Shown piece by piece: positions 1 to 50,760 of a stretch of 50,760 bases of DNA. The position numbers and the translations under genes are program-made. How positions within the stretch are numbered: the first letter of the stretch is position 1; every line of letters starts with the position of its first letter. The stretch comes from an uncultured bacterium (lineage in GTDB: Bacteria > CAYJRR01): positions 1-50,760 of the forward strand of contig CAYJRR010000013.1 of NCBI GenBank assembly GCA_964372275.1, written 5' to 3'. Under the pieces are notes generated by a model that saw nothing but the letters and a program-made list of their open reading frames with translations, was not told the origin of the DNA and searched no databases.

Positions 1-2300
1 TGGTTCCCGGCCATCTGGAACGTCGGCTTGTCGTTGACGGCGGTGACGACGATGTTGAAGGTCTGCGGATCGCTGGTGTCGATCCCGCTGTTCGCGGTGC
101 CGCCGCTGTCCTGAACCCGGACGGTGACGGTCGCCGTTCCGTTTTGGCCGGGGCTGGGGGTGAAGGTGAGGTCGCCGGAGGCGACGTCGATCGACGGTCC
201 GGAGCTGAAGAGGCCGGGGTTGTTGGTGGAGACGATGTAGGCGAGGACGGTCTGGGCCGACTCATTGGCGTGTCCCTCCCAGTCGACCGGCATCGCCGGG
301 GAGGTGGTGTTGCTCGGCTGGGCGAAGTTGACGACGGTCTGGGCGCCGGCGTCCTCCAGGACGGTCTGGTTCCCTCCCTTGGTGAAGGTCGGCTTGTCGT
401 TGACGGCGGTGACGACGATGTTGAACGTCTGGGGGTCGCTGGTGTCGACGCCGCTGTTCGCCGTGCCGCCGTTGTCCTGCACCCGGACGGTGACGACCGC
501 CGTGCCGTTGGCGTTGGAGGCGGGGGTGTAGGTCAGGTCTCCGGTCGTGATGTTGATCGTCGGGCCGGCCGAGAAGAGGCCCGGGTTGTCGGTGGAGACG
601 AGATACGCGAGCACGGTCTGCGCCGATTCGTTGCTCACGCCCAGGTGGTGCTCCCAGTTCGAGGGGGTGGTGGGAGCGGTGGTGTTGCTCGGCTGGGCGA
701 AGTTGACGACGGTCTGCGCGCCCGCGTCCTCGAGTACGGTCTGGTTGCCCCCCTTCTGGAAGGTCGGCTTGTCGTTGACCTGGTTGACGGTGATGGTGAA
801 GGTCGCCGGATCGCTGGTGTCGATGCCGCCGTTGGCCACGCCGCCGTCGTCCTTCACCTGGACGGTGACCGTCGCGACGCCGATCTGGTCGGTCGCGGGG
901 GTGAAGGTGAGGGTTCCCGTGTTCGAGACGTCCGGCTGGACCGAGAAGAGCGCGTTGTTGCTGTTGGTGACGATGTAGTCGAGGACCGCCTGCTGGTTGG
1001 CCCCTCCGGTCTCCTCGTCGACCGGACCGGGATCGAAGGCGGAGGTCTGCGCGGCGGAGTAGGCGCCGCTGTCCTCCAGCACGGTTTTGTTCGTGCCGAC
1101 GGTGAAGGTCGGCTTGTCGTTCACCGGGGTGACGTCGATCGAGAAGACGACGGTGTTGCCGGTCAGGCCGTCACCCGCGCCCGTCGTCGCGGCGCCGTCG
1201 TCGGAGATCGTGACGGTGACGGTCGCGATGCCGTTCTTGTCCGCGAGCACCGTATAGGTGAGGTTGGCCGTGGGGGCCGTGTCGGCGACGACCGGGCCGG
1301 TCGTGAAGAAGCCCGCCGTGTAGCTCTCGGCGAAGGTGATCACGTCGGTCGATTCGTTGGTGACCGGCTCCGGCCCTTTGTTGACCGGATTGGCCCAACC
1401 GGTGACCGTTTGCGGTGCCGGGCTCGGGTCCTCCAGGATCGTCAGGTTCCCCCCGCCCACGAAGCTGGGGGCATCGTTGACCTCGGTGATCGTGACGGTG
1501 AACGTGTCGGCCGTCGGATTGCTGTCGCCGGAGTCGCCGTTCTCGGGGTTGACGGTGATCGTGATCGACGAGCCGTTGTTGTTCTCGTTCAAGGCGGGGG
1601 TGATCGTGAGCCTGCGTCTCGCGACGAAGCCAATGGATCCGGAAGCCAGCTCCGTACCGACCGAGCTGTAGACGATGTTCGAATTGGGGATGACCGTGGT
1701 GTTGGCGGACGCGCCGGAGATCGTCACGTTCCCGATGGTTTCGTAGTCGTCGATCACGGTGTAGTCGACCGACACCGACTCGTCCTCGTTGACGGTTTGG
1801 TTGGACGGCACCGTGTTCCAGGCGACGTTGTCGTTTCCGCTCGAAGTGATCGTTACCGTGACGTCGCCGGTGCAGCTCGCGCTGTTGTTGTTGTTCCAAG
1901 CCTTGTAGGTGAGCGACACCGTGCCGACGAAGTTCTTCACCGGAATGAATTGGATCTCCTTCATCCGGGTGCTGGACGAGTTGCCGCGTGGACAGTTCAA
2001 CGTGTTTCCGCTCAGGGCCTGCGCCGGACTCTCCGAGATGCACGCACTCGGGCTCAGGTCCCCCCGGAAGTCGAAGCCCATCCCACCGGGCGAGGGACTG
2101 AACGTATCGCTCGTCGGGATGACCTGCCAGTTGACGTTGGACGTGGCGTCCTCGCTGGCGGAGGTCGAGGCGGTGTTGCAGGGGGCGGTCGTCACCTCCT
2201 GTTGGCGCAGCGCGACGTCGTCCGGATCGAGTCCGCAGGCGTACGCACCGGCGCACCCGAGCGCCAGTGCCCACAATCGCCGTGGAACCCGACCGAGCAA
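1..2300 (-). CDS. Large secreted/lipoprotein with tandem Ig-like (cadherin-like, VNDKP) repeats; 3' end runs off the window
   Basis: Absent from the ORF track because there is no stop in the window. Manual translation of the minus frame gives MLGRVPRRLWALALGCAGAYACG..., then repeats such as VNDKP...SGDLTFTPSPGQNGTATVTV. The TTG start at 2300 follows GGGGGG and is tentative. Confidence 0.85.
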   Translation of the reverse strand, partial: MLGRVPRRLWALALGCAGAYACGLDPDDVALRQQEVTTAPCNTASTSASEDATSNVNWQVIPTSDTFSPSPGGMGFDFRGDLSPSACISESPAQALSGNTLNCPRGNSSSTRMKEIQFIPVKNFVGTVSLTYKAWNNNNSASCTGDVTVTITSSGNDNVAWNTVPSNQTVNEDESVSVDYTVIDDYETIGNVTISGASANTTVIPNSNIVYSSVGTELASGSIGFVARRRLTITPALNENNNGSSITITVNPENGDSGDSNPTADTFTVTITEVNDAPSFVGGGNLTILEDPSPAPQTVTGWANPVNKGPEPVTNESTDVITFAESYTAGFFTTGPVVADTAPTANLTYTVLADKNGIATVTVTISDDGAATTGAGDGLTGNTVVFSIDVTPVNDKPTFTVGTNKTVLEDSGAYSAAQTSAFDPGPVDEETGGANQQAVLDYIVTNSNNALFSVQPDVSNTGTLTFTPATDQIGVATVTVQVKDDGGVANGGIDTSDPATFTITVNQVNDKPTFQKGGNQTVLEDAGAQTVVNFAQPSNTTAPTTPSNWEHHLGVSNESAQTVLAYLVSTDNPGLFSAGPTINITTGDLTYTPASNANGTAVVTVRVQDNGGTANSGVDTSDPQTFNIVVTAVNDKPTFTKGGNQTVLEDAGAQTVVNFAQPSNTTSPAMPVDWEGHANESAQTVLAYIVSTNNPGLFSSGPSIDVASGDLTFTPSPGQNGTATVTVRVQDSGGTANSGIDTSDPQTFNIVVTAVNDKPTFQMAGN

Positions 2301-2665
2301 ACGACCCCCCCGAAAATCGAAAAGACGACGAGCAGGGCTTCCGCCCCGTCCGTCGACGTCGTCTTCGAAATCCCCCCGAACGAATCGCGTACTTCGAGAC
2401 AAATAGTAACATGGATCACAGTCCGGCCGATCCATGGCATTTTTGATGATTTTTCCTAATATTAAACAAATAGATCCACGAGATTCTTAAGACCGTTTCG
2501 AGGTCGAGTGTCGGCCCGTAGCGGCGAAATATGGCAAAAAGTGGGCGATTTCGCGCACCCCTGGCGGGCCGTGCCGCGTCCGACGGGCGGTGAGGGCGGA
2601 CGTCGACGACGCCGCCACGGGTGGGCGCCCGATGAATTCGACGGTCGAGTGGGGGGCGCTCCGAC

Positions 2666-4657
2666 CTACCAGTTCACGATTCGATCCCAGTCCTCGATCG
2701 AGATCCCCTCGGCGTAGGGGGAGGCGTACCCAAGGGTGCGGATCGAATCGAACAGCTCTTCGGCGCGCTCGACGAGCGCCGACAGTTCGTCCGGGTCGTT
2801 GGAATCGCCCAAGACCTGGAAGGCGAGCAGGTTCACCGACTCGCCGGGTCCGAGCGCCAGGTCGTATTCCGCCGACCACTCCCCCGGGACGAGGAGAGGG
2901 TCGAGACGCACGTAGCGGCCCGGCACCATCGCCGCCATCACGTCAGGAAACGCGCCGCCGAAGCCGTCGGGAGCGGTGGTGTCGACGGCGAACATCATCG
3001 TTCCCGCGGTGGTGACCACGCCGCCGCCGTCACTCCCCAGGTCCCCCTCCATCCGCAACGTGAACAGACGGTCGTCGTCGTTCGGATTGGTCACGGTGTC
3101 GAGGTGGCGGATCCAGTGTCCGCCGGCGTAGGGGGCGTAGATCGAACGGGAGAGGTCGATGGCATGGCCATCGTCGTCGAGTCGCCGCGCGGGGAGCCGC
3201 ACCGACCGCGGCAGCAGCACCGTCTCGCCGGTCCAGCCGGCGAGCCCCGCTTCGCATCCTCCGTTCGTCACGTAGTCGATCGCCTGGCCGTCGATCAGGC
3301 GGACGTCGTCGACGTACACGCCGTGCGGTTTGGTGTCGGACAGCCCGGCGAAGAACTCGCTCACCCCCTCGGGCCCCCCTCCCCAGACGTCGAAACGAAG
3401 GCGCACCCGCTTCCCGGCGAGACCCAGCGGCAGCAGGTCGATCGCATGGCTCTGAAACGTTTCTCCCGGGGAGGCGGTGATGCCGTCGGTCGTGACCACG
3501 GCCACCACGATCGGCGGGATGCCGTCGGTGAGGTTCTCGACCGACACCTGGTACCGCGCGCCGGTCGCCTTGTCGCCGAGTCGATAGAAGTCGTCCCACG
3601 ACAGCGTCAGCGCAGACGGCTGCGCCGGAAGCTGCATCTCCTGGTAGGCGCCGGCGTAGCCGAGCGGCCGGAGGTGGCAACTGGCCAACCCCTCGGATCG
3701 GTAGCCGTTCCAATCGTCTACCGCCTCCCGCCGGAGGCTGGCGACCGTCTCCCGAGGACCTTCGAAGACGATCTCGGCGGCCGGAATGCACGGGAACGAG
3801 TCGTCGGTGATGTCGTTCACGTCCTCGTCGTCGTCCGTGTTCTGGATGTTCGGCAAGTGCGCCATCGGCCACCAGACGTCGTCGTAGGTGTCGGAGCCGC
3901 CGTCGGCGACGGTGCCGCGGCAGGTCAGGTCCCAGACGTGGCGGAAGGTCCGGGCGGGGTCGACGGTGGCGTCGGTCCACTCGCTTCCGGTCAGCAGGGC
4001 CATCGAACCGTCGGACTCCCTGCCGGCGGCGCCGGCCGGAACGGTGGTCGAGAGGCCGAACGCCTCGACGGTGACCGTGGCGAAGCCGGGGGCCAGGAAC
4101 GAGACCGCCGCGGTGGCGCCGGTTCCGGTCACCGCGACGGCGGTGGGGGCGCTGCTGGACCAACGCGCGCCGTGGGCGGGAACGAGGCCGAGCGCGCTCT
4201 CCACGGTGGCCGCGACCGTGGTCGCCGTGCCGACCAGGCCGTGGACGGCGAGCCGATCGACGACCAGACGCTCTCCGCGCGTGCGGTAGGTCGAAACGAC
4301 GTCGGCTCCGAGGAGAGCGCCCTCGGCGCTTCGGACGGTGCCGCGCACCGTGATCGCGTGCGGCTCGAACAGCCCCGCCGGAGAGAGGCGCTGGTGGCGC
4401 AGGGTGCGGCCGTCGGCGTCGACCGTGACGACCCCTTCGACGAGTCCGTCCGGCCCGAGCAGGCGCAGCCCGTTCCCGACGGTCGCCGGGTCGAGCGGGT
4501 GGCTGAACCGCACGACGACCGCGGCCCCCGGATCGACCTCTTCCGCGCCGGGGGCGGGGGAGATCGACTCGATCGCCAGCGGCTCGGACAACGGATACGA
4601 CGCCGGCGTGCACGCCCCTAAGCCCGAGGCCACCGCGAGGAGTCCGATCCCACGCAT
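2666..4657 (-). CDS. Lipoprotein with N-terminal Ig-like (Big_5/SbsA-type) domain and uncharacterised beta-rich C-terminal region
   Basis: Lipobox-like LGAC; ISPAPGAEEVDPGAAVVVRFSHPLDPATV is typical of Big_5; 663-aa ORF. Confidence 0.8.
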   Translation of the reverse strand: MRGIGLLAVASGLGACTPASYPLSEPLAIESISPAPGAEEVDPGAAVVVRFSHPLDPATVGNGLRLLGPDGLVEGVVTVDADGRTLRHQRLSPAGLFEPHAITVRGTVRSAEGALLGADVVSTYRTRGERLVVDRLAVHGLVGTATTVAATVESALGLVPAHGARWSSSAPTAVAVTGTGATAAVSFLAPGFATVTVEAFGLSTTVPAGAAGRESDGSMALLTGSEWTDATVDPARTFRHVWDLTCRGTVADGGSDTYDDVWWPMAHLPNIQNTDDDEDVNDITDDSFPCIPAAEIVFEGPRETVASLRREAVDDWNGYRSEGLASCHLRPLGYAGAYQEMQLPAQPSALTLSWDDFYRLGDKATGARYQVSVENLTDGIPPIVVAVVTTDGITASPGETFQSHAIDLLPLGLAGKRVRLRFDVWGGGPEGVSEFFAGLSDTKPHGVYVDDVRLIDGQAIDYVTNGGCEAGLAGWTGETVLLPRSVRLPARRLDDDGHAIDLSRSIYAPYAGGHWIRHLDTVTNPNDDDRLFTLRMEGDLGSDGGGVVTTAGTMMFAVDTTAPDGFGGAFPDVMAAMVPGRYVRLDPLLVPGEWSAEYDLALGPGESVNLLAFQVLGDSNDPDELSALVERAEELFDSIRTLGYASPYAEGISIEDWDRIVNW

Positions 4658-4731
4658 ACGGTGATCGTATCAGCAGTCGAGGGGCGCCACGGCAGCTCGT
4701 CGTCCTCGTGGCGGACCGCGGCGCCCGGACC

Positions 4732-7700
4732 TCATCGGTCGGCGAGGAGACGGCGCCCGATGACCGCGGCGGCGGCGAGGAGCAGGGCCAGCGGCAGGCC
4801 GCTGTCGCGCCGGACGCGAAGCGGCGTGACCTGGCAAGCGTGCGGTGCCGCCGGCTCCGGTTCGAGATCGATCGGGGCGGCGATCGGGTCGGCTCCGGGA
4901 CCGTCGTCGCGAAGGACCCAGTGGTAGTGGCCTTTCGGGAGCGGCATGTCCGACGCGAACGACGGCAGACCCCGCGCGGCGCGCGCGAGGTCGATCACCG
5001 GTCCGCCCGGGCCGCCGGCGCGGAGCCCGAGCGTGAGTCGCGCGCCGAGGCCGGCGGTCCCGTCCGGCGCGGGGGTTCCGTCGGGCGCCCTTCGCGTCGG
5101 GATCGCCGCCGGACGGAGGACGACCTCGACCGACGCGGGGGTCGCCACCTCGAACGCCCCCTCCGCGATCGGCGGGCTCGCCACCGCCTCAAACCACGAC
5201 GGAACGGGCTCCCCGGGCGCAGGCGGTCTCGAGACGATGCCGACCCACGGGATGTCGATGCGGAGTCTCGGTGCGAGACGCGCCACCGGCACGGACGGGG
5301 CGCGCGCCGCGTCGCGCGCGTCTCGGCGTCCGATCGGCGGCGTCTGGATCGACACCGGCTCGGTCGAGGGCTGCGGAGTCGAGGCGGGGGCCGCCGGAGC
5401 GGCGACCGAGAAGGAGACCACCTTCGGACTCGAGTCGAGCTCGCCGTCGGTGGCGTAGAAGGTGAGGCTGTCGGAGCCTTCGAAGCCGGCGTCGGGGGTG
5501 AAGGTCAGCGTCGCAGCCGTTCCGGCGATGGCGCCGTGGGCCGGGAGGCTCGCCAGGACGAAGGTCAGAACGTCGCCGTCGACGTCGGTCGCCGACAGCG
5601 TGAAGGTCGCCGGCGTGTCCGGTTCCGTGCCGACGCTCTGTGCGACGGCGACGGGGCGGTCGTTGACGGGGGCGATGGCGACGGTCACCTCGGCCTCGGC
5701 CGAGCTGTCGGTGCCGTCGTTCACGCGGAAGGTGAAGCGGTCGGCGCCGTTCGCGTCGGTGCTCGGCACGTAGGTGAGCGATGGGGCGGTGCCGGTGAGC
5801 GTTCCACGCGCGGGGGGGGTCACGATGGCGTAGGTCAGGGCGCTCCCCTCCACCGGATCGGATCCGGTCAGCGCCACCTGGACCGGAACGTCCTCGTCGG
5901 TCGTCACGGCGGATCCGGTCGCCGCCGGCGGGTCGTTCACCGACGCGACCGAAAGCGAGACGGTCGCCGCGCCGCTGTCGACGGCCATCCCCCCTGCGCT
6001 GCTGGCGGAGGCGACGTAGGTGAACAGGTCCGAACCGAAGAAGTTCGGCTCCGGGGTGTAGACCAGGTCGGGGGCCGTTCCGGAGACCGTCCCGTGGGAC
6101 GGGCCGGTCACGATGCGGAAGGCGAGCGGTTCCCCTTCGACGTCGGAGCCGGTGAGCGTGACCGCGGCCGATCCGTCCTCGTCGACGGCCACCGACTTGG
6201 CGTCGGCGGTCGGCGGGTCGTCGACGGCGTTCACCGTGATCGAGACGGTCGCGGCCTCCGAGTTGAGGGAGCCGTCGCGGACGCGGAAGGTGAATGCGTC
6301 CGGCCCGGCGTAGTTCCCGTCCGGAACGTACTTCACGTTCGGCACGATCCCGGTGAGCGTTCCGTGGACGGGGAGGGTGAGCACCGTGTAGGCGACGGCG
6401 CTCTGCTCGACCGGGTCGTGGCCTTCGAGGACGATCGTCAACGCGGTGTCCTCGGGCGTCGAGACCGATTGGCTCTCGGCGACAGGCCGGTCGTTGACCT
6501 CGGCGATCGTGAGGGTGACCGTCGCCGCGCCCGATTCGACCGTCCCGTCGGCCGCGGCGAAGGTAAAACTGTCCGGGCCGACGACGTTTGCGTTCGGGGT
6601 GTAGACGAAGTTGGGGGCGTTGCCCGAGAGCGACCCTTTCGACGGCGGGGTCACGAGCGAATAGGAGAGGGGATCGCCGTCGACGTCGGTTCCGGCCACC
6701 ACCACCGCCGTCGGCGTGTCCTCGGGAACGCCGACCGCCTGCGCCGTGGCGACCGGCGGGTCGTTGACGGGGGTGACGGTGATCGAAACGGTCACGATCT
6801 CCGAGAAGAGAAAAGGGTCACGGGCCCGGAAGGTGAACGAGTCGACGCCGTGGAAGTTCGGCTTCGGCGCGTAGCTCCTCGTCGCGCCGCTGCCGCTCAA
6901 CGTCCCGTGGGCGGGCGAGGTCACGACGAAGTACTGAAGCGCCGAGCCCTCCACGTCGGAGGCGGTGAGCGGGATCGACGCCACGATGTCCTCGGGCGTC
7001 TCCGCCGACGACCCCTCGGCCCTCGGGGCGTCGTTCACGGCCGCGATGGTGATCGCCACGGTGCGCTCCGCCGACGCGGCGTTCCCGTCGGAGACGACAT
7101 ACCGGAAGCTGTCGGCGCCGGTCTGGTTCGGGTTCGGGGTGTAGGTCCGCGCGGCCCCCTCGCCGCCGATCGTCCCTTTGGTCGGTTCGACCACGATCTC
7201 GAAGGTGAGCGAATCGCCGTCGGCATCGCTCCCCGGGAGCGTGAACCCCTTCGGCACGTCCTCCACCGCGGAGAGCGAGAGGTTCGCCGTCACCGGCGCG
7301 TCGTTCACCGGGTTCACCGTCAGCGTCACCACCGCCGGCGCGCTGAAGGTCGATCCCTCCTTGGCGCGGTATTCGAAGGAGTCCTCGCCGGCGTAGTTCA
7401 ACGACGGCTTGTAGGTCCGGATGGCGCCGGCTCCGACGATCGATCCGTGCGACGGTGCGCGCGTGATGTAGTAGTAGAGCGTTCCCCCTTCGGCCGCCGA
7501 TCCCGACAGGGTGATCGCGACCGGCGTGTCCTCGTCGGTCGTCGCCTCCTGCGAAACGGCCGTCGGCGGATCGACGACGCGGGAGATCGAGATCGTCACC
7601 GACTTGGCCGGGGAGTCGGCCGTTCCGTCGGACGCCTTGTAGGTGAAGCTGTCGGCGCCCCAGGCGTTGGCGTTCGGAACGTACAGGAATGCCGGCGATT

Positions 7701-10700
7701 CGCCCGACAGCGTCCCCTTGGTGGGGGGGGTGACGATCGAGAACTGCAGCGCGTCGCCATCGGCGTCGGTGCCGGTGAGCGTGATCGGTTTCGGCGCGTC
7801 CTCGACCGTGGCGAGGCTTCGCGGCGCGACGACCGGCGCGTCGTTCACGGGTCCGACCTCGACCGTGACCGTCGCCACCTCCGAATAGGCCCCGCCGTTG
7901 TCCCGCACCTTGAATCGGAAGCTGTCCGGCCCGTGGTAGTTCGGAAGACCCTTGTAGGTACGGCTGCTGCCTGTGCCGCTCAACGTTCCGTGCGACGGCG
8001 GCGTCACCAGGACGTAGACCGGCGTGGCTCCCTCCGGATCGCTGGCGGAGAGCAGGACCGGTTTCGGCGTGTCCTCGTCGGCGGAGATCGTCTGCGGGTG
8101 GGCGACCGGCGGGTCGTTCACCGCGAGAACGTTGATCGACACCGTCGCCACGTTCGACTCGAGCGCGCCGCTCGTCGCCTTGAAGGTGAAGCTGTCGGGG
8201 CCGGTGACGTTGGGGTTCGGCGTGTAGAGCAGGTCGGGGGCCGTTCCGGAGAGCACGCCCTTGGCCGGCGGACCGACGACGGTGTAGGCGACCTCCCCCT
8301 CCACGTCGGAGGCGACGAGGACGATCGCCTTCGGCGTGTCCTCCATTGTCGTCACCGACTGCGGATTGGCGACGAGCGTCGAGTCGGCGACCGGCAGAAC
8401 GGCGATCGTCACCGTCGCCGCGGCGGAGAAAACCTGGCCGTCCTTCGCCTTGAAGGTGAAGCTGTCCTGGCCGTGGAAGTTCGCCTCGGGCTTGTAGGTC
8501 TTGACCGTGCCGCTGCCGGTCAGCGTCCCGTGCGCGGGGAAGGAGGCGATGGCGAAGGTGACCGGCGATCCCTCCACGGGATCGGAGCCCGCCAACGTGA
8601 TCGCCACCGGCACGTCTTCGGAGGTCGTCACCGACTGCTCGTTCGCCACCGGGGGGTCGTTGACCGGCTGCACGGCGATCGTCACGGCCTTTGGCTCGGA
8701 GACGAGCTCCGCATCGCGCGCGACGAAGGTGAAGCCGTCGGGGCCGCTGACGTTGGCGTTCGGCGTGTAGGTCCAGCTCGCGCCGCTGCCGGCGAGCGTC
8801 CCCTTCGCCGGCGCGGTCACAACCTCGTAGGTGACCGGATCGCCGTCGGGGTCGGTCGCCAGCAAGGTGACGACCTTCGGGGTGTCCTCGGCGGTGGAGA
8901 AGGAACGCGGCGTCGCCACCGGAGGATCGTTCACCGGCGTCACCTGGATCGTCACCGTCGCGACCGGCGAGTTGACCGCGCCGTCGCGCACGCGGAAGCG
9001 GAAGGTGTCGGTGCCGAAGAAGTTGAGGCGCGGGACGTAGGTGCGCGTCGAACCAACGCCGGTCAGTGTCCCCTTCGTCGGATAGGTGACGATGGCGTAG
9101 GTCAGGACCGCCCCCTCGACGTCGGCGGCCTGGAGGGTGATCTCGACCGCCGTCTCCTCGGGGGTCGTCACCGTCTGGGCATGGGCGACGGGAGCGTCGT
9201 TCACCGGACTCACCTGGATCGACACGGTCGCCGGCTCGGAGTCGCCGGTGCCGTCGTGGGCAACGAAGGTGAAGCTGTCCGGACCGTGGAAGTTCGAGTT
9301 TGGGCGGTAGGTCAGCAGCGGGGGCGTTCCGACGAGCGTGCCGTGCGCCGGAGGGGTGGCGACCGAGTAGAGCAGCGGATCGGCATCGGGGTCGGTGGCG
9401 ACCAACACCACCGCTTTCGGCATGTCCTCGCTGGTGAGGATCGAACGCGCCAGCGCGGTCGGCACGCCGTCGTTCACCGGGGTGATTGTGATCTCGACCG
9501 TCGTCACGGCGGAGTAGAGCCCGCCGTTCTGCGGAAGCCCGTCCCGCACGCGGAAGGTGAACTTGTCGACCCCGTGGACGTTCGCCCGCGGCGAGTAGGT
9601 CAAGTTGGGGGCGGCGCCGGAGAGGATCCCCTTCGTCGGGAAGCTCGCCACATGGAAGGTGAGCGGGCTTCCTTCCACGGGATCGCTGCCCGCGAGCGTG
9701 ATCGGAATCGCCGTGTCCTCCGCGGTGACGACCGACTGCGCCTCGGCGGTCGGCGGGTCGTTCCGCGGCGCGACGGCGAAGGTGACCGTTCCGGCCGACG
9801 AGACCAACGCCCCATCGCCGGCGGTGAAGGTCATGACGTCGGTGCCGTTGAAGTTCGGGTTCGGCGTGTAGGTGAGGTTCGGCGCGTCGCCGGAGAGGGT
9901 TCCGTTGGAGGGGACGGCGAGAACGGTGAAGGCGAGAGGGGCCCCCTCCGGGTCGAGCGCGGCGAGGGTGAAGGCCTTCGGCGTGTCCTCGACCACGGGG
10001 ACCGCCTTGGTCGATGCGCGCGGAGCGTCGTCGACCCCGTTCACGGTGATCGTCACGGTGGCCACCGCCGAGGTCTGGCTCGCGTCCTTCGCCTTGTAGG
10101 TGAAGGTGTCGGTTCCGGCGAAGTCGGCGATCGGGGTGTAGGTGAGCTCCGGAGCCGTCCCCGACAGCGATCCCTTGCCCGGAGTGGCGACGATCTGGAA
10201 GGTGACCGGAGACCCTTCCACCGGGTCGGATCCGACGAGCGTGACCGCCACCGCCGTGTCTTCGTCGGTCGAGACCGAGAGCGATCCGGCGACCGGGGGA
10301 TCGTTCACCGCGTTCACGACGAGCGAGACGATCGCCGGCTCCGACGAGAGCAGACCGTCGTTGGCGAGGAACGAGAAGCTGTCGGTGCCGTTGAAGTGGG
10401 CGTTCGGGGTGTAGACGAGGTTCGGTTCCGCGCCGGAAAGCGTGCCGTTGGTCGGCTGGGTGAGCACGGTGTAGGTCAGCATTGTGCCGTCGGCGTCGGT
10501 GCCGGCGAGCGCGAACGACTTCGAGCCGTCCTCGCCGAGGGTGTAGCTCGCGGCGATCGCGACCGGCGCGTCGTTGACGGCCGTGATCCCGATCGAGACT
10601 GTCGCGGGGGTGGAGGCGAGAAGACCGTCGTGTGCGGCGAAGGTGAAGCTGTCGGCCCCGTCGACGTCCGGGTTCGGGGTGTAGACCAGGCTCCCGCCCG

Positions 10701-12213
10701 ATCCGCTCAGGACCCCCTTCGACGGCGGATCGACGATGGAGAAGGTGAGGGGGTCGCCGTCGATGTCGGCGCCACCGAGCGTGAGGGGGAGGGGCGTGTC
10801 TTCGTCGGTCGAGACCGACTGCGCGGCCGCGGTTGGCGGATCGTTCGTCCCCACGACCGTGATCGAGACCGTCGCCGCGGCCGATTCGAGCGATCCATCG
10901 CTCGCGCGGAACGAAAAGGCATCGCCGCCGACGTAGTCGGCCGCCGAGGTGTAGGTCAGGTTCGGCGGCGTGCCGGCGAGCGCGCCGTGGGCCGGTGGAG
11001 CGACGATCTGGAAGGTGAGGGGATCGCCGTCGACATCGCTCCCCGCGAGCGTGATCGCCGTCGACGCCTCTTCGGCGGCGGTGACCGATTGCGGCGTCGC
11101 CAGCGGCGCGTCGTTCACGGGCAGCAGGACGATCGAGAAGGTCGTCGGGACCGACCGGTCGGCGCCCCCGTTGCCGACGCCGCCGTCGTCCGTCGCCGCC
11201 ACGGTGACGACCGCCGTTCCCGTGGCGTCGACGGCGGGAGTGAAGGTCAACGTCCCGTCGCCGGCGATCGCCGGAAGGACGGAGAACCGCGCCGGCGCGC
11301 CGGTCGCGACCTCGAAGAGGACCGACTGCCCCGACTCGTCGGACGGACCGGGGGAGATCTGCGTCGCCCACCCGGCGAGGGTGGCCGGCCCCGACTCCTC
11401 GGCGACCGTCGGACCGGCCCCCGCCACGAAGCTCGGGGCGTCGTTGACCGGCACGATCGTCAGCGTGAACGACTGCGCGGCGCTCGTGTCGATCCCTCCG
11501 TCCGCGGTTCCGCCGGTGTCGACCGCCCGCACCGAGACGCTCGCCGTTCCGACCGCGTCGGCGGCCGGGGTGAAGGTCAGGCTTCCGCCGGGCCCGACCG
11601 CCGGCTGGGCGTCGAAGAGGCCGGGGGCGTCGTTGACGACGACGAAGGCCACCGATTGGCCCGATTCGTCCGCCGGTCCCGACGAGATCGACGTGGCCCA
11701 TCCGGCGACGAGCTGGGTGTCGGCGCCTTCGAGCACCGTCCGGCTCCCGCCGGCGACGAAGCTCGGGGCGTCGTTCACCGCCGTGACGGTGACCGTCACC
11801 GTCGCCGTCGAGCGGAGGTCGTCGCGGTCGTCGGACATCGTGTACTGGAAGGTCGCGACGCCGACGAAGTCGGCACGCGGCAGGAAGCGGATCGAGCCGG
11901 TCGAACCGTAGACGCATCCGGAAAGCGTCCCGTTCGACGGCACGGTGCAGGAGACGAGCCGCGCCGGCTGCGCGCCGTTGGGGACGACGGTGTCGTTGGC
12001 GAGCACGCCGATCTCGACCGACCGCTCTTCCGGCGTCGCCGTCGAGTCGTTGGCGGCCGACACCGACGACGCCCCCTGCCGCGCCAGAAAGACGCCGGTC
12101 CCGGGATCGCCGTCCCCCGTCGTGAACGCCGTCCGGCCCCCGACCTCGCCGCAACCCGCCAGGAGCGCGAGCGCGACGGCGGTCGGACCGCGAATGTCGA
12201 ATGTGAACCGCAT
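4732..12213 (-). CDS. Giant tandem-95 / Ig-like repeat surface protein (adhesin-like), 2493 aa, with MYXO-CTERM-like tail
   Basis: About 24 repeats delimited by (V/T)ND(A/P)P and containing YTPNxNFxGxDSFTF; N-terminal lipobox LAGC; C-terminal AC...LPLALLLAAAAVIGRR. Confidence 0.93.
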   Translation of the reverse strand: MRFTFDIRGPTAVALALLAGCGEVGGRTAFTTGDGDPGTGVFLARQGASSVSAANDSTATPEERSVEIGVLANDTVVPNGAQPARLVSCTVPSNGTLSGCVYGSTGSIRFLPRADFVGVATFQYTMSDDRDDLRSTATVTVTVTAVNDAPSFVAGGSRTVLEGADTQLVAGWATSISSGPADESGQSVAFVVVNDAPGLFDAQPAVGPGGSLTFTPAADAVGTASVSVRAVDTGGTADGGIDTSAAQSFTLTIVPVNDAPSFVAGAGPTVAEESGPATLAGWATQISPGPSDESGQSVLFEVATGAPARFSVLPAIAGDGTLTFTPAVDATGTAVVTVAATDDGGVGNGGADRSVPTTFSIVLLPVNDAPLATPQSVTAAEEASTAITLAGSDVDGDPLTFQIVAPPAHGALAGTPPNLTYTSAADYVGGDAFSFRASDGSLESAAATVSITVVGTNDPPTAAAQSVSTDEDTPLPLTLGGADIDGDPLTFSIVDPPSKGVLSGSGGSLVYTPNPDVDGADSFTFAAHDGLLASTPATVSIGITAVNDAPVAIAASYTLGEDGSKSFALAGTDADGTMLTYTVLTQPTNGTLSGAEPNLVYTPNAHFNGTDSFSFLANDGLLSSEPAIVSLVVNAVNDPPVAGSLSVSTDEDTAVAVTLVGSDPVEGSPVTFQIVATPGKGSLSGTAPELTYTPIADFAGTDTFTYKAKDASQTSAVATVTITVNGVDDAPRASTKAVPVVEDTPKAFTLAALDPEGAPLAFTVLAVPSNGTLSGDAPNLTYTPNPNFNGTDVMTFTAGDGALVSSAGTVTFAVAPRNDPPTAEAQSVVTAEDTAIPITLAGSDPVEGSPLTFHVASFPTKGILSGAAPNLTYSPRANVHGVDKFTFRVRDGLPQNGGLYSAVTTVEITITPVNDGVPTALARSILTSEDMPKAVVLVATDPDADPLLYSVATPPAHGTLVGTPPLLTYRPNSNFHGPDSFTFVAHDGTGDSEPATVSIQVSPVNDAPVAHAQTVTTPEETAVEITLQAADVEGAVLTYAIVTYPTKGTLTGVGSTRTYVPRLNFFGTDTFRFRVRDGAVNSPVATVTIQVTPVNDPPVATPRSFSTAEDTPKVVTLLATDPDGDPVTYEVVTAPAKGTLAGSGASWTYTPNANVSGPDGFTFVARDAELVSEPKAVTIAVQPVNDPPVANEQSVTTSEDVPVAITLAGSDPVEGSPVTFAIASFPAHGTLTGSGTVKTYKPEANFHGQDSFTFKAKDGQVFSAAATVTIAVLPVADSTLVANPQSVTTMEDTPKAIVLVASDVEGEVAYTVVGPPAKGVLSGTAPDLLYTPNPNVTGPDSFTFKATSGALESNVATVSINVLAVNDPPVAHPQTISADEDTPKPVLLSASDPEGATPVYVLVTPPSHGTLSGTGSSRTYKGLPNYHGPDSFRFKVRDNGGAYSEVATVTVEVGPVNDAPVVAPRSLATVEDAPKPITLTGTDADGDALQFSIVTPPTKGTLSGESPAFLYVPNANAWGADSFTYKASDGTADSPAKSVTISISRVVDPPTAVSQEATTDEDTPVAITLSGSAAEGGTLYYYITRAPSHGSIVGAGAIRTYKPSLNYAGEDSFEYRAKEGSTFSAPAVVTLTVNPVNDAPVTANLSLSAVEDVPKGFTLPGSDADGDSLTFEIVVEPTKGTIGGEGAARTYTPNPNQTGADSFRYVVSDGNAASAERTVAITIAAVNDAPRAEGSSAETPEDIVASIPLTASDVEGSALQYFVVTSPAHGTLSGSGATRSYAPKPNFHGVDSFTFRARDPFLFSEIVTVSITVTPVNDPPVATAQAVGVPEDTPTAVVVAGTDVDGDPLSYSLVTPPSKGSLSGNAPNFVYTPNANVVGPDSFTFAAADGTVESGAATVTLTIAEVNDRPVAESQSVSTPEDTALTIVLEGHDPVEQSAVAYTVLTLPVHGTLTGIVPNVKYVPDGNYAGPDAFTFRVRDGSLNSEAATVSITVNAVDDPPTADAKSVAVDEDGSAAVTLTGSDVEGEPLAFRIVTGPSHGTVSGTAPDLVYTPEPNFFGSDLFTYVASASSAGGMAVDSGAATVSLSVASVNDPPAATGSAVTTDEDVPVQVALTGSDPVEGSALTYAIVTPPARGTLTGTAPSLTYVPSTDANGADRFTFRVNDGTDSSAEAEVTVAIAPVNDRPVAVAQSVGTEPDTPATFTLSATDVDGDVLTFVLASLPAHGAIAGTAATLTFTPDAGFEGSDSLTFYATDGELDSSPKVVSFSVAAPAAPASTPQPSTEPVSIQTPPIGRRDARDAARAPSVPVARLAPRLRIDIPWVGIVSRPPAPGEPVPSWFEAVASPPIAEGAFEVATPASVEVVLRPAAIPTRRAPDGTPAPDGTAGLGARLTLGLRAGGPGGPVIDLARAARGLPSFASDMPLPKGHYHWVLRDDGPGADPIAAPIDLEPEPAAPHACQVTPLRVRRDSGLPLALLLAAAAVIGRRLLADR

Positions 12214-12445
12214 CGGTCCCGAGAAAGACCTCCGGCCTGAACCGATCTGGAGAGTTCATTGGACGCGCCAGGCGGCGAGGCGCGGCAGGCGGCCGGCAAC
12301 CGATGGAGATTGCGAGAGTTCGCGATCGCCGCGGGAGCGCGACGACGGCTGAAACGTCAATCCGCTGTCGGCACGGCGATCCGAAACGTCGACGAATTGA
12401 CGCCGGAAGCGGTTGCCGGTTGCCGAGGAGCTCGAGAAAAGGGCG

Positions 12446-12489
12446 AAAAAAAGAAGAGGCCCGGGGCGGCATCGCCGGCCCGGGCCTCT
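12446..12489 (-). terminator. Intrinsic terminator of the minus-strand non-coding transcript
   Basis: Perfect 11-bp stem AGAGGCCCGGG (12455-12465) / CCCGGGCCTCT (12479-12489). On the minus strand it is followed by TC and T7 (A7 at 12446-12452). Confidence 0.9.
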
Positions 12490-13435
12490 CGAAGCTACCG
12501 AAGTAATGACAACGTGGATGGATTCGCCGGTCCCGTTTTCCCCTTCAGAGGCGTCGGCTGCACGACAGTGGAATCGAATGCTGCAGGCAATCGACCCGCG
12601 CTTCCACGAGATTGGGACTCCCGTTCAGAGGTTCCGCGTCGAATCGATAGGGCGTTCGCGTGGAACCGCTTCCGCCCATCCCCGTGCGACCTTCGCCGTT
12701 TCCGGCCGGGCCCTTCGGGTCTTCTCTCTCCGACGTCACCGGCAGGTGCGACCCCGCCGGTACTCCTCTCCTCGGGTTGCCCTTCTCCACGAAGCGGCAT
12801 CCACCGTTCAACCGCCCCCGCCTGCGCATGGCGAGAGCACCTCTCCTGGGGTTCGTGCCCCTACAGCGCTCGACAGAAGCGGGTGCCCGCTTTCCCGGAG
12901 ATTCCATCCTCCGGCACGATCCGCCCTCAGGGTTTCTCACCCTCTCGACGGCTTCCGTCACCCACGACCCTACAGGGCTTGTTTCATCCCCGCTGCGCTC
13001 TTGGGGTTCCTCCGGACCTCCGCCACTCGCAACGGCCTTTCGACCGAAGCAGGGCGACGGCGCCCGGGTTCCCTCTTCAAGGCTTTCTCCCCCCCCGCGA
13101 CGAGCCCGTGTTGGCGGGCTCTCCTCTCTCTCACCTCGCCGACGGCAAGCACCCGGTTAAAGGAACCAATGCCGGCGATGCGACCCAGAGTCTCGATCAC
13201 AGAAGGGTCGGTGTATCCCATGGGAGCTACCCGCGGGCACCGGCCTTCTTGAGGTTCTCGGCCGACCATCGCACTCGTGGATTCGAAGCGTTTCTACTCG
13301 GCCCCTGGGTTGCCCCTTCGCCTTCCGGGAACGTCGCCGCCCCCCTCCAGCCGCTTCGGAACCTTTCGCGCCCCTACCGGAGCTCCACGAGTCCAACGTC
13401 TCTGCCTCGGACCCGACAACCAACCGCGTTGTCAA
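12446..13435 (-). ncRNA. Putative large (~1 kb) highly structured non-coding RNA of unrecognised class
   Basis: Bounded by a sigma54 promoter and an intrinsic terminator. Ends are complementary (13420-13434 with 12507-12521). More than 10 helices are visible by eye, with GNRA and UUCG loops and purine-rich loops on the minus strand. Overlapping ORFs look like shadow ORFs. Confidence 0.75.
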
Positions 13436-13445
13436 TCTCCCTATA

Positions 13446-13462
13446 AGCAGCCGACATGCCAG
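13446..13462 (-). promoter_or_regulatory. sigma54 (-24/-12) promoter of the putative ncRNA
   Basis: Minus strand CTGGCATGTCGGCTGCT = GG-N10-GC (GG 13460-13459, GC 13448-13447). The predicted TSS at ~13435 coincides with the 5' arm of the closing helix. Confidence 0.75.
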
Positions 13463-13488
13463 CCTTGCGGGTTGCCGCGCAGACCTTT

Positions 13489-13614
13489 CCATCCACATCG
13501 GAAGATCTTGCGGCGACAGGCCTCTGCGGTCCTGTCCACAATCGCTCCCCACTTCATCCCCCGTTCGATGAACAAGGGGGGCGACTAGAAGTGCGACGGC
13601 GCACCTTGTCCACA
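13489..13614. promoter_or_regulatory. Three DnaA-box-like 9-mers upstream of the ncRNA promoter
   Basis: CCATCCACA 13489-13497, CTGTCCACA 13532-13540 and TTGTCCACA 13606-13614, all in the same orientation (consensus TTWTNCACA). Confidence 0.45.
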
Positions 13615-13676
13615 GATCGCATGCCCGCTCCAGGAAAACAGGCGGTTTTCGTCGTCCCTGCCGATCCACCCACCGT

Positions 13677-15065
13677 CTACTTTGTTGGCGGTCCCGCGCC
13701 ACGCTGTCGCGAGGCGTCCAGCGCACGATCGATGCAGTCGGCGACCGAGACGCCGAGTCGGTAGTTTCCCAACAGCCGGATCGCCGGATGCTCCGCTTCG
13801 ATCGCCTCGGCCGCCGCCAGGAATCGGTCGTGCCCCACCTCGAGCTGCGGGATGGCGGGACGCCACACGGTTACGGCCTGCCGTATGGCCGGTCCTTCGA
13901 TCCGAAGGATCGAGGTCAGTTCGCGATGTGCCAGCGCCGCGAGTTCCGTTTCCGACAGAAGGACGGCGTCGGGGTCGAGCCGCCCACCGTAGAGGGCGGT
14001 GAGCGTCACCTCGTCGGGCCCCGCGCGCCCGTTCCAGGTATCGCTCACGAACAGGCAACCCAGGATCCGGGGTGACACCGATTCCGGCCGCAGGTCCGAC
14101 GGCGGCGATCCGGCCGCGCGCGCGGTCAGGAAGCCGAATCCGCGCGGGATCGTGGCGAACTGCTCCACACCGTAGACCGAGAAGACGCTCGCCACCGACG
14201 CGTAGGGGAGCTCACGGAAGAGCTCCGCCCGGCGGTCGAGATCGCCGAGCACCGCCGGGAGGGCGTATCCCGGAAGCGCGACCACCACCTGGGAGGCGTC
14301 GAAGGAAAACGGCGCGTCGTCGCAGCTCCCCTCCACCCGAACGCCGTCCCCCACGCGACGGATCCGTTCCACCCGATGCCGCCGGCGGAGCGCATCGCCA
14401 AGCCCCGCGGCCAGGTGCTCCGCCGCGCGTTGCATTCCGCCGCGGAAGTTCACCGACACCGCCGTGGGCCCGGTTCGGCGCCGAGCGAGCGCCCCCCGAA
14501 TCAGGCTTCCGTGGTCCCGTTCCAGCTCCGCCAGCAGCGGAAAGGCGTGGCGGAGGCTCAATCGTTCCGGATCGCCGGCGAACACCCCGGAGACGAAGGG
14601 GGCGACCGCGTTCGTGAGGAAGCTCTCCCCCAGCCTCCGTCGCGTGAAGGCGGCCACCGATTCGTCGGCGTCGTTCGACCCACGTCGCCACGGCTCCGCG
14701 AGCAGACCGAGCTTGTCGCGCGGCGAAAAGAGCGGGCTGGCCGCGAAGGCGATCGGGTTCGTCGGGATCGGAACCAGCCGCCCCGCGCGCAGGACGTATC
14801 GCCGCCGCGCCTCGGGGGAGGGATCGATCCGCAACGCCCCGAGGCCGGATTCGTCGAGAAACCGCCGCACCGAGTCGTGGCGCAGCAGTGTGGACGACGC
14901 CCCCGCGTCGTAGATTGCGCCGCCCACGTCGCGCGTGTGCAGGCATCCCCCCAGCCGGTCGGACGCCTCGAGGAGCACGACGCGCTCGCCGGATCGCCGG
15001 GCCTTCCAGGCGGCGGTCAGCCCGCTGATCCCGCCACCGACCACCACCCGGTCGAGCGGGGCCAT
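13677..15065 (-). CDS. hemG: Protoporphyrinogen oxidase (HemG/HemY family)
   Basis: MAPLDRVVVGGGISGLTAAW FAD-binding motif, LEASDRLGG, GVFAGDPERLS, GFGFL, LGNYRLGVSVADCI; TGATG overlap with the hemN stop. Confidence 0.93.
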   Translation of the reverse strand: MAPLDRVVVGGGISGLTAAWKARRSGERVVLLEASDRLGGCLHTRDVGGAIYDAGASSTLLRHDSVRRFLDESGLGALRIDPSPEARRRYVLRAGRLVPIPTNPIAFAASPLFSPRDKLGLLAEPWRRGSNDADESVAAFTRRRLGESFLTNAVAPFVSGVFAGDPERLSLRHAFPLLAELERDHGSLIRGALARRRTGPTAVSVNFRGGMQRAAEHLAAGLGDALRRRHRVERIRRVGDGVRVEGSCDDAPFSFDASQVVVALPGYALPAVLGDLDRRAELFRELPYASVASVFSVYGVEQFATIPRGFGFLTARAAGSPPSDLRPESVSPRILGCLFVSDTWNGRAGPDEVTLTALYGGRLDPDAVLLSETELAALAHRELTSILRIEGPAIRQAVTVWRPAIPQLEVGHDRFLAAAEAIEAEHPAIRLLGNYRLGVSVADCIDRALDASRQRGAGPPTK

Positions 15066-16456
15066 CAGACCGTTCGGGAGAAGAGACGCGGGCCCTTCTT
15101 CAGATACGCGTCGAACGGCATGCAGAGGTTCCGCGCCAGCATTCGTCCCCTGGCCGAGACCCGGATCCTCTCCGGCTCCACGACCACCAGTCCGTCCTCC
15201 TGCATCGCTCGCAGCGCCTCGAGGGCGTCGGCGAAGGTCCGGTCGAAGTCGATGCGGAACCGCTCTTCGAACCAGCGCTTCTCCAGAACGAACTGCGACG
15301 AGAGCTGCAGGATCACCTCCCGCCGCAACAGGTCGTCGTCGTCGAGCAGGCAGCCGCGCTCGGTGGCCAGCCGCCCGCTCCCCGCCGCCGCCTCGTATTC
15401 GCCCAGCCCCTTCGCGTTCTGCGCGTAGCAGCGACCGACCTGGCTGATGGCGCTCATCCCGAACGCGATCAGGTCGAGCCCCTTCCAGGTGGTATAGCCC
15501 ATGAAGTTCCGGTGCAGCGTCCCGGCGCGCTGCGCCACCGCCAGCTCGTCGTCGGCGAGCGCGAAGTGGTCGAAGCCGATGAAGACGTATCCCGCGGCGG
15601 TGAACCGTTCGATCGCCATCCCCAGGATGGCGAGTCGCTCGTCCGGACCGGGGAGGGCGGCCTCCGGGAGCAGCCGCTGGTGTTTCAGCAGATCGGGGAG
15701 GTAGGCGAAGTTGTAGACCGCGATCCGGTCGGGCCGAAGCCCGATCACCGTCTCCACCGTTCTTGCGAAACGGCCGACCGTCTGGTGCGGCAGTCCGTAG
15801 ATCAGGTCGACGTTGACCGACGCGAAGCCCAAGGCCCTCGCGTCCTCGATCGTCTGCCGCGTGAGCGACTCCGGCTGGATCCGGTTGATCGCGCGCTGCA
15901 CCTCCTCGTCGAAGTCCTGGACGCCGAGGCTCAAGCGATTCCAGCCGTGGCTCGCGAGAACCTGCAGATGTTCGCGGCGCGTCTCGTTGGGATGGACCTC
16001 CACCCCCCGCTCCGCGTCGTCGGCGAAGGTGAAACGCGCTTTCAGGGCGCGGATCAGCCGGTCGAGGGCGTCCGGCGGGAGGAAGGTCGGGGTCCCGCCG
16101 CCGAAATGGACCTGCCGAACGACCCGCCGCCGGTCGATCCGCGACGCCACCGCGTCCAGTTCCCGCTCGAGACGGTCGAGGTACGGGTAGCTCCGCGCGT
16201 GATCGCGGCGAACCACCAGGTTGCAGCCGCAGAAGTAGCAGAGCTGTTCGCAGAACGGCAGGTGGACGTAGAGCGACAGGTCGGCCGGCGGTCCGCCGAA
16301 CGGATCGGCGTCGTTGGAGCGGCGCAACGCTTCGGCGTAGGCCTCGGGTCCGGTGGCCGGCGTGAAGTTGGGGGCGGTGGGGTAGGAGGTGTAGCGGGGC
16401 CCCGGGACGTCGTACTTCCGGATGAGGCCCAAGTCGAAGGAGAGACGCTGGTCCAC
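15065..16456 (-). CDS. hemN: Oxygen-independent coproporphyrinogen III oxidase (radical SAM)
   Basis: KYDVPGPRYTSYPTA, LYVHLPFCEQLCYFCGC (CxxxCxxC), HFGGGTPT, LHRNFMGYT. GTG start at 16456 is inferred. Confidence 0.95.
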   Translation of the reverse strand: MDQRLSFDLGLIRKYDVPGPRYTSYPTAPNFTPATGPEAYAEALRRSNDADPFGGPPADLSLYVHLPFCEQLCYFCGCNLVVRRDHARSYPYLDRLERELDAVASRIDRRRVVRQVHFGGGTPTFLPPDALDRLIRALKARFTFADDAERGVEVHPNETRREHLQVLASHGWNRLSLGVQDFDEEVQRAINRIQPESLTRQTIEDARALGFASVNVDLIYGLPHQTVGRFARTVETVIGLRPDRIAVYNFAYLPDLLKHQRLLPEAALPGPDERLAILGMAIERFTAAGYVFIGFDHFALADDELAVAQRAGTLHRNFMGYTTWKGLDLIAFGMSAISQVGRCYAQNAKGLGEYEAAAGSGRLATERGCLLDDDDLLRREVILQLSSQFVLEKRWFEERFRIDFDRTFADALEALRAMQEDGLVVVEPERIRVSARGRMLARNLCMPFDAYLKKGPRLFSRTV

Positions 16457-16555
16457 GCGTGACTCGAAGGGTAGCCGTACGGGGAACCGTTTCCAAACGG
16501 CGTTCAAGCGTGGTATTTGGCCCCTTTCGCGGGCAGCTACGAGGAGGAACGCGCG

Positions 16556-17329
16556 ATGCGACGGATCGGGACGGGCCGGGCGGCGTGGGCGGTCGTGGCG
16601 GTGTCGGCGGCGCTTTTCGGCGGCGGCTGCCAGGGCGGCGACGACGAGGAGGCGGGGGGCGGCGGCGTGACGCTCGAGACCTACGGCGGGATCGTCGTGC
16701 TCGCCGCCGGGCCGGACGGGGCGACCGCCTACGGAGCCTTCTTCTCCCGCTACGAGCCGTTCGAGCCGGTCTTGATCCCCGGGGCGACCGACACCTGCGT
16801 CCAGGGAACGCTCGAGGGGGGGGACGACGGCGACGACGCCGACTTCACCTACCTCGACGTCGGGAGCGAGATGACGGCCGCCTCCGGGACGGTCGACGTC
16901 GACGCGGCCCGGTCGAACGACTTCGGGCTTCTCTACATCGGCACCTCGGACGAGACGTTCCCCTGGGACGCCGACTACGTCGTCTCGATCTCGGGATCGG
17001 CCGCCGCCGACCGCGGTCCGATCGGGACGGTCCGCGTCCCGGCGCCGGCCGAGCTCGAAGGCGCGCCGGAGGTCGTCCCCGGCGAGCCGCTCGCGCTCGC
17101 CTTCACGCGGCACGTCGGCGCCGATTGGATCGACGTCGTGGTGACGAGCGACGACGAGGAGACGATCTGGTCCTGCCGGTCGAAGGACGACGGCTCGTTC
17201 ACCCTTCCGGCCGACGTGACCGAATCGGTCGGCGCCGGCGCCTCGATCGAGCTGATCCCGAACGCGCACGCCCGGGGCGAGGTGGCCGGCCGCGACGTCT
17301 ATCTCTTCGCCCGTCCGTACGAAGGATAG
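16556..17329 (+). CDS. Hypothetical acidic lipoprotein
   Basis: GAGGAGG RBS, ATG at 16556, signal peptide ending FGGGC, GC3-biased codons. Confidence 0.8.
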   Translation: MRRIGTGRAAWAVVAVSAALFGGGCQGGDDEEAGGGGVTLETYGGIVVLAAGPDGATAYGAFFSRYEPFEPVLIPGATDTCVQGTLEGGDDGDDADFTYLDVGSEMTAASGTVDVDAARSNDFGLLYIGTSDETFPWDADYVVSISGSAAADRGPIGTVRVPAPAELEGAPEVVPGEPLALAFTRHVGADWIDVVVTSDDEETIWSCRSKDDGSFTLPADVTESVGAGASIELIPNAHARGEVAGRDVYLFARPYEG

Positions 17330-17371
17330 TGGTCCGCGCTTCGCGCTCCGTGGGGGGCTCCCCCTGTCCCC

Positions 17372-18424
17372 CTAGCCGAGCGCGCGGAGCGCCTTCCAGG
17401 AGCGGCCGGGGTCGGGGGCGCGGCGGGCGAGATCGGCCAGCGTCCGCACCCACCGGGGATGGTCGTTCAGCGACGGCACCAGCGTGAGCGCTTCGCCGCC
17501 GGCGCGGACGAACGACGCCGCGGCGGTGAGCCCGATCTCCTCCACCGTCTCCAGGCAGTCGGCGACGAAGGCCGGGCAGAAGACGACGACCCGCGCGCAG
17601 CCCCGTTCCGGGAGCGTCGGCAGGACGTGGTCGGTGTAGGGGCGGATCCAGCCGTCGCGATCCAGGCGCGATTGGAAGGCGACCGAGTACCGCCCGGCGT
17701 CGAGACCGAGCCGCTCCGCGATCCCCCGCGCGGTGGCGTGGCACTGCGCGCGGTAGCAGTCGCGGTTCAGATCGGTGAGGCGATCGCAGCAGTCGGCCGC
17801 GACGAGGCAGTGCCGTCCCGTGCGGTCGCCGCGCCGGATGTGGCGCTCCGGCAGTCCATGGAAGCTGAACAGCACGTGGTCGGGGCGCGCGCGTGCGAGC
17901 ACCGGCGCCCCGACTTCGGCGAACGCCTCCAGGAAGCCGGGCTCGTCGAAGAAGGGGCCGATCGCCGCCAACGGCAGCCGGAGGTCGAGGCGGGTCGCTT
18001 CGCGCTCCACCGCCTCGAGCGTCGACCCGGTCGAGGCGACGGCGAACTGCGGATAGAGCGGGACGGCGACGATCCGATCGCAGCCGGCCGCCCGGAGGCG
18101 CGTCAGCCCCTCCGCGATCGGCGGGTTGCCGTAGCGCATCGCCAACTCCACCGCCCACTCGCGGCCCAGCTCGACACGGACGGCATCGCGGAGGGCGAGC
18201 CCGTGGCGCAGGAGCGGCGAGCCACCGTCCCAGATCTTGCGGTAGGCGGCGGCGGAGCGACGCGAGCGGAAGGGGAGGATCACCAGGTGGAGGAGCAACG
18301 CCCGCGCCGCCGGGTGCATGTCGAGGACCCGCGGGTCGGAGAGGAACTCCCGCAGGTAGCGCCGCACCGCGCGCGGCGTCGGACTGTCGGGGGTCCCGAG
18401 GTTGACCAGGAGCAGCCCGTTCAT
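17372..18424 (-). CDS. hemH: Ferrochelatase
   Basis: MNGLLLVNLGTPDSP, FLSDPRV, MRYGNP, PLYPQ, FSFHGLPERH, FQSR, FVADCLET. Confidence 0.96.
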   Translation of the reverse strand: MNGLLLVNLGTPDSPTPRAVRRYLREFLSDPRVLDMHPAARALLLHLVILPFRSRRSAAAYRKIWDGGSPLLRHGLALRDAVRVELGREWAVELAMRYGNPPIAEGLTRLRAAGCDRIVAVPLYPQFAVASTGSTLEAVEREATRLDLRLPLAAIGPFFDEPGFLEAFAEVGAPVLARARPDHVLFSFHGLPERHIRRGDRTGRHCLVAADCCDRLTDLNRDCYRAQCHATARGIAERLGLDAGRYSVAFQSRLDRDGWIRPYTDHVLPTLPERGCARVVVFCPAFVADCLETVEEIGLTAAASFVRAGGEALTLVPSLNDHPRWVRTLADLARRAPDPGRSWKALRALG

Positions 18425-20277
18425 TCCGGCGCCTCCTCGATCTCCAACAACGACTCCTCCTCGGGCGGCAGAAGGAACCGTTCCACCGTCCTGGCGTCGG
18501 GTTTGGCGCCGGCGAAGGCCAGAGGCGTCAGCGCGGCGTCGACCAACTCCTCGTCCGAGATCGCCTCCACGTCGTGGAGCTTCTCCACCAGCGTCATCAC
18601 CCGCTCGTCCCACTCCTCGCCGATCGCGCCCTGCTGGAAGTACACATAGTAGCGCCGCGGATTGGGGATCACCGACGCCAGGTAGGCCGCCTCCTTCGCG
18701 GTCAGCTCGCGCGGCTCTTTGGCGAAGTAGTGCTTCGAGGCCGCGCGGACGCCGTAGACCCCCGGACCCCACTCGATCCCGTTGAGGTAGATCTCGAGGA
18801 TCCGTCCCTTCGGCAGCGCCGCTTCCAGGGCGACGGTGAGGAACGCCTCCTCCAACTTCCGCCGCAGCGTCTTTTCCCGCGAGAGCCACAGGTTCTTCGC
18901 GAGCTGCTGGGTGACGGTGCTCCCGCCCCGCTTCCACGCCTTCGCCTGGAGGTTGGTGCGGGCGGCGTGGACGAGCCCCTCGGCGTCGAACCCGGCGTGC
19001 GACCAGAACGAGGCGTCTTCGGCGAGCAGCACCGCGCGCGTCACGCGGTCGGGGATCTGCGACAGCGGCAGGTAGTCGGGGTTCTGCGGCCCGATCCAGA
19101 AGACGGGCGCCGACGGATCGGCGGCGGGGCGGAACGGGAACGGCTTGAGCAACGGCTGCCCGCCGCCGGCCGCCTTGGTGCGCCGGCGGATCTCCGAAAG
19201 GTCGAGGGCCAGCTCCACCTCCCATCGAGCCGGATCGTCGGCGGGACCCGCGAGGGTGGCGTGCGCGGCGACCGGACCGTCTACCTTCAGCGCGACGAGC
19301 GGCAGGAGATCGAGCGGAAGCCCGTCGGCGAAGGCGGCCAGCGCATCGGTCGAGGCGCGAAGATCGAAGGCCAGCCGCTTCGCGTCCTTCGACGCTTCGA
19401 TCGACGCGCGTCCGTGGGGTCCGACCGAAAGGTGCGCGTCGAACCGGGTCCGGCCGGGCCGGCGCTCGTCGTGCAGCTCGCCGTCCAGCGCCAGCGGCGG
19501 CAGCGCGATCGGCGGCTCGCCGGGGTCGGCGAGTCGAACGTCGTCTCCGAAGGCCTGGAAGAAGGCGTCGGTCGCGTCCCCCGACCGGTCGATCCGCGTC
19601 TCGAGGAACAGGTCCGACAGGACGCAACGGCCACCGGTGCCGGACGTAGGCCCATCGACGCACAGGCGCGAATCGCCGAGGATCCGCAGGATCCAGTCCG
19701 GAGCGGTTTCGTCCGCGGCCGCTGCGCGGACGGGGACGACCGAAAACTCGAGCGACCCGCCCGGAGCGGAGTCCCACCACAGCCGACGCGCGCCGATCCG
19801 CCCGCTCGGATCCCCCCGGCCGGCCGCAGGCCCGATGCCGACGCGCAGGCCCCGCGCGCCCAGGTGTCGGAGCGCCATCCTTCCGCGGAGCAAGGCTCCG
19901 ACGCGGGGCGCGACCTCGATGCCGTCGACGGTGAGCTCGAATCGCGAGAGCGGGATGCGGATCCCGTCGAATCGGACGACCCCGGTGAGGTCGGCCGCCG
20001 CGCAGGAGGCGATCGTCGCGCCGGGGATGCGCGACGCGAGAACGGCCTCCGCGCGGGCGCGGATCGGTTCGCGCACGAACGGGAGCTGCAGCGCCGCTTC
20101 GGCGAGGATCGCGAGCAGGACGGCGATCCCGAACGACCGCGCGGCCGCCCGCCGCGTCCCCCCACCTGCCGCGCCCGACGGACGGAAGCGCCGCGCGTGT
20201 CGCGCCGCGTAGGGACTCCGACGGAAGCTCCGGGCGCCCCGACGAAACGGGTTCGGGGGGGTCGGAGGCGCGGACAT
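18421..20277 (-). CDS. Monofunctional peptidoglycan transglycosylase (GT51, MtgA-like) with long N-terminal extension
   Basis: EDASFWSHAG, GGSTVTQQLAKNL, RKLEE, ILEIYLNGIEWG motifs; no transpeptidase domain; ATGA overlap with hemH. Confidence 0.9.
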   Translation of the reverse strand: MSAPPTPPNPFRRGARSFRRSPYAARHARRFRPSGAAGGGTRRAAARSFGIAVLLAILAEAALQLPFVREPIRARAEAVLASRIPGATIASCAAADLTGVVRFDGIRIPLSRFELTVDGIEVAPRVGALLRGRMALRHLGARGLRVGIGPAAGRGDPSGRIGARRLWWDSAPGGSLEFSVVPVRAAAADETAPDWILRILGDSRLCVDGPTSGTGGRCVLSDLFLETRIDRSGDATDAFFQAFGDDVRLADPGEPPIALPPLALDGELHDERRPGRTRFDAHLSVGPHGRASIEASKDAKRLAFDLRASTDALAAFADGLPLDLLPLVALKVDGPVAAHATLAGPADDPARWEVELALDLSEIRRRTKAAGGGQPLLKPFPFRPAADPSAPVFWIGPQNPDYLPLSQIPDRVTRAVLLAEDASFWSHAGFDAEGLVHAARTNLQAKAWKRGGSTVTQQLAKNLWLSREKTLRRKLEEAFLTVALEAALPKGRILEIYLNGIEWGPGVYGVRAASKHYFAKEPRELTAKEAAYLASVIPNPRRYYVYFQQGAIGEEWDERVMTLVEKLHDVEAISDEELVDAALTPLAFAGAKPDARTVERFLLPPEEESLLEIEEAPE

Positions 20278-20360
20278 CGCCGCGGATGCTACCAGATCGA
20301 AAACGGCAGGAAGGGGGGCGGGCGGCGAGCCCGCGGATGGAGTATCGTGGAGCGTTCGCG

Positions 20361-23300
20361 ATGATTTCGCCGACCGCCCTCGACCTCACGTTCCTGCCGT
20401 CGCCGGCCCGGCCGTTCGAGGGGGTTCTCTTCCTCTACTCCCCCGGCGGTCCCGACCGGACGCCGGTGTCGTCGTCGGTCGCGGCCGCCGGTCTGGGGAG
20501 CTGGCTGTTGCGGCTCGAACCGCGCACCGTTCTCCTTCGACTCGCCGATGGCGTGACGGCGAGCGTCGCCGGTCTGGCGATGCGTCTTCCGGACGCGCTC
20601 GAGACGCTGGCTGCCATCCGTCCCACCCGCGATCCGGCCGCGAAGGCCTCGGTCCGGTCGGTGCCGGCGTCGATCCGCGGCTGGGCGCAGGCGGCGAAGC
20701 TTGCGCTGGAGCTCGCCGGCCGGGAGGAGGCGGTACCGGCGGTGAAGACCGACGAGCGACGCGCGCCCCGCGCGGTCTGGAGCGTCTCGCTGCGGCGTCC
20801 CGGCGATCGCGGGCGGCGCGACGCCATCGCGGACAGTCTGCCGCCGTCCGCGGCCGCCGCGGTGGTCGATGCCACCGCCCGCCCGCCGCGCGCCTGGGCG
20901 CCCCGGCCGCTGGTCGGCGCGTTCCTCGACGCCGTCGCCGACAGCCTGGTTCGCGCCGGCGTCCCTCCGGCGTCGCGGCCGCGCGCCGACGGTTCGAAGC
21001 GACCGCGCGCGTGGGAGCTGCGTCTCCTTCGCGCCTGGACCGAGCGCGACAACGCCCTCCACCCCGAGACCCACGGCGAGAGCGGGCTGGTGGCCAGTCT
21101 CGCCAGCTGGAGCGCGCCCCTGCTCGAAGCCGACGCGCGTGGGGTGCGCGTCGCGCTACGCCTCGAGACCCCTGCCGGTGGCGAGGGTCGATGGCGGCTC
21201 GCCTACCTCCTGCAATCGACGAGCGATCCGACCGCCCTCGTGGAGGCGCAGGCGATCTGGAGCGGCGCGGTCGTTCCGGGGGCGGGCGAAGGGGCCGAGA
21301 CCGAGCTGCTCCGCGGGCTCGCCGAGGCGGCTCGGGTCTTTCGCCCGATCGAGCGAAGCCTCCGGGAGGCGTCTCCGCAGGGGGTCGATCTGTCCGCCGA
21401 CGAGGCGTGGACCTTCCTCGCGCGGAGCGCCCCGGTGCTGGCGGAGACCGGCTTCGGCCTGATCGTCCCACCGGACCTGGAGGCGTCGGCGCGATTGCGG
21501 CTTCGGGCGCGGGTCCGACTCGAAGGCCTGACGAACTATCGATGGGAGCTGGCGCTCGGTGAGGAGGCGCTTTCGGAGGAGGAGCTCGAGGCCCTGTCGG
21601 GCCCCCGCACCCCGCTGATGCGGTGGCGCGGCCGCTGGATTTCGATCGATCCGGCGGAGCTGGACGAGGCGCGCCGGCGGCTCGCGCGAGGAGGGGGTAC
21701 GCTCTCCTCGGGCGCCGCGCTCGCCGCCCTCGCCACGGGGGAGGTCGAGGTCGACGGCGAAACGGTCGAGCTGGTTGCGACCGGCGACCTGGCGGCCTTG
21801 AGCCGCTGGCTCCGGTCGGGGGCCGCCGGAGAGGAGGTCTCCGATCCGGCGGGGTTCGCCGGGTCGCTCCGTCCCTACCAGCGGCGCGGACTGGGGTGGC
21901 TCGACGCGATGGAGCGGTTCGGCCTCGGGGGATGCCTCGCCGACGACATGGGTCTCGGCAAAACGATCCAGGTGATCGCGCTTTCGCTCCTGCGTCCGAA
22001 GCGGACGCTGCTCGTCTGCCCGACGTCGGTGGTGGGGAACTGGGAGCGGGAGCTGGCCCGCTTCGCGCCGGGGATCCCCGTCACGCGCCACCACGGCATG
22101 AACCGGGCGCGGAGCGCGGAGGAGCTGACCCGTCGCGGCGGCACGATCACGGTCACCACCTACGCCATCGCCCGCCGCGACGAGACGTGGCTCGGGTCGA
22201 TCCCCTGGGAGCGGATCGTGCTCGACGAGGCGCAGGGGATCAAGAACCCGGCGACGCGCCAGTCGCGCGCGGTGCGCGAGCTCTCGCGAAGCGCGAACGC
22301 CACCCGCATCGCGCTGACCGGTACGCCGCTGGAGAATCGCCTGACCGACCTGTGGTCGATCCTCGACTTCTGCAATCCGGGGCTGCTCGGGTCGGTGGAG
22401 TCGTTCCGCCGCCGCTTCGCGCGGCCGATCGAGCGATGGCAGGACGACGCCGTCGCCGCGTCGCTCAAAGCCCGCATCCGTCCCTTCGTCCTGCGGCGGT
22501 TGAAGAGCGATCCGGCGGTGGCGATCTCGATCCCCGAGAAGAACGAGATGCGCGTCGTCTGCGCGCTGACGCGCGAGCAGGCCGAGCTCTACCAGGCGGA
22601 GGTGGCGCGCGCGCTCACGGAGATCCGCGAGAAACGCGGGATCGAGCGGCGCGGGCGGATCCTGGCGCTGCTGACGGCGCTCAAGCAGATCTGCAACCAC
22701 CCTTCGCAGTTCAAGAAGGAGGTCGGTGGGCCGCTCGCCGGACGGTCGGGGAAGCTGGCGCGCCTGGTGGAGATGCTCGAGGAGACGGTCGCCTCGGGCG
22801 AGCGCGCGCTGGTCTTCACCCAGTTCCGTCAGATGGGGGACCGGCTGGTCGAGCTGCTCGAGAAGACGTTCGGCGAGCCGGTTCCGTTCCTGCACGGCGG
22901 GGTCGCCGCCGCCGAACGCGACGAGATGGTCCGGCGTTTCCAGGGCGACTTCGCGGCGGGGGCCTTTCCGGAGGAGGCCGAGGCGAACCGGCCGCGGGTC
23001 TTCGTGTTGTCGCTCCGGGCGGGCGGCCTGGGCTTGAACCTCACCGCGGCGACGCAGGTCTTCCACTTCGACCGCTGGTGGAACCCGGCGGTCGAGGACC
23101 AGGCGACCGATCGCGCCCACCGGATCGGCCAGGAGCGGCCGGTCTCGGTCTACAAGCTGGTGACCGCCGGCACCCTCGAGGAGCGGATCGACAAGCTCCT
23201 GGAAGCGAAGCGCGGACTCTCGGAGAAGGTTCTCGGCAGCGGCGAGCGGTGGCTCACCGAGCTTTCCGACGACGAGCTCGCGGAGCTGGTTTCGCTCGGC

Positions 23301-23378
23301 GACGAAGGGGAGGTCGAGCTCGAATCGGAGGAGCCGGCCGACGTCGCGGTCGAAACGGCGGAAGGGGTCCGGACGTGA
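20361..23378 (+). CDS. SNF2/SWI2-family helicase-like ATPase
   Basis: LRPYQRRG, LADDMGLGKT, VLDEAQ, LTGTPLEN, LRRLK, SGKL, GGLGLNLT, WWNPAVEDQATDRAHRIGQ. Start is uncertain (20337 or 20361). Confidence 0.95.
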   Translation: MISPTALDLTFLPSPARPFEGVLFLYSPGGPDRTPVSSSVAAAGLGSWLLRLEPRTVLLRLADGVTASVAGLAMRLPDALETLAAIRPTRDPAAKASVRSVPASIRGWAQAAKLALELAGREEAVPAVKTDERRAPRAVWSVSLRRPGDRGRRDAIADSLPPSAAAAVVDATARPPRAWAPRPLVGAFLDAVADSLVRAGVPPASRPRADGSKRPRAWELRLLRAWTERDNALHPETHGESGLVASLASWSAPLLEADARGVRVALRLETPAGGEGRWRLAYLLQSTSDPTALVEAQAIWSGAVVPGAGEGAETELLRGLAEAARVFRPIERSLREASPQGVDLSADEAWTFLARSAPVLAETGFGLIVPPDLEASARLRLRARVRLEGLTNYRWELALGEEALSEEELEALSGPRTPLMRWRGRWISIDPAELDEARRRLARGGGTLSSGAALAALATGEVEVDGETVELVATGDLAALSRWLRSGAAGEEVSDPAGFAGSLRPYQRRGLGWLDAMERFGLGGCLADDMGLGKTIQVIALSLLRPKRTLLVCPTSVVGNWERELARFAPGIPVTRHHGMNRARSAEELTRRGGTITVTTYAIARRDETWLGSIPWERIVLDEAQGIKNPATRQSRAVRELSRSANATRIALTGTPLENRLTDLWSILDFCNPGLLGSVESFRRRFARPIERWQDDAVAASLKARIRPFVLRRLKSDPAVAISIPEKNEMRVVCALTREQAELYQAEVARALTEIREKRGIERRGRILALLTALKQICNHPSQFKKEVGGPLAGRSGKLARLVEMLEETVASGERALVFTQFRQMGDRLVELLEKTFGEPVPFLHGGVAAAERDEMVRRFQGDFAAGAFPEEAEANRPRVFVLSLRAGGLGLNLTAATQVFHFDRWWNPAVEDQATDRAHRIGQERPVSVYKLVTAGTLEERIDKLLEAKRGLSEKVLGSGERWLTELSDDELAELVSLGDEGEVELESEEPADVAVETAEGVRT

Positions 23379-24169
23379 CCCGCCCCCCCCTCGCCGACGG
23401 GATCTCCTGGTGGGGTCGCCGCTGGGCGGAGGCGTTGTCGATACCGGAGCGCGAACCGCGCGGGCGCGGCCGGCTGCGGATCCGTTCGGTCAAGCTGCGG
23501 GAGCTCGATCGGCGGAGCGGCGAAGCGACGGTGGAGGTGACGACCTCGTCGATCGTCCCCTACGAGGTGCGGATCCAGGTCGCGCCGTTTCCCGAGCCGG
23601 TCTGGCGCGCGGCGATGGCGGGCGCGAAGTCCGGCGCCTCCACCGCCGCCCGGCTGCTCGCCGGGGACTTGCCGGAAGAGGTGGAGGGGGCGTTCCGCGC
23701 GGCCGGCGGCTCGCTCTTCCCGGGACCGGTCGACGTCCGCGCGCGGTGCAGCTGCGCCGCCGCGTTCGGCGGATGCCGCCACCTTCCGCTGGCGCATCGG
23801 GCGCTGGCGGAGGCGATCGGCCACGATCCGTTCCTGCTGTTCGACCTGCGCGGGCACCCGCGCGGGGAGGTGCTCGCCGCGCTCGGGGTCGCGCCGCGCG
23901 AGTCGGCCGTCGAGGCGGCCGCCCCCGGCGATCCGCCGACCGGCGTTCCCGAGGCGCTCTTCCGCCGGCCCACCGGCGATCTGGCCGCGGCGCACTTCCA
24001 CATCGCGGCGCCGGAGCGTTCGCTGCTGATCCTCACGCGTCTGGGGGACCCGCCGGGCTGGAAGGGACCCCCGTCGTTGTTGGAGAAGCTGGGACCGATC
24101 GTGCAGGCCGCCGCCGCGAAGGCCCGCGCCATCGCCCGGGGTGAATCGGAGGGTCCGCGCGAGGGGTGA
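23375..24169 (+). CDS. SWIM zinc-finger protein (partner of the SNF2 helicase)
   Basis: SWWGRRWAEAL N-terminus, CSC...GCRH SWIM motif, DPFLLFDLRG; GTGA overlap with the helicase stop. Confidence 0.9.
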   Translation: MTRPPLADGISWWGRRWAEALSIPEREPRGRGRLRIRSVKLRELDRRSGEATVEVTTSSIVPYEVRIQVAPFPEPVWRAAMAGAKSGASTAARLLAGDLPEEVEGAFRAAGGSLFPGPVDVRARCSCAAAFGGCRHLPLAHRALAEAIGHDPFLLFDLRGHPRGEVLAALGVAPRESAVEAAAPGDPPTGVPEALFRRPTGDLAAAHFHIAAPERSLLILTRLGDPPGWKGPPSLLEKLGPIVQAAAAKARAIARGESEGPREG

Positions 24170-24299
24170 TTGGAGCACCTCCGCCAATCGGTGAATTTTT
24201 GCTCAGGCGGCGATCGCCCGCGTCGTACTCGACGCGCCGCCGGAACGCCGGATCCCCTTTCGCGGCAAGGGTTGGCGGCGGAGTGACGCATTGCGTCAG

Positions 24300-24316
24300 G
24301 TGGCACGGCGGTTGCT
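24300..24316 (+). promoter_or_regulatory. sigma54 promoter
   Basis: TGGCACGGCGGTTGCT, an essentially perfect -24/-12 consensus ending 13 nt before ATG 24330. Confidence 0.85.
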
Positions 24317-24329
24317 CTGGCGGCGGGCC

Positions 24330-25967
24330 ATGAACCGCACGCCGATCCGATCCGCCACCGTCCTCCTCCTCGCCTCGACGCTCCTCGCCGCCGGATGCGG
24401 CGACTACCTTCCGCAGATCTGGGAAGGGGAGGCGGAGTCGCCGTTCTCCAGCCGCGAAGCGACGCTGCTCGACTTCGAGTTCGAGGGGGAGTTCGTCACC
24501 GCCAGCACCTGGGGCCTCGAGCGCCTGGCGCAGGACCAGCTTCTCTACACCATCGGTCACCTGAACGGGAACAACTCGGTCGGCCGGCTCGACAAGTTGG
24601 TCCTCACCAACTTCCGCAGCTCGGGCCTCCCCGACGGTACGACGCGCGTGCAGTACCACGCCACCCTGCCCGTGGCCTGGGGGAGCAAGACCAACCTTCC
24701 GACGAGCTACCAGTTCCTCCTCCCCAAGCGCGTCGACTACGCCGGGCAGGAGGCGTTCACCGCGAAGTACAAGGACCGCTGCGTCGACTGGGGGGCGCAC
24801 GACGTCGACACCGGGAGCATGTGGTACTACTACCGGCCCCGCCGGTCCGGCTGCGTCATCGATCCGGCCGACGCCGTCGGCGCTGCCTCGACGGTGCGCG
24901 TCAGCACCGAGAACACCACCGGGAAGTACCCCGAATACCACCGGGTGTGGAGCGACGGATCGCTCGACGTGGTGGCGATTTTTGGAAAGTACGAAGACGG
25001 CGCCACGACCTCCTCCGACGCCGGGATCGCCGCCTACAACCGATTCGTCTCCACGGTGCGGCAGAGTTTGGGCTCGTCGGTGACGACGACGCCGTCGAAC
25101 GTGCCGTCGAACCCGGGGATCGCCGTCCCCGACGTCACCTTCCGCGCGACCCTCGCGGGTGGCCGCACCGCCACCGTCACCGCGCTCCTGGTCGACAACG
25201 TCCGCACCGCCGGTCCGGCGTTCAACGCCCGCTACAACGACCTCTCCGAGACGGCCGACATGATCTTCTACAACGGGCACGCGGGGCTTGGGCAGAACGT
25301 GCGGGCGCTGGCCAACAAGGGGAGCTTCCTCCCCGGGAAGTACCAAATCTTCTTCATGAACGGCTGCGACACCTTCGCCTACGTCGACGGCGCGCTGGCG
25401 CAGAAGAAGGCGTCGATCAATCCGGACGACCCGAACGGAACGAAGTACCTCGACATGGTCACCAACGCCATGCCGTCGTTCTTCTCCTCGATGCCGTACG
25501 CCAGCATGGCGCTGATCGAAGGGCTGCTCGACGTCGACGCGCCGAAGACGTGGGAGACGATCTTCGCCGAGATCGACGACGCCGAGGTGGTGGTCGTCAC
25601 CGGCGAGGAGGACAACGAGTACCGACCGGGCCAGGATCCGGGCGAACCGGACGGCTGGTCGGGGCTCTCGGTCGCGGGGAGCGTGGCGCGGGACGAGGAG
25701 GCGCGCTGGTCGACGCCGGAGCTTCCCGCCGGCAGCTACCGCTTCGAGCTGGCGCACGACCCGGCCGCCCCCGGCGCCGGCGATGCCGACCTCTACGTGA
25801 ACGTCGGCGCCGCGGCCACCACGCAGGCCTGGGTCTGCCGCCCCTACGAGAACGGTTCCGACGAGCGCTGCGACGTGACCCTGAGCGCGAAGGCTTCGAT
25901 CCACGTGATGATCCGCGGCTACGCCTCCGGCAGCTCCGGCTTCCTCCTCACCGGCGCGGCGCAGTAG
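24330..25967 (+). CDS. Lipoprotein with C-terminal PPC (pre-peptidase) domain; possible clan CD cysteine peptidase core
   Basis: Lipobox AAGC; GDADLYVNVG...CRPYENGSDERC is a PPC signature; FYNGHAG...FFMNGC His/Cys pair. Confidence 0.85.
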   Translation: MNRTPIRSATVLLLASTLLAAGCGDYLPQIWEGEAESPFSSREATLLDFEFEGEFVTASTWGLERLAQDQLLYTIGHLNGNNSVGRLDKLVLTNFRSSGLPDGTTRVQYHATLPVAWGSKTNLPTSYQFLLPKRVDYAGQEAFTAKYKDRCVDWGAHDVDTGSMWYYYRPRRSGCVIDPADAVGAASTVRVSTENTTGKYPEYHRVWSDGSLDVVAIFGKYEDGATTSSDAGIAAYNRFVSTVRQSLGSSVTTTPSNVPSNPGIAVPDVTFRATLAGGRTATVTALLVDNVRTAGPAFNARYNDLSETADMIFYNGHAGLGQNVRALANKGSFLPGKYQIFFMNGCDTFAYVDGALAQKKASINPDDPNGTKYLDMVTNAMPSFFSSMPYASMALIEGLLDVDAPKTWETIFAEIDDAEVVVVTGEEDNEYRPGQDPGEPDGWSGLSVAGSVARDEEARWSTPELPAGSYRFELAHDPAAPGAGDADLYVNVGAAATTQAWVCRPYENGSDERCDVTLSAKASIHVMIRGYASGSSGFLLTGAAQ

Positions 25968-26082
25968 CCACCTCCCCTCGCCGTCCGCAGGGTGGGAAAG
26001 AACGCCCTGGTTACGGGCCGTCCGCAGCCTCCGGATCCGGCGGCGATCGCTGTCGAATCGCGGCGTTGGCGGTGTGACGTCA

Positions 26083-26099
26083 CTGGCGCGGATGCTGCT
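26083..26099 (+). promoter_or_regulatory. Probable sigma54 promoter
   Basis: CTGGCGCGGATGCTGCT = GG-N10-GC, upstream of a GGAGGT RBS and ATG 26128. Confidence 0.6.
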
Positions 26100-26127
26100 A
26101 GTCGGCGATGACTCGGAGGTCCGGTCG

Positions 26128-27240
26128 ATGCATCGTCGCGCGCTCGTTCTGCTGGTGCTCCTCTTCGCCTCGCCGGCAAGGGGGGAGGAGGCCGCGCCGA
26201 TCCGGGCCGAACACGATCCGATGCTCGACTCGCGGCTGATGGTCGAATCGAGCCTCTCGACGCCGGCGACCTCCGAGTTCCTGGAGGCGGCGTCGGGGAT
26301 GGTCTGCCTCGAAGGCAAGCTGTGGGTGATCTCGGACAACACGCTCCAGTTCGGCTACTTCGACCTCGACTGGGACGAGTTCCGCGTCTTCGACCTACCG
26401 GCGGGACCTGATGGCGAGCGAAACTTCTCCCGCCGCCTCGGCAACCATGCCCGCAAGCCGGACTTCGAGGCGCTGGCGGCGCTTCCCGGAGGCGACTCGC
26501 TGCTGGCGATCGGATCGGGCGGATTCCAGTCGGGTCGGACGATCTTCTGGATCGACGCGCGTAGCGGCACGATCGTGCGGCTCGCTGCCGACGAGTTGTT
26601 CGAGGCGCTTGCCGCGCTCCCGGCGGTCGCGCCGCGTCTGAACATCGAGGGGGCGGTGGTGACCGGTGAGGGGTCGCAGGCGAGACTCCTGCTGTTTCAT
26701 CGCGCCAACGAGCGCCGAGCCGACGGCACGTTCGGGCACAACGCAATCCTCGACGTTCCGTTGGAGGACGTCGTCACTGGGAAGTCTCCCCAAGACGTTC
26801 GCATCCGGACATTCGACCTCGGAGAGGTAGGCGGGGTCCCCTACGGCTTCAGCGACGTGACCTACGCGCACGGACAGCTTCACTTCGTCGCCTCGGCGGA
26901 AGGCGAGGACGGCGAGCTGCTCGGCACGATCTTCGGCCGGATCGACGCGGATACGGGGAGGGCGAGGTACGGCCGCATCGTCGACGCCGAGACCGGCCGG
27001 CCGACGCGCCGCAAGCTCGAGGGTCTTTCGTTCGACACGCGCGACTACCTCTTCTACGCCGTCGACGACCCGGACGCCGAGGGCCCGTCGTCGGTCTACC
27101 GTCTCGCCCGCACGACACGCTTCGTCGATCCGCTGCCGTCAGCGGTCCCGGCAGGCGTCGAGATCGCGCGTGACGCCGACACACGGCGCCGAACCTCGAC
27201 GGCGACGGGACGCACGAGCGGCGCCGGATCGCCCCGGTAG
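26128..27240 (+). CDS. Secreted beta-propeller-like protein (DUF6929-like)
   Basis: Signal peptide; AASGM, KPDFEAL, NIEGA and KLEGL repeated blade-like motifs; GGAGGT RBS. Confidence 0.75.
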   Translation: MHRRALVLLVLLFASPARGEEAAPIRAEHDPMLDSRLMVESSLSTPATSEFLEAASGMVCLEGKLWVISDNTLQFGYFDLDWDEFRVFDLPAGPDGERNFSRRLGNHARKPDFEALAALPGGDSLLAIGSGGFQSGRTIFWIDARSGTIVRLAADELFEALAALPAVAPRLNIEGAVVTGEGSQARLLLFHRANERRADGTFGHNAILDVPLEDVVTGKSPQDVRIRTFDLGEVGGVPYGFSDVTYAHGQLHFVASAEGEDGELLGTIFGRIDADTGRARYGRIVDAETGRPTRRKLEGLSFDTRDYLFYAVDDPDAEGPSSVYRLARTTRFVDPLPSAVPAGVEIARDADTRRRTSTATGRTSGAGSPR

Positions 27241-27300
27241 ACCGACGGCCCGTCGGACGGCGGCGCGATGGTCGGAGCGGCTCTCCCCGCTCGCCGCGGG

Positions 27301-27329
27301 TTGCCGCTGGACCGGCGCTCCGTTATGGT
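27301..27329 (+). promoter_or_regulatory. sigma70-type promoter of top6B
   Basis: TTGCCG-N17-TATGGT, 10 nt before ATG 27340. Confidence 0.55.
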
Positions 27330-27339
27330 GCGGGCGCCG

Positions 27340-29250
27340 ATGGCGCGCGCCAGCCAGAAGATCACCTCCAGCAGCACTGCGGAGTATTTTGCCAAGAACC
27401 TCCAGCAGGTCGGCTTCTCCAGCCACACCAAGGCGGTCCTCACCACCGTCAAGGAGGCGGTCGACAACGCGCTCGACGCTTGCGAGGAGGAGGGAATCCT
27501 CCCCGACGTCTCGGTCCAGGTGGAGCGGCTGGGGGCCGGATCGTCGCGGAACGCCGATTCGATCCGCATCACCGTCGAGGACAACGGTCCGGGTCTCTCG
27601 CTCGAGCAGGTCCCCCAGGTCTTTGGCGAATACCTCGCCTCCTCGAAGTTCGGGCGCGGCCGGTGCTCGCGCGGCCAGCAGGGGATCGGGATCTCGGCGG
27701 TCACCACCTGGGCCCAGCTCACCTCCGCCTCGGGCGCGGTCGTCGTCACCAAGACCGAATCGATGCGCCAGGCGGTGCAGGCGGTGGTCGAGGTCGACAT
27801 CAAAGCCAACAAGGGGCTGCTCAAGAACAAGACGCCGTTCGACTGGGGGGAGAAGAAACGCGGGGTCCGGGTCACCTTCGTCATCGACGGACGGATTCAG
27901 CTCAACGGCGAAGGGGGGCTGCTCGCCTACTTGAACGGCACCACGCTGGTGAATCCGCACCTCTCGCTGCGCTACAAACTCCCCGACGACGCCGACTGGA
28001 CCGAGGTCCCGCGGGTGTCGGAGGTCGTGCCGTCGATCCCGCCGGCCACCGAGCCCCATCCGCACACCATGAAGCTCGGCGAGTTCATCGCCCATTCGCA
28101 CCTGTTCGGGCGGGTGAAGACCTCCGCTTGGCTCAAGCGCGGCTTTTCGCGCGTCAACGAGCCGGCGCTGGTGGAGATCGGAAAGGCGCCGGGCTGCAAG
28201 CCGCTGATGGAACGAAGCGTCGACGGCCTCACCGAAGGGGACTTCAAGGCGGTCTACTCGGCCCTGCAAAACGTAAAGTTCATGGCGCCGTCGACCAAGT
28301 CGGTGCTGTCGATCGGCGAGGAGGCCCTCTCGAAGAGCATCGCCCGGCTGGGAAAGGTCGACTTCTTCTCCGTCGTTTCGCGCAAGCCCGTCATCTGCGA
28401 CTTCAAGCCGGTGCAGGTGGAGGTCGCCGTCGCGCGCCGCGAGGAGAGGGGGGCCGATCCGGAGGAGCCGGTGACGGTGCTGCGCTTCGCCAACCGCGTG
28501 CCGCTCCAGTTCGACAAGTCGGCCTGCGCGCTGGTGCAGGCGCTCACCTCGGTGAACTGGCGCACCTACGGGATCCAGCAGCCGCGCGGATCGCTGCCGC
28601 AGGGGCCGTACGTCGTCGCGATCTCGGTCGTCTCCCCCTTCATCAAGTTCAAGAACGCCTCGAAGGAGACGGTCGACGCCAGTGACGAGCTGGTGGAGGA
28701 GATCCGGCGCGCCTTGATCCAGGCCGGACAGCGGCTGTCGCGCTACATCCGCCGCGAGGCGAAGGCGGCCGACGTAGAGGAGAAGCTGCGCCACATCGAG
28801 CAGTTCGGGCCGATCCTGGTGTCGACGTTGGCCAGGATCGTGAAGGCGCCGAAGTCGCGGGAGAGGTCGGCCGCCGACGGTCTGGCGAAACTGCTCGGGC
28901 GCGAAGCGAAGCTCGCGGAGAAGGAGCTCTCGCAGGCGATCGAGGTGGTCGAGGCGGCGACGGCGAAGGCCGACCTGGCGGAGGCGCAGGCGACGGCGGA
29001 GATGGGGAACCGGGCGGAATCGGCCCGATCGGAGTCCGTTTCGGTTCCCGTAGCCGTATCCGATCCGAATCGGAACCGATCCGGCCGGATCAAGGGTCCG
29101 CTCGCCAAGGCGTCCCTCAAAGCCCGCCAGCAATCGTTGTTCGGCGAAGCCGAGCTGCCGCCCCCGGCCGCAACGAAGCGGCCGGAGAAGAAGGCGGCGG
29201 GGAAGCCGGCGTCGGAGAGGCCGGCGCCACGCGGGAAGGCGAAGCGATGA
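27340..29250 (+). CDS. top6B: DNA topoisomerase VI subunit B
   Basis: AEYFAKNLQQVGF; GHKL motifs VKEAVDNALDA, VEDNGPG, SRGQQGIGIS; PHPH; RFANRVPL; KE transducer lysine. Confidence 0.95.
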   Translation: MARASQKITSSSTAEYFAKNLQQVGFSSHTKAVLTTVKEAVDNALDACEEEGILPDVSVQVERLGAGSSRNADSIRITVEDNGPGLSLEQVPQVFGEYLASSKFGRGRCSRGQQGIGISAVTTWAQLTSASGAVVVTKTESMRQAVQAVVEVDIKANKGLLKNKTPFDWGEKKRGVRVTFVIDGRIQLNGEGGLLAYLNGTTLVNPHLSLRYKLPDDADWTEVPRVSEVVPSIPPATEPHPHTMKLGEFIAHSHLFGRVKTSAWLKRGFSRVNEPALVEIGKAPGCKPLMERSVDGLTEGDFKAVYSALQNVKFMAPSTKSVLSIGEEALSKSIARLGKVDFFSVVSRKPVICDFKPVQVEVAVARREERGADPEEPVTVLRFANRVPLQFDKSACALVQALTSVNWRTYGIQQPRGSLPQGPYVVAISVVSPFIKFKNASKETVDASDELVEEIRRALIQAGQRLSRYIRREAKAADVEEKLRHIEQFGPILVSTLARIVKAPKSRERSAADGLAKLLGREAKLAEKELSQAIEVVEAATAKADLAEAQATAEMGNRAESARSESVSVPVAVSDPNRNRSGRIKGPLAKASLKARQQSLFGEAELPPPAATKRPEKKAAGKPASERPAPRGKAKR

Positions 29251-30389
29251 GGCGGGCGATTGCAGTCGAGAAGATCTCGAAGGAGATGTGCGAGCGCCTG
29301 CTCTCCGACCTCGAGGCGGCGCGCCGTCCGGTCCTCAAGGCGACCAAGTGCACGCTCGACAACTCGCGCTACGACCCGAAGATCGGCTTCCTCACGCCCG
29401 GCCCCTTGAAGGTCGCGACCGAGCTCAACGTCAGCTCGGTGAAGAAGATGTCCCGCGCCATCTTCATGCTCGAGATCATGCTCCGGAATCTCGAAGTCGG
29501 GGCGGTCAACACCAAGCGCGAGCTCTATTACATCAGCAAGGGCGAGATCAAACACAACAGGACCTTGAAGCCCCTCGACTTCGAGGACCAGGACGAGTCG
29601 GACGCCACCATCGACTTCATCTGCGAGATGCTCGAGTGCTACCGCGAGGACGTGAACTGCTACGCCAACGACCGCGGCGGGCAGACCTACTCGCAGCTCT
29701 TGGTCGTCACCGAGACGCTCCCCGACGGAACGAAGGCGGAGGTCGACCTCTCGACGCTCGGGACGACGCCGTTCCAGCCGCGCAACCGGCCGCAGGCGTT
29801 GAAGCTCCGCGCCAAGAAGAAGATCGAGTTCTGCGTGATCGTCGAGTCGGAGGGCACGGCCAACACGCTGCAGGCCAACGGCTTCACCAAGCGTCACAAC
29901 GCCATCCTGATGGGGGCGCAAGGCGTGCCGTCGAACGCGGTGCGCGGCTGGGCGAAGCTGATCCAGGACGAGCTGTCGGTCCCGATGTTCTTCTTCGGCG
30001 ACCTCGACGCCTACACGTTGCAGAACATCTTCCGGACGCTCAAGGCGGGGAGCGCGGCGAGCCTGATCCGCAACTCCGACTTCTCCGCGCCCGATGTCCG
30101 CTTTCTCGGTGTGCTGCCCCCGGACATCCGGAAGTACGACCTGAACGACTACCCGGTGAAGGAGAACGACCTGCAGGAGGCGCGGGCCTTGAAGAAGGCG
30201 GTCGACGCGCTCCAGAACGATCCCTTCTTCCGCGACAAGCGCAACAAGGGGTTGAGCTCCATCCTCCACTGGCTGGTCGAGAACAAGCGCCGGTGCGAGC
30301 AGCAGGCCTACTTCTCGGTCGATCCGCGCAATCCGCTCAAGCCGGAGGAGATCCTCGTCGAGAAGATCCGAAAGGGCGACTACGTCTAG
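29247..30389 (+). CDS. top6A: DNA topoisomerase VI subunit A (Spo11-like)
   Basis: TKRELYY (catalytic Tyr); TOPRIM IVESEG and FGDLDAY; GAQGVP; C-terminal EQQA; ATGA overlap with top6B. Confidence 0.95.
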   Translation: MRRAIAVEKISKEMCERLLSDLEAARRPVLKATKCTLDNSRYDPKIGFLTPGPLKVATELNVSSVKKMSRAIFMLEIMLRNLEVGAVNTKRELYYISKGEIKHNRTLKPLDFEDQDESDATIDFICEMLECYREDVNCYANDRGGQTYSQLLVVTETLPDGTKAEVDLSTLGTTPFQPRNRPQALKLRAKKKIEFCVIVESEGTANTLQANGFTKRHNAILMGAQGVPSNAVRGWAKLIQDELSVPMFFFGDLDAYTLQNIFRTLKAGSAASLIRNSDFSAPDVRFLGVLPPDIRKYDLNDYPVKENDLQEARALKKAVDALQNDPFFRDKRNKGLSSILHWLVENKRRCEQQAYFSVDPRNPLKPEEILVEKIRKGDYV

Positions 30390-30414
30390 CGAAGCGGGCC
30401 GGCCGAGGTAGCGG

Positions 30415-30972
30415 ATGGCGCTCGCCGAGACCCGCTACCAGTTCCGGGTGACGCTCGCCGACGTGACGCGCGGGGTCGACGCGCAGACGGTCCTCACCCT
30501 GGCGCAGCATCCGTCGGAGACGATCGGGCGGGTCTACCTGCGGCTCCTCACCTGGGCGATCTGGTACACGCCACGCCTGACCGCTGGGCCCGGCCTCTGC
30601 GAGCCGGACGAGCCGACCTTCTACGAGGACGACCTCACCGGGCGGCGGAGCCTCTGGATCGCCGTCAATCCGGCGCGCGCCGACAAGGTCCGGCACGCCG
30701 TCCGGCACAGCCGCGGCGCGACGGTGGCGATCGCCTTCGACGGTCTCCCATCGCTCGCGCGCTTCCGCGAGACGGCGGACGGCTCGACGGAGCTCCGCGA
30801 AGCGGAGTTCGTGGTGTTCGAAGAGGGATTGGTCGAGCGTCTGGCCGAATCGCTCGACGAGCGGCGCTACGACCTGAGCCTCACGATCGTCGAAGATCAC
30901 CTGTACCTGACGGCCGGACGGCAGACGTTCGAGGGGACGTTCGCGCGCTCGCGTGGGCTGCCGCCGGGGTGA
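30415..30972 (+). CDS. yaeQ: YaeQ family protein
   Basis: LADVTRG...LTLAQHPSET...RLL, GLCEPDEP, DLTG...LWI are YaeQ-type motifs. Confidence 0.88.
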   Translation: MALAETRYQFRVTLADVTRGVDAQTVLTLAQHPSETIGRVYLRLLTWAIWYTPRLTAGPGLCEPDEPTFYEDDLTGRRSLWIAVNPARADKVRHAVRHSRGATVAIAFDGLPSLARFRETADGSTELREAEFVVFEEGLVERLAESLDERRYDLSLTIVEDHLYLTAGRQTFEGTFARSRGLPPG

Positions 30973-31389
30973 ACCGGGTCGTTCCGATCTCCGCGCCCAC
31001 CGTCAGCCGTCTACCGGTCGCCGATGCCTTGTCCCGCAGACTCGCCCATCGAGACCGTGCGCCGAGAAAGGATCCGCGGATGCTGGATGGTCGCGCCGTT
31101 CATGGTCTGTCCCCCCGACATTCCAGAGGGGCACATCGCATGCCAACCGCCATGCCGCCGATTCACGGAGGAGTCCGAGGAGGTCGTCGCCATCGAACAC
31201 GCTTGGGATCGGGGGCTCATCACCCCGAGGTGATGAAATGCTCCGGTCTCACCGACCGTTTGTCGTCGAGGAGCCAGGCCTCGGAGCGATCCTCACCGGC
31301 GCCGTCGAAAATGAAGCCCGAATCGACACGGGCGGGATCTCCAGTCTGTCGTATCCTAACCGGAGTTCGAACGAACGAGTGGGACCGCC

Positions 31390-33342
31390 GTGACGGTCAG
31401 AGAGGGGGAGCGGTTGTTCGGCGCACCGACGATCGACTCGGGGTGGGTTCTCGTCGCGCTAGGTTTCCTCGCGGTCGGTTGCGATCGGAAGAGCGAATCG
31501 GCGCCGAAGCTGGCGTTCGAGCTCAACAGCCCATCGCACGGCCAGAAGGGCGTCACACGAACGCCGACCCTCGCTTGGACCGACGCGAAGGACGAGAGCG
31601 GCTACCGCGTGGAGATCGCCACCGACCCGTCGTTCGCGGCGCCGGTCTTCGAGGCATCGGTCGACGCCGACGTAAACACGGTGATGGTTCCGGACGGGGT
31701 GATCGGGACCGGAAAGCGATACTTCTGGCGCGTTCGCGCCGTTCGCGGGGACCGGACCGAGACCGCGTCGAATGCGCCGTTCGTCTTCACCGCCCTGGGG
31801 TGGTCCCGCACCTATACCTCCGCCGGAACCGACTCGGTCTTGGAAACGCTTTCGCTGGGGTCGAGCGGCTACCTCTCGATCGGCATGGTGCAGGGAACGT
31901 CGGGGCAGGGCATCGATCTTTGGATCGCCCAGCTCGACGCCGAAGGCGCGGTCCAGCGGGAGAGGTCGCTTGGCGGCACGGGATACGACTTCGGCATGGG
32001 GATCGCCGAGGGAATTGGCGGTGGCTATTTCGCCGTCGGAAACACCTCTTCCTTCGGAGCAGGTCTTCAAGACGCGTGGGTTCTGAAGCTCTCCACCGAA
32101 GGGGAGATCGAGTGGCAGCGGACCATCGGCAGTCCGGTGGAAAATACGGTGTATGCCTACCTGGTCCAGAACGACGGCTACCTTCTCGCCGGCACCAACG
32201 TCACCTCCGGCGAGTACGACGGTTGGCTGCTGAAGCTTGATGCGGAGGGCCAAGTCGTCTGGTCGCGATCCTACGCGCGTGCGGACGTCGACTTTTTCTC
32301 TTCACTGCTTCCGATCGAAGGTGGAGGGGCCTTGGTCGGAGCGACGGCGCTTGACTCGGAGATCGTCCTGCTCGAGATCGACGCCCTAGGCGCCATCGTG
32401 TGGCAGAAGTCCTACAGCAGGGGCGGAGTCGGGGAGTATCCCTATCTGGCCTCCCTCCGACCGAGGACCGGCGGGGGGGCCCGGGTGATGGCGGAGATGG
32501 CCGACTCCGACATCGATATCGTCCTGTTCGACGTCGACGCCGACGGAGAGGTGATCGTCAGCAGGTCCTATGGAGGAACGGATTATGACGGCACGTTCCC
32601 CATCCCCACGCTCGATACGCCGGACGGCGGCACCGTCTTCACCGCGGTGACCCAATCGTTCGGAGCCGGGAGTCAGGACATCTGGCTCGTCCGTCTCGAC
32701 ACCGACGGCGACATTCTCTGGCAGAAGACGTTCGGATCGAGCAGCGACGACACTCCGGAAGATCTCGTCATGACGCCGGGCGGCGGATTCCTCGTATCGG
32801 GGAGCTCCTATGGGGAGTTCGGCATGGGAGGCTACAACGGGTGGATCTTCGAGGTCGACGAAGACGGGGTGGTCGATCTCAACACCCCGGAGAGCGGCTT
32901 CTGGAGCAGCGACGCAATCGGGACCACCGCCGCAATGACGATCTCGGTCGGCACACCGCTCTACGTCTCGGCGAGCTACCCGGTGACGACGACCGATCCG
33001 ACGGCGTCGTTCGACGACACCCACCTCCTGGTCGAGGCACAGTCGGGGGCGGTGGGAGCGATTGCGGCCCCGGAGATTCTGCAGGTCCTACCCGGCGGAC
33101 CGGAGGAGTTGAGGCCGACCTGGAGCCAGGTCGTCGACGCGCGGGGATATGGGGTGTTTCGGTCCAGCGACGGCCTCTACTTCCGTAGGATCGCGTCCGT
33201 ATCCGGAGAGTCGCTGACCTATTCGGACGGTTTGTCCGTGGAACCGCTGGTGAGCGGAGAGACCTACTACTACCGCGTGATCGCGTTCGGCGACCAAGGC
33301 TACGGCGAGTTCTCGGCCATCCGGGCGGCGACAGCTCCGTAG
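31390..33342 (+). CDS. Lipoprotein with FN3-like domains flanking beta-propeller repeats
   Basis: AVGC lipobox; repeated DxWxxKLDxxGxxxWxxTxG blades; YFWRVRA and YYYRVIA FN3 strands. Start is uncertain. Confidence 0.85.
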   Translation: MTVREGERLFGAPTIDSGWVLVALGFLAVGCDRKSESAPKLAFELNSPSHGQKGVTRTPTLAWTDAKDESGYRVEIATDPSFAAPVFEASVDADVNTVMVPDGVIGTGKRYFWRVRAVRGDRTETASNAPFVFTALGWSRTYTSAGTDSVLETLSLGSSGYLSIGMVQGTSGQGIDLWIAQLDAEGAVQRERSLGGTGYDFGMGIAEGIGGGYFAVGNTSSFGAGLQDAWVLKLSTEGEIEWQRTIGSPVENTVYAYLVQNDGYLLAGTNVTSGEYDGWLLKLDAEGQVVWSRSYARADVDFFSSLLPIEGGGALVGATALDSEIVLLEIDALGAIVWQKSYSRGGVGEYPYLASLRPRTGGGARVMAEMADSDIDIVLFDVDADGEVIVSRSYGGTDYDGTFPIPTLDTPDGGTVFTAVTQSFGAGSQDIWLVRLDTDGDILWQKTFGSSSDDTPEDLVMTPGGGFLVSGSSYGEFGMGGYNGWIFEVDEDGVVDLNTPESGFWSSDAIGTTAAMTISVGTPLYVSASYPVTTTDPTASFDDTHLLVEAQSGAVGAIAAPEILQVLPGGPEELRPTWSQVVDARGYGVFRSSDGLYFRRIASVSGESLTYSDGLSVEPLVSGETYYYRVIAFGDQGYGEFSAIRAATAP

Positions 33343-33440
33343 CGGTTCGCGCTCGACGACCTCGGCCTCGTTACGCGCGCAGACCGCCGGGGACCATGGC
33401 GACCGCGAGCCGAAGGGGACTCCCCTGGTAGAATGGAGGG

Positions 33441-35255
33441 GTGGTGCGCTTCGCTCGTGCGTCATTTCCGCTTGCGCTCGCGGCCGGACTCACGGCCTCC
33501 GGCTGCAAGTTCGACGGGCGCGCATCGCTTGTTCCGAAGGCGGATCCGGCCCAGGTGCGCGTCCGCGTGTTGGCGGTGATCTACGACCCGATCCTCGAGT
33601 CCCACGAGGGGAAGAAGCTCCACGAGGCGATGGGCTGGAACGATCCCGACCTCCTCACCGAACAGCTGATCGCCGACCTGAACGACGCGAGCCACGGGAC
33701 GGTTCGCTACGAAATCGTTGAACGGATCGAGCGCGACGAGTGGCCGCAGCACGAGAGCGGCCTGCGCTACACCGACGAGCAGTACCTGACCGAAACCGCC
33801 GCGGGATCGTGGACGCTCGGTGACGGCGACTACCTCGCGATCATCGCCTCGAACCAGATCGAGTCGAAGGTGAACGGCGGCGAGATCGACGAGGTCTTCT
33901 TGTGGGGCTTTCCCGGCGCCGGATGGGCGGAGTCGAGGATGGCGGGGAACGGTGGCTACTGGGTGAACAGCCTTCCACTCGGTGGCGTGTCGACCAAGGG
34001 CTTCATTCTGATGGGGTTCAACTACGAGCGCGGCGTGGCGGAGGCGCTGGAGTCCTACGGTCACCGCGCGGAGTCGATCCTGCGCCGGGTGTACGACAGC
34101 TGGGAGGCGGTGGAGTCGCACGACTGGAACCGCTTCACGCTGCTCGATCGCGACGTGCCCGGCCGCGGCGGCATCGGGAACGCGCACAACGCCTTCAACG
34201 CCGAGGAGGGGACCGACTACAACCGCACCTCCATGAGGACCGTCTCGACTTCGGCCGACGACTGGTACAACTTTCCCACGGTCACCGGAGCGCGAACCAA
34301 CCTGAACTGCGAGGCCTGGGGGTGCGACGACCGCGGCTACCTGAAGTGGTGGTACGACCACATGCCGCACGCCGCCGGAACGAAGGACGGGATCCTCAAC
34401 AACTGGTGGCGGTACCTCGTCGACCCGAACCTGGCGACCTCGAGCTTCTCCGCGTCGCCGGAGGCCGAGTTGACCGACATGAACTCGGCGGACTACGCCT
34501 GCTGGGCCGAAAACAGCACCTGTACGCTCCAGGACGAGGCGACGCACCTGAAGCGCGGGCTCTCGTCCCTTCGGTTCGAGACGTTCGGCGGATTCGACAA
34601 CTGGATCCGATATCCGGCGGCCGGGAATGCGAACTGGGACCTCTCCGGCGAGGTCAACCTCTCGTTCTGGGCCTACGCCATCAATCCCAGTCCCTTCGAC
34701 TTCCAGAACGACTCGCCGTGGATCTACCTGAAGAACGCCGACGGAAGCTGGTTCCGTTATCAGTCGACCGGGGAGCCGCTCAACGACGCGGTCGACGCGT
34801 GGGCGCGGTACGACGTTCCGCTCGCCGGAAACGTGGCGTGGTCGCGGACGACGAACGGAGCTCCCACGCTCTCGGACGTCGACCAGGTCGAAATTCACGC
34901 CGATACCTGGGACAACGGCTTCGTCCTCTACCTCGATGACCTCGGCTTCACCGGCGACGACCCGCCGGCCGAGCAGAATCCGCCGACGGGTAGCATCGTC
35001 AGCCCGACGGACGAGCTGACCGTCGCCGGTACGACACCGATCCGCGTCGACGCCGCCGACGACGTCGCCGTCGCCCGCGTGGAGGTCTTCCTCGACGGCC
35101 GCCTGCTCGACAGCGACTCGATCGCGCCGCACGTCGCCTTCTGGGACACGACCTCCGCAAAAGACGGGGAGCACCGGCTCTCCGCGACCGTCTTCGACTT
35201 CGCCGGAAACTCGGCCCAGACGGCCGAGATCGTCGTCACGGTCGAGAATCCCTGA
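33441..35255 (+). CDS. Lipoprotein: uncharacterised N-terminal domain, CBM-like jelly-roll, C-terminal Ig-like (Big_7-type) domain
   Basis: ASGC lipobox; ESYGHRAES; LYLDDL; ADDVAVARVEVFLDG...WDTT...DGEHRL...DFAGN. Confidence 0.85.
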   Translation: MVRFARASFPLALAAGLTASGCKFDGRASLVPKADPAQVRVRVLAVIYDPILESHEGKKLHEAMGWNDPDLLTEQLIADLNDASHGTVRYEIVERIERDEWPQHESGLRYTDEQYLTETAAGSWTLGDGDYLAIIASNQIESKVNGGEIDEVFLWGFPGAGWAESRMAGNGGYWVNSLPLGGVSTKGFILMGFNYERGVAEALESYGHRAESILRRVYDSWEAVESHDWNRFTLLDRDVPGRGGIGNAHNAFNAEEGTDYNRTSMRTVSTSADDWYNFPTVTGARTNLNCEAWGCDDRGYLKWWYDHMPHAAGTKDGILNNWWRYLVDPNLATSSFSASPEAELTDMNSADYACWAENSTCTLQDEATHLKRGLSSLRFETFGGFDNWIRYPAAGNANWDLSGEVNLSFWAYAINPSPFDFQNDSPWIYLKNADGSWFRYQSTGEPLNDAVDAWARYDVPLAGNVAWSRTTNGAPTLSDVDQVEIHADTWDNGFVLYLDDLGFTGDDPPAEQNPPTGSIVSPTDELTVAGTTPIRVDAADDVAVARVEVFLDGRLLDSDSIAPHVAFWDTTSAKDGEHRLSATVFDFAGNSAQTAEIVVTVENP

Positions 35256-35556
35256 CCGGCGGCACAAGTCGGTCGTCTTCGACGTCGAGCTCGAGGATCG
35301 GAAAACGCTCCTCCACGCACGCCGCCATTTCGCTGCCGGCATCGGCGTCCGCGGAGCCGCTCGTGGTCTGCCGGTCGTAGTGTGCGCGACTGGGCCACTG
35401 CGCGTACGCCACGTAGGTGCCATCGGCGGCGCGGTGAAGCCGTGAGCCGAGACTCCCTCGAGTCGTCCGGATCGCGTCGGTCATCCTCGCCCATGCCACC
35501 CGGAATCGCTGCTCCGAGCCCACCTTCAACCGCCAGCGGTAGACGATGACGAACAT
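35236..35556 (-). CDS. Antibiotic-biosynthesis-monooxygenase (ABM) family protein
   Basis: MFVIVYRWRLKVG.E..F..AW, GSLGSRLH, YAQWPS; GGAGA RBS. Confidence 0.85.
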   Translation of the reverse strand: MFVIVYRWRLKVGSEQRFRVAWARMTDAIRTTRGSLGSRLHRAADGTYVAYAQWPSRAHYDRQTTSGSADADAGSEMAACVEERFPILELDVEDDRLVPPVRDSRP

Positions 35557-35626
35557 CGGTTCTCCATTCTAGCGCCCCCAACCTCCGTCGTTGCTCGGAC
35601 CGGATTCGGCGCGCAAGATTGAGCAG

Positions 35627-37930
35627 ATGTCCTCGACGCGCCGTCCGGGGTCTCTTTTTCTGCTGGCGATCGTCGCCCTGTTCGTCGGATCGGCGATCTC
35701 GGGTCGGGTAGGGGCCGACGTCGACCTCTTCGCGCTGCCGTTCGCCCCCTCGTCGGCGAAAAAAGGGATCAAGAACGCGAACTCGATGTGGAAACGCACC
35801 GAGGCGATGCAGAAGAACATCCACGACTGTCGAGCGAAAGGCGGAACCCAGCAGTCCTGCACCCTCGACGCCATCCGCTGCGATCTGACCGAACAGGCGC
35901 TTTCGCTCTACGTCGACAGCCTGCCCGGCCCCGGCGGCTGGATCGTCGACAAGAGCAAGATGCTCGACATCTTCAAGATGAGCGACTGCGGTGACGAGTG
36001 CTACTTCTGCTGCCTGCGAACCGGACTCGGAGACTCGATCGACCCGGGATGCCACACGTCGTTCGGTCCCTCACCGGTGGTCAACTGCAACGACGGTTAC
36101 GGTCCGGGGAGCCACACGATCGGCCGTGCGTTGATCCTGCAACAGCCGGAGCCGGGGACCGCCTGCCTCTTTGTCCAGCAGACCTGCGAGAACTATTCGG
36201 AGTGCGCGTTGGCGGAAGCCGGGAGCGGGTATGGGTCGGGGGCGCCGCCGCGCAAGCTCGATCTGTTCACCCCGGGTCCGGAGCTCGGCTTCGGCTGGGT
36301 CACGCCGGATGCGACGTCGGACACGCTCTGCCATCTCGGTCCCGATTGGCAGCCACCCGCGGACGAGCAGTCACTGCTGCCGGACCCGAAGAGTCCGGAG
36401 ACGAACGACTACGTGATGAGGCAGAAGGCGCGGGCCTTCGCGGAGAGCATCGCGCGAAAGGTCGATGCCTACCTGGAAACGCTCCCCGCCGATCATCCGC
36501 CGGACGAGCTCCATGACCTGCTCTCCTTCCGCGGCTGCGAATTCTACGGCGACCTCGCCTCCGTCGCGCCGTTCAACGGCGTGCTCGATCCGTTCCGTGC
36601 GCCGTCCGACGCGTCGGCGGTCGCCGATTCGCTCGCCAGCCGGCGGGCGATGGCGTTCCTCGCCACCTTCCGCGTCTTGGCCGGCGTCCCGAACCTCTAC
36701 GAGCGGTTCGCGTACGTGGAGTCGAAGACGTGGTCGTGCCACGAGAAGGACGACTACTTCCGCCAGGCCGGGATCGAGGATCCGGATCGCGAGCTGCGCA
36801 AGTCGATGGGGCCGGTTGCGCTCGCGCTGCTCAAGGCGGCGGACGGTGTCCAGGACTACCGTCTTCTATCGGTGCCGCGGCCGGGAGAGTCGCCGGTGCC
36901 CGCGAACATCCGGGACGGCTGCATCGTTGGAAAACCGCCGCGGGTGACGATCGCCCCCCGGTCCGCCGACGGCTCGGAGTACCGCTTGAAGGTGCGCGTG
37001 GCGGACGGAGGCACGCGCTCGCCGATTTCGATCGACTGGGGCGATGGCTGCACCTCGGCACACGAGATCCTCGAGGAGGACGATGGCGAGGCCACGTTCG
37101 GCCACGTCTACGCGCAGACCGGCAACTACCGCATCCTCGCCGTCGCCGGCAGCGGACGGAGCGGTCTGCGCGGGGTCATGGGGCGCGTGGTGGAGGTGAC
37201 GTCGGCGGATCCGGCCGCCACCTGCGTTCCCGCGTACTTCCGTGCGACGCTGCATCAGGTGGAGATCTTCTCGCAGTCTCCGAACGATCCGGGGTACGCC
37301 GGACTCCTCCTCGAGCAACCGGTGCCGGACGCGGCCCCCGATCCGCTGGGCCGGAGCGAGGTCGTGCGCCTCGTCAGCGGAAGCAACGGACTGGGGGAAG
37401 TCGTCGCCTACAACGAGGAGCCGATCGGCGCCCGCTCGCTCGTGATTCGACCGACGCTCTATGGCCAGGGGGGATCGTGGGACAGCCGGAAGCTGTTCAT
37501 CGATCTCGGCGACGTCACGTTCGATCGTTTCTCGCCGGGGAGCGAACCATCGGTGAGCCAGCGCGTGCGGCTCACGGCCGAGACGGTGCACGCCTTCTAC
37601 AGGGACGCGCCGACCACACCGGTGGCGGCGACGCCGGTCTCGGGTGATCCCGACGGTCGGCTGCGCGTTCCGCTGTTGCCCGTCACGAGCTCCGTGCCGG
37701 TCGATGCCGCCAAGCAGCTCGACCGGATCGAGATCGACCTGGCCGCACTTTTCGACCCGATCGACCTCGGGATCCCCACCCTCGACGCGGGCGCGGTGGG
37801 ACGTTCCCGGCGCTGGAGCGAGGTCGCGCCGAACGAACTGGTCCCCATCGGCGGCGCCGGCGACGACCTCGGGGGTGGTTGCGCCTGCTCTCTGACGAAC
37901 TCCGGCAGACGTAGGCCGCCGAGCCGCTGA
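35627..37930 (+). CDS. Secreted Cys-rich protein with PKD-like domain
   Basis: Signal peptide; many Cys in the first ~200 aa; IDWGDG...HVYAQTGNY PKD motif; ends GGGCACSL with no TM helix. Confidence 0.8.
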   Translation: MSSTRRPGSLFLLAIVALFVGSAISGRVGADVDLFALPFAPSSAKKGIKNANSMWKRTEAMQKNIHDCRAKGGTQQSCTLDAIRCDLTEQALSLYVDSLPGPGGWIVDKSKMLDIFKMSDCGDECYFCCLRTGLGDSIDPGCHTSFGPSPVVNCNDGYGPGSHTIGRALILQQPEPGTACLFVQQTCENYSECALAEAGSGYGSGAPPRKLDLFTPGPELGFGWVTPDATSDTLCHLGPDWQPPADEQSLLPDPKSPETNDYVMRQKARAFAESIARKVDAYLETLPADHPPDELHDLLSFRGCEFYGDLASVAPFNGVLDPFRAPSDASAVADSLASRRAMAFLATFRVLAGVPNLYERFAYVESKTWSCHEKDDYFRQAGIEDPDRELRKSMGPVALALLKAADGVQDYRLLSVPRPGESPVPANIRDGCIVGKPPRVTIAPRSADGSEYRLKVRVADGGTRSPISIDWGDGCTSAHEILEEDDGEATFGHVYAQTGNYRILAVAGSGRSGLRGVMGRVVEVTSADPAATCVPAYFRATLHQVEIFSQSPNDPGYAGLLLEQPVPDAAPDPLGRSEVVRLVSGSNGLGEVVAYNEEPIGARSLVIRPTLYGQGGSWDSRKLFIDLGDVTFDRFSPGSEPSVSQRVRLTAETVHAFYRDAPTTPVAATPVSGDPDGRLRVPLLPVTSSVPVDAAKQLDRIEIDLAALFDPIDLGIPTLDAGAVGRSRRWSEVAPNELVPIGGAGDDLGGGCACSLTNSGRRRPPSR

Positions 37931-38000
37931 ATACGTTGGCCGTGGGACCTCGAAGTCCCCGCTGGGGAGGAGTATCGAGGCGGACGCCGTATTCACGAGA

Positions 38001-38846
38001 TCAGTAGACCTTCAGACGGTAGGGGGACGCCGACGACGCGCCGTCGGGGCTGAAGACCCGGACGAGGATCCTGCCGTTGTGGGCGCCCGCTCCGAGCGTG
38101 AACGTCTCGTCCGCGACGCCGCCGTTGCGCGAGCCACCGAGCATCACCAGCGATCCGTTCTTGTCGAACGGGACGGCATCGAAGACCTCGAGGTCGTAGT
38201 TCGCGGGGAGGCCCAGGAGCTGGATCGATACCCGCCCCGAAACGTCGGCGCGATACCAGTCCTCGTCGGGCTCCGCCGTCGTCTGGAGCTCGGCCAGGTC
38301 GGCCGGCCCGGCCGCGTTCGCCAGGAGCGACACGCGCGAGAAGACGGTGGCGGCCTGGGTCGGCAGATCGGCCTCGGCGAGGGTCACGGTCCTCGCGACG
38401 CCGGCCTCGAGCAGGACCTCCTCCGCCAGGTTCCCGTGATCGGCCGGGTCCGGCGGCGTTTCGCGTCCGAAGAACAGCTCCACGAGGGCGTGCTGCGCCT
38501 GCGCCGCCTGCGCGAGCACCTGCACGGAGAAGGCGCGCGGCTTCGCCAGGCGGTGCGTCGAGAGGTCGTACGGAAGCTGGATCGGCGTGGACCGGAACGC
38601 CGTGTCATTTTCGTCGGTCGGGTCGGCGGATGTGACGTCCGGGTCGGTCGGGATCATCCAGAGGATCGAGACCGAGGAGGTCGAGCCGGGGGTGGGACCC
38701 GGCGCGGAACCGTCGTCACCGAAGCCGCCGCTTCCGTCGGAATCGGCCTCGTCCCTGCGTCCGTCGTTCGTCGGCTCGAACGAGCAGCCCGCCGCGAGCA
38801 CCCACCACACCAACAGGACCCTGCCTCCACGCGTCGTCGTCTTCAT
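38001..38846 (-). CDS. Lipoprotein with PPC-like domain (paralog A)
   Basis: AAGC lipobox; DEDWYR...LPANYDLEVFD...YRL; clear similarity to 39134-39982. Confidence 0.85.
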   Translation of the reverse strand: MKTTTRGGRVLLVWWVLAAGCSFEPTNDGRRDEADSDGSGGFGDDGSAPGPTPGSTSSVSILWMIPTDPDVTSADPTDENDTAFRSTPIQLPYDLSTHRLAKPRAFSVQVLAQAAQAQHALVELFFGRETPPDPADHGNLAEEVLLEAGVARTVTLAEADLPTQAATVFSRVSLLANAAGPADLAELQTTAEPDEDWYRADVSGRVSIQLLGLPANYDLEVFDAVPFDKNGSLVMLGGSRNGGVADETFTLGAGAHNGRILVRVFSPDGASSASPYRLKVY

Positions 38847-38868
38847 GTGTCACCCCCTGGGGTGACGA

Positions 38869-38885
38869 GGAGCAACCGACGTGCC
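38869..38885 (-). promoter_or_regulatory. sigma54 promoter of paralog A
   Basis: Minus strand GGCACGTCGGTTGCTCC; an identical 17-mer is at 40006-40022. Confidence 0.8.
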
Positions 38886-39133
38886 GCAGCGGTCGCGTCG
38901 AATTCGCGAGCCGAATCGGGGGTTCGACGTCGGTCGACCGGGGAAGGGCTCGGAATGAATGGCTACCGGGCAATTCGAGCGTGCGTGGGCAACGACGCGC
39001 TTCCCGCTCGGGGTGCGGCCACGTCGGTCCGATGGCCGCGAGGGGTTCCAAGGTATCGGTCAGGTGCCATGTCCGCGGTCGCTCCCGCGCGGATCGGGCT
39101 CGCTCATTCACGCGGGACCACGCCGCCGTCACT

Positions 39134-39982
39134 TCAATCGATGCCGAGGCTGGCCATCGGCCCGATCTTCAGGCGGTAGGGGACGATGGACGAAGCCCCG
39201 TCAGGTCCGAAGACGCGGATCAACAGGTTGCCGGCGCAGCATCGTTGGGCGTCGACCGCGAGCGACTCGTTCGCGGTCCCGCCGTTTTGCCCACGTGCGA
39301 GGATCGACAGCAAGCCGTTCTTGTCGAACGCGTCGCCGTTGTAGATCTCGACGTCATAGTTTGCCGGCAGGTCGGCCAATTCGACCGAGACCCACCCGTT
39401 CTCCTTCACCCGGAACCAATCATTGTCCGAGGTGGCGGGCAGAGCGAGTTCCGAGAGGTCGGTCGCCGGCGTCCATGCGTCGTCCGTCTGGACGCGGGCG
39501 AAAACGTTTGCGGCGCCGGTCGGGAGATCGCCGGAGGTCAGATGGACCGTCGTCGGGACGCTTGGTGTGAGGGAGGCGACGGCGGACAGATTCCCGCCTT
39601 CGCCGTCGACCGGCGGGGTGCTGCGTCCGAAGAAGAGCTCGACCGTCGCATTCCGTGTCGACGCCGCGTCGGAGAGCACCTGGACGGAGAAGACGCGCGG
39701 CTTGGAAAGTCGGTGGACCGCTCGGTCGTACGGGAGGGGCAGCAGCACCGCGTCGGCCGGCGAGTCGTTCCCGTCGTTCGGATCGGCCGACGCGCTTGCC
39801 GGCGCCTCGTCGGCGGCGACCGAGAGGATCGAGACGGCCGCCGTGGGGGCCGGTGTGGGGGTCGCGTCGGGAGCGCTGCCGTCGCCGTTCCGCCAGGGTA
39901 CGTCCGACGCCCGGTCGAGTGCGCACCCCGACGAGACCGACGCCAGCAGCCACACACCCAGGACCGGTGAGACTCCCCGCAT
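39134..39982 (-). CDS. Lipoprotein with PPC-like domain (paralog B)
   Basis: MRGVSPVLGVWLLASVSSGC; shares LPYD..HRL.KPR.FSVQVL, VELFFGR.TPP, LPANYD and FDKNG with paralog A. ATG at 39982 follows GGGGGG. Confidence 0.85.
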   Translation of the reverse strand: MRGVSPVLGVWLLASVSSGCALDRASDVPWRNGDGSAPDATPTPAPTAAVSILSVAADEAPASASADPNDGNDSPADAVLLPLPYDRAVHRLSKPRVFSVQVLSDAASTRNATVELFFGRSTPPVDGEGGNLSAVASLTPSVPTTVHLTSGDLPTGAANVFARVQTDDAWTPATDLSELALPATSDNDWFRVKENGWVSVELADLPANYDVEIYNGDAFDKNGLLSILARGQNGGTANESLAVDAQRCCAGNLLIRVFGPDGASSIVPYRLKIGPMASLGID

Positions 39983-40005
39983 CGCAGCGCCCCCCGAGGC
40001 GAGTT

Positions 40006-40022
40006 GGAGCAACCGACGTGCC
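40006..40022 (-). promoter_or_regulatory. sigma54 promoter of paralog B
   Basis: Minus strand GGCACGTCGGTTGCTCC (GG-N10-GC). Confidence 0.8.
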
Positions 40023-40257
40023 TCCGGCTCGCCCGTTGAAATCGCAGCCGATTGCACGACGGCCGGAGGCTCGCCGAGGGGGGCCGCACCCCGCCGATGG
40101 CTACGCGGGACCCCTTGCGTGACGGCGCGCACAGCCGCCCGGTTCGGATCCCAACCGGCGGGAAAAACGCTGGATTCCGGGAATCCGTTGGGGTAGGTTC
40201 CGCATCTTTTTACGGCGCCGTTTTTCGATAAACACCAGAGACCGCACGAGACTTTCG

Positions 40258-42360
40258 ATGGCCAACCTCGACTCGCTCCGCAACATCGGCATCTCCGCCC
40301 ACATCGACTCGGGGAAGACCACCCTGACCGAGCGGATCCTCTTCTATACCAACGTGATCCACAAGATCGAGGAGGTGAAGGGGAAGTCGGGCGTGGGGGC
40401 GACGATGGACTTCATGGACCTGGAGCGCGAGAAGGGGATCACGATCCAGTCGGCCTGCACCTACGTCACCTGGAAGAAGAACCCGATCAACATCATCGAC
40501 ACCCCCGGCCACGTCGACTTCACGATCGAGGTGGAGCGGGCGCTCCGCGTCCTGGACGGCGCCATCCTCGTCCTCTGCGCGGTGGCCGGCGTGCAGTCGC
40601 AGTCGATCACCGTCGACCGCCAGATGCGGCGCTACAAAGTTCCGCGGCTGGCCTTCATCAACAAGATGGATCGCGCCGGCGCCAATCCGCAGCGGGTGGT
40701 CGAGCAGCTTCGTGAGAAGCTGAACCACAAGGCGGCGTTCGTGACGATTCCGATCGGCGCCGAGGACAAGTTCCAGGGCTGCATCGACCTGGTCACCCAG
40801 AAGGCCTACTACTTCCACGGCGACAACGGCGAGAACGTCGTCGAGGAGGCGGTGCCCGCCGGCCTCGTGGAGGCGATGAAGACGGCGCGGGCCGAGTTGA
40901 TCCACCAGCTCGCCGACGTCGACGAGGGGATGGCCGACCTGTTCCTGCAGGAGATCGATCCGACCGTCGAGCAGTTGAAGGCCGCCATCCGGCGCGCGGC
41001 GCTCGCGCTCAAGTTCACGCCGGTCTTCGTAGGCTCGGCATTCAAGAACAAAGGGGTTCAGCTCCTCCTCGACGGCGTCTGCGACTTCCTCCCCAATCCG
41101 ATGGAGGTGGAGAACGTCGCGCTCGACCAGGACAAGGACGAGGCCAAGGTCGTGATGTCGAGCGATCCGGGGAAGCCGTTCGTCGGACTCGCCTTCAAGC
41201 TCGAGGACGGCCGCTACGGGCAGCTCACCTACATGCGCGTCTACCAGGGGAAGATCGCCAAGGGCGACTTCATCGTGAACCAGGCGAACCAGAAGCGGGT
41301 GAAGATCCCGCGCGTGGTGCGGATGCACGCCGACGAGATGCACGACGTCACCGACGCCCAGGCCGGCGACATCGTCGCGCTGTTCGGGGTCGAGTGCGCC
41401 TCGGGCGATACCTTCACCGACGGCGACGTGCGCTACACGATGACCTCGATGCACGTCCCGGACGCGGTGATCTCGCTCGCGGTGGCGCCGAAGGAGAAGG
41501 CCGGGGAGCAGAACTTCTCCAAGGCGCTGAACCGCTTCTCCAAGGAAGATCCGACGTTCCGGGTGCACCGCGACGAGGAGTCGAACCAGACGATCATCAG
41601 CGGGATGGGGGAGCTCCACCTCGAGATCTACCTCGAGAGGATCAAGCGCGAGTTCAACTGCGAGGTGGTCTCCGGCAAGCCGCAGGTCGCCTACCGCGAG
41701 ACGGTCACCCAGAAGGGTGAGTTCAACTACACCCACAAGAAGCAGACCGGCGGCCGCGGACAGTTCGGTCGCGTCGCCGGCTACCTGGAGCCGCTCCCGG
41801 CCGACGCCGTCGAGCTGTTCGAGTTCGTCGACGACATCAAGGGGGGCGCGATCCCGCGCGAGTTCATCCCGGCCTGCGAGAAGGGGTTCAAGGAGGCGAT
41901 CCTCAAGGGGTCGCTCGCCAGCTTCCCGGTCGTCGGCGTTCGGGTGGTGATCAACGACGGCGCCAGCCACGACGTCGACTCCTCGGAACAGGCGTTCAAG
42001 ACGGCCGCGCTGATGGGCTTCCGCGAGGGGTACGCCCGCGCCAAGGCGGTCTGCATGGAGCCGATCATGAAGGTCGAGGTCCGCGCCCCGAGCGAGTTCC
42101 AGGGGGCGGTGATCGGACAGCTCAACCAGCGGCGCGGGATCATCGAGTCGACGGAGACCGCCGACAACTACGTCACCGCCGTGGCGCTGGTGCCGCTGGC
42201 CGCGATGTTCGGCTACTCCACCGACCTGCGCTCCGCGACCCAGGGGAAGGGCGAGTTCACGATGGAGTTCGCCCGCTATTCGATCATGCCCCGCAACGAG
42301 CAGGAGCTGGTGATCGCCGAGCAGCAGGAGAAGCTCAAGGCGCAAGCCGCCGGCCGGTAG
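40258..42360 (+). CDS. fusA: Elongation factor G (stand-alone copy)
   Basis: [60 protein letters not shown]. Confidence 0.98.
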
Positions 42361-42373
42361 CCGCTACGGGCCG

Positions 42374-43456
42374 ATGGACGTCGGAGCGCTGCCGTTCCTG
42401 CTGGTCGCTCTCCACCCGCCGGCCGTCCTGCTCCACGAGTTGGGACATCTCGCCGTCGCGTGGGCCCGCGGGTTCGAGATCCGATCGTTCTCCGCCGGTG
42501 CTCTCCGGATCCACAAGGGGCCCTCGGGCACCACGGTTCGGATCGTCCCGTCGTCGCTGTTCGGCAGGGGCGGGGTCGAGGCGATCCCGACGAGGTTCGC
42601 GGGGACCGAACGCGATCTGGCCCTCTTCGTCCTGGGCGGACCGGCGGCCAACCTGGTGGTGGCGGTGCTTTCCGGCGCGGTCTGCTGGCGCGGCCTGGCG
42701 ACCGAGCAGCTCTCGTTACGCGACGCCGGCGACGGGCTGCTGGTCGCCAACGCGCTGATGCACCTCGCCCATGCCATCGGCACCCTCGTGCCGCGCGTCG
42801 ACCGCCGCTCCGGCCGCCCGTCGGACGGTCATCACCTGTTCGGCCTCCTCCGGGGTCGGGAGACGACGCGTCGCCGTTGGTGGAAGGCCGTGCTCCGCGG
42901 CGCGATCGAACGGGCGGGTTCCGTCGCGCCGGCCGTCCCGCGCCCGATCCTCGATCCCCTTCTCGAGGGTGGGAGGCCGGGCGATGCGTTCCACCTCTTC
43001 GCGACCGTCGCCGCGCTTGAACAGGGGCGTCGGGACGAGGCGCGGGGACGGCTCGCACGCGCGGCGGAGGCTCGCACCGGCCGTCCGGCCGAGACCCTCG
43101 CCGACTTCGCGGTTCACGAGGCGGCCTTCCATCGCCTGGTCGAGCCCGAGCCGGCGAAAGCGGAGGCCGCCCTCGCGTTCGCGGTTCGTCAGCTTGAGTC
43201 CCGCCCGGGCTACCTCGACCTCCTCGACGCCGTTCGGCGATCGATCGACGGCGATTCGGCCGGAGCGGCGAGATCGCTGACCGGATGGGAGGCCTACCTC
43301 AGGCGACAGGCCGACGACCGGTTCGAGCGTGCGCTGGCATGCTGGATCGTTCGGGCGGTCTCGGACCGCGCCGACGGCGTGGGCGCCGGCACCGGACCCC
43401 GGGCGAGCGCCGTCCTGGATCCTTCCAGCCCGCCGTCGGCGCGGGCCAGGGGCTGA
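42374..43456 (+). CDS. M50-family (site-2) membrane metalloprotease
   Basis: LLHELGH, LGGPAAN and PSDG motifs with hydrophobic segments. Confidence 0.8.
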   Translation: MDVGALPFLLVALHPPAVLLHELGHLAVAWARGFEIRSFSAGALRIHKGPSGTTVRIVPSSLFGRGGVEAIPTRFAGTERDLALFVLGGPAANLVVAVLSGAVCWRGLATEQLSLRDAGDGLLVANALMHLAHAIGTLVPRVDRRSGRPSDGHHLFGLLRGRETTRRRWWKAVLRGAIERAGSVAPAVPRPILDPLLEGGRPGDAFHLFATVAALEQGRRDEARGRLARAAEARTGRPAETLADFAVHEAAFHRLVEPEPAKAEAALAFAVRQLESRPGYLDLLDAVRRSIDGDSAGAARSLTGWEAYLRRQADDRFERALACWIVRAVSDRADGVGAGTGPRASAVLDPSSPPSARARG

Positions 43457-45123
43457 CAGGGGTCGGACCCGCCGTCGCATTGCAGATTGAACGCGCACGC
43501 CGAGTCGTCGCGTGAAATCCGCAGGGTTCGCCCGGGAAGGGACGATCCGGGGGAGATGGTGCGGCGGACGACGCGCAGGGTCTCACCGAGGACCATCGGG
43601 AAGGTGACCGAGAGCTCGTACGTCGCCGCGTCCTCCACGGCGAAGTGGACGTCGTAGCTGTCGACCGTCCAGTTGGTGCCACCGTCGACATAGCGGGTCT
43701 GGATGTTGCTGGTTCCCACCTTCTGCAGCCGAACGGTGGCGCCGGTCTGGGTCGGATGCCCGTTCGAGTCGGTGACGCGGACGTTCAGCCATCCGCCGGT
43801 GGGGTTGAGGTCGTTCTGCGTCACGCGGTACTGCATCAGCGGCATTCCGTCGGCGTCCGCCGTGTACTTCCAGGTGGCGAAGTCGACATCGCCATCGAGA
43901 TCGTAGTCTCCGAACGAGCCGAACAGGTTCGGGTAGTACAGGGGATTGCCGCCGGCGTCGTATCGCCACGTGTCCACCCGTTCGAACACCCAGTTGCCGT
44001 CGTTCCGATACCAGCTGTCGGCGCGCGGAGGGTCGAAGGCCGCCCCGTACACGGAGACGAGCATGTCCAGGTCGCCGTCGTTGTCCACGTCGGTCCACTT
44101 GGTCCCCACCCATCCTTCCTGCCTCTCGGGCAACGGCACCTCCACGCGCGGGCAGTAGAGCGCTCCGCAGGCTTCCGAGGCATCGTGCTCGAACAGGACC
44201 AGTCGGTCCTGGTTCTCGTAGAGGATGGAGATGTCGAAGTCGCCGTCGTTGTCGACGTCGGCCGGGGCGAATCCCTCTTCGTGCGACAGACAGAGCGGGT
44301 AGCTGTAGAAGCCCCCCACCTCCAGCGTGACGTCTTGGAACGTCCCGCCGCCGGTGTTCTTCCAAAGACGACTCGCCACGAACACGTCGAGCCAGCCGTC
44401 GTCGTTGTAGTCGAAGAAGGTCGAGCTCTCGGGTTTGGGGAGGTCGATGCAGCTGGGGCCCGCGGTGTTCTCCACGCAGATGGTGCCCGTCGGGTCGGGC
44501 ACCGTGTCGTTCGACATGTCGATTCCCGTCGACTCGAGAACGTCGGTGAACGTGTCGGCTCCGTCATTCCGCCACAGGGCGCCACACTCGTAGTTGCCGA
44601 CGAACAGATCCAGGTCGCGATCGCCGTCGTAGTCGACCCAGGTCGCGGTCTCGCCACCGAAACCGTAGTGGTTCATGCCGTTCGCCTCTCCCACTTCGAG
44701 GAAGGCGCCGGACTGGTTCTTCCATACCCGGTCGGGGAACTGATTCCAGACGTAGGCCAGGCTGGCCAGATCGAAATCGCCGTCGGCGTCGTAGTCGCCC
44801 CATACACCGCCGCGGTAGTGGCCCCAGACTTCGATGCCGATCTGTTCGCGAACGTCAACGAACGTGCCGCAGTCGTTCCGGTAGCCCGGAAGGTCGAGGT
44901 CTCCGTCACCGTCCCAGTCGGCGAACCCGGGCCCCGGGAAGGGGTTGAGGGGCAACGAATCCCGTTCGGGATGAAAACCCCGATACATGCGGAAAACGTT
45001 GTCGTCGGAGACGTCGGTGAAGCGAATGTCGCCGCCGCGGGCGCTGCCGATCGTCGTCAGGGCGGCGATGACGAGGGCGGCGCCGAGAGCGATTCGCGAG
45101 CGCAGTCTACGAGGGTGGGTCAT
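43294..45123 (-). CDS. CRTAC1-family FG-GAP repeat protein with ASPIC/UnbV-like C-terminus
   Basis: Signal peptide; repeated DxDxDGDxD motifs; WLNVRV...GATVRL...VHFA. Confidence 0.9.
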   Translation of the reverse strand: MTHPRRLRSRIALGAALVIAALTTIGSARGGDIRFTDVSDDNVFRMYRGFHPERDSLPLNPFPGPGFADWDGDGDLDLPGYRNDCGTFVDVREQIGIEVWGHYRGGVWGDYDADGDFDLASLAYVWNQFPDRVWKNQSGAFLEVGEANGMNHYGFGGETATWVDYDGDRDLDLFVGNYECGALWRNDGADTFTDVLESTGIDMSNDTVPDPTGTICVENTAGPSCIDLPKPESSTFFDYNDDGWLDVFVASRLWKNTGGGTFQDVTLEVGGFYSYPLCLSHEEGFAPADVDNDGDFDISILYENQDRLVLFEHDASEACGALYCPRVEVPLPERQEGWVGTKWTDVDNDGDLDMLVSVYGAAFDPPRADSWYRNDGNWVFERVDTWRYDAGGNPLYYPNLFGSFGDYDLDGDVDFATWKYTADADGMPLMQYRVTQNDLNPTGGWLNVRVTDSNGHPTQTGATVRLQKVGTSNIQTRYVDGGTNWTVDSYDVHFAVEDAATYELSVTFPMVLGETLRVVRRTISPGSSLPGRTLRISRDDSACAFNLQCDGGSDPCQPLARADGGLEGSRTALARGPVPAPTPSARSETARTIQHASARSNRSSACRLR

Positions 45124-45308
45124 GGCGATGCGAGCCTACTCCCCCGAAACGAGGATCTCCACCCCGCCGGGGCCCCGTTCCGTCATGCGACCCCGGGTCG
45201 GAGAACACGCGCCGGCGTCGATCGTCGACCCGGCCGCGATTTGCGTCCGCGAGGCGCATGCCCATCGGAAGTGTCTAGCGAAGTTGCGAGACAAGGGGGC
45301 GCACGGGC

Positions 45309-45686
45309 ATGGCGCTGAACGGTGATCGGTTCCAGCGGATTCGGGAGCATCTCCTCGCCCGGCGCCGGGCGATCCTCGATGCCTATTCGCGGCGCAGGGC
45401 CGCGGGGGAGGCCGCCTCGACGGCCGAGCCGCGCGACGAAGCGGACGAGAGCGTGCGGTTGGAGGCGCAGGACGAGGCCTGGCGCATGGCCGAGAACGAA
45501 GGGAAGGAGCTGGCGCGCATCGACGCCGCCCTCGAGCGGATGCGCGAGGAGAGCTACGGCGCCTGCGTCGATTGCGGCGACCCGATCGAAGAGCGCCGGC
45601 TGATCGCGCTCCCGACCGCCGTCCGATGCACCAGCTGCCAGGAGGCCCGCGAGCCGGGCCGCGGCATGATGCCTCCGTCGCTGTAG
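45309..45686 (+). CDS. TraR/DksA C4-type zinc-finger protein
   Basis: DEADES coiled-coil tip; IDAALERM..SYGACVDCGDPIEERRLIALP...CTSC. Confidence 0.92.
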   Translation: MALNGDRFQRIREHLLARRRAILDAYSRRRAAGEAASTAEPRDEADESVRLEAQDEAWRMAENEGKELARIDAALERMREESYGACVDCGDPIEERRLIALPTAVRCTSCQEAREPGRGMMPPSL

Positions 45687-45688
45687 GC

Positions 45689-47044
45689 CTACGCCCGGCC
45701 CGTGTGCGCGGAAGGGGCCGGGCGAGGGGCCGCCGGCAGGAGTCCCTGCGCGCGATACTCCTTCAGGCGGTACTGGATCTTGCGCACCGAGACGTTGAGC
45801 ACCGCGGCGGTCTTGTGGCTCGATCCGTTGCACGCGGCGAAGGTGCGCAGGATCGCGACCCGCTCGATCTCGGAGAGGGTCGCTCCCGGGATGCGGAGGT
45901 CGCCGCCGGCGCCGGTCGCCCCCGCGACGCGCGGAGGCAGCGACGCGCGGACGATCTCGCCGCCCGCGTGGGCGGAGACGGCGTGCTCGGCGACCGTCTC
46001 CAGCTCGCGGACGTTGCCGGGCCACTCGTAGGCGAGCAGCTGCGCCAGCACCTCCGGGGTCGTTTCGGGCGGGGCGATCCCTTCCCGACCGGCGATCCTC
46101 GCGACGAATCGCTTCCAGAGAGCGGGGATGTCGGCCGGCCGGCGGCGAAGCGGCGGAACGACGATCTTGGTCACCCCCAACCGGTAGACCAGGTCGTCGC
46201 GGAAGCGTCCGGAGGACGCCAGGCTGTCGAAGTCCTTCGACGACGACGCGATCACCCGGATGTCGGTCTTCGCATCGCCGGGCCGCTCGATCGCCGTCGT
46301 CTTCAGGTAGGGGATCAGTTTCAGTTGCAACGCCGCCGACAGGTCGGTCATCTCGCTCAGGAAGAGGGAGCCCCCCCGGGCCTCCTCGAAACGGGCGGTG
46401 TCGGTCAGCGACGCGCATTCGAGGGCGACGAACGGCCCCGAGGCGCGGTTGGACCGGCGATGGATCTCGCGCGCCAACAGCCCCTTGCCGGTTCCTGTCT
46501 CGCCCAAGAGGAGGACCGGCGATCGCAGCGTCGCGGCCCGGGCGATCGCCTTGAGCGCCTCCGCCATCTCCGGGCTGAAGGCGATCACGTCGCCGGCCGC
46601 CGGCGCCATCCCCTGCTGCGTCGCCTCGGCCACGCCGCCGTCGACGTGGGCGAGCGTTCGCTGCGCGTAGCCCAGGGCGCGCTCGATGTCGGCGTTGGAG
46701 AGCGGCTTGGAGAGGTAGTCGGCGGCGCCCAGTCGCAGCGACTCCACCGCCGTCTCGAGCGATCCGTACCCGGTGACCATCACCACCGGCAACTGTGGCG
46801 ATCGCTTCTTCAGGCGGGAGAGCAGTCCGACGCCGCTCATCCCGGGAAGCTTCACGTCGCACAGCGCCAGGGCCGGACGGACTCCGGTTCTCTCCAACGC
46901 TTCGAGCGCGAGCTCGCCGGATTCGACGGCGAGCGGCTGGAATCCGCGAAGCTCGATGGCGCTGCTCAACGCGGCGCGGGTCTCCGCGTCGTCTTCGACG
47001 GCGAGGATGAGGGGGGAGGCGGATTCGGTTTCGGCGCGGTTCAT
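45689..47044 (-). CDS. NtrC-family response regulator (REC-AAA+-Fis HTH) lacking GAFTGA
   Basis: REC (VEDD, CDVKLP, KP); GETGTGK; FRDDLVYRL; WPGNVREL; C-terminal HTH. The L1 loop is deleted and Walker B reads LFLSE. Confidence 0.92.
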   Translation of the reverse strand: MNRAETESASPLILAVEDDAETRAALSSAIELRGFQPLAVESGELALEALERTGVRPALALCDVKLPGMSGVGLLSRLKKRSPQLPVVMVTGYGSLETAVESLRLGAADYLSKPLSNADIERALGYAQRTLAHVDGGVAEATQQGMAPAAGDVIAFSPEMAEALKAIARAATLRSPVLLLGETGTGKGLLAREIHRRSNRASGPFVALECASLTDTARFEEARGGSLFLSEMTDLSAALQLKLIPYLKTTAIERPGDAKTDIRVIASSSKDFDSLASSGRFRDDLVYRLGVTKIVVPPLRRRPADIPALWKRFVARIAGREGIAPPETTPEVLAQLLAYEWPGNVRELETVAEHAVSAHAGGEIVRASLPPRVAGATGAGGDLRIPGATLSEIERVAILRTFAACNGSSHKTAAVLNVSVRKIQYRLKEYRAQGLLPAAPRPAPSAHTGRA

Positions 47045-47249
47045 GGGCGAGAGCTCTATCTCTTTGGTTCGAGTTCGGGCGCTTTTCTTTCGTCGCCTTC
47101 GTGTCGCCGGAAGCTATGCACGCCGGTCCCGTTGTCGAGCCCGGATCGGCAATTCCACCACGAGGCCGAACGGTCGGGGTGAAATCGCCGTGAAAAGCGG
47201 GCGGACGTGGCGCAGCTCTCGGGGCCTACGCTAGGATCCTTAGCCCCCC

Positions 47250-49979
47250 GTGATGACGTTCGACTCCGGAAGGCTGACCGAGCGGCGCTTCCGGACCTAC
47301 AAGTTCATCTTCCGCTTCTGCCGCCAGGAGCGGATGGCGCCCGAGCGGTTCTGGCTCCTCCCGTTCGACCGCCTCCGCTTCTCGGTCGGCGAGACGCTTC
47401 AAAACCTGAAGATCCCGTTCGCCGTCGCGCGCGAGCTCCGGAGCGCCATCGAGTCGGGACTGTCCGATCTTCGGCACGCGATCGGCCGGCGGGAGGACGA
47501 TCGGCGCGCGCCCGGCAATTTCCGGGTCGAGGAGGTGGACAGCCCGACGCTTGCGGAGAGGGTCGTCCGGTCGAGCCTCGCCCTCGATCCGTGGCTCGAC
47601 CCGGGGACGCTTCGCGCGTGGCTCGGGGGCGGCGGTGGGACGTTCCTGACGCAGGTCGCCGCCACCTACCGGAAGGCGTTCCTCGAGGAGCGCCTGCTGG
47701 CCCGCACCGAACCGACGACCTACCTGAATCAGCTCGCCGTCCTCCATTGCGTGCGTCGGGAGTGGGGGCGCGCCCGGGAGGCGCCGGAGGCGGCCGCCGG
47801 GTGGACGATGCGCGCGGAGATCGCATCGGCCTGTCTCCTCCACGCCCTGTTCGACGAGCTGGTGACGGCGTCGTTCGAGAATCCGGTGCTGGTCGACTCG
47901 ACGGCGATCGACGTCCGATCCGAATATCTCTTGAAGAGCAGCGTCTCCCCGATGCTCTTCCTCGGCGATCCGGCCACGGTCGTCGCCCACGAGGCGAATC
48001 CCTACGGATTCGGGACCGCGCTCCTGGACCGGACGGCGGTCCTGTTGGAAGGCTTCGATCCGATGGCCGAAGAGCTCGAGGACCGCGTCGAGTCGGCGGC
48101 GCGTTCGCTGATCGGCGATGCCGCAGCCGTTCGCGAAGCGGTCTCGCGGGCGTGGCTCGCCGAGGTGCGCGCGCAGGCGCTGGAGTCGTTGCAAGTCGCG
48201 GCGGCTCTCCCCGAGGAGCTGACGCGCCGGCTGGGGACGCTCGCGACCCGACCGGAGCTTCTCCGCGACATGCTGCTCGGCGGTACGGCGCGGGCCGCCT
48301 TGGTCGGCAGCCTTCGAGCGGCGCGATTGGAGCCGCTGGCCGAGCGGCTGGCGGCGGCCGACCGGTTGGACGACGACCCGTCGCGCGCCTTCGGCCGGGC
48401 GACGTCGCCGGAGGGGCTGCTCCGCGCTGCGCTGCGCTCGATCCTCGTCTTCCGGCTCGACCGGTCGACGCGCGAGGTGGTGGAGCGGTCGATCGGCCTC
48501 CTCGTCGACCGAAAGGCGCAGGAGTCGACCGAGGTGGTGGCCAACGAATACGAGCTCGGGCGGGTCTATCGGCTGGCGGCGGACGACGAGCCGATGCTGC
48601 GCCAGGAGGTGGCGCGCGAAGAGGCGCACCTGTTCATCGACCTGAAGGACTTCACCAAGCGGACGCACGCGGTGAAGGAGGTCCGCATGGCCGACTTCCT
48701 CAAGGAGGAGTTCTACGGACCCCTCCTCGCGCTCGCCCGGGAGAGCGTGCGGACCGGCGGACCGGCGGCCCTGTCGCTCAACAACCTGCTCGGCGACGCG
48801 CTCTCCTTCAGCGGCGAGGTGAAGACGCTGGTCGAGCTGGCGGAGCGGATCGGCGACCTGCTCGGCGGATACCGCGAGAAGCTGCGCGCCCGACTGCCGG
48901 AGGCGGTGATCCGCGGAGAGATGGCGCGGATCGACCGCGAGTACGCGCTGGAGAAGGCGCGCATCGCCGAGAAGCGGGCACAGCTCGAATCGGTCCTCCA
49001 CTCCCTGTCGGAGCCGGCGGTCGGGGGCGCGGCGCCGCACGAACGGACCGGCGTCTTCCAGGTCGGTTCGGGGCTGATCGGCGAGGCGAACCGCGCCATC
49101 AACGCGCTCTACCGGTTGGAGGAGGAGGACCGGAGCCTGGAGCGCGACGTGCAGGAGCGGGAGCAGTTCCTGGTCGGCGCGGACCTGGTGGCCGGCGTCT
49201 TCATCTCGTTCGGGGCGCCGGCGACCGCCGTCCGGCTGCGCGACCCTGCCTTCGGCGAGGTGAAGGTGGCGATCGCCGAGAAGATCAACGAATCGGCGCG
49301 CGGGACGGCGCGCAACGGGGAGGTGAAGCGGCGGCTCGATCTGCTCCTCCGGCGCGCGCGCGAGGACCGGAAGCGTCCGTCGCTCGAGTACCCGTTCCGC
49401 GTCTACATCGACAAGCTCTGGAACGTCGCCGTCCCGCCGGAGCTCACCGCGCGCTTCCGCGCCTGGCTCGAGACGCGGGACCGCCGCGAGGCGACGGAGC
49501 TGTTCGCCGAGCTGCGCGACCGGGTGGCCGCCTCGCCGGCCGCCTCCCCGCGCCGCCGCGGAGGGGCCCCGCCGGAATCGATCGGCGTCGTCCACGACCT
49601 GTACAACGGCGGGGTGGCGCTCTCGGAGGAGGCGCTGGGGGCCTACCAGAAAGCGACCCGCGAACGCTACGGCTTCTACGTGAAGAGCGTCGCCGTGTCG
49701 GAGCTTTGCCCGCCGATCCGGGAGCGTTTTTTCTTCGACACGCCGCGACTCCGGTTGGTCTTCGTCCTGACTCCCGGCGTCGACCGACCGCGCCACGTCT
49801 TTCGCTACGCGGGGAGCATGACCTTCCGCGGCTTCGAGCAACGGACCGCCATCGGGATCTGGGAGCAGCTCCACCCGCGCGATCCGTTCCTTGGGGCGCT
49901 GCTCGAACACCACGTCCCCACCTGGCTCACGTCGTTCCGCAAGAGCGCCGAGCTCGGAGGAGGGGAGGAGGGGGGATGA
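47250..49979 (+). CDS. Large hypothetical protein with split class III nucleotidyl cyclase-like motifs
   Basis: [23 protein letters not shown] and INESAR are separated by helical inserts; 909-aa ORF with coding-like codon bias. Confidence 0.75.
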
Positions 49980-50425
49980 CGAGACCGACCGTCCGATTCC
50001 AGCGACTCCGCGAGGAGGACGCCGACCTGCCGCTACCGGCGCGGATGAGCGAGCACGCGGCGGGTCTCGACCTGGCCGCCGCCGTCTCGAGCCCGGTCGT
50101 GCTTCCGCCGGGTGGCCGGGCCCGCGTCCCGACCGGCTTCGCCGTCGAGATCCCGACCGGCTTCGAGGGGCAGGTCCGGCCCCGGAGCGGTCTGGCGGCG
50201 AAGCACGGCGTCACCGTCCTGAACGGTCCGGGCACGATCGATGCCGACTACCGCGGCGAGGTCCAGGTGCTGCTGATCAACCTCGGCGACGGGCCGTTCA
50301 CCGTCGAGCGCGGGCAGCGGATCGCGCAGTTGGTGATCGCGCCGGTGACGGCGGTGGAGGCGGTCCTGGTGTCGGCGCTGTCGGCCACGGGCCGCGGCGA
50401 GGGGGGGTTCGGAAGCTCCGGGTAG
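49976..50425 (+). CDS. dut: dUTP diphosphatase
   Basis: [43 protein letters not shown] overlap with the upstream gene. Confidence 0.97.
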
Positions 50426-50457
50426 CCCCCACGGGGGAAGGGGCCGTCGAGGCAGAC

Positions 50458-50487
50458 CTTGACAGCCCGGCGGGGGCGACCTATGTA
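50458..50487 (+). promoter_or_regulatory. Promoter of groES (RpoH-like/sigma70-like)
   Basis: CTTGACA...ACCTATGTA; TTGACA-N17-TATGTA. No CIRCE element seen. Confidence 0.6.
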
Positions 50488-50596
50488 GGGGCCGCGCGGA
50501 TCTCTGCGCGCTTCCAAAAGTTTCGAAAACACGCCCACTTGGGATGTCGATCCGAAGCGGGCGCTCGAACGACGAAAGAAGGAGAGGCTCATCGCG

Positions 50597-50760
50597 ATGA
50601 AGGTAAAGCCACTGTTCGACCGGTTGATCGTGACGCGCGTGGAAGAGGACGAGAAGACCAAGGGGGGGATCATCATCCCCGACAGCGCCAAGGAGAAGCC
50701 GCTGGAGGGGAAGGTGGTCGCCGCGGGCCAAGGGAAGGTGACCGAGGACGGCAAGATCGT
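50597..50760 (+). CDS. groES: Co-chaperonin GroES (5' part, runs off the window)
   Basis: [56 protein letters not shown]. Confidence 0.97.

Follow-up and report, generated by a model that had tools for sequence, protein, structure and literature searches.

A stand-alone gene for a ~990-nt structured non-coding RNA from a large family of bacterial RNAs absent from Rfam

Positions 12446-13435 of the minus strand, in the 50,760-nucleotide stretch of DNA analysed here (the window), are a stand-alone gene for a highly structured non-coding RNA of about 990 nt, counted from the predicted +1 (~13435) through the last U of the terminator run (12446). Both the gene and its strand were observed, and as far as sequence comparison goes, the RNA is one member of a large and widespread family reaching about 1.8 kb. 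The explanation that we favour, and hold to be reasonably probable, is a gene bounded by a sigma54-type promoter and a terminator, present as two paralogues, that belongs to a large-RNA family absent from Rfam and makes an architectural RNA acting in trans. The interpretation of the initial annotation, which had proposed a giant structured RNA with its own promoter, closing helix and terminator, is supported overall, and the refuting conditions listed with it, as far as sequence data reach, were all decided in its favour; its scope was underestimated, as the RNA is part of a large family and no lone oddity. In the following, the window gene is called copy A and its paralogue copy B.

12446..13435, minus strand: RNA gene (similarity limits with the paralogue; strand-specific conserved fold; non-coding)
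13446..13462, minus strand: sigma54-type -24/-12 promoter, CTGGCAUGUCGGCUGCU (read from the letters; GG-GC spacing of 12 nt)
12446..12490, minus strand: intrinsic terminator, a G+C-rich hairpin and then UUCUUUUUUU (MFE fold; kept in copy B)

The -24/-12 element proposed earlier, CTGGCATGTCGGCTGCT, was found at 13462-13446 of the minus strand, with GG at 13460-13459 and GC at 13448-13447, and from this spacing +1 is placed at about 13435; the exact transcript ends in the window organism are inferred. The element follows the pattern TGGCAU-N5-CUGCU (13461-13446), and paralogue conservation begins 11-13 nt downstream of the GC. Genome-wide, the 17-mer CTGGCAYGTCGGCTGCT occurs only upstream of the two RNA copies (a looser motif gives 50 genome matches), and the sequences flanking it on both sides are unlike between copies A and B. 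RpoN is encoded in the same genome (Sigma54_DBD, 216.5 bits), as are 33 Sigma54_activat matches, none of which adjoins either RNA copy, and no sigma70-like site was found in 12150-13750. Membership among sigma54-dependent genes was assessed by GG/GC spacing upstream of the start and by the presence of RpoN and enhancer-binding proteins, and both were met; dependence on sigma54 in vivo is an inference from these sequence features. In the case of the other family members, the strict motif (TGGCA, 5-8 nt, TGC) was found upstream of the core in 0 of the 22 contigs examined. A looser GG-N10-GC scan of the upstream flanks, possible for 12 contigs with usable anchors (22 tried), gave scattered matches without a TGGCA/TTGC context at a steady distance, and contig L065 has an apparent sigma70-type promoter, as judged by eye. 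Sigma54 control is thus not a family trait. As a side observation, the word TGTGGAYRG occurs four times upstream of copy A (looser GTGGAY forms included) and once upstream of copy B, which is too weak for calling an activator site.

At the other end, the hairpin and U run suggested as a terminator (12490-12446) appear in the MFE fold, and two Rfam models, both below threshold, also align them as a terminator. In copy B the terminator carries three compensated pairs and was recovered as inverted repeat I5; a simple terminator scanner did not report the window terminator. With its own promoter and terminator, the RNA gene is a stand-alone unit, as had been proposed; it is flanked by a heme-biosynthesis operon and an adhesin gene, its neighbours being hemH/hemN/hemY-type genes and adhesins. 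ARAGORN detected neither tRNA nor tmRNA in 12000-14000.

The paralogue lies in the same genome (G000:C80:16602-17614) and is 75% identical over about 1,013 nt, the similarity beginning at the promoter and stopping at the terminator. The consensus fold of the two copies reached -395.1 kcal/mol, where 30 column shuffles gave -283.8±10.1 and the reverse complement gave -288.6, and the two-copy alignment contained 26 doubly compensated pairs versus 15.5±3.5 expected from shuffles. Single-sequence MFE z-scores were -3.6 for the minus strand and -2.6 for the plus strand. The fold signal is consequently beyond chance, and the signal from the paralogue is far stronger than the single-sequence z-score. 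Compensatory pairs, restriction to one strand and the lack of a conserved reading frame, which together define membership among structured non-coding RNAs, were all met.

To describe the conserved structure, a full-length alignment of 16 sequences was used as the basis for calling helices retained. It contains 55 helices with 270 pairs, and covarying pairs were observed in most helices. The main elements are listed here.

13420..13434, minus strand: closing helix, 5' strand (pairs with 12507-12521)
12507..12521, minus strand: closing helix, 3' strand (pairs with 13420-13434)
13270..13395, minus strand: 5' domain closed by UGACUCGUGGA/UCCACGAGUCG (11 bp, 91% paired, 7 covarying pairs)
13032..13047, minus strand: GNRA hairpin UCGGUC-GAAA-GGCCGU (88% paired, 4 covarying pairs)
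12696..12705, minus strand: GNRA hairpin CCG-GAAA-CGG (loop GAAA in 15 of 16 sequences)
12814..12838, minus strand: hairpin GCUCUCGCC/GGCGGGGGC with a self-complementary GCGC in the loop (9 bp, 98% paired, 8 covarying pairs)
12540..12552, minus strand: 3' junction strand CCUCU-GAA-GGGG (pairs with CCCC-AGG-AGAGGU at 12839-12851; 98% paired)
12495..12506, minus strand: hairpin UUAC-UUCG-GUAG (read from the letters)

The closing helix was found as the initial annotation had drawn it, with UGACAACGCGGUUGG (13434-13420) opposite CCAUCCACGUUGUCA (12521-12507), and a C·A mismatch in copy A becomes a C-G pair in copy B. Complementary 5' and 3' ends were found again in other subfamilies: a perfect helix of at least 8 bp between the first and last 40 nt was present in 14 of 75 contigs, compared to 10 of 773 control comparisons. 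The energy of the terminal duplex was uninformative (-27.5 kcal/mol at the ends versus -26.5 for internal pieces). The hairpin UUAC-UUCG-GUAG is also present as described (12506-12495); it is not conserved in copy B and therefore probably not essential.

Regarding the nested helices, those written as ACUCGUGGA/UCCACGAGU, CGGUG/CACCG, CCCG/CGGG, CCGGAGG/UCUCCGG, GCUCUCGCC/GGCGGGGGC and ACCGGCGGG/CCUGCCGGU were kept in the 16-sequence alignment. Most of the kept helices covary; CGGUG/CACCG has one covarying pair, and the invariant GGGU...ACCC and GGG-GCAA-CCC stems have none. Three of the proposed pairings did not stand as drawn: AGAAGG/CCUUCU was replaced by CCCUUCUGUGAU/GUCGCGGGGGGG with 8 covarying pairs, AAGCGG/CCGCUU by a long-range helix around GUGGGUG/CACCCGC with 6 covarying pairs, and CGAAGCG/CGCUUCG was shifted in register to GGGGCG/CGCUUC. 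The four capped hairpins GGG-GCAA-CCC, GGUC-GAAA-GGCC, CCG-GAAA-CGG and GGGU-GAGAA-ACCC, all of them suggested earlier, were retained in the same alignment. In the 5' domain, two GNRA-capped hairpins have loops at 13334-13337 and 13310-13313, reading GUGA/GCGA/GAGA and GAAA/GUAA/GCAA in 16 of 16 sequences. The loop of the 13032-13047 hairpin is GAAA in 14 of 16, GCAA in one and UAAA in one, and the loop of the 12814-12838 hairpin contains a 4-nt palindrome in 14 of 16 sequences (copy B has UUCG). The 3' junction pairing recurs in other subfamilies with changed letters, as judged by eye at contig ends (CUCC..GAGAGU/ACUCU-GAA-GGAG and CCUC..AAGG/CCUU-CGAA-GAGG).

Across the family, conservation is centered on a core, listed here with two of its hairpins.

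12808..13024, minus strand: family-wide conserved core forming a multi-helix junction (limits from an nhmmer envelope, core profile of the family; 86-sequence alignment A3)
12921..12951, minus strand: near-invariant hairpin CCGUC-GAG-AGGGU-GAGAA-ACCCU-GAG-GGCGG with a 3x3 purine internal loop (search pattern match at 12925-12946)
12972..12993, minus strand: hairpin with the conserved loop AUGAAACAAG, containing a second UGNRA pentad (helix 4, covarying stem)

In the core alignment of 86 sequences, 89.4% of the cells were paired versus 77.8% after shuffling, and 417 cells were changed on both sides versus 140; none of 500 shuffles reached any of five measures, and slid registers gave 31-54% paired. 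The outer stem of the 12921-12951 hairpin covaries (pair 86-117: CG 54, GC 21). Its inner part supplied the search pattern, so that the invariance seen there is to some extent imposed. Its loop can be read as the 7-nt UGAGAAA, which begins with a UGNRA pentad, and each of the five pairs in the 12972-12993 stem has changes on both sides (among them CG 48/GC 26 and GC 38/CG 32). The UGNRA pentads of these two core loops resemble T-loops, according to what we take to be the T-loop consensus. A reading of the 3x3 purine loops as kink-turns was dropped by eye, with no GA directly beside the C-stem and a varying middle position. What all members have in common is this multi-helix core of about 200 nt with its near-invariant hairpin, a 3' junction of the CCUCU-GAA-GGGG type and a helix joining the 5' and 3' ends.

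The 22-nt core motif occurs in at least 120 metagenome contigs. Among the matches listed, the two-copy profile recognised 109 of 120, with near full-length alignments for about 15. The 5' ends fall into four distance classes from the core in 95 of the 109 listed homologous contigs, and the 3' ends into two classes in 87 of the 109. This clustering of contig ends implies discrete RNAs of about 1.0-1.15 kb and about 1.82 kb, and one contig of 2,006 nt contains a 1.82-kb unit between unrelated flanks; for the family as a whole, sizes are put at about 0.94-1.15 kb and about 1.82 kb. The family is present in RNA libraries: four runs from three studies, labelled aquifer, soil and ice, each contained 22-288 contigs with at least 80% likeness on 12512-13407, and contig depth peaked at 12896-12959 in all four. 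Most of these contigs differ from the window, since in runs X5, X7 and X9 only 5 of 77 were at least 95% alike and none reached 99%. The RNA-library contigs carry no information on strand, ends or level, and none was shown to come from the window organism. The near absence of cover outside 12512-13407 is no evidence either, as the contigs come from relatives whose flanks would differ anyway.

Viral contigs, plasmids and phage records gave 0 matches to the family. A search for the core motif in 400 other genomes yielded no confirmed member; two matches with 2 mismatches were not members, and a reversed control pattern gave a similar number of matches. An 18-base motif, taken from the longest block identical between the copies, was found in nine stretches of the genome contigs of a collection of 185,579 species, and as none of the nine matched the RNA profile, all are taken as chance. 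The searched genome collection has no second member of the phylum to which the window genome belongs. A neighbouring protein gave an ambiguous host taxonomy, as clusters from Verrucomicrobiota, Myxococcota, Gemmatimonadota and Acidobacteriota each scored 0.99. Around the RNA, the 10 ORFs in the flanks of contigs L100, L112 and L120 had no Pfam match, and no conserved partner gene was found beside the RNA in the readable contigs.

To our knowledge, few RNAs are at once large, conserved and structured, and new biochemistry or architecture has come from every example so far (ribosome, RNase P, group I/II introns, OLE, ROOL, GOLLD). The present family is diverse enough for strong covariation analysis and combines occurrence in RNA libraries of several habitats with a genomic home in which promoter, terminator and gene context are readable; abundant RNAs can escape notice where genome collections under-sample a lineage. 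A broader reading, for which we see about equal reason to believe and to doubt, is that the window holds the first genomic anchor of an undescribed giant class of bacterial non-coding RNA (0.94-1.82 kb), the largest known besides rRNAs and introns, with deep coverage in RNA libraries from soil, groundwater and ice and unconfirmed in 400 other sampled genomes. In such a class, an invariant core would serve catalysis or docking, possibly through a pair of T-loops gripping tRNA-like elbows, and some members would be RNA circles of about 950 nt. In size, the family exceeds the ornate RNA classes with which it is compared below; GOLLD is described as the largest of the three (PMC12286853).

For the favoured explanation, an architectural RNA acting in trans, the tertiary fold, the partner, the action in trans and the function, be it scaffold, cage or ribozyme, are inferred. 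A compact tertiary structure is suggested by the four conserved GNRA loops, the two T-loop-like pentads and the nested long-range helices. Folded in this manner, the RNA may act as an architectural scaffold, either in a ribonucleoprotein or as a homo-oligomer. A conserved partner, either a protein or a second RNA (the tRNA elbow, for instance), would dock on the invariant core, and/or the RNA may assemble with itself, as do the ornate RNAs OLE, ROOL and GOLLD. In the window organism, an enhancer-binding protein would gate production of the RNA through sigma54.

Alternatively, the RNA could be a self-processing or self-ligating ribozyme, or could be circularised after transcription, with the closing helix joining the ends for cleavage and ligation and the circle as the active or stable form. 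We consider this unlikely, yet it is the alternative that survives best. Contigs L019 (974-nt unit) and L097 (937-nt unit) have exact terminal repeats of 123 nt and were therefore assembled as circles or tandem units, with the closing helix capped by an 8-nt and a 4-nt loop; in one subfamily, many contigs end precisely with the final base of this helix, and the size and richness in GNRA loops recall large ribozymes. However, these are only 2 of 120 among the matches listed, tandem genes or a cycle in the assembly graph look alike, and two further contigs are clear assembly chimeras. Moreover, a primary promoter sits at the first base of the window RNA, whose terminator follows 17 nt (12490-12506) after the helix, and known models of self-cleaving RNAs, group I and group II introns and RNase P gave no match.

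Somewhat less likely still is a decoy capturing either a protein, as CsrB/RsmZ and 6S RNA do, or parts of the ribosome, in which repeated GGAG/GAGG strands by GGG...CCC hairpins would titrate a regulator on induction. The RNA strand is indeed purine-rich, the module CCCC-ANG-AGAGG paired with CCUCU-GAA-GGGG recurs several times when the sequence is read, and summed contig depth in the RNA libraries is very high, although such depth reflects expression poorly. In known sponges, simple hairpins form short arrays with only loose conservation. In the window RNA, in contrast, the purine strands are mostly paired in covarying nested long-range helices, and the near-invariant core is single and not repeated.

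Compared to the architectural reading, it also appears improbable that the RNA is a divergent form of a known class missed by Rfam (group II intron, RNase P, OLE, ROOL, GOLLD) or a published family outside Rfam. Covariance models can miss very distant members, and the literature search, which found no published description of the family, was by keyword only. Nevertheless, Rfam 15 (4,227 models, among them rRNA, RNase P, tmRNA, 6S, group I/II introns, OLE, ROOL, GOLLD, raiA and HEARO) gave 0 gathering-threshold matches in the whole window and 0 in 20 family contigs, the outcome that had been named as supporting novelty, and no keyword result fitted. In E-value mode only junk was left: five sub-threshold matches in 12000-13900, the two best covering the terminator hairpin only, and two junk matches in 10 diverse members (E >= 0.18). 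At ~1-1.8 kb and absent from Rfam, the family is thus likely to be a new class among the very large RNAs of bacteria.

The exclusion of rRNA, tmRNA, RNase P and group II introns, first argued from missing hallmark motifs, holds: no model matched the window, and the genome has its own canonical RNaseP_bact_a at G000:C163 (280.7 bits) and tmRNA at G000:C115 (123.5 bits). Membership in these two classes as the genome's only candidate was thus not met. Group II introns lie inside a host gene, begin with GUGYG and have a domain V hairpin with a catalytic AGC and a 2-nt bulge. Membership was not met here either, as the 5' end reads UUGACAACG without GUGYG and no intron model matched; the AGCCGUC hairpin has a symmetric 3x3 loop instead of a 2-nt bulge, and no domain-V-like hairpin was read in the sequence. 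The window RNA begins at a promoter and ends at a terminator and is consequently not embedded in a host gene. It resembles RNase P and group II introns in its paired 5' and 3' ends, nested multi-helix junctions and GNRA tetraloops, and its UGNRA loop pentads resemble the T-loops by which RNase P docks the tRNA elbow; it differs in that no model matched the window or the tested members and no intron boundary motifs were read.

OLE RNA is a ribonucleoprotein scaffold of about 600 nt in Bacillota, stand-alone, abundant and highly conserved, with protein partners and in an operon with the partner gene oapA. The window RNA is likewise a stand-alone, large and conserved RNA for which a working model with a protein partner is favoured, whereas no OLE model matched, no conserved neighbour gene is found, and host lineage, G+C content and the sigma54 promoter are different. 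Qrr, GlmY and Pxr are sigma54-dependent regulatory RNAs of 100-200 nt acting by base-pairing or as decoys. Like these, it is a non-coding RNA directly behind a -24/-12 promoter, to be made only with an active enhancer-binding protein; unlike them, it is about 1 kb long with a conserved tertiary-type architecture, and its relatives' readable flanks lack a sigma54 promoter.

In the case of GOLLD and ROOL, which form RNA-only nanocages, homology to the models was not met, nor was a phage or prophage site near tRNA genes. GOLLD is described as the largest of three classes, with many members above 800 nt, and GOLLD and ROOL sit in phages and prophages near tRNA islands and form cages held by self-interacting kissing loops (PMC12286853). 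The window family ranges from about 940 to about 1,820 nt, and the window RNA is chromosomal, between heme and adhesin genes, with no viral or phage match; the only hint of a homo-oligomeric assembly is the self-complementary GCGC loop (14 of 16 sequences). Otherwise the systems are alike in being very large and intricately folded, with many conserved tertiary-type loops, and in having become visible first in environmental sequence; also, the conserved and variable regions of GOLLD correspond roughly to the conserved core and variable arms of the present family.

The genomic context raises the question of a leader or regulator acting in cis on the adjoining giant adhesin gene. Both copies adjoin giant Big_9/cadherin-repeat genes, of which the genome has about 5 strong loci, and copy A lies 230 nt upstream of its adhesin gene on the same strand. 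This reading is nonetheless very improbable, as a strong terminator ends copy A, copy B is placed downstream of its adhesin gene, with an acyl-CoA dehydrogenase gene converging on it, and the ends of family contigs cluster at the RNA's own boundaries.

Finally, the reading of plus-strand ORF 12259-13446 (395 aa) as a protein-coding gene is refuted as far as sequence can tell and can practically be set aside: 15 of 16 homologues do have long open frames on the strand opposite the RNA, but stop codons are rare there because the antisense strand is pyrimidine-rich. The earlier statement that the region has no credible CDS agrees with blank Pfam results for the plus-strand ORFs 12259-13446 and 12413-13252 and the minus-strand ORF 13157-13726. 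Homologues conserving a frame rather than base pairs would have refuted the RNA reading; they keep the base pairs and have no conserved frame. Between copies A and B, 15 of 19 indels have lengths not divisible by three and shift the frame, and the 233 substitutions are distributed as 83/73/77 across the three codon positions, without codon periodicity.

The analysis shows a stand-alone, strand-specific, conserved and very large structured RNA gene at 12446-13435 on the minus strand (copy A), with relatives in RNA libraries. The gene lies in a gap (12214-13676) that is flanked by minus-strand genes on both sides and is by composition purine-rich on the minus strand. The initial annotation had described a sigma54-type element, a closing helix, a UUCG hairpin and a terminator here, and all of them were found where it had placed them, as read in the sequence:

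13462-13446, minus strand: -24/-12 element CTGGCAUGUCGGCUGCU
13434-13420 with 12521-12507, minus strand: closing helix of copy A
12506-12495, minus strand: UUCG hairpin of copy A
12490-12446, minus strand: terminator of copy A

From the position of the -24/-12 element, a +1 near 13435 is predicted. Within the gap, no sigma70-like promoter and no tRNA or tmRNA genes were found.

That the RNA gene is real is shown by a second copy (copy B) on contig C80 of the same genome (G000:C80:16602-17614), with 75% identity across ~1,013 nt. Neither nhmmer nor blastn detected further copies in this genome. Both copies carry the 17-mer CTGGCAYGTCGGCTGCT at the promoter and differ upstream of -24 and between -12 and +1. 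Their similarity starts at the promoter, picks up again where the RNA is predicted to begin and stops at the terminator. The two-copy consensus fold reached -395.1 kcal/mol, compared to -283.8±10.1 for 30 column shuffles and -288.6 for the reverse complement, and contained 26 doubly compensated pairs versus 15.5±3.5. Thus, the structure is conserved and specific to the minus strand.

In the collection searched, the source genome alone represents its phylum, and the full RNA as query gave no match in 60 other genomes. A 22-nt search pattern was derived from a conserved block of the RNA, within the ~200-nt multi-helix core. In 400 other genomes (273 families) this pattern gave two matches with 2 mismatches, neither fitting the family profile, and a reversed control pattern gave a comparable count. 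The pattern was absent from 2.9 million viral contigs, and plasmid and phage records gave no match to the RNA. In metagenome contigs it occurred in at least 120 stretches; among the matches listed, the two-copy profile matched 109 of 120. About 15 of these 109 contigs align nearly full length, with 61-75% identity to the window, and the rest over a ~170-nt core.

Contig ends were not randomly placed. Among the matches listed, the 5' ends lay at core distances of 470-560 (9), 565-620 (30), 630-710 (35) and 850-935 (21), with 14 of 109 outside these classes, and the 3' ends at core distances of 400-535 (69) and 895-960 (18), with 22 outside. These classes fit assembled transcripts of discrete size, ~1.0-1.15 kb and ~1.82 kb. 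The 1.82-kb unit is flanked by unrelated sequence in one 2,006-nt contig; between two 1.8-kb members 31 of 33 indels were not multiples of three, and no conserved ORF was found in the 1.8-kb members. Terminal bases are complementary within subfamilies, e.g. 5'-GUGAGGGCGACG...CGUCGCCCUCAC-3', and a perfect helix of at least 8 bp between the terminal 40-mers was present in 14 of 75 contigs versus 10 of 773 control comparisons. Contig ends need care in this family, since contigs L045 (944-1007) and L080 (882-1226, both in RNA orientation) are assembly chimeras, in which part of the RNA's own interior, or of a variant's, has been joined on past the 3' end.

Near-identical words were detected in public runs, including 3 DNA runs and 6 RNA libraries, in small shares. 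Assembled contigs of four RNA libraries, which come from three studies and bear the labels aquifer, soil and ice, were placed on the window at 80% likeness; 28, 22, 27 and 288 contigs matched 12512-13407. The deepest cover was 12896-12959 in all four, and many contigs match only ~12911-12954, diverging beyond. These matches are assembled contigs mostly from relatives, and speak for presence only, not for strand, ends or level.

Covariation was counted for the predicted eight-helix junction on a core alignment of 86 sequences (84 metagenome sequences less than 90% alike, from the 120 core segments listed, plus the two genomic copies). Paired cells amounted to 89.4% versus 77.8±0.4% in shuffled alignments, and cells changed on both sides to 417 versus 140±15. 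Sliding the partners by 1-3 columns lowered pairing to 31-54%. Clean single-pair switches were AU 36/GC 35, CG 48/GC 26, GC 38/CG 32 and GC 33/CG 28. The covariation among homologues that the initial annotation had proposed as a check is strong in this core, as 0 of 500 shuffles reached any of five measures. The invariance of the central hairpin's inner stem is uninformative, because the search pattern demanded those bases.

At full length, an alignment of 16 sequences gave 55 consensus helices with 270 pairs, mostly 90-100% paired, and covarying pairs are present in most helices. Most helices first drawn from the single sequence were kept in this consensus, and two gave way to long-range alternatives. 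The RNA forms several domains within one closed fold. GNRA loops are kept in 14-16 of the 16 sequences at four hairpins. A UGNRA pentad, the consensus signature of T-loops, begins two core loops, AUGAAACAAG and UGAGAAA, which is no more than a lead towards T-loops here. A recurring motif consists of a helix, a 3x3 purine loop and a second helix (CCCC-ANG-AGAGG with CCUCU-GAA-GGGG); by eye, all subfamilies retain its 3'-proximal copy in altered sequence. The loop of one hairpin contains GCGC, which is self-complementary, in 14 of 16 sequences.

In the source organism, the RNA would be switched on through sigma54, as inferred from its promoter. The genome encodes RpoN, and its 4.6 Mb contain 33 sigma54 activator-domain matches; the exact promoter 17-mer occurs only at the two RNA copies and a looser pattern 50 times. 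No sigma54 activator gene lies beside either copy, and no sigma54 motif was found in the available flanks of other family members. The word TGTGGAYRG recurs upstream of the copy A promoter (13490-13620, minus strand) and has a single occurrence upstream of copy B; a role as activator site is conceivable, though too weak to call. In contig L065, from another subfamily, a putative sigma70-type promoter was read by eye at 1-50 in RNA orientation (TTGCGC, 16 nt, CATACT), whose end lies ~9 nt short of the start of the closing helix. This implies that promoter type differs within the family, with the transcript still starting at the helix.

Regarding function, which is itself inferred, we favor, at slightly under an even chance, a compact architectural RNA that would act in trans. 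A conserved partner would dock on the invariant core, and/or the RNA would self-assemble like OLE, ROOL and GOLLD. A self-processing or circularising RNA is unlikely, yet the best placed of the other readings. Two of the 120 contigs among the matches listed, L019 (974-nt unit) and L097 (937-nt unit), carry exact 123-nt terminal direct repeats, and were thus assembled as circles or tandem units, with their closing-helix strands joined by 8 nt and 4 nt, respectively. RNA circles, tandem genes and cycles in the assembly could each account for this, and the two plain chimeras among other contigs call for caution. Slightly less probable still is that the RNA serves as a protein decoy.

We consider it improbable that this is a known family that was missed, or one already published. 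In line with the initial suggestion of an undescribed RNA, no Rfam 15 match at gathering thresholds was obtained for the window and 20 family contigs, E-value mode returning only junk. Separate genes for RNase P RNA and tmRNA are present in the genome. A keyword literature search at abstract level found no description of the family.

A cis-regulator of the adhesin gene appears very improbable. The neighbors of copy A are:

4732-12213, minus strand: Big_9/cadherin-repeat protein of 2,493 aa, starting at 12213, downstream neighbor of the RNA
13677-16496, minus strand: ORF with protoporphyrinogen-oxidase-type domain, gene end at 13677, upstream neighbor of the RNA
15065-17269, minus strand: ORF with HemN-like radical-SAM domain, heme-biosynthesis row
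17372-20389, minus strand: ORF with ferrochelatase domain, heme-biosynthesis row

Giant Big_9/cadherin genes adjoin both RNA copies, with copy A on the upstream side of its neighbor and copy B on the downstream side, and the genome holds ~5 strong loci of this kind. This adjacency is suggestive, from one genome only. Finally, a coding gene is virtually ruled out: the 233 substitutions between copies A and B fall 83/73/77 on the codon positions, 15 of the 19 indels would shift the frame, no reading frame is under conservation between them, and Pfam gave no match to the open frames of the gap, as expected from the earlier reading of no credible CDS.

The giant surface proteins carry 22-27 Big_9/cadherin repeats (window 4732-12213, minus strand, 3-2435 and 2666-4657, and G000:C80), and the N-terminus of the 2,493-aa protein reads by eye as a lipoprotein-like signal with LLAGC at its end. 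On the other side, the heme row (13677-20389, minus strand) comprises ferrochelatase, HemN-like radical-SAM and amine-oxidase genes, the protoporphyrinogen-oxidase-type gene being last; true starts lie further downstream, as the mechanical ORFs far exceed the domains and mutually overlap. Directly downstream of the copy B terminator, and without counterpart at copy A, lies a ~120-nt imperfect palindrome (11643-11761 of L003, a stretch of G000:C80). Its first arm is a polypyrimidine stretch (CCTCC/TTCTCC) and its second the complementary polypurine tract of GAGGAGG repeats; the arms are at most 92% complementary, and the element may form triplex or hairpin DNA.
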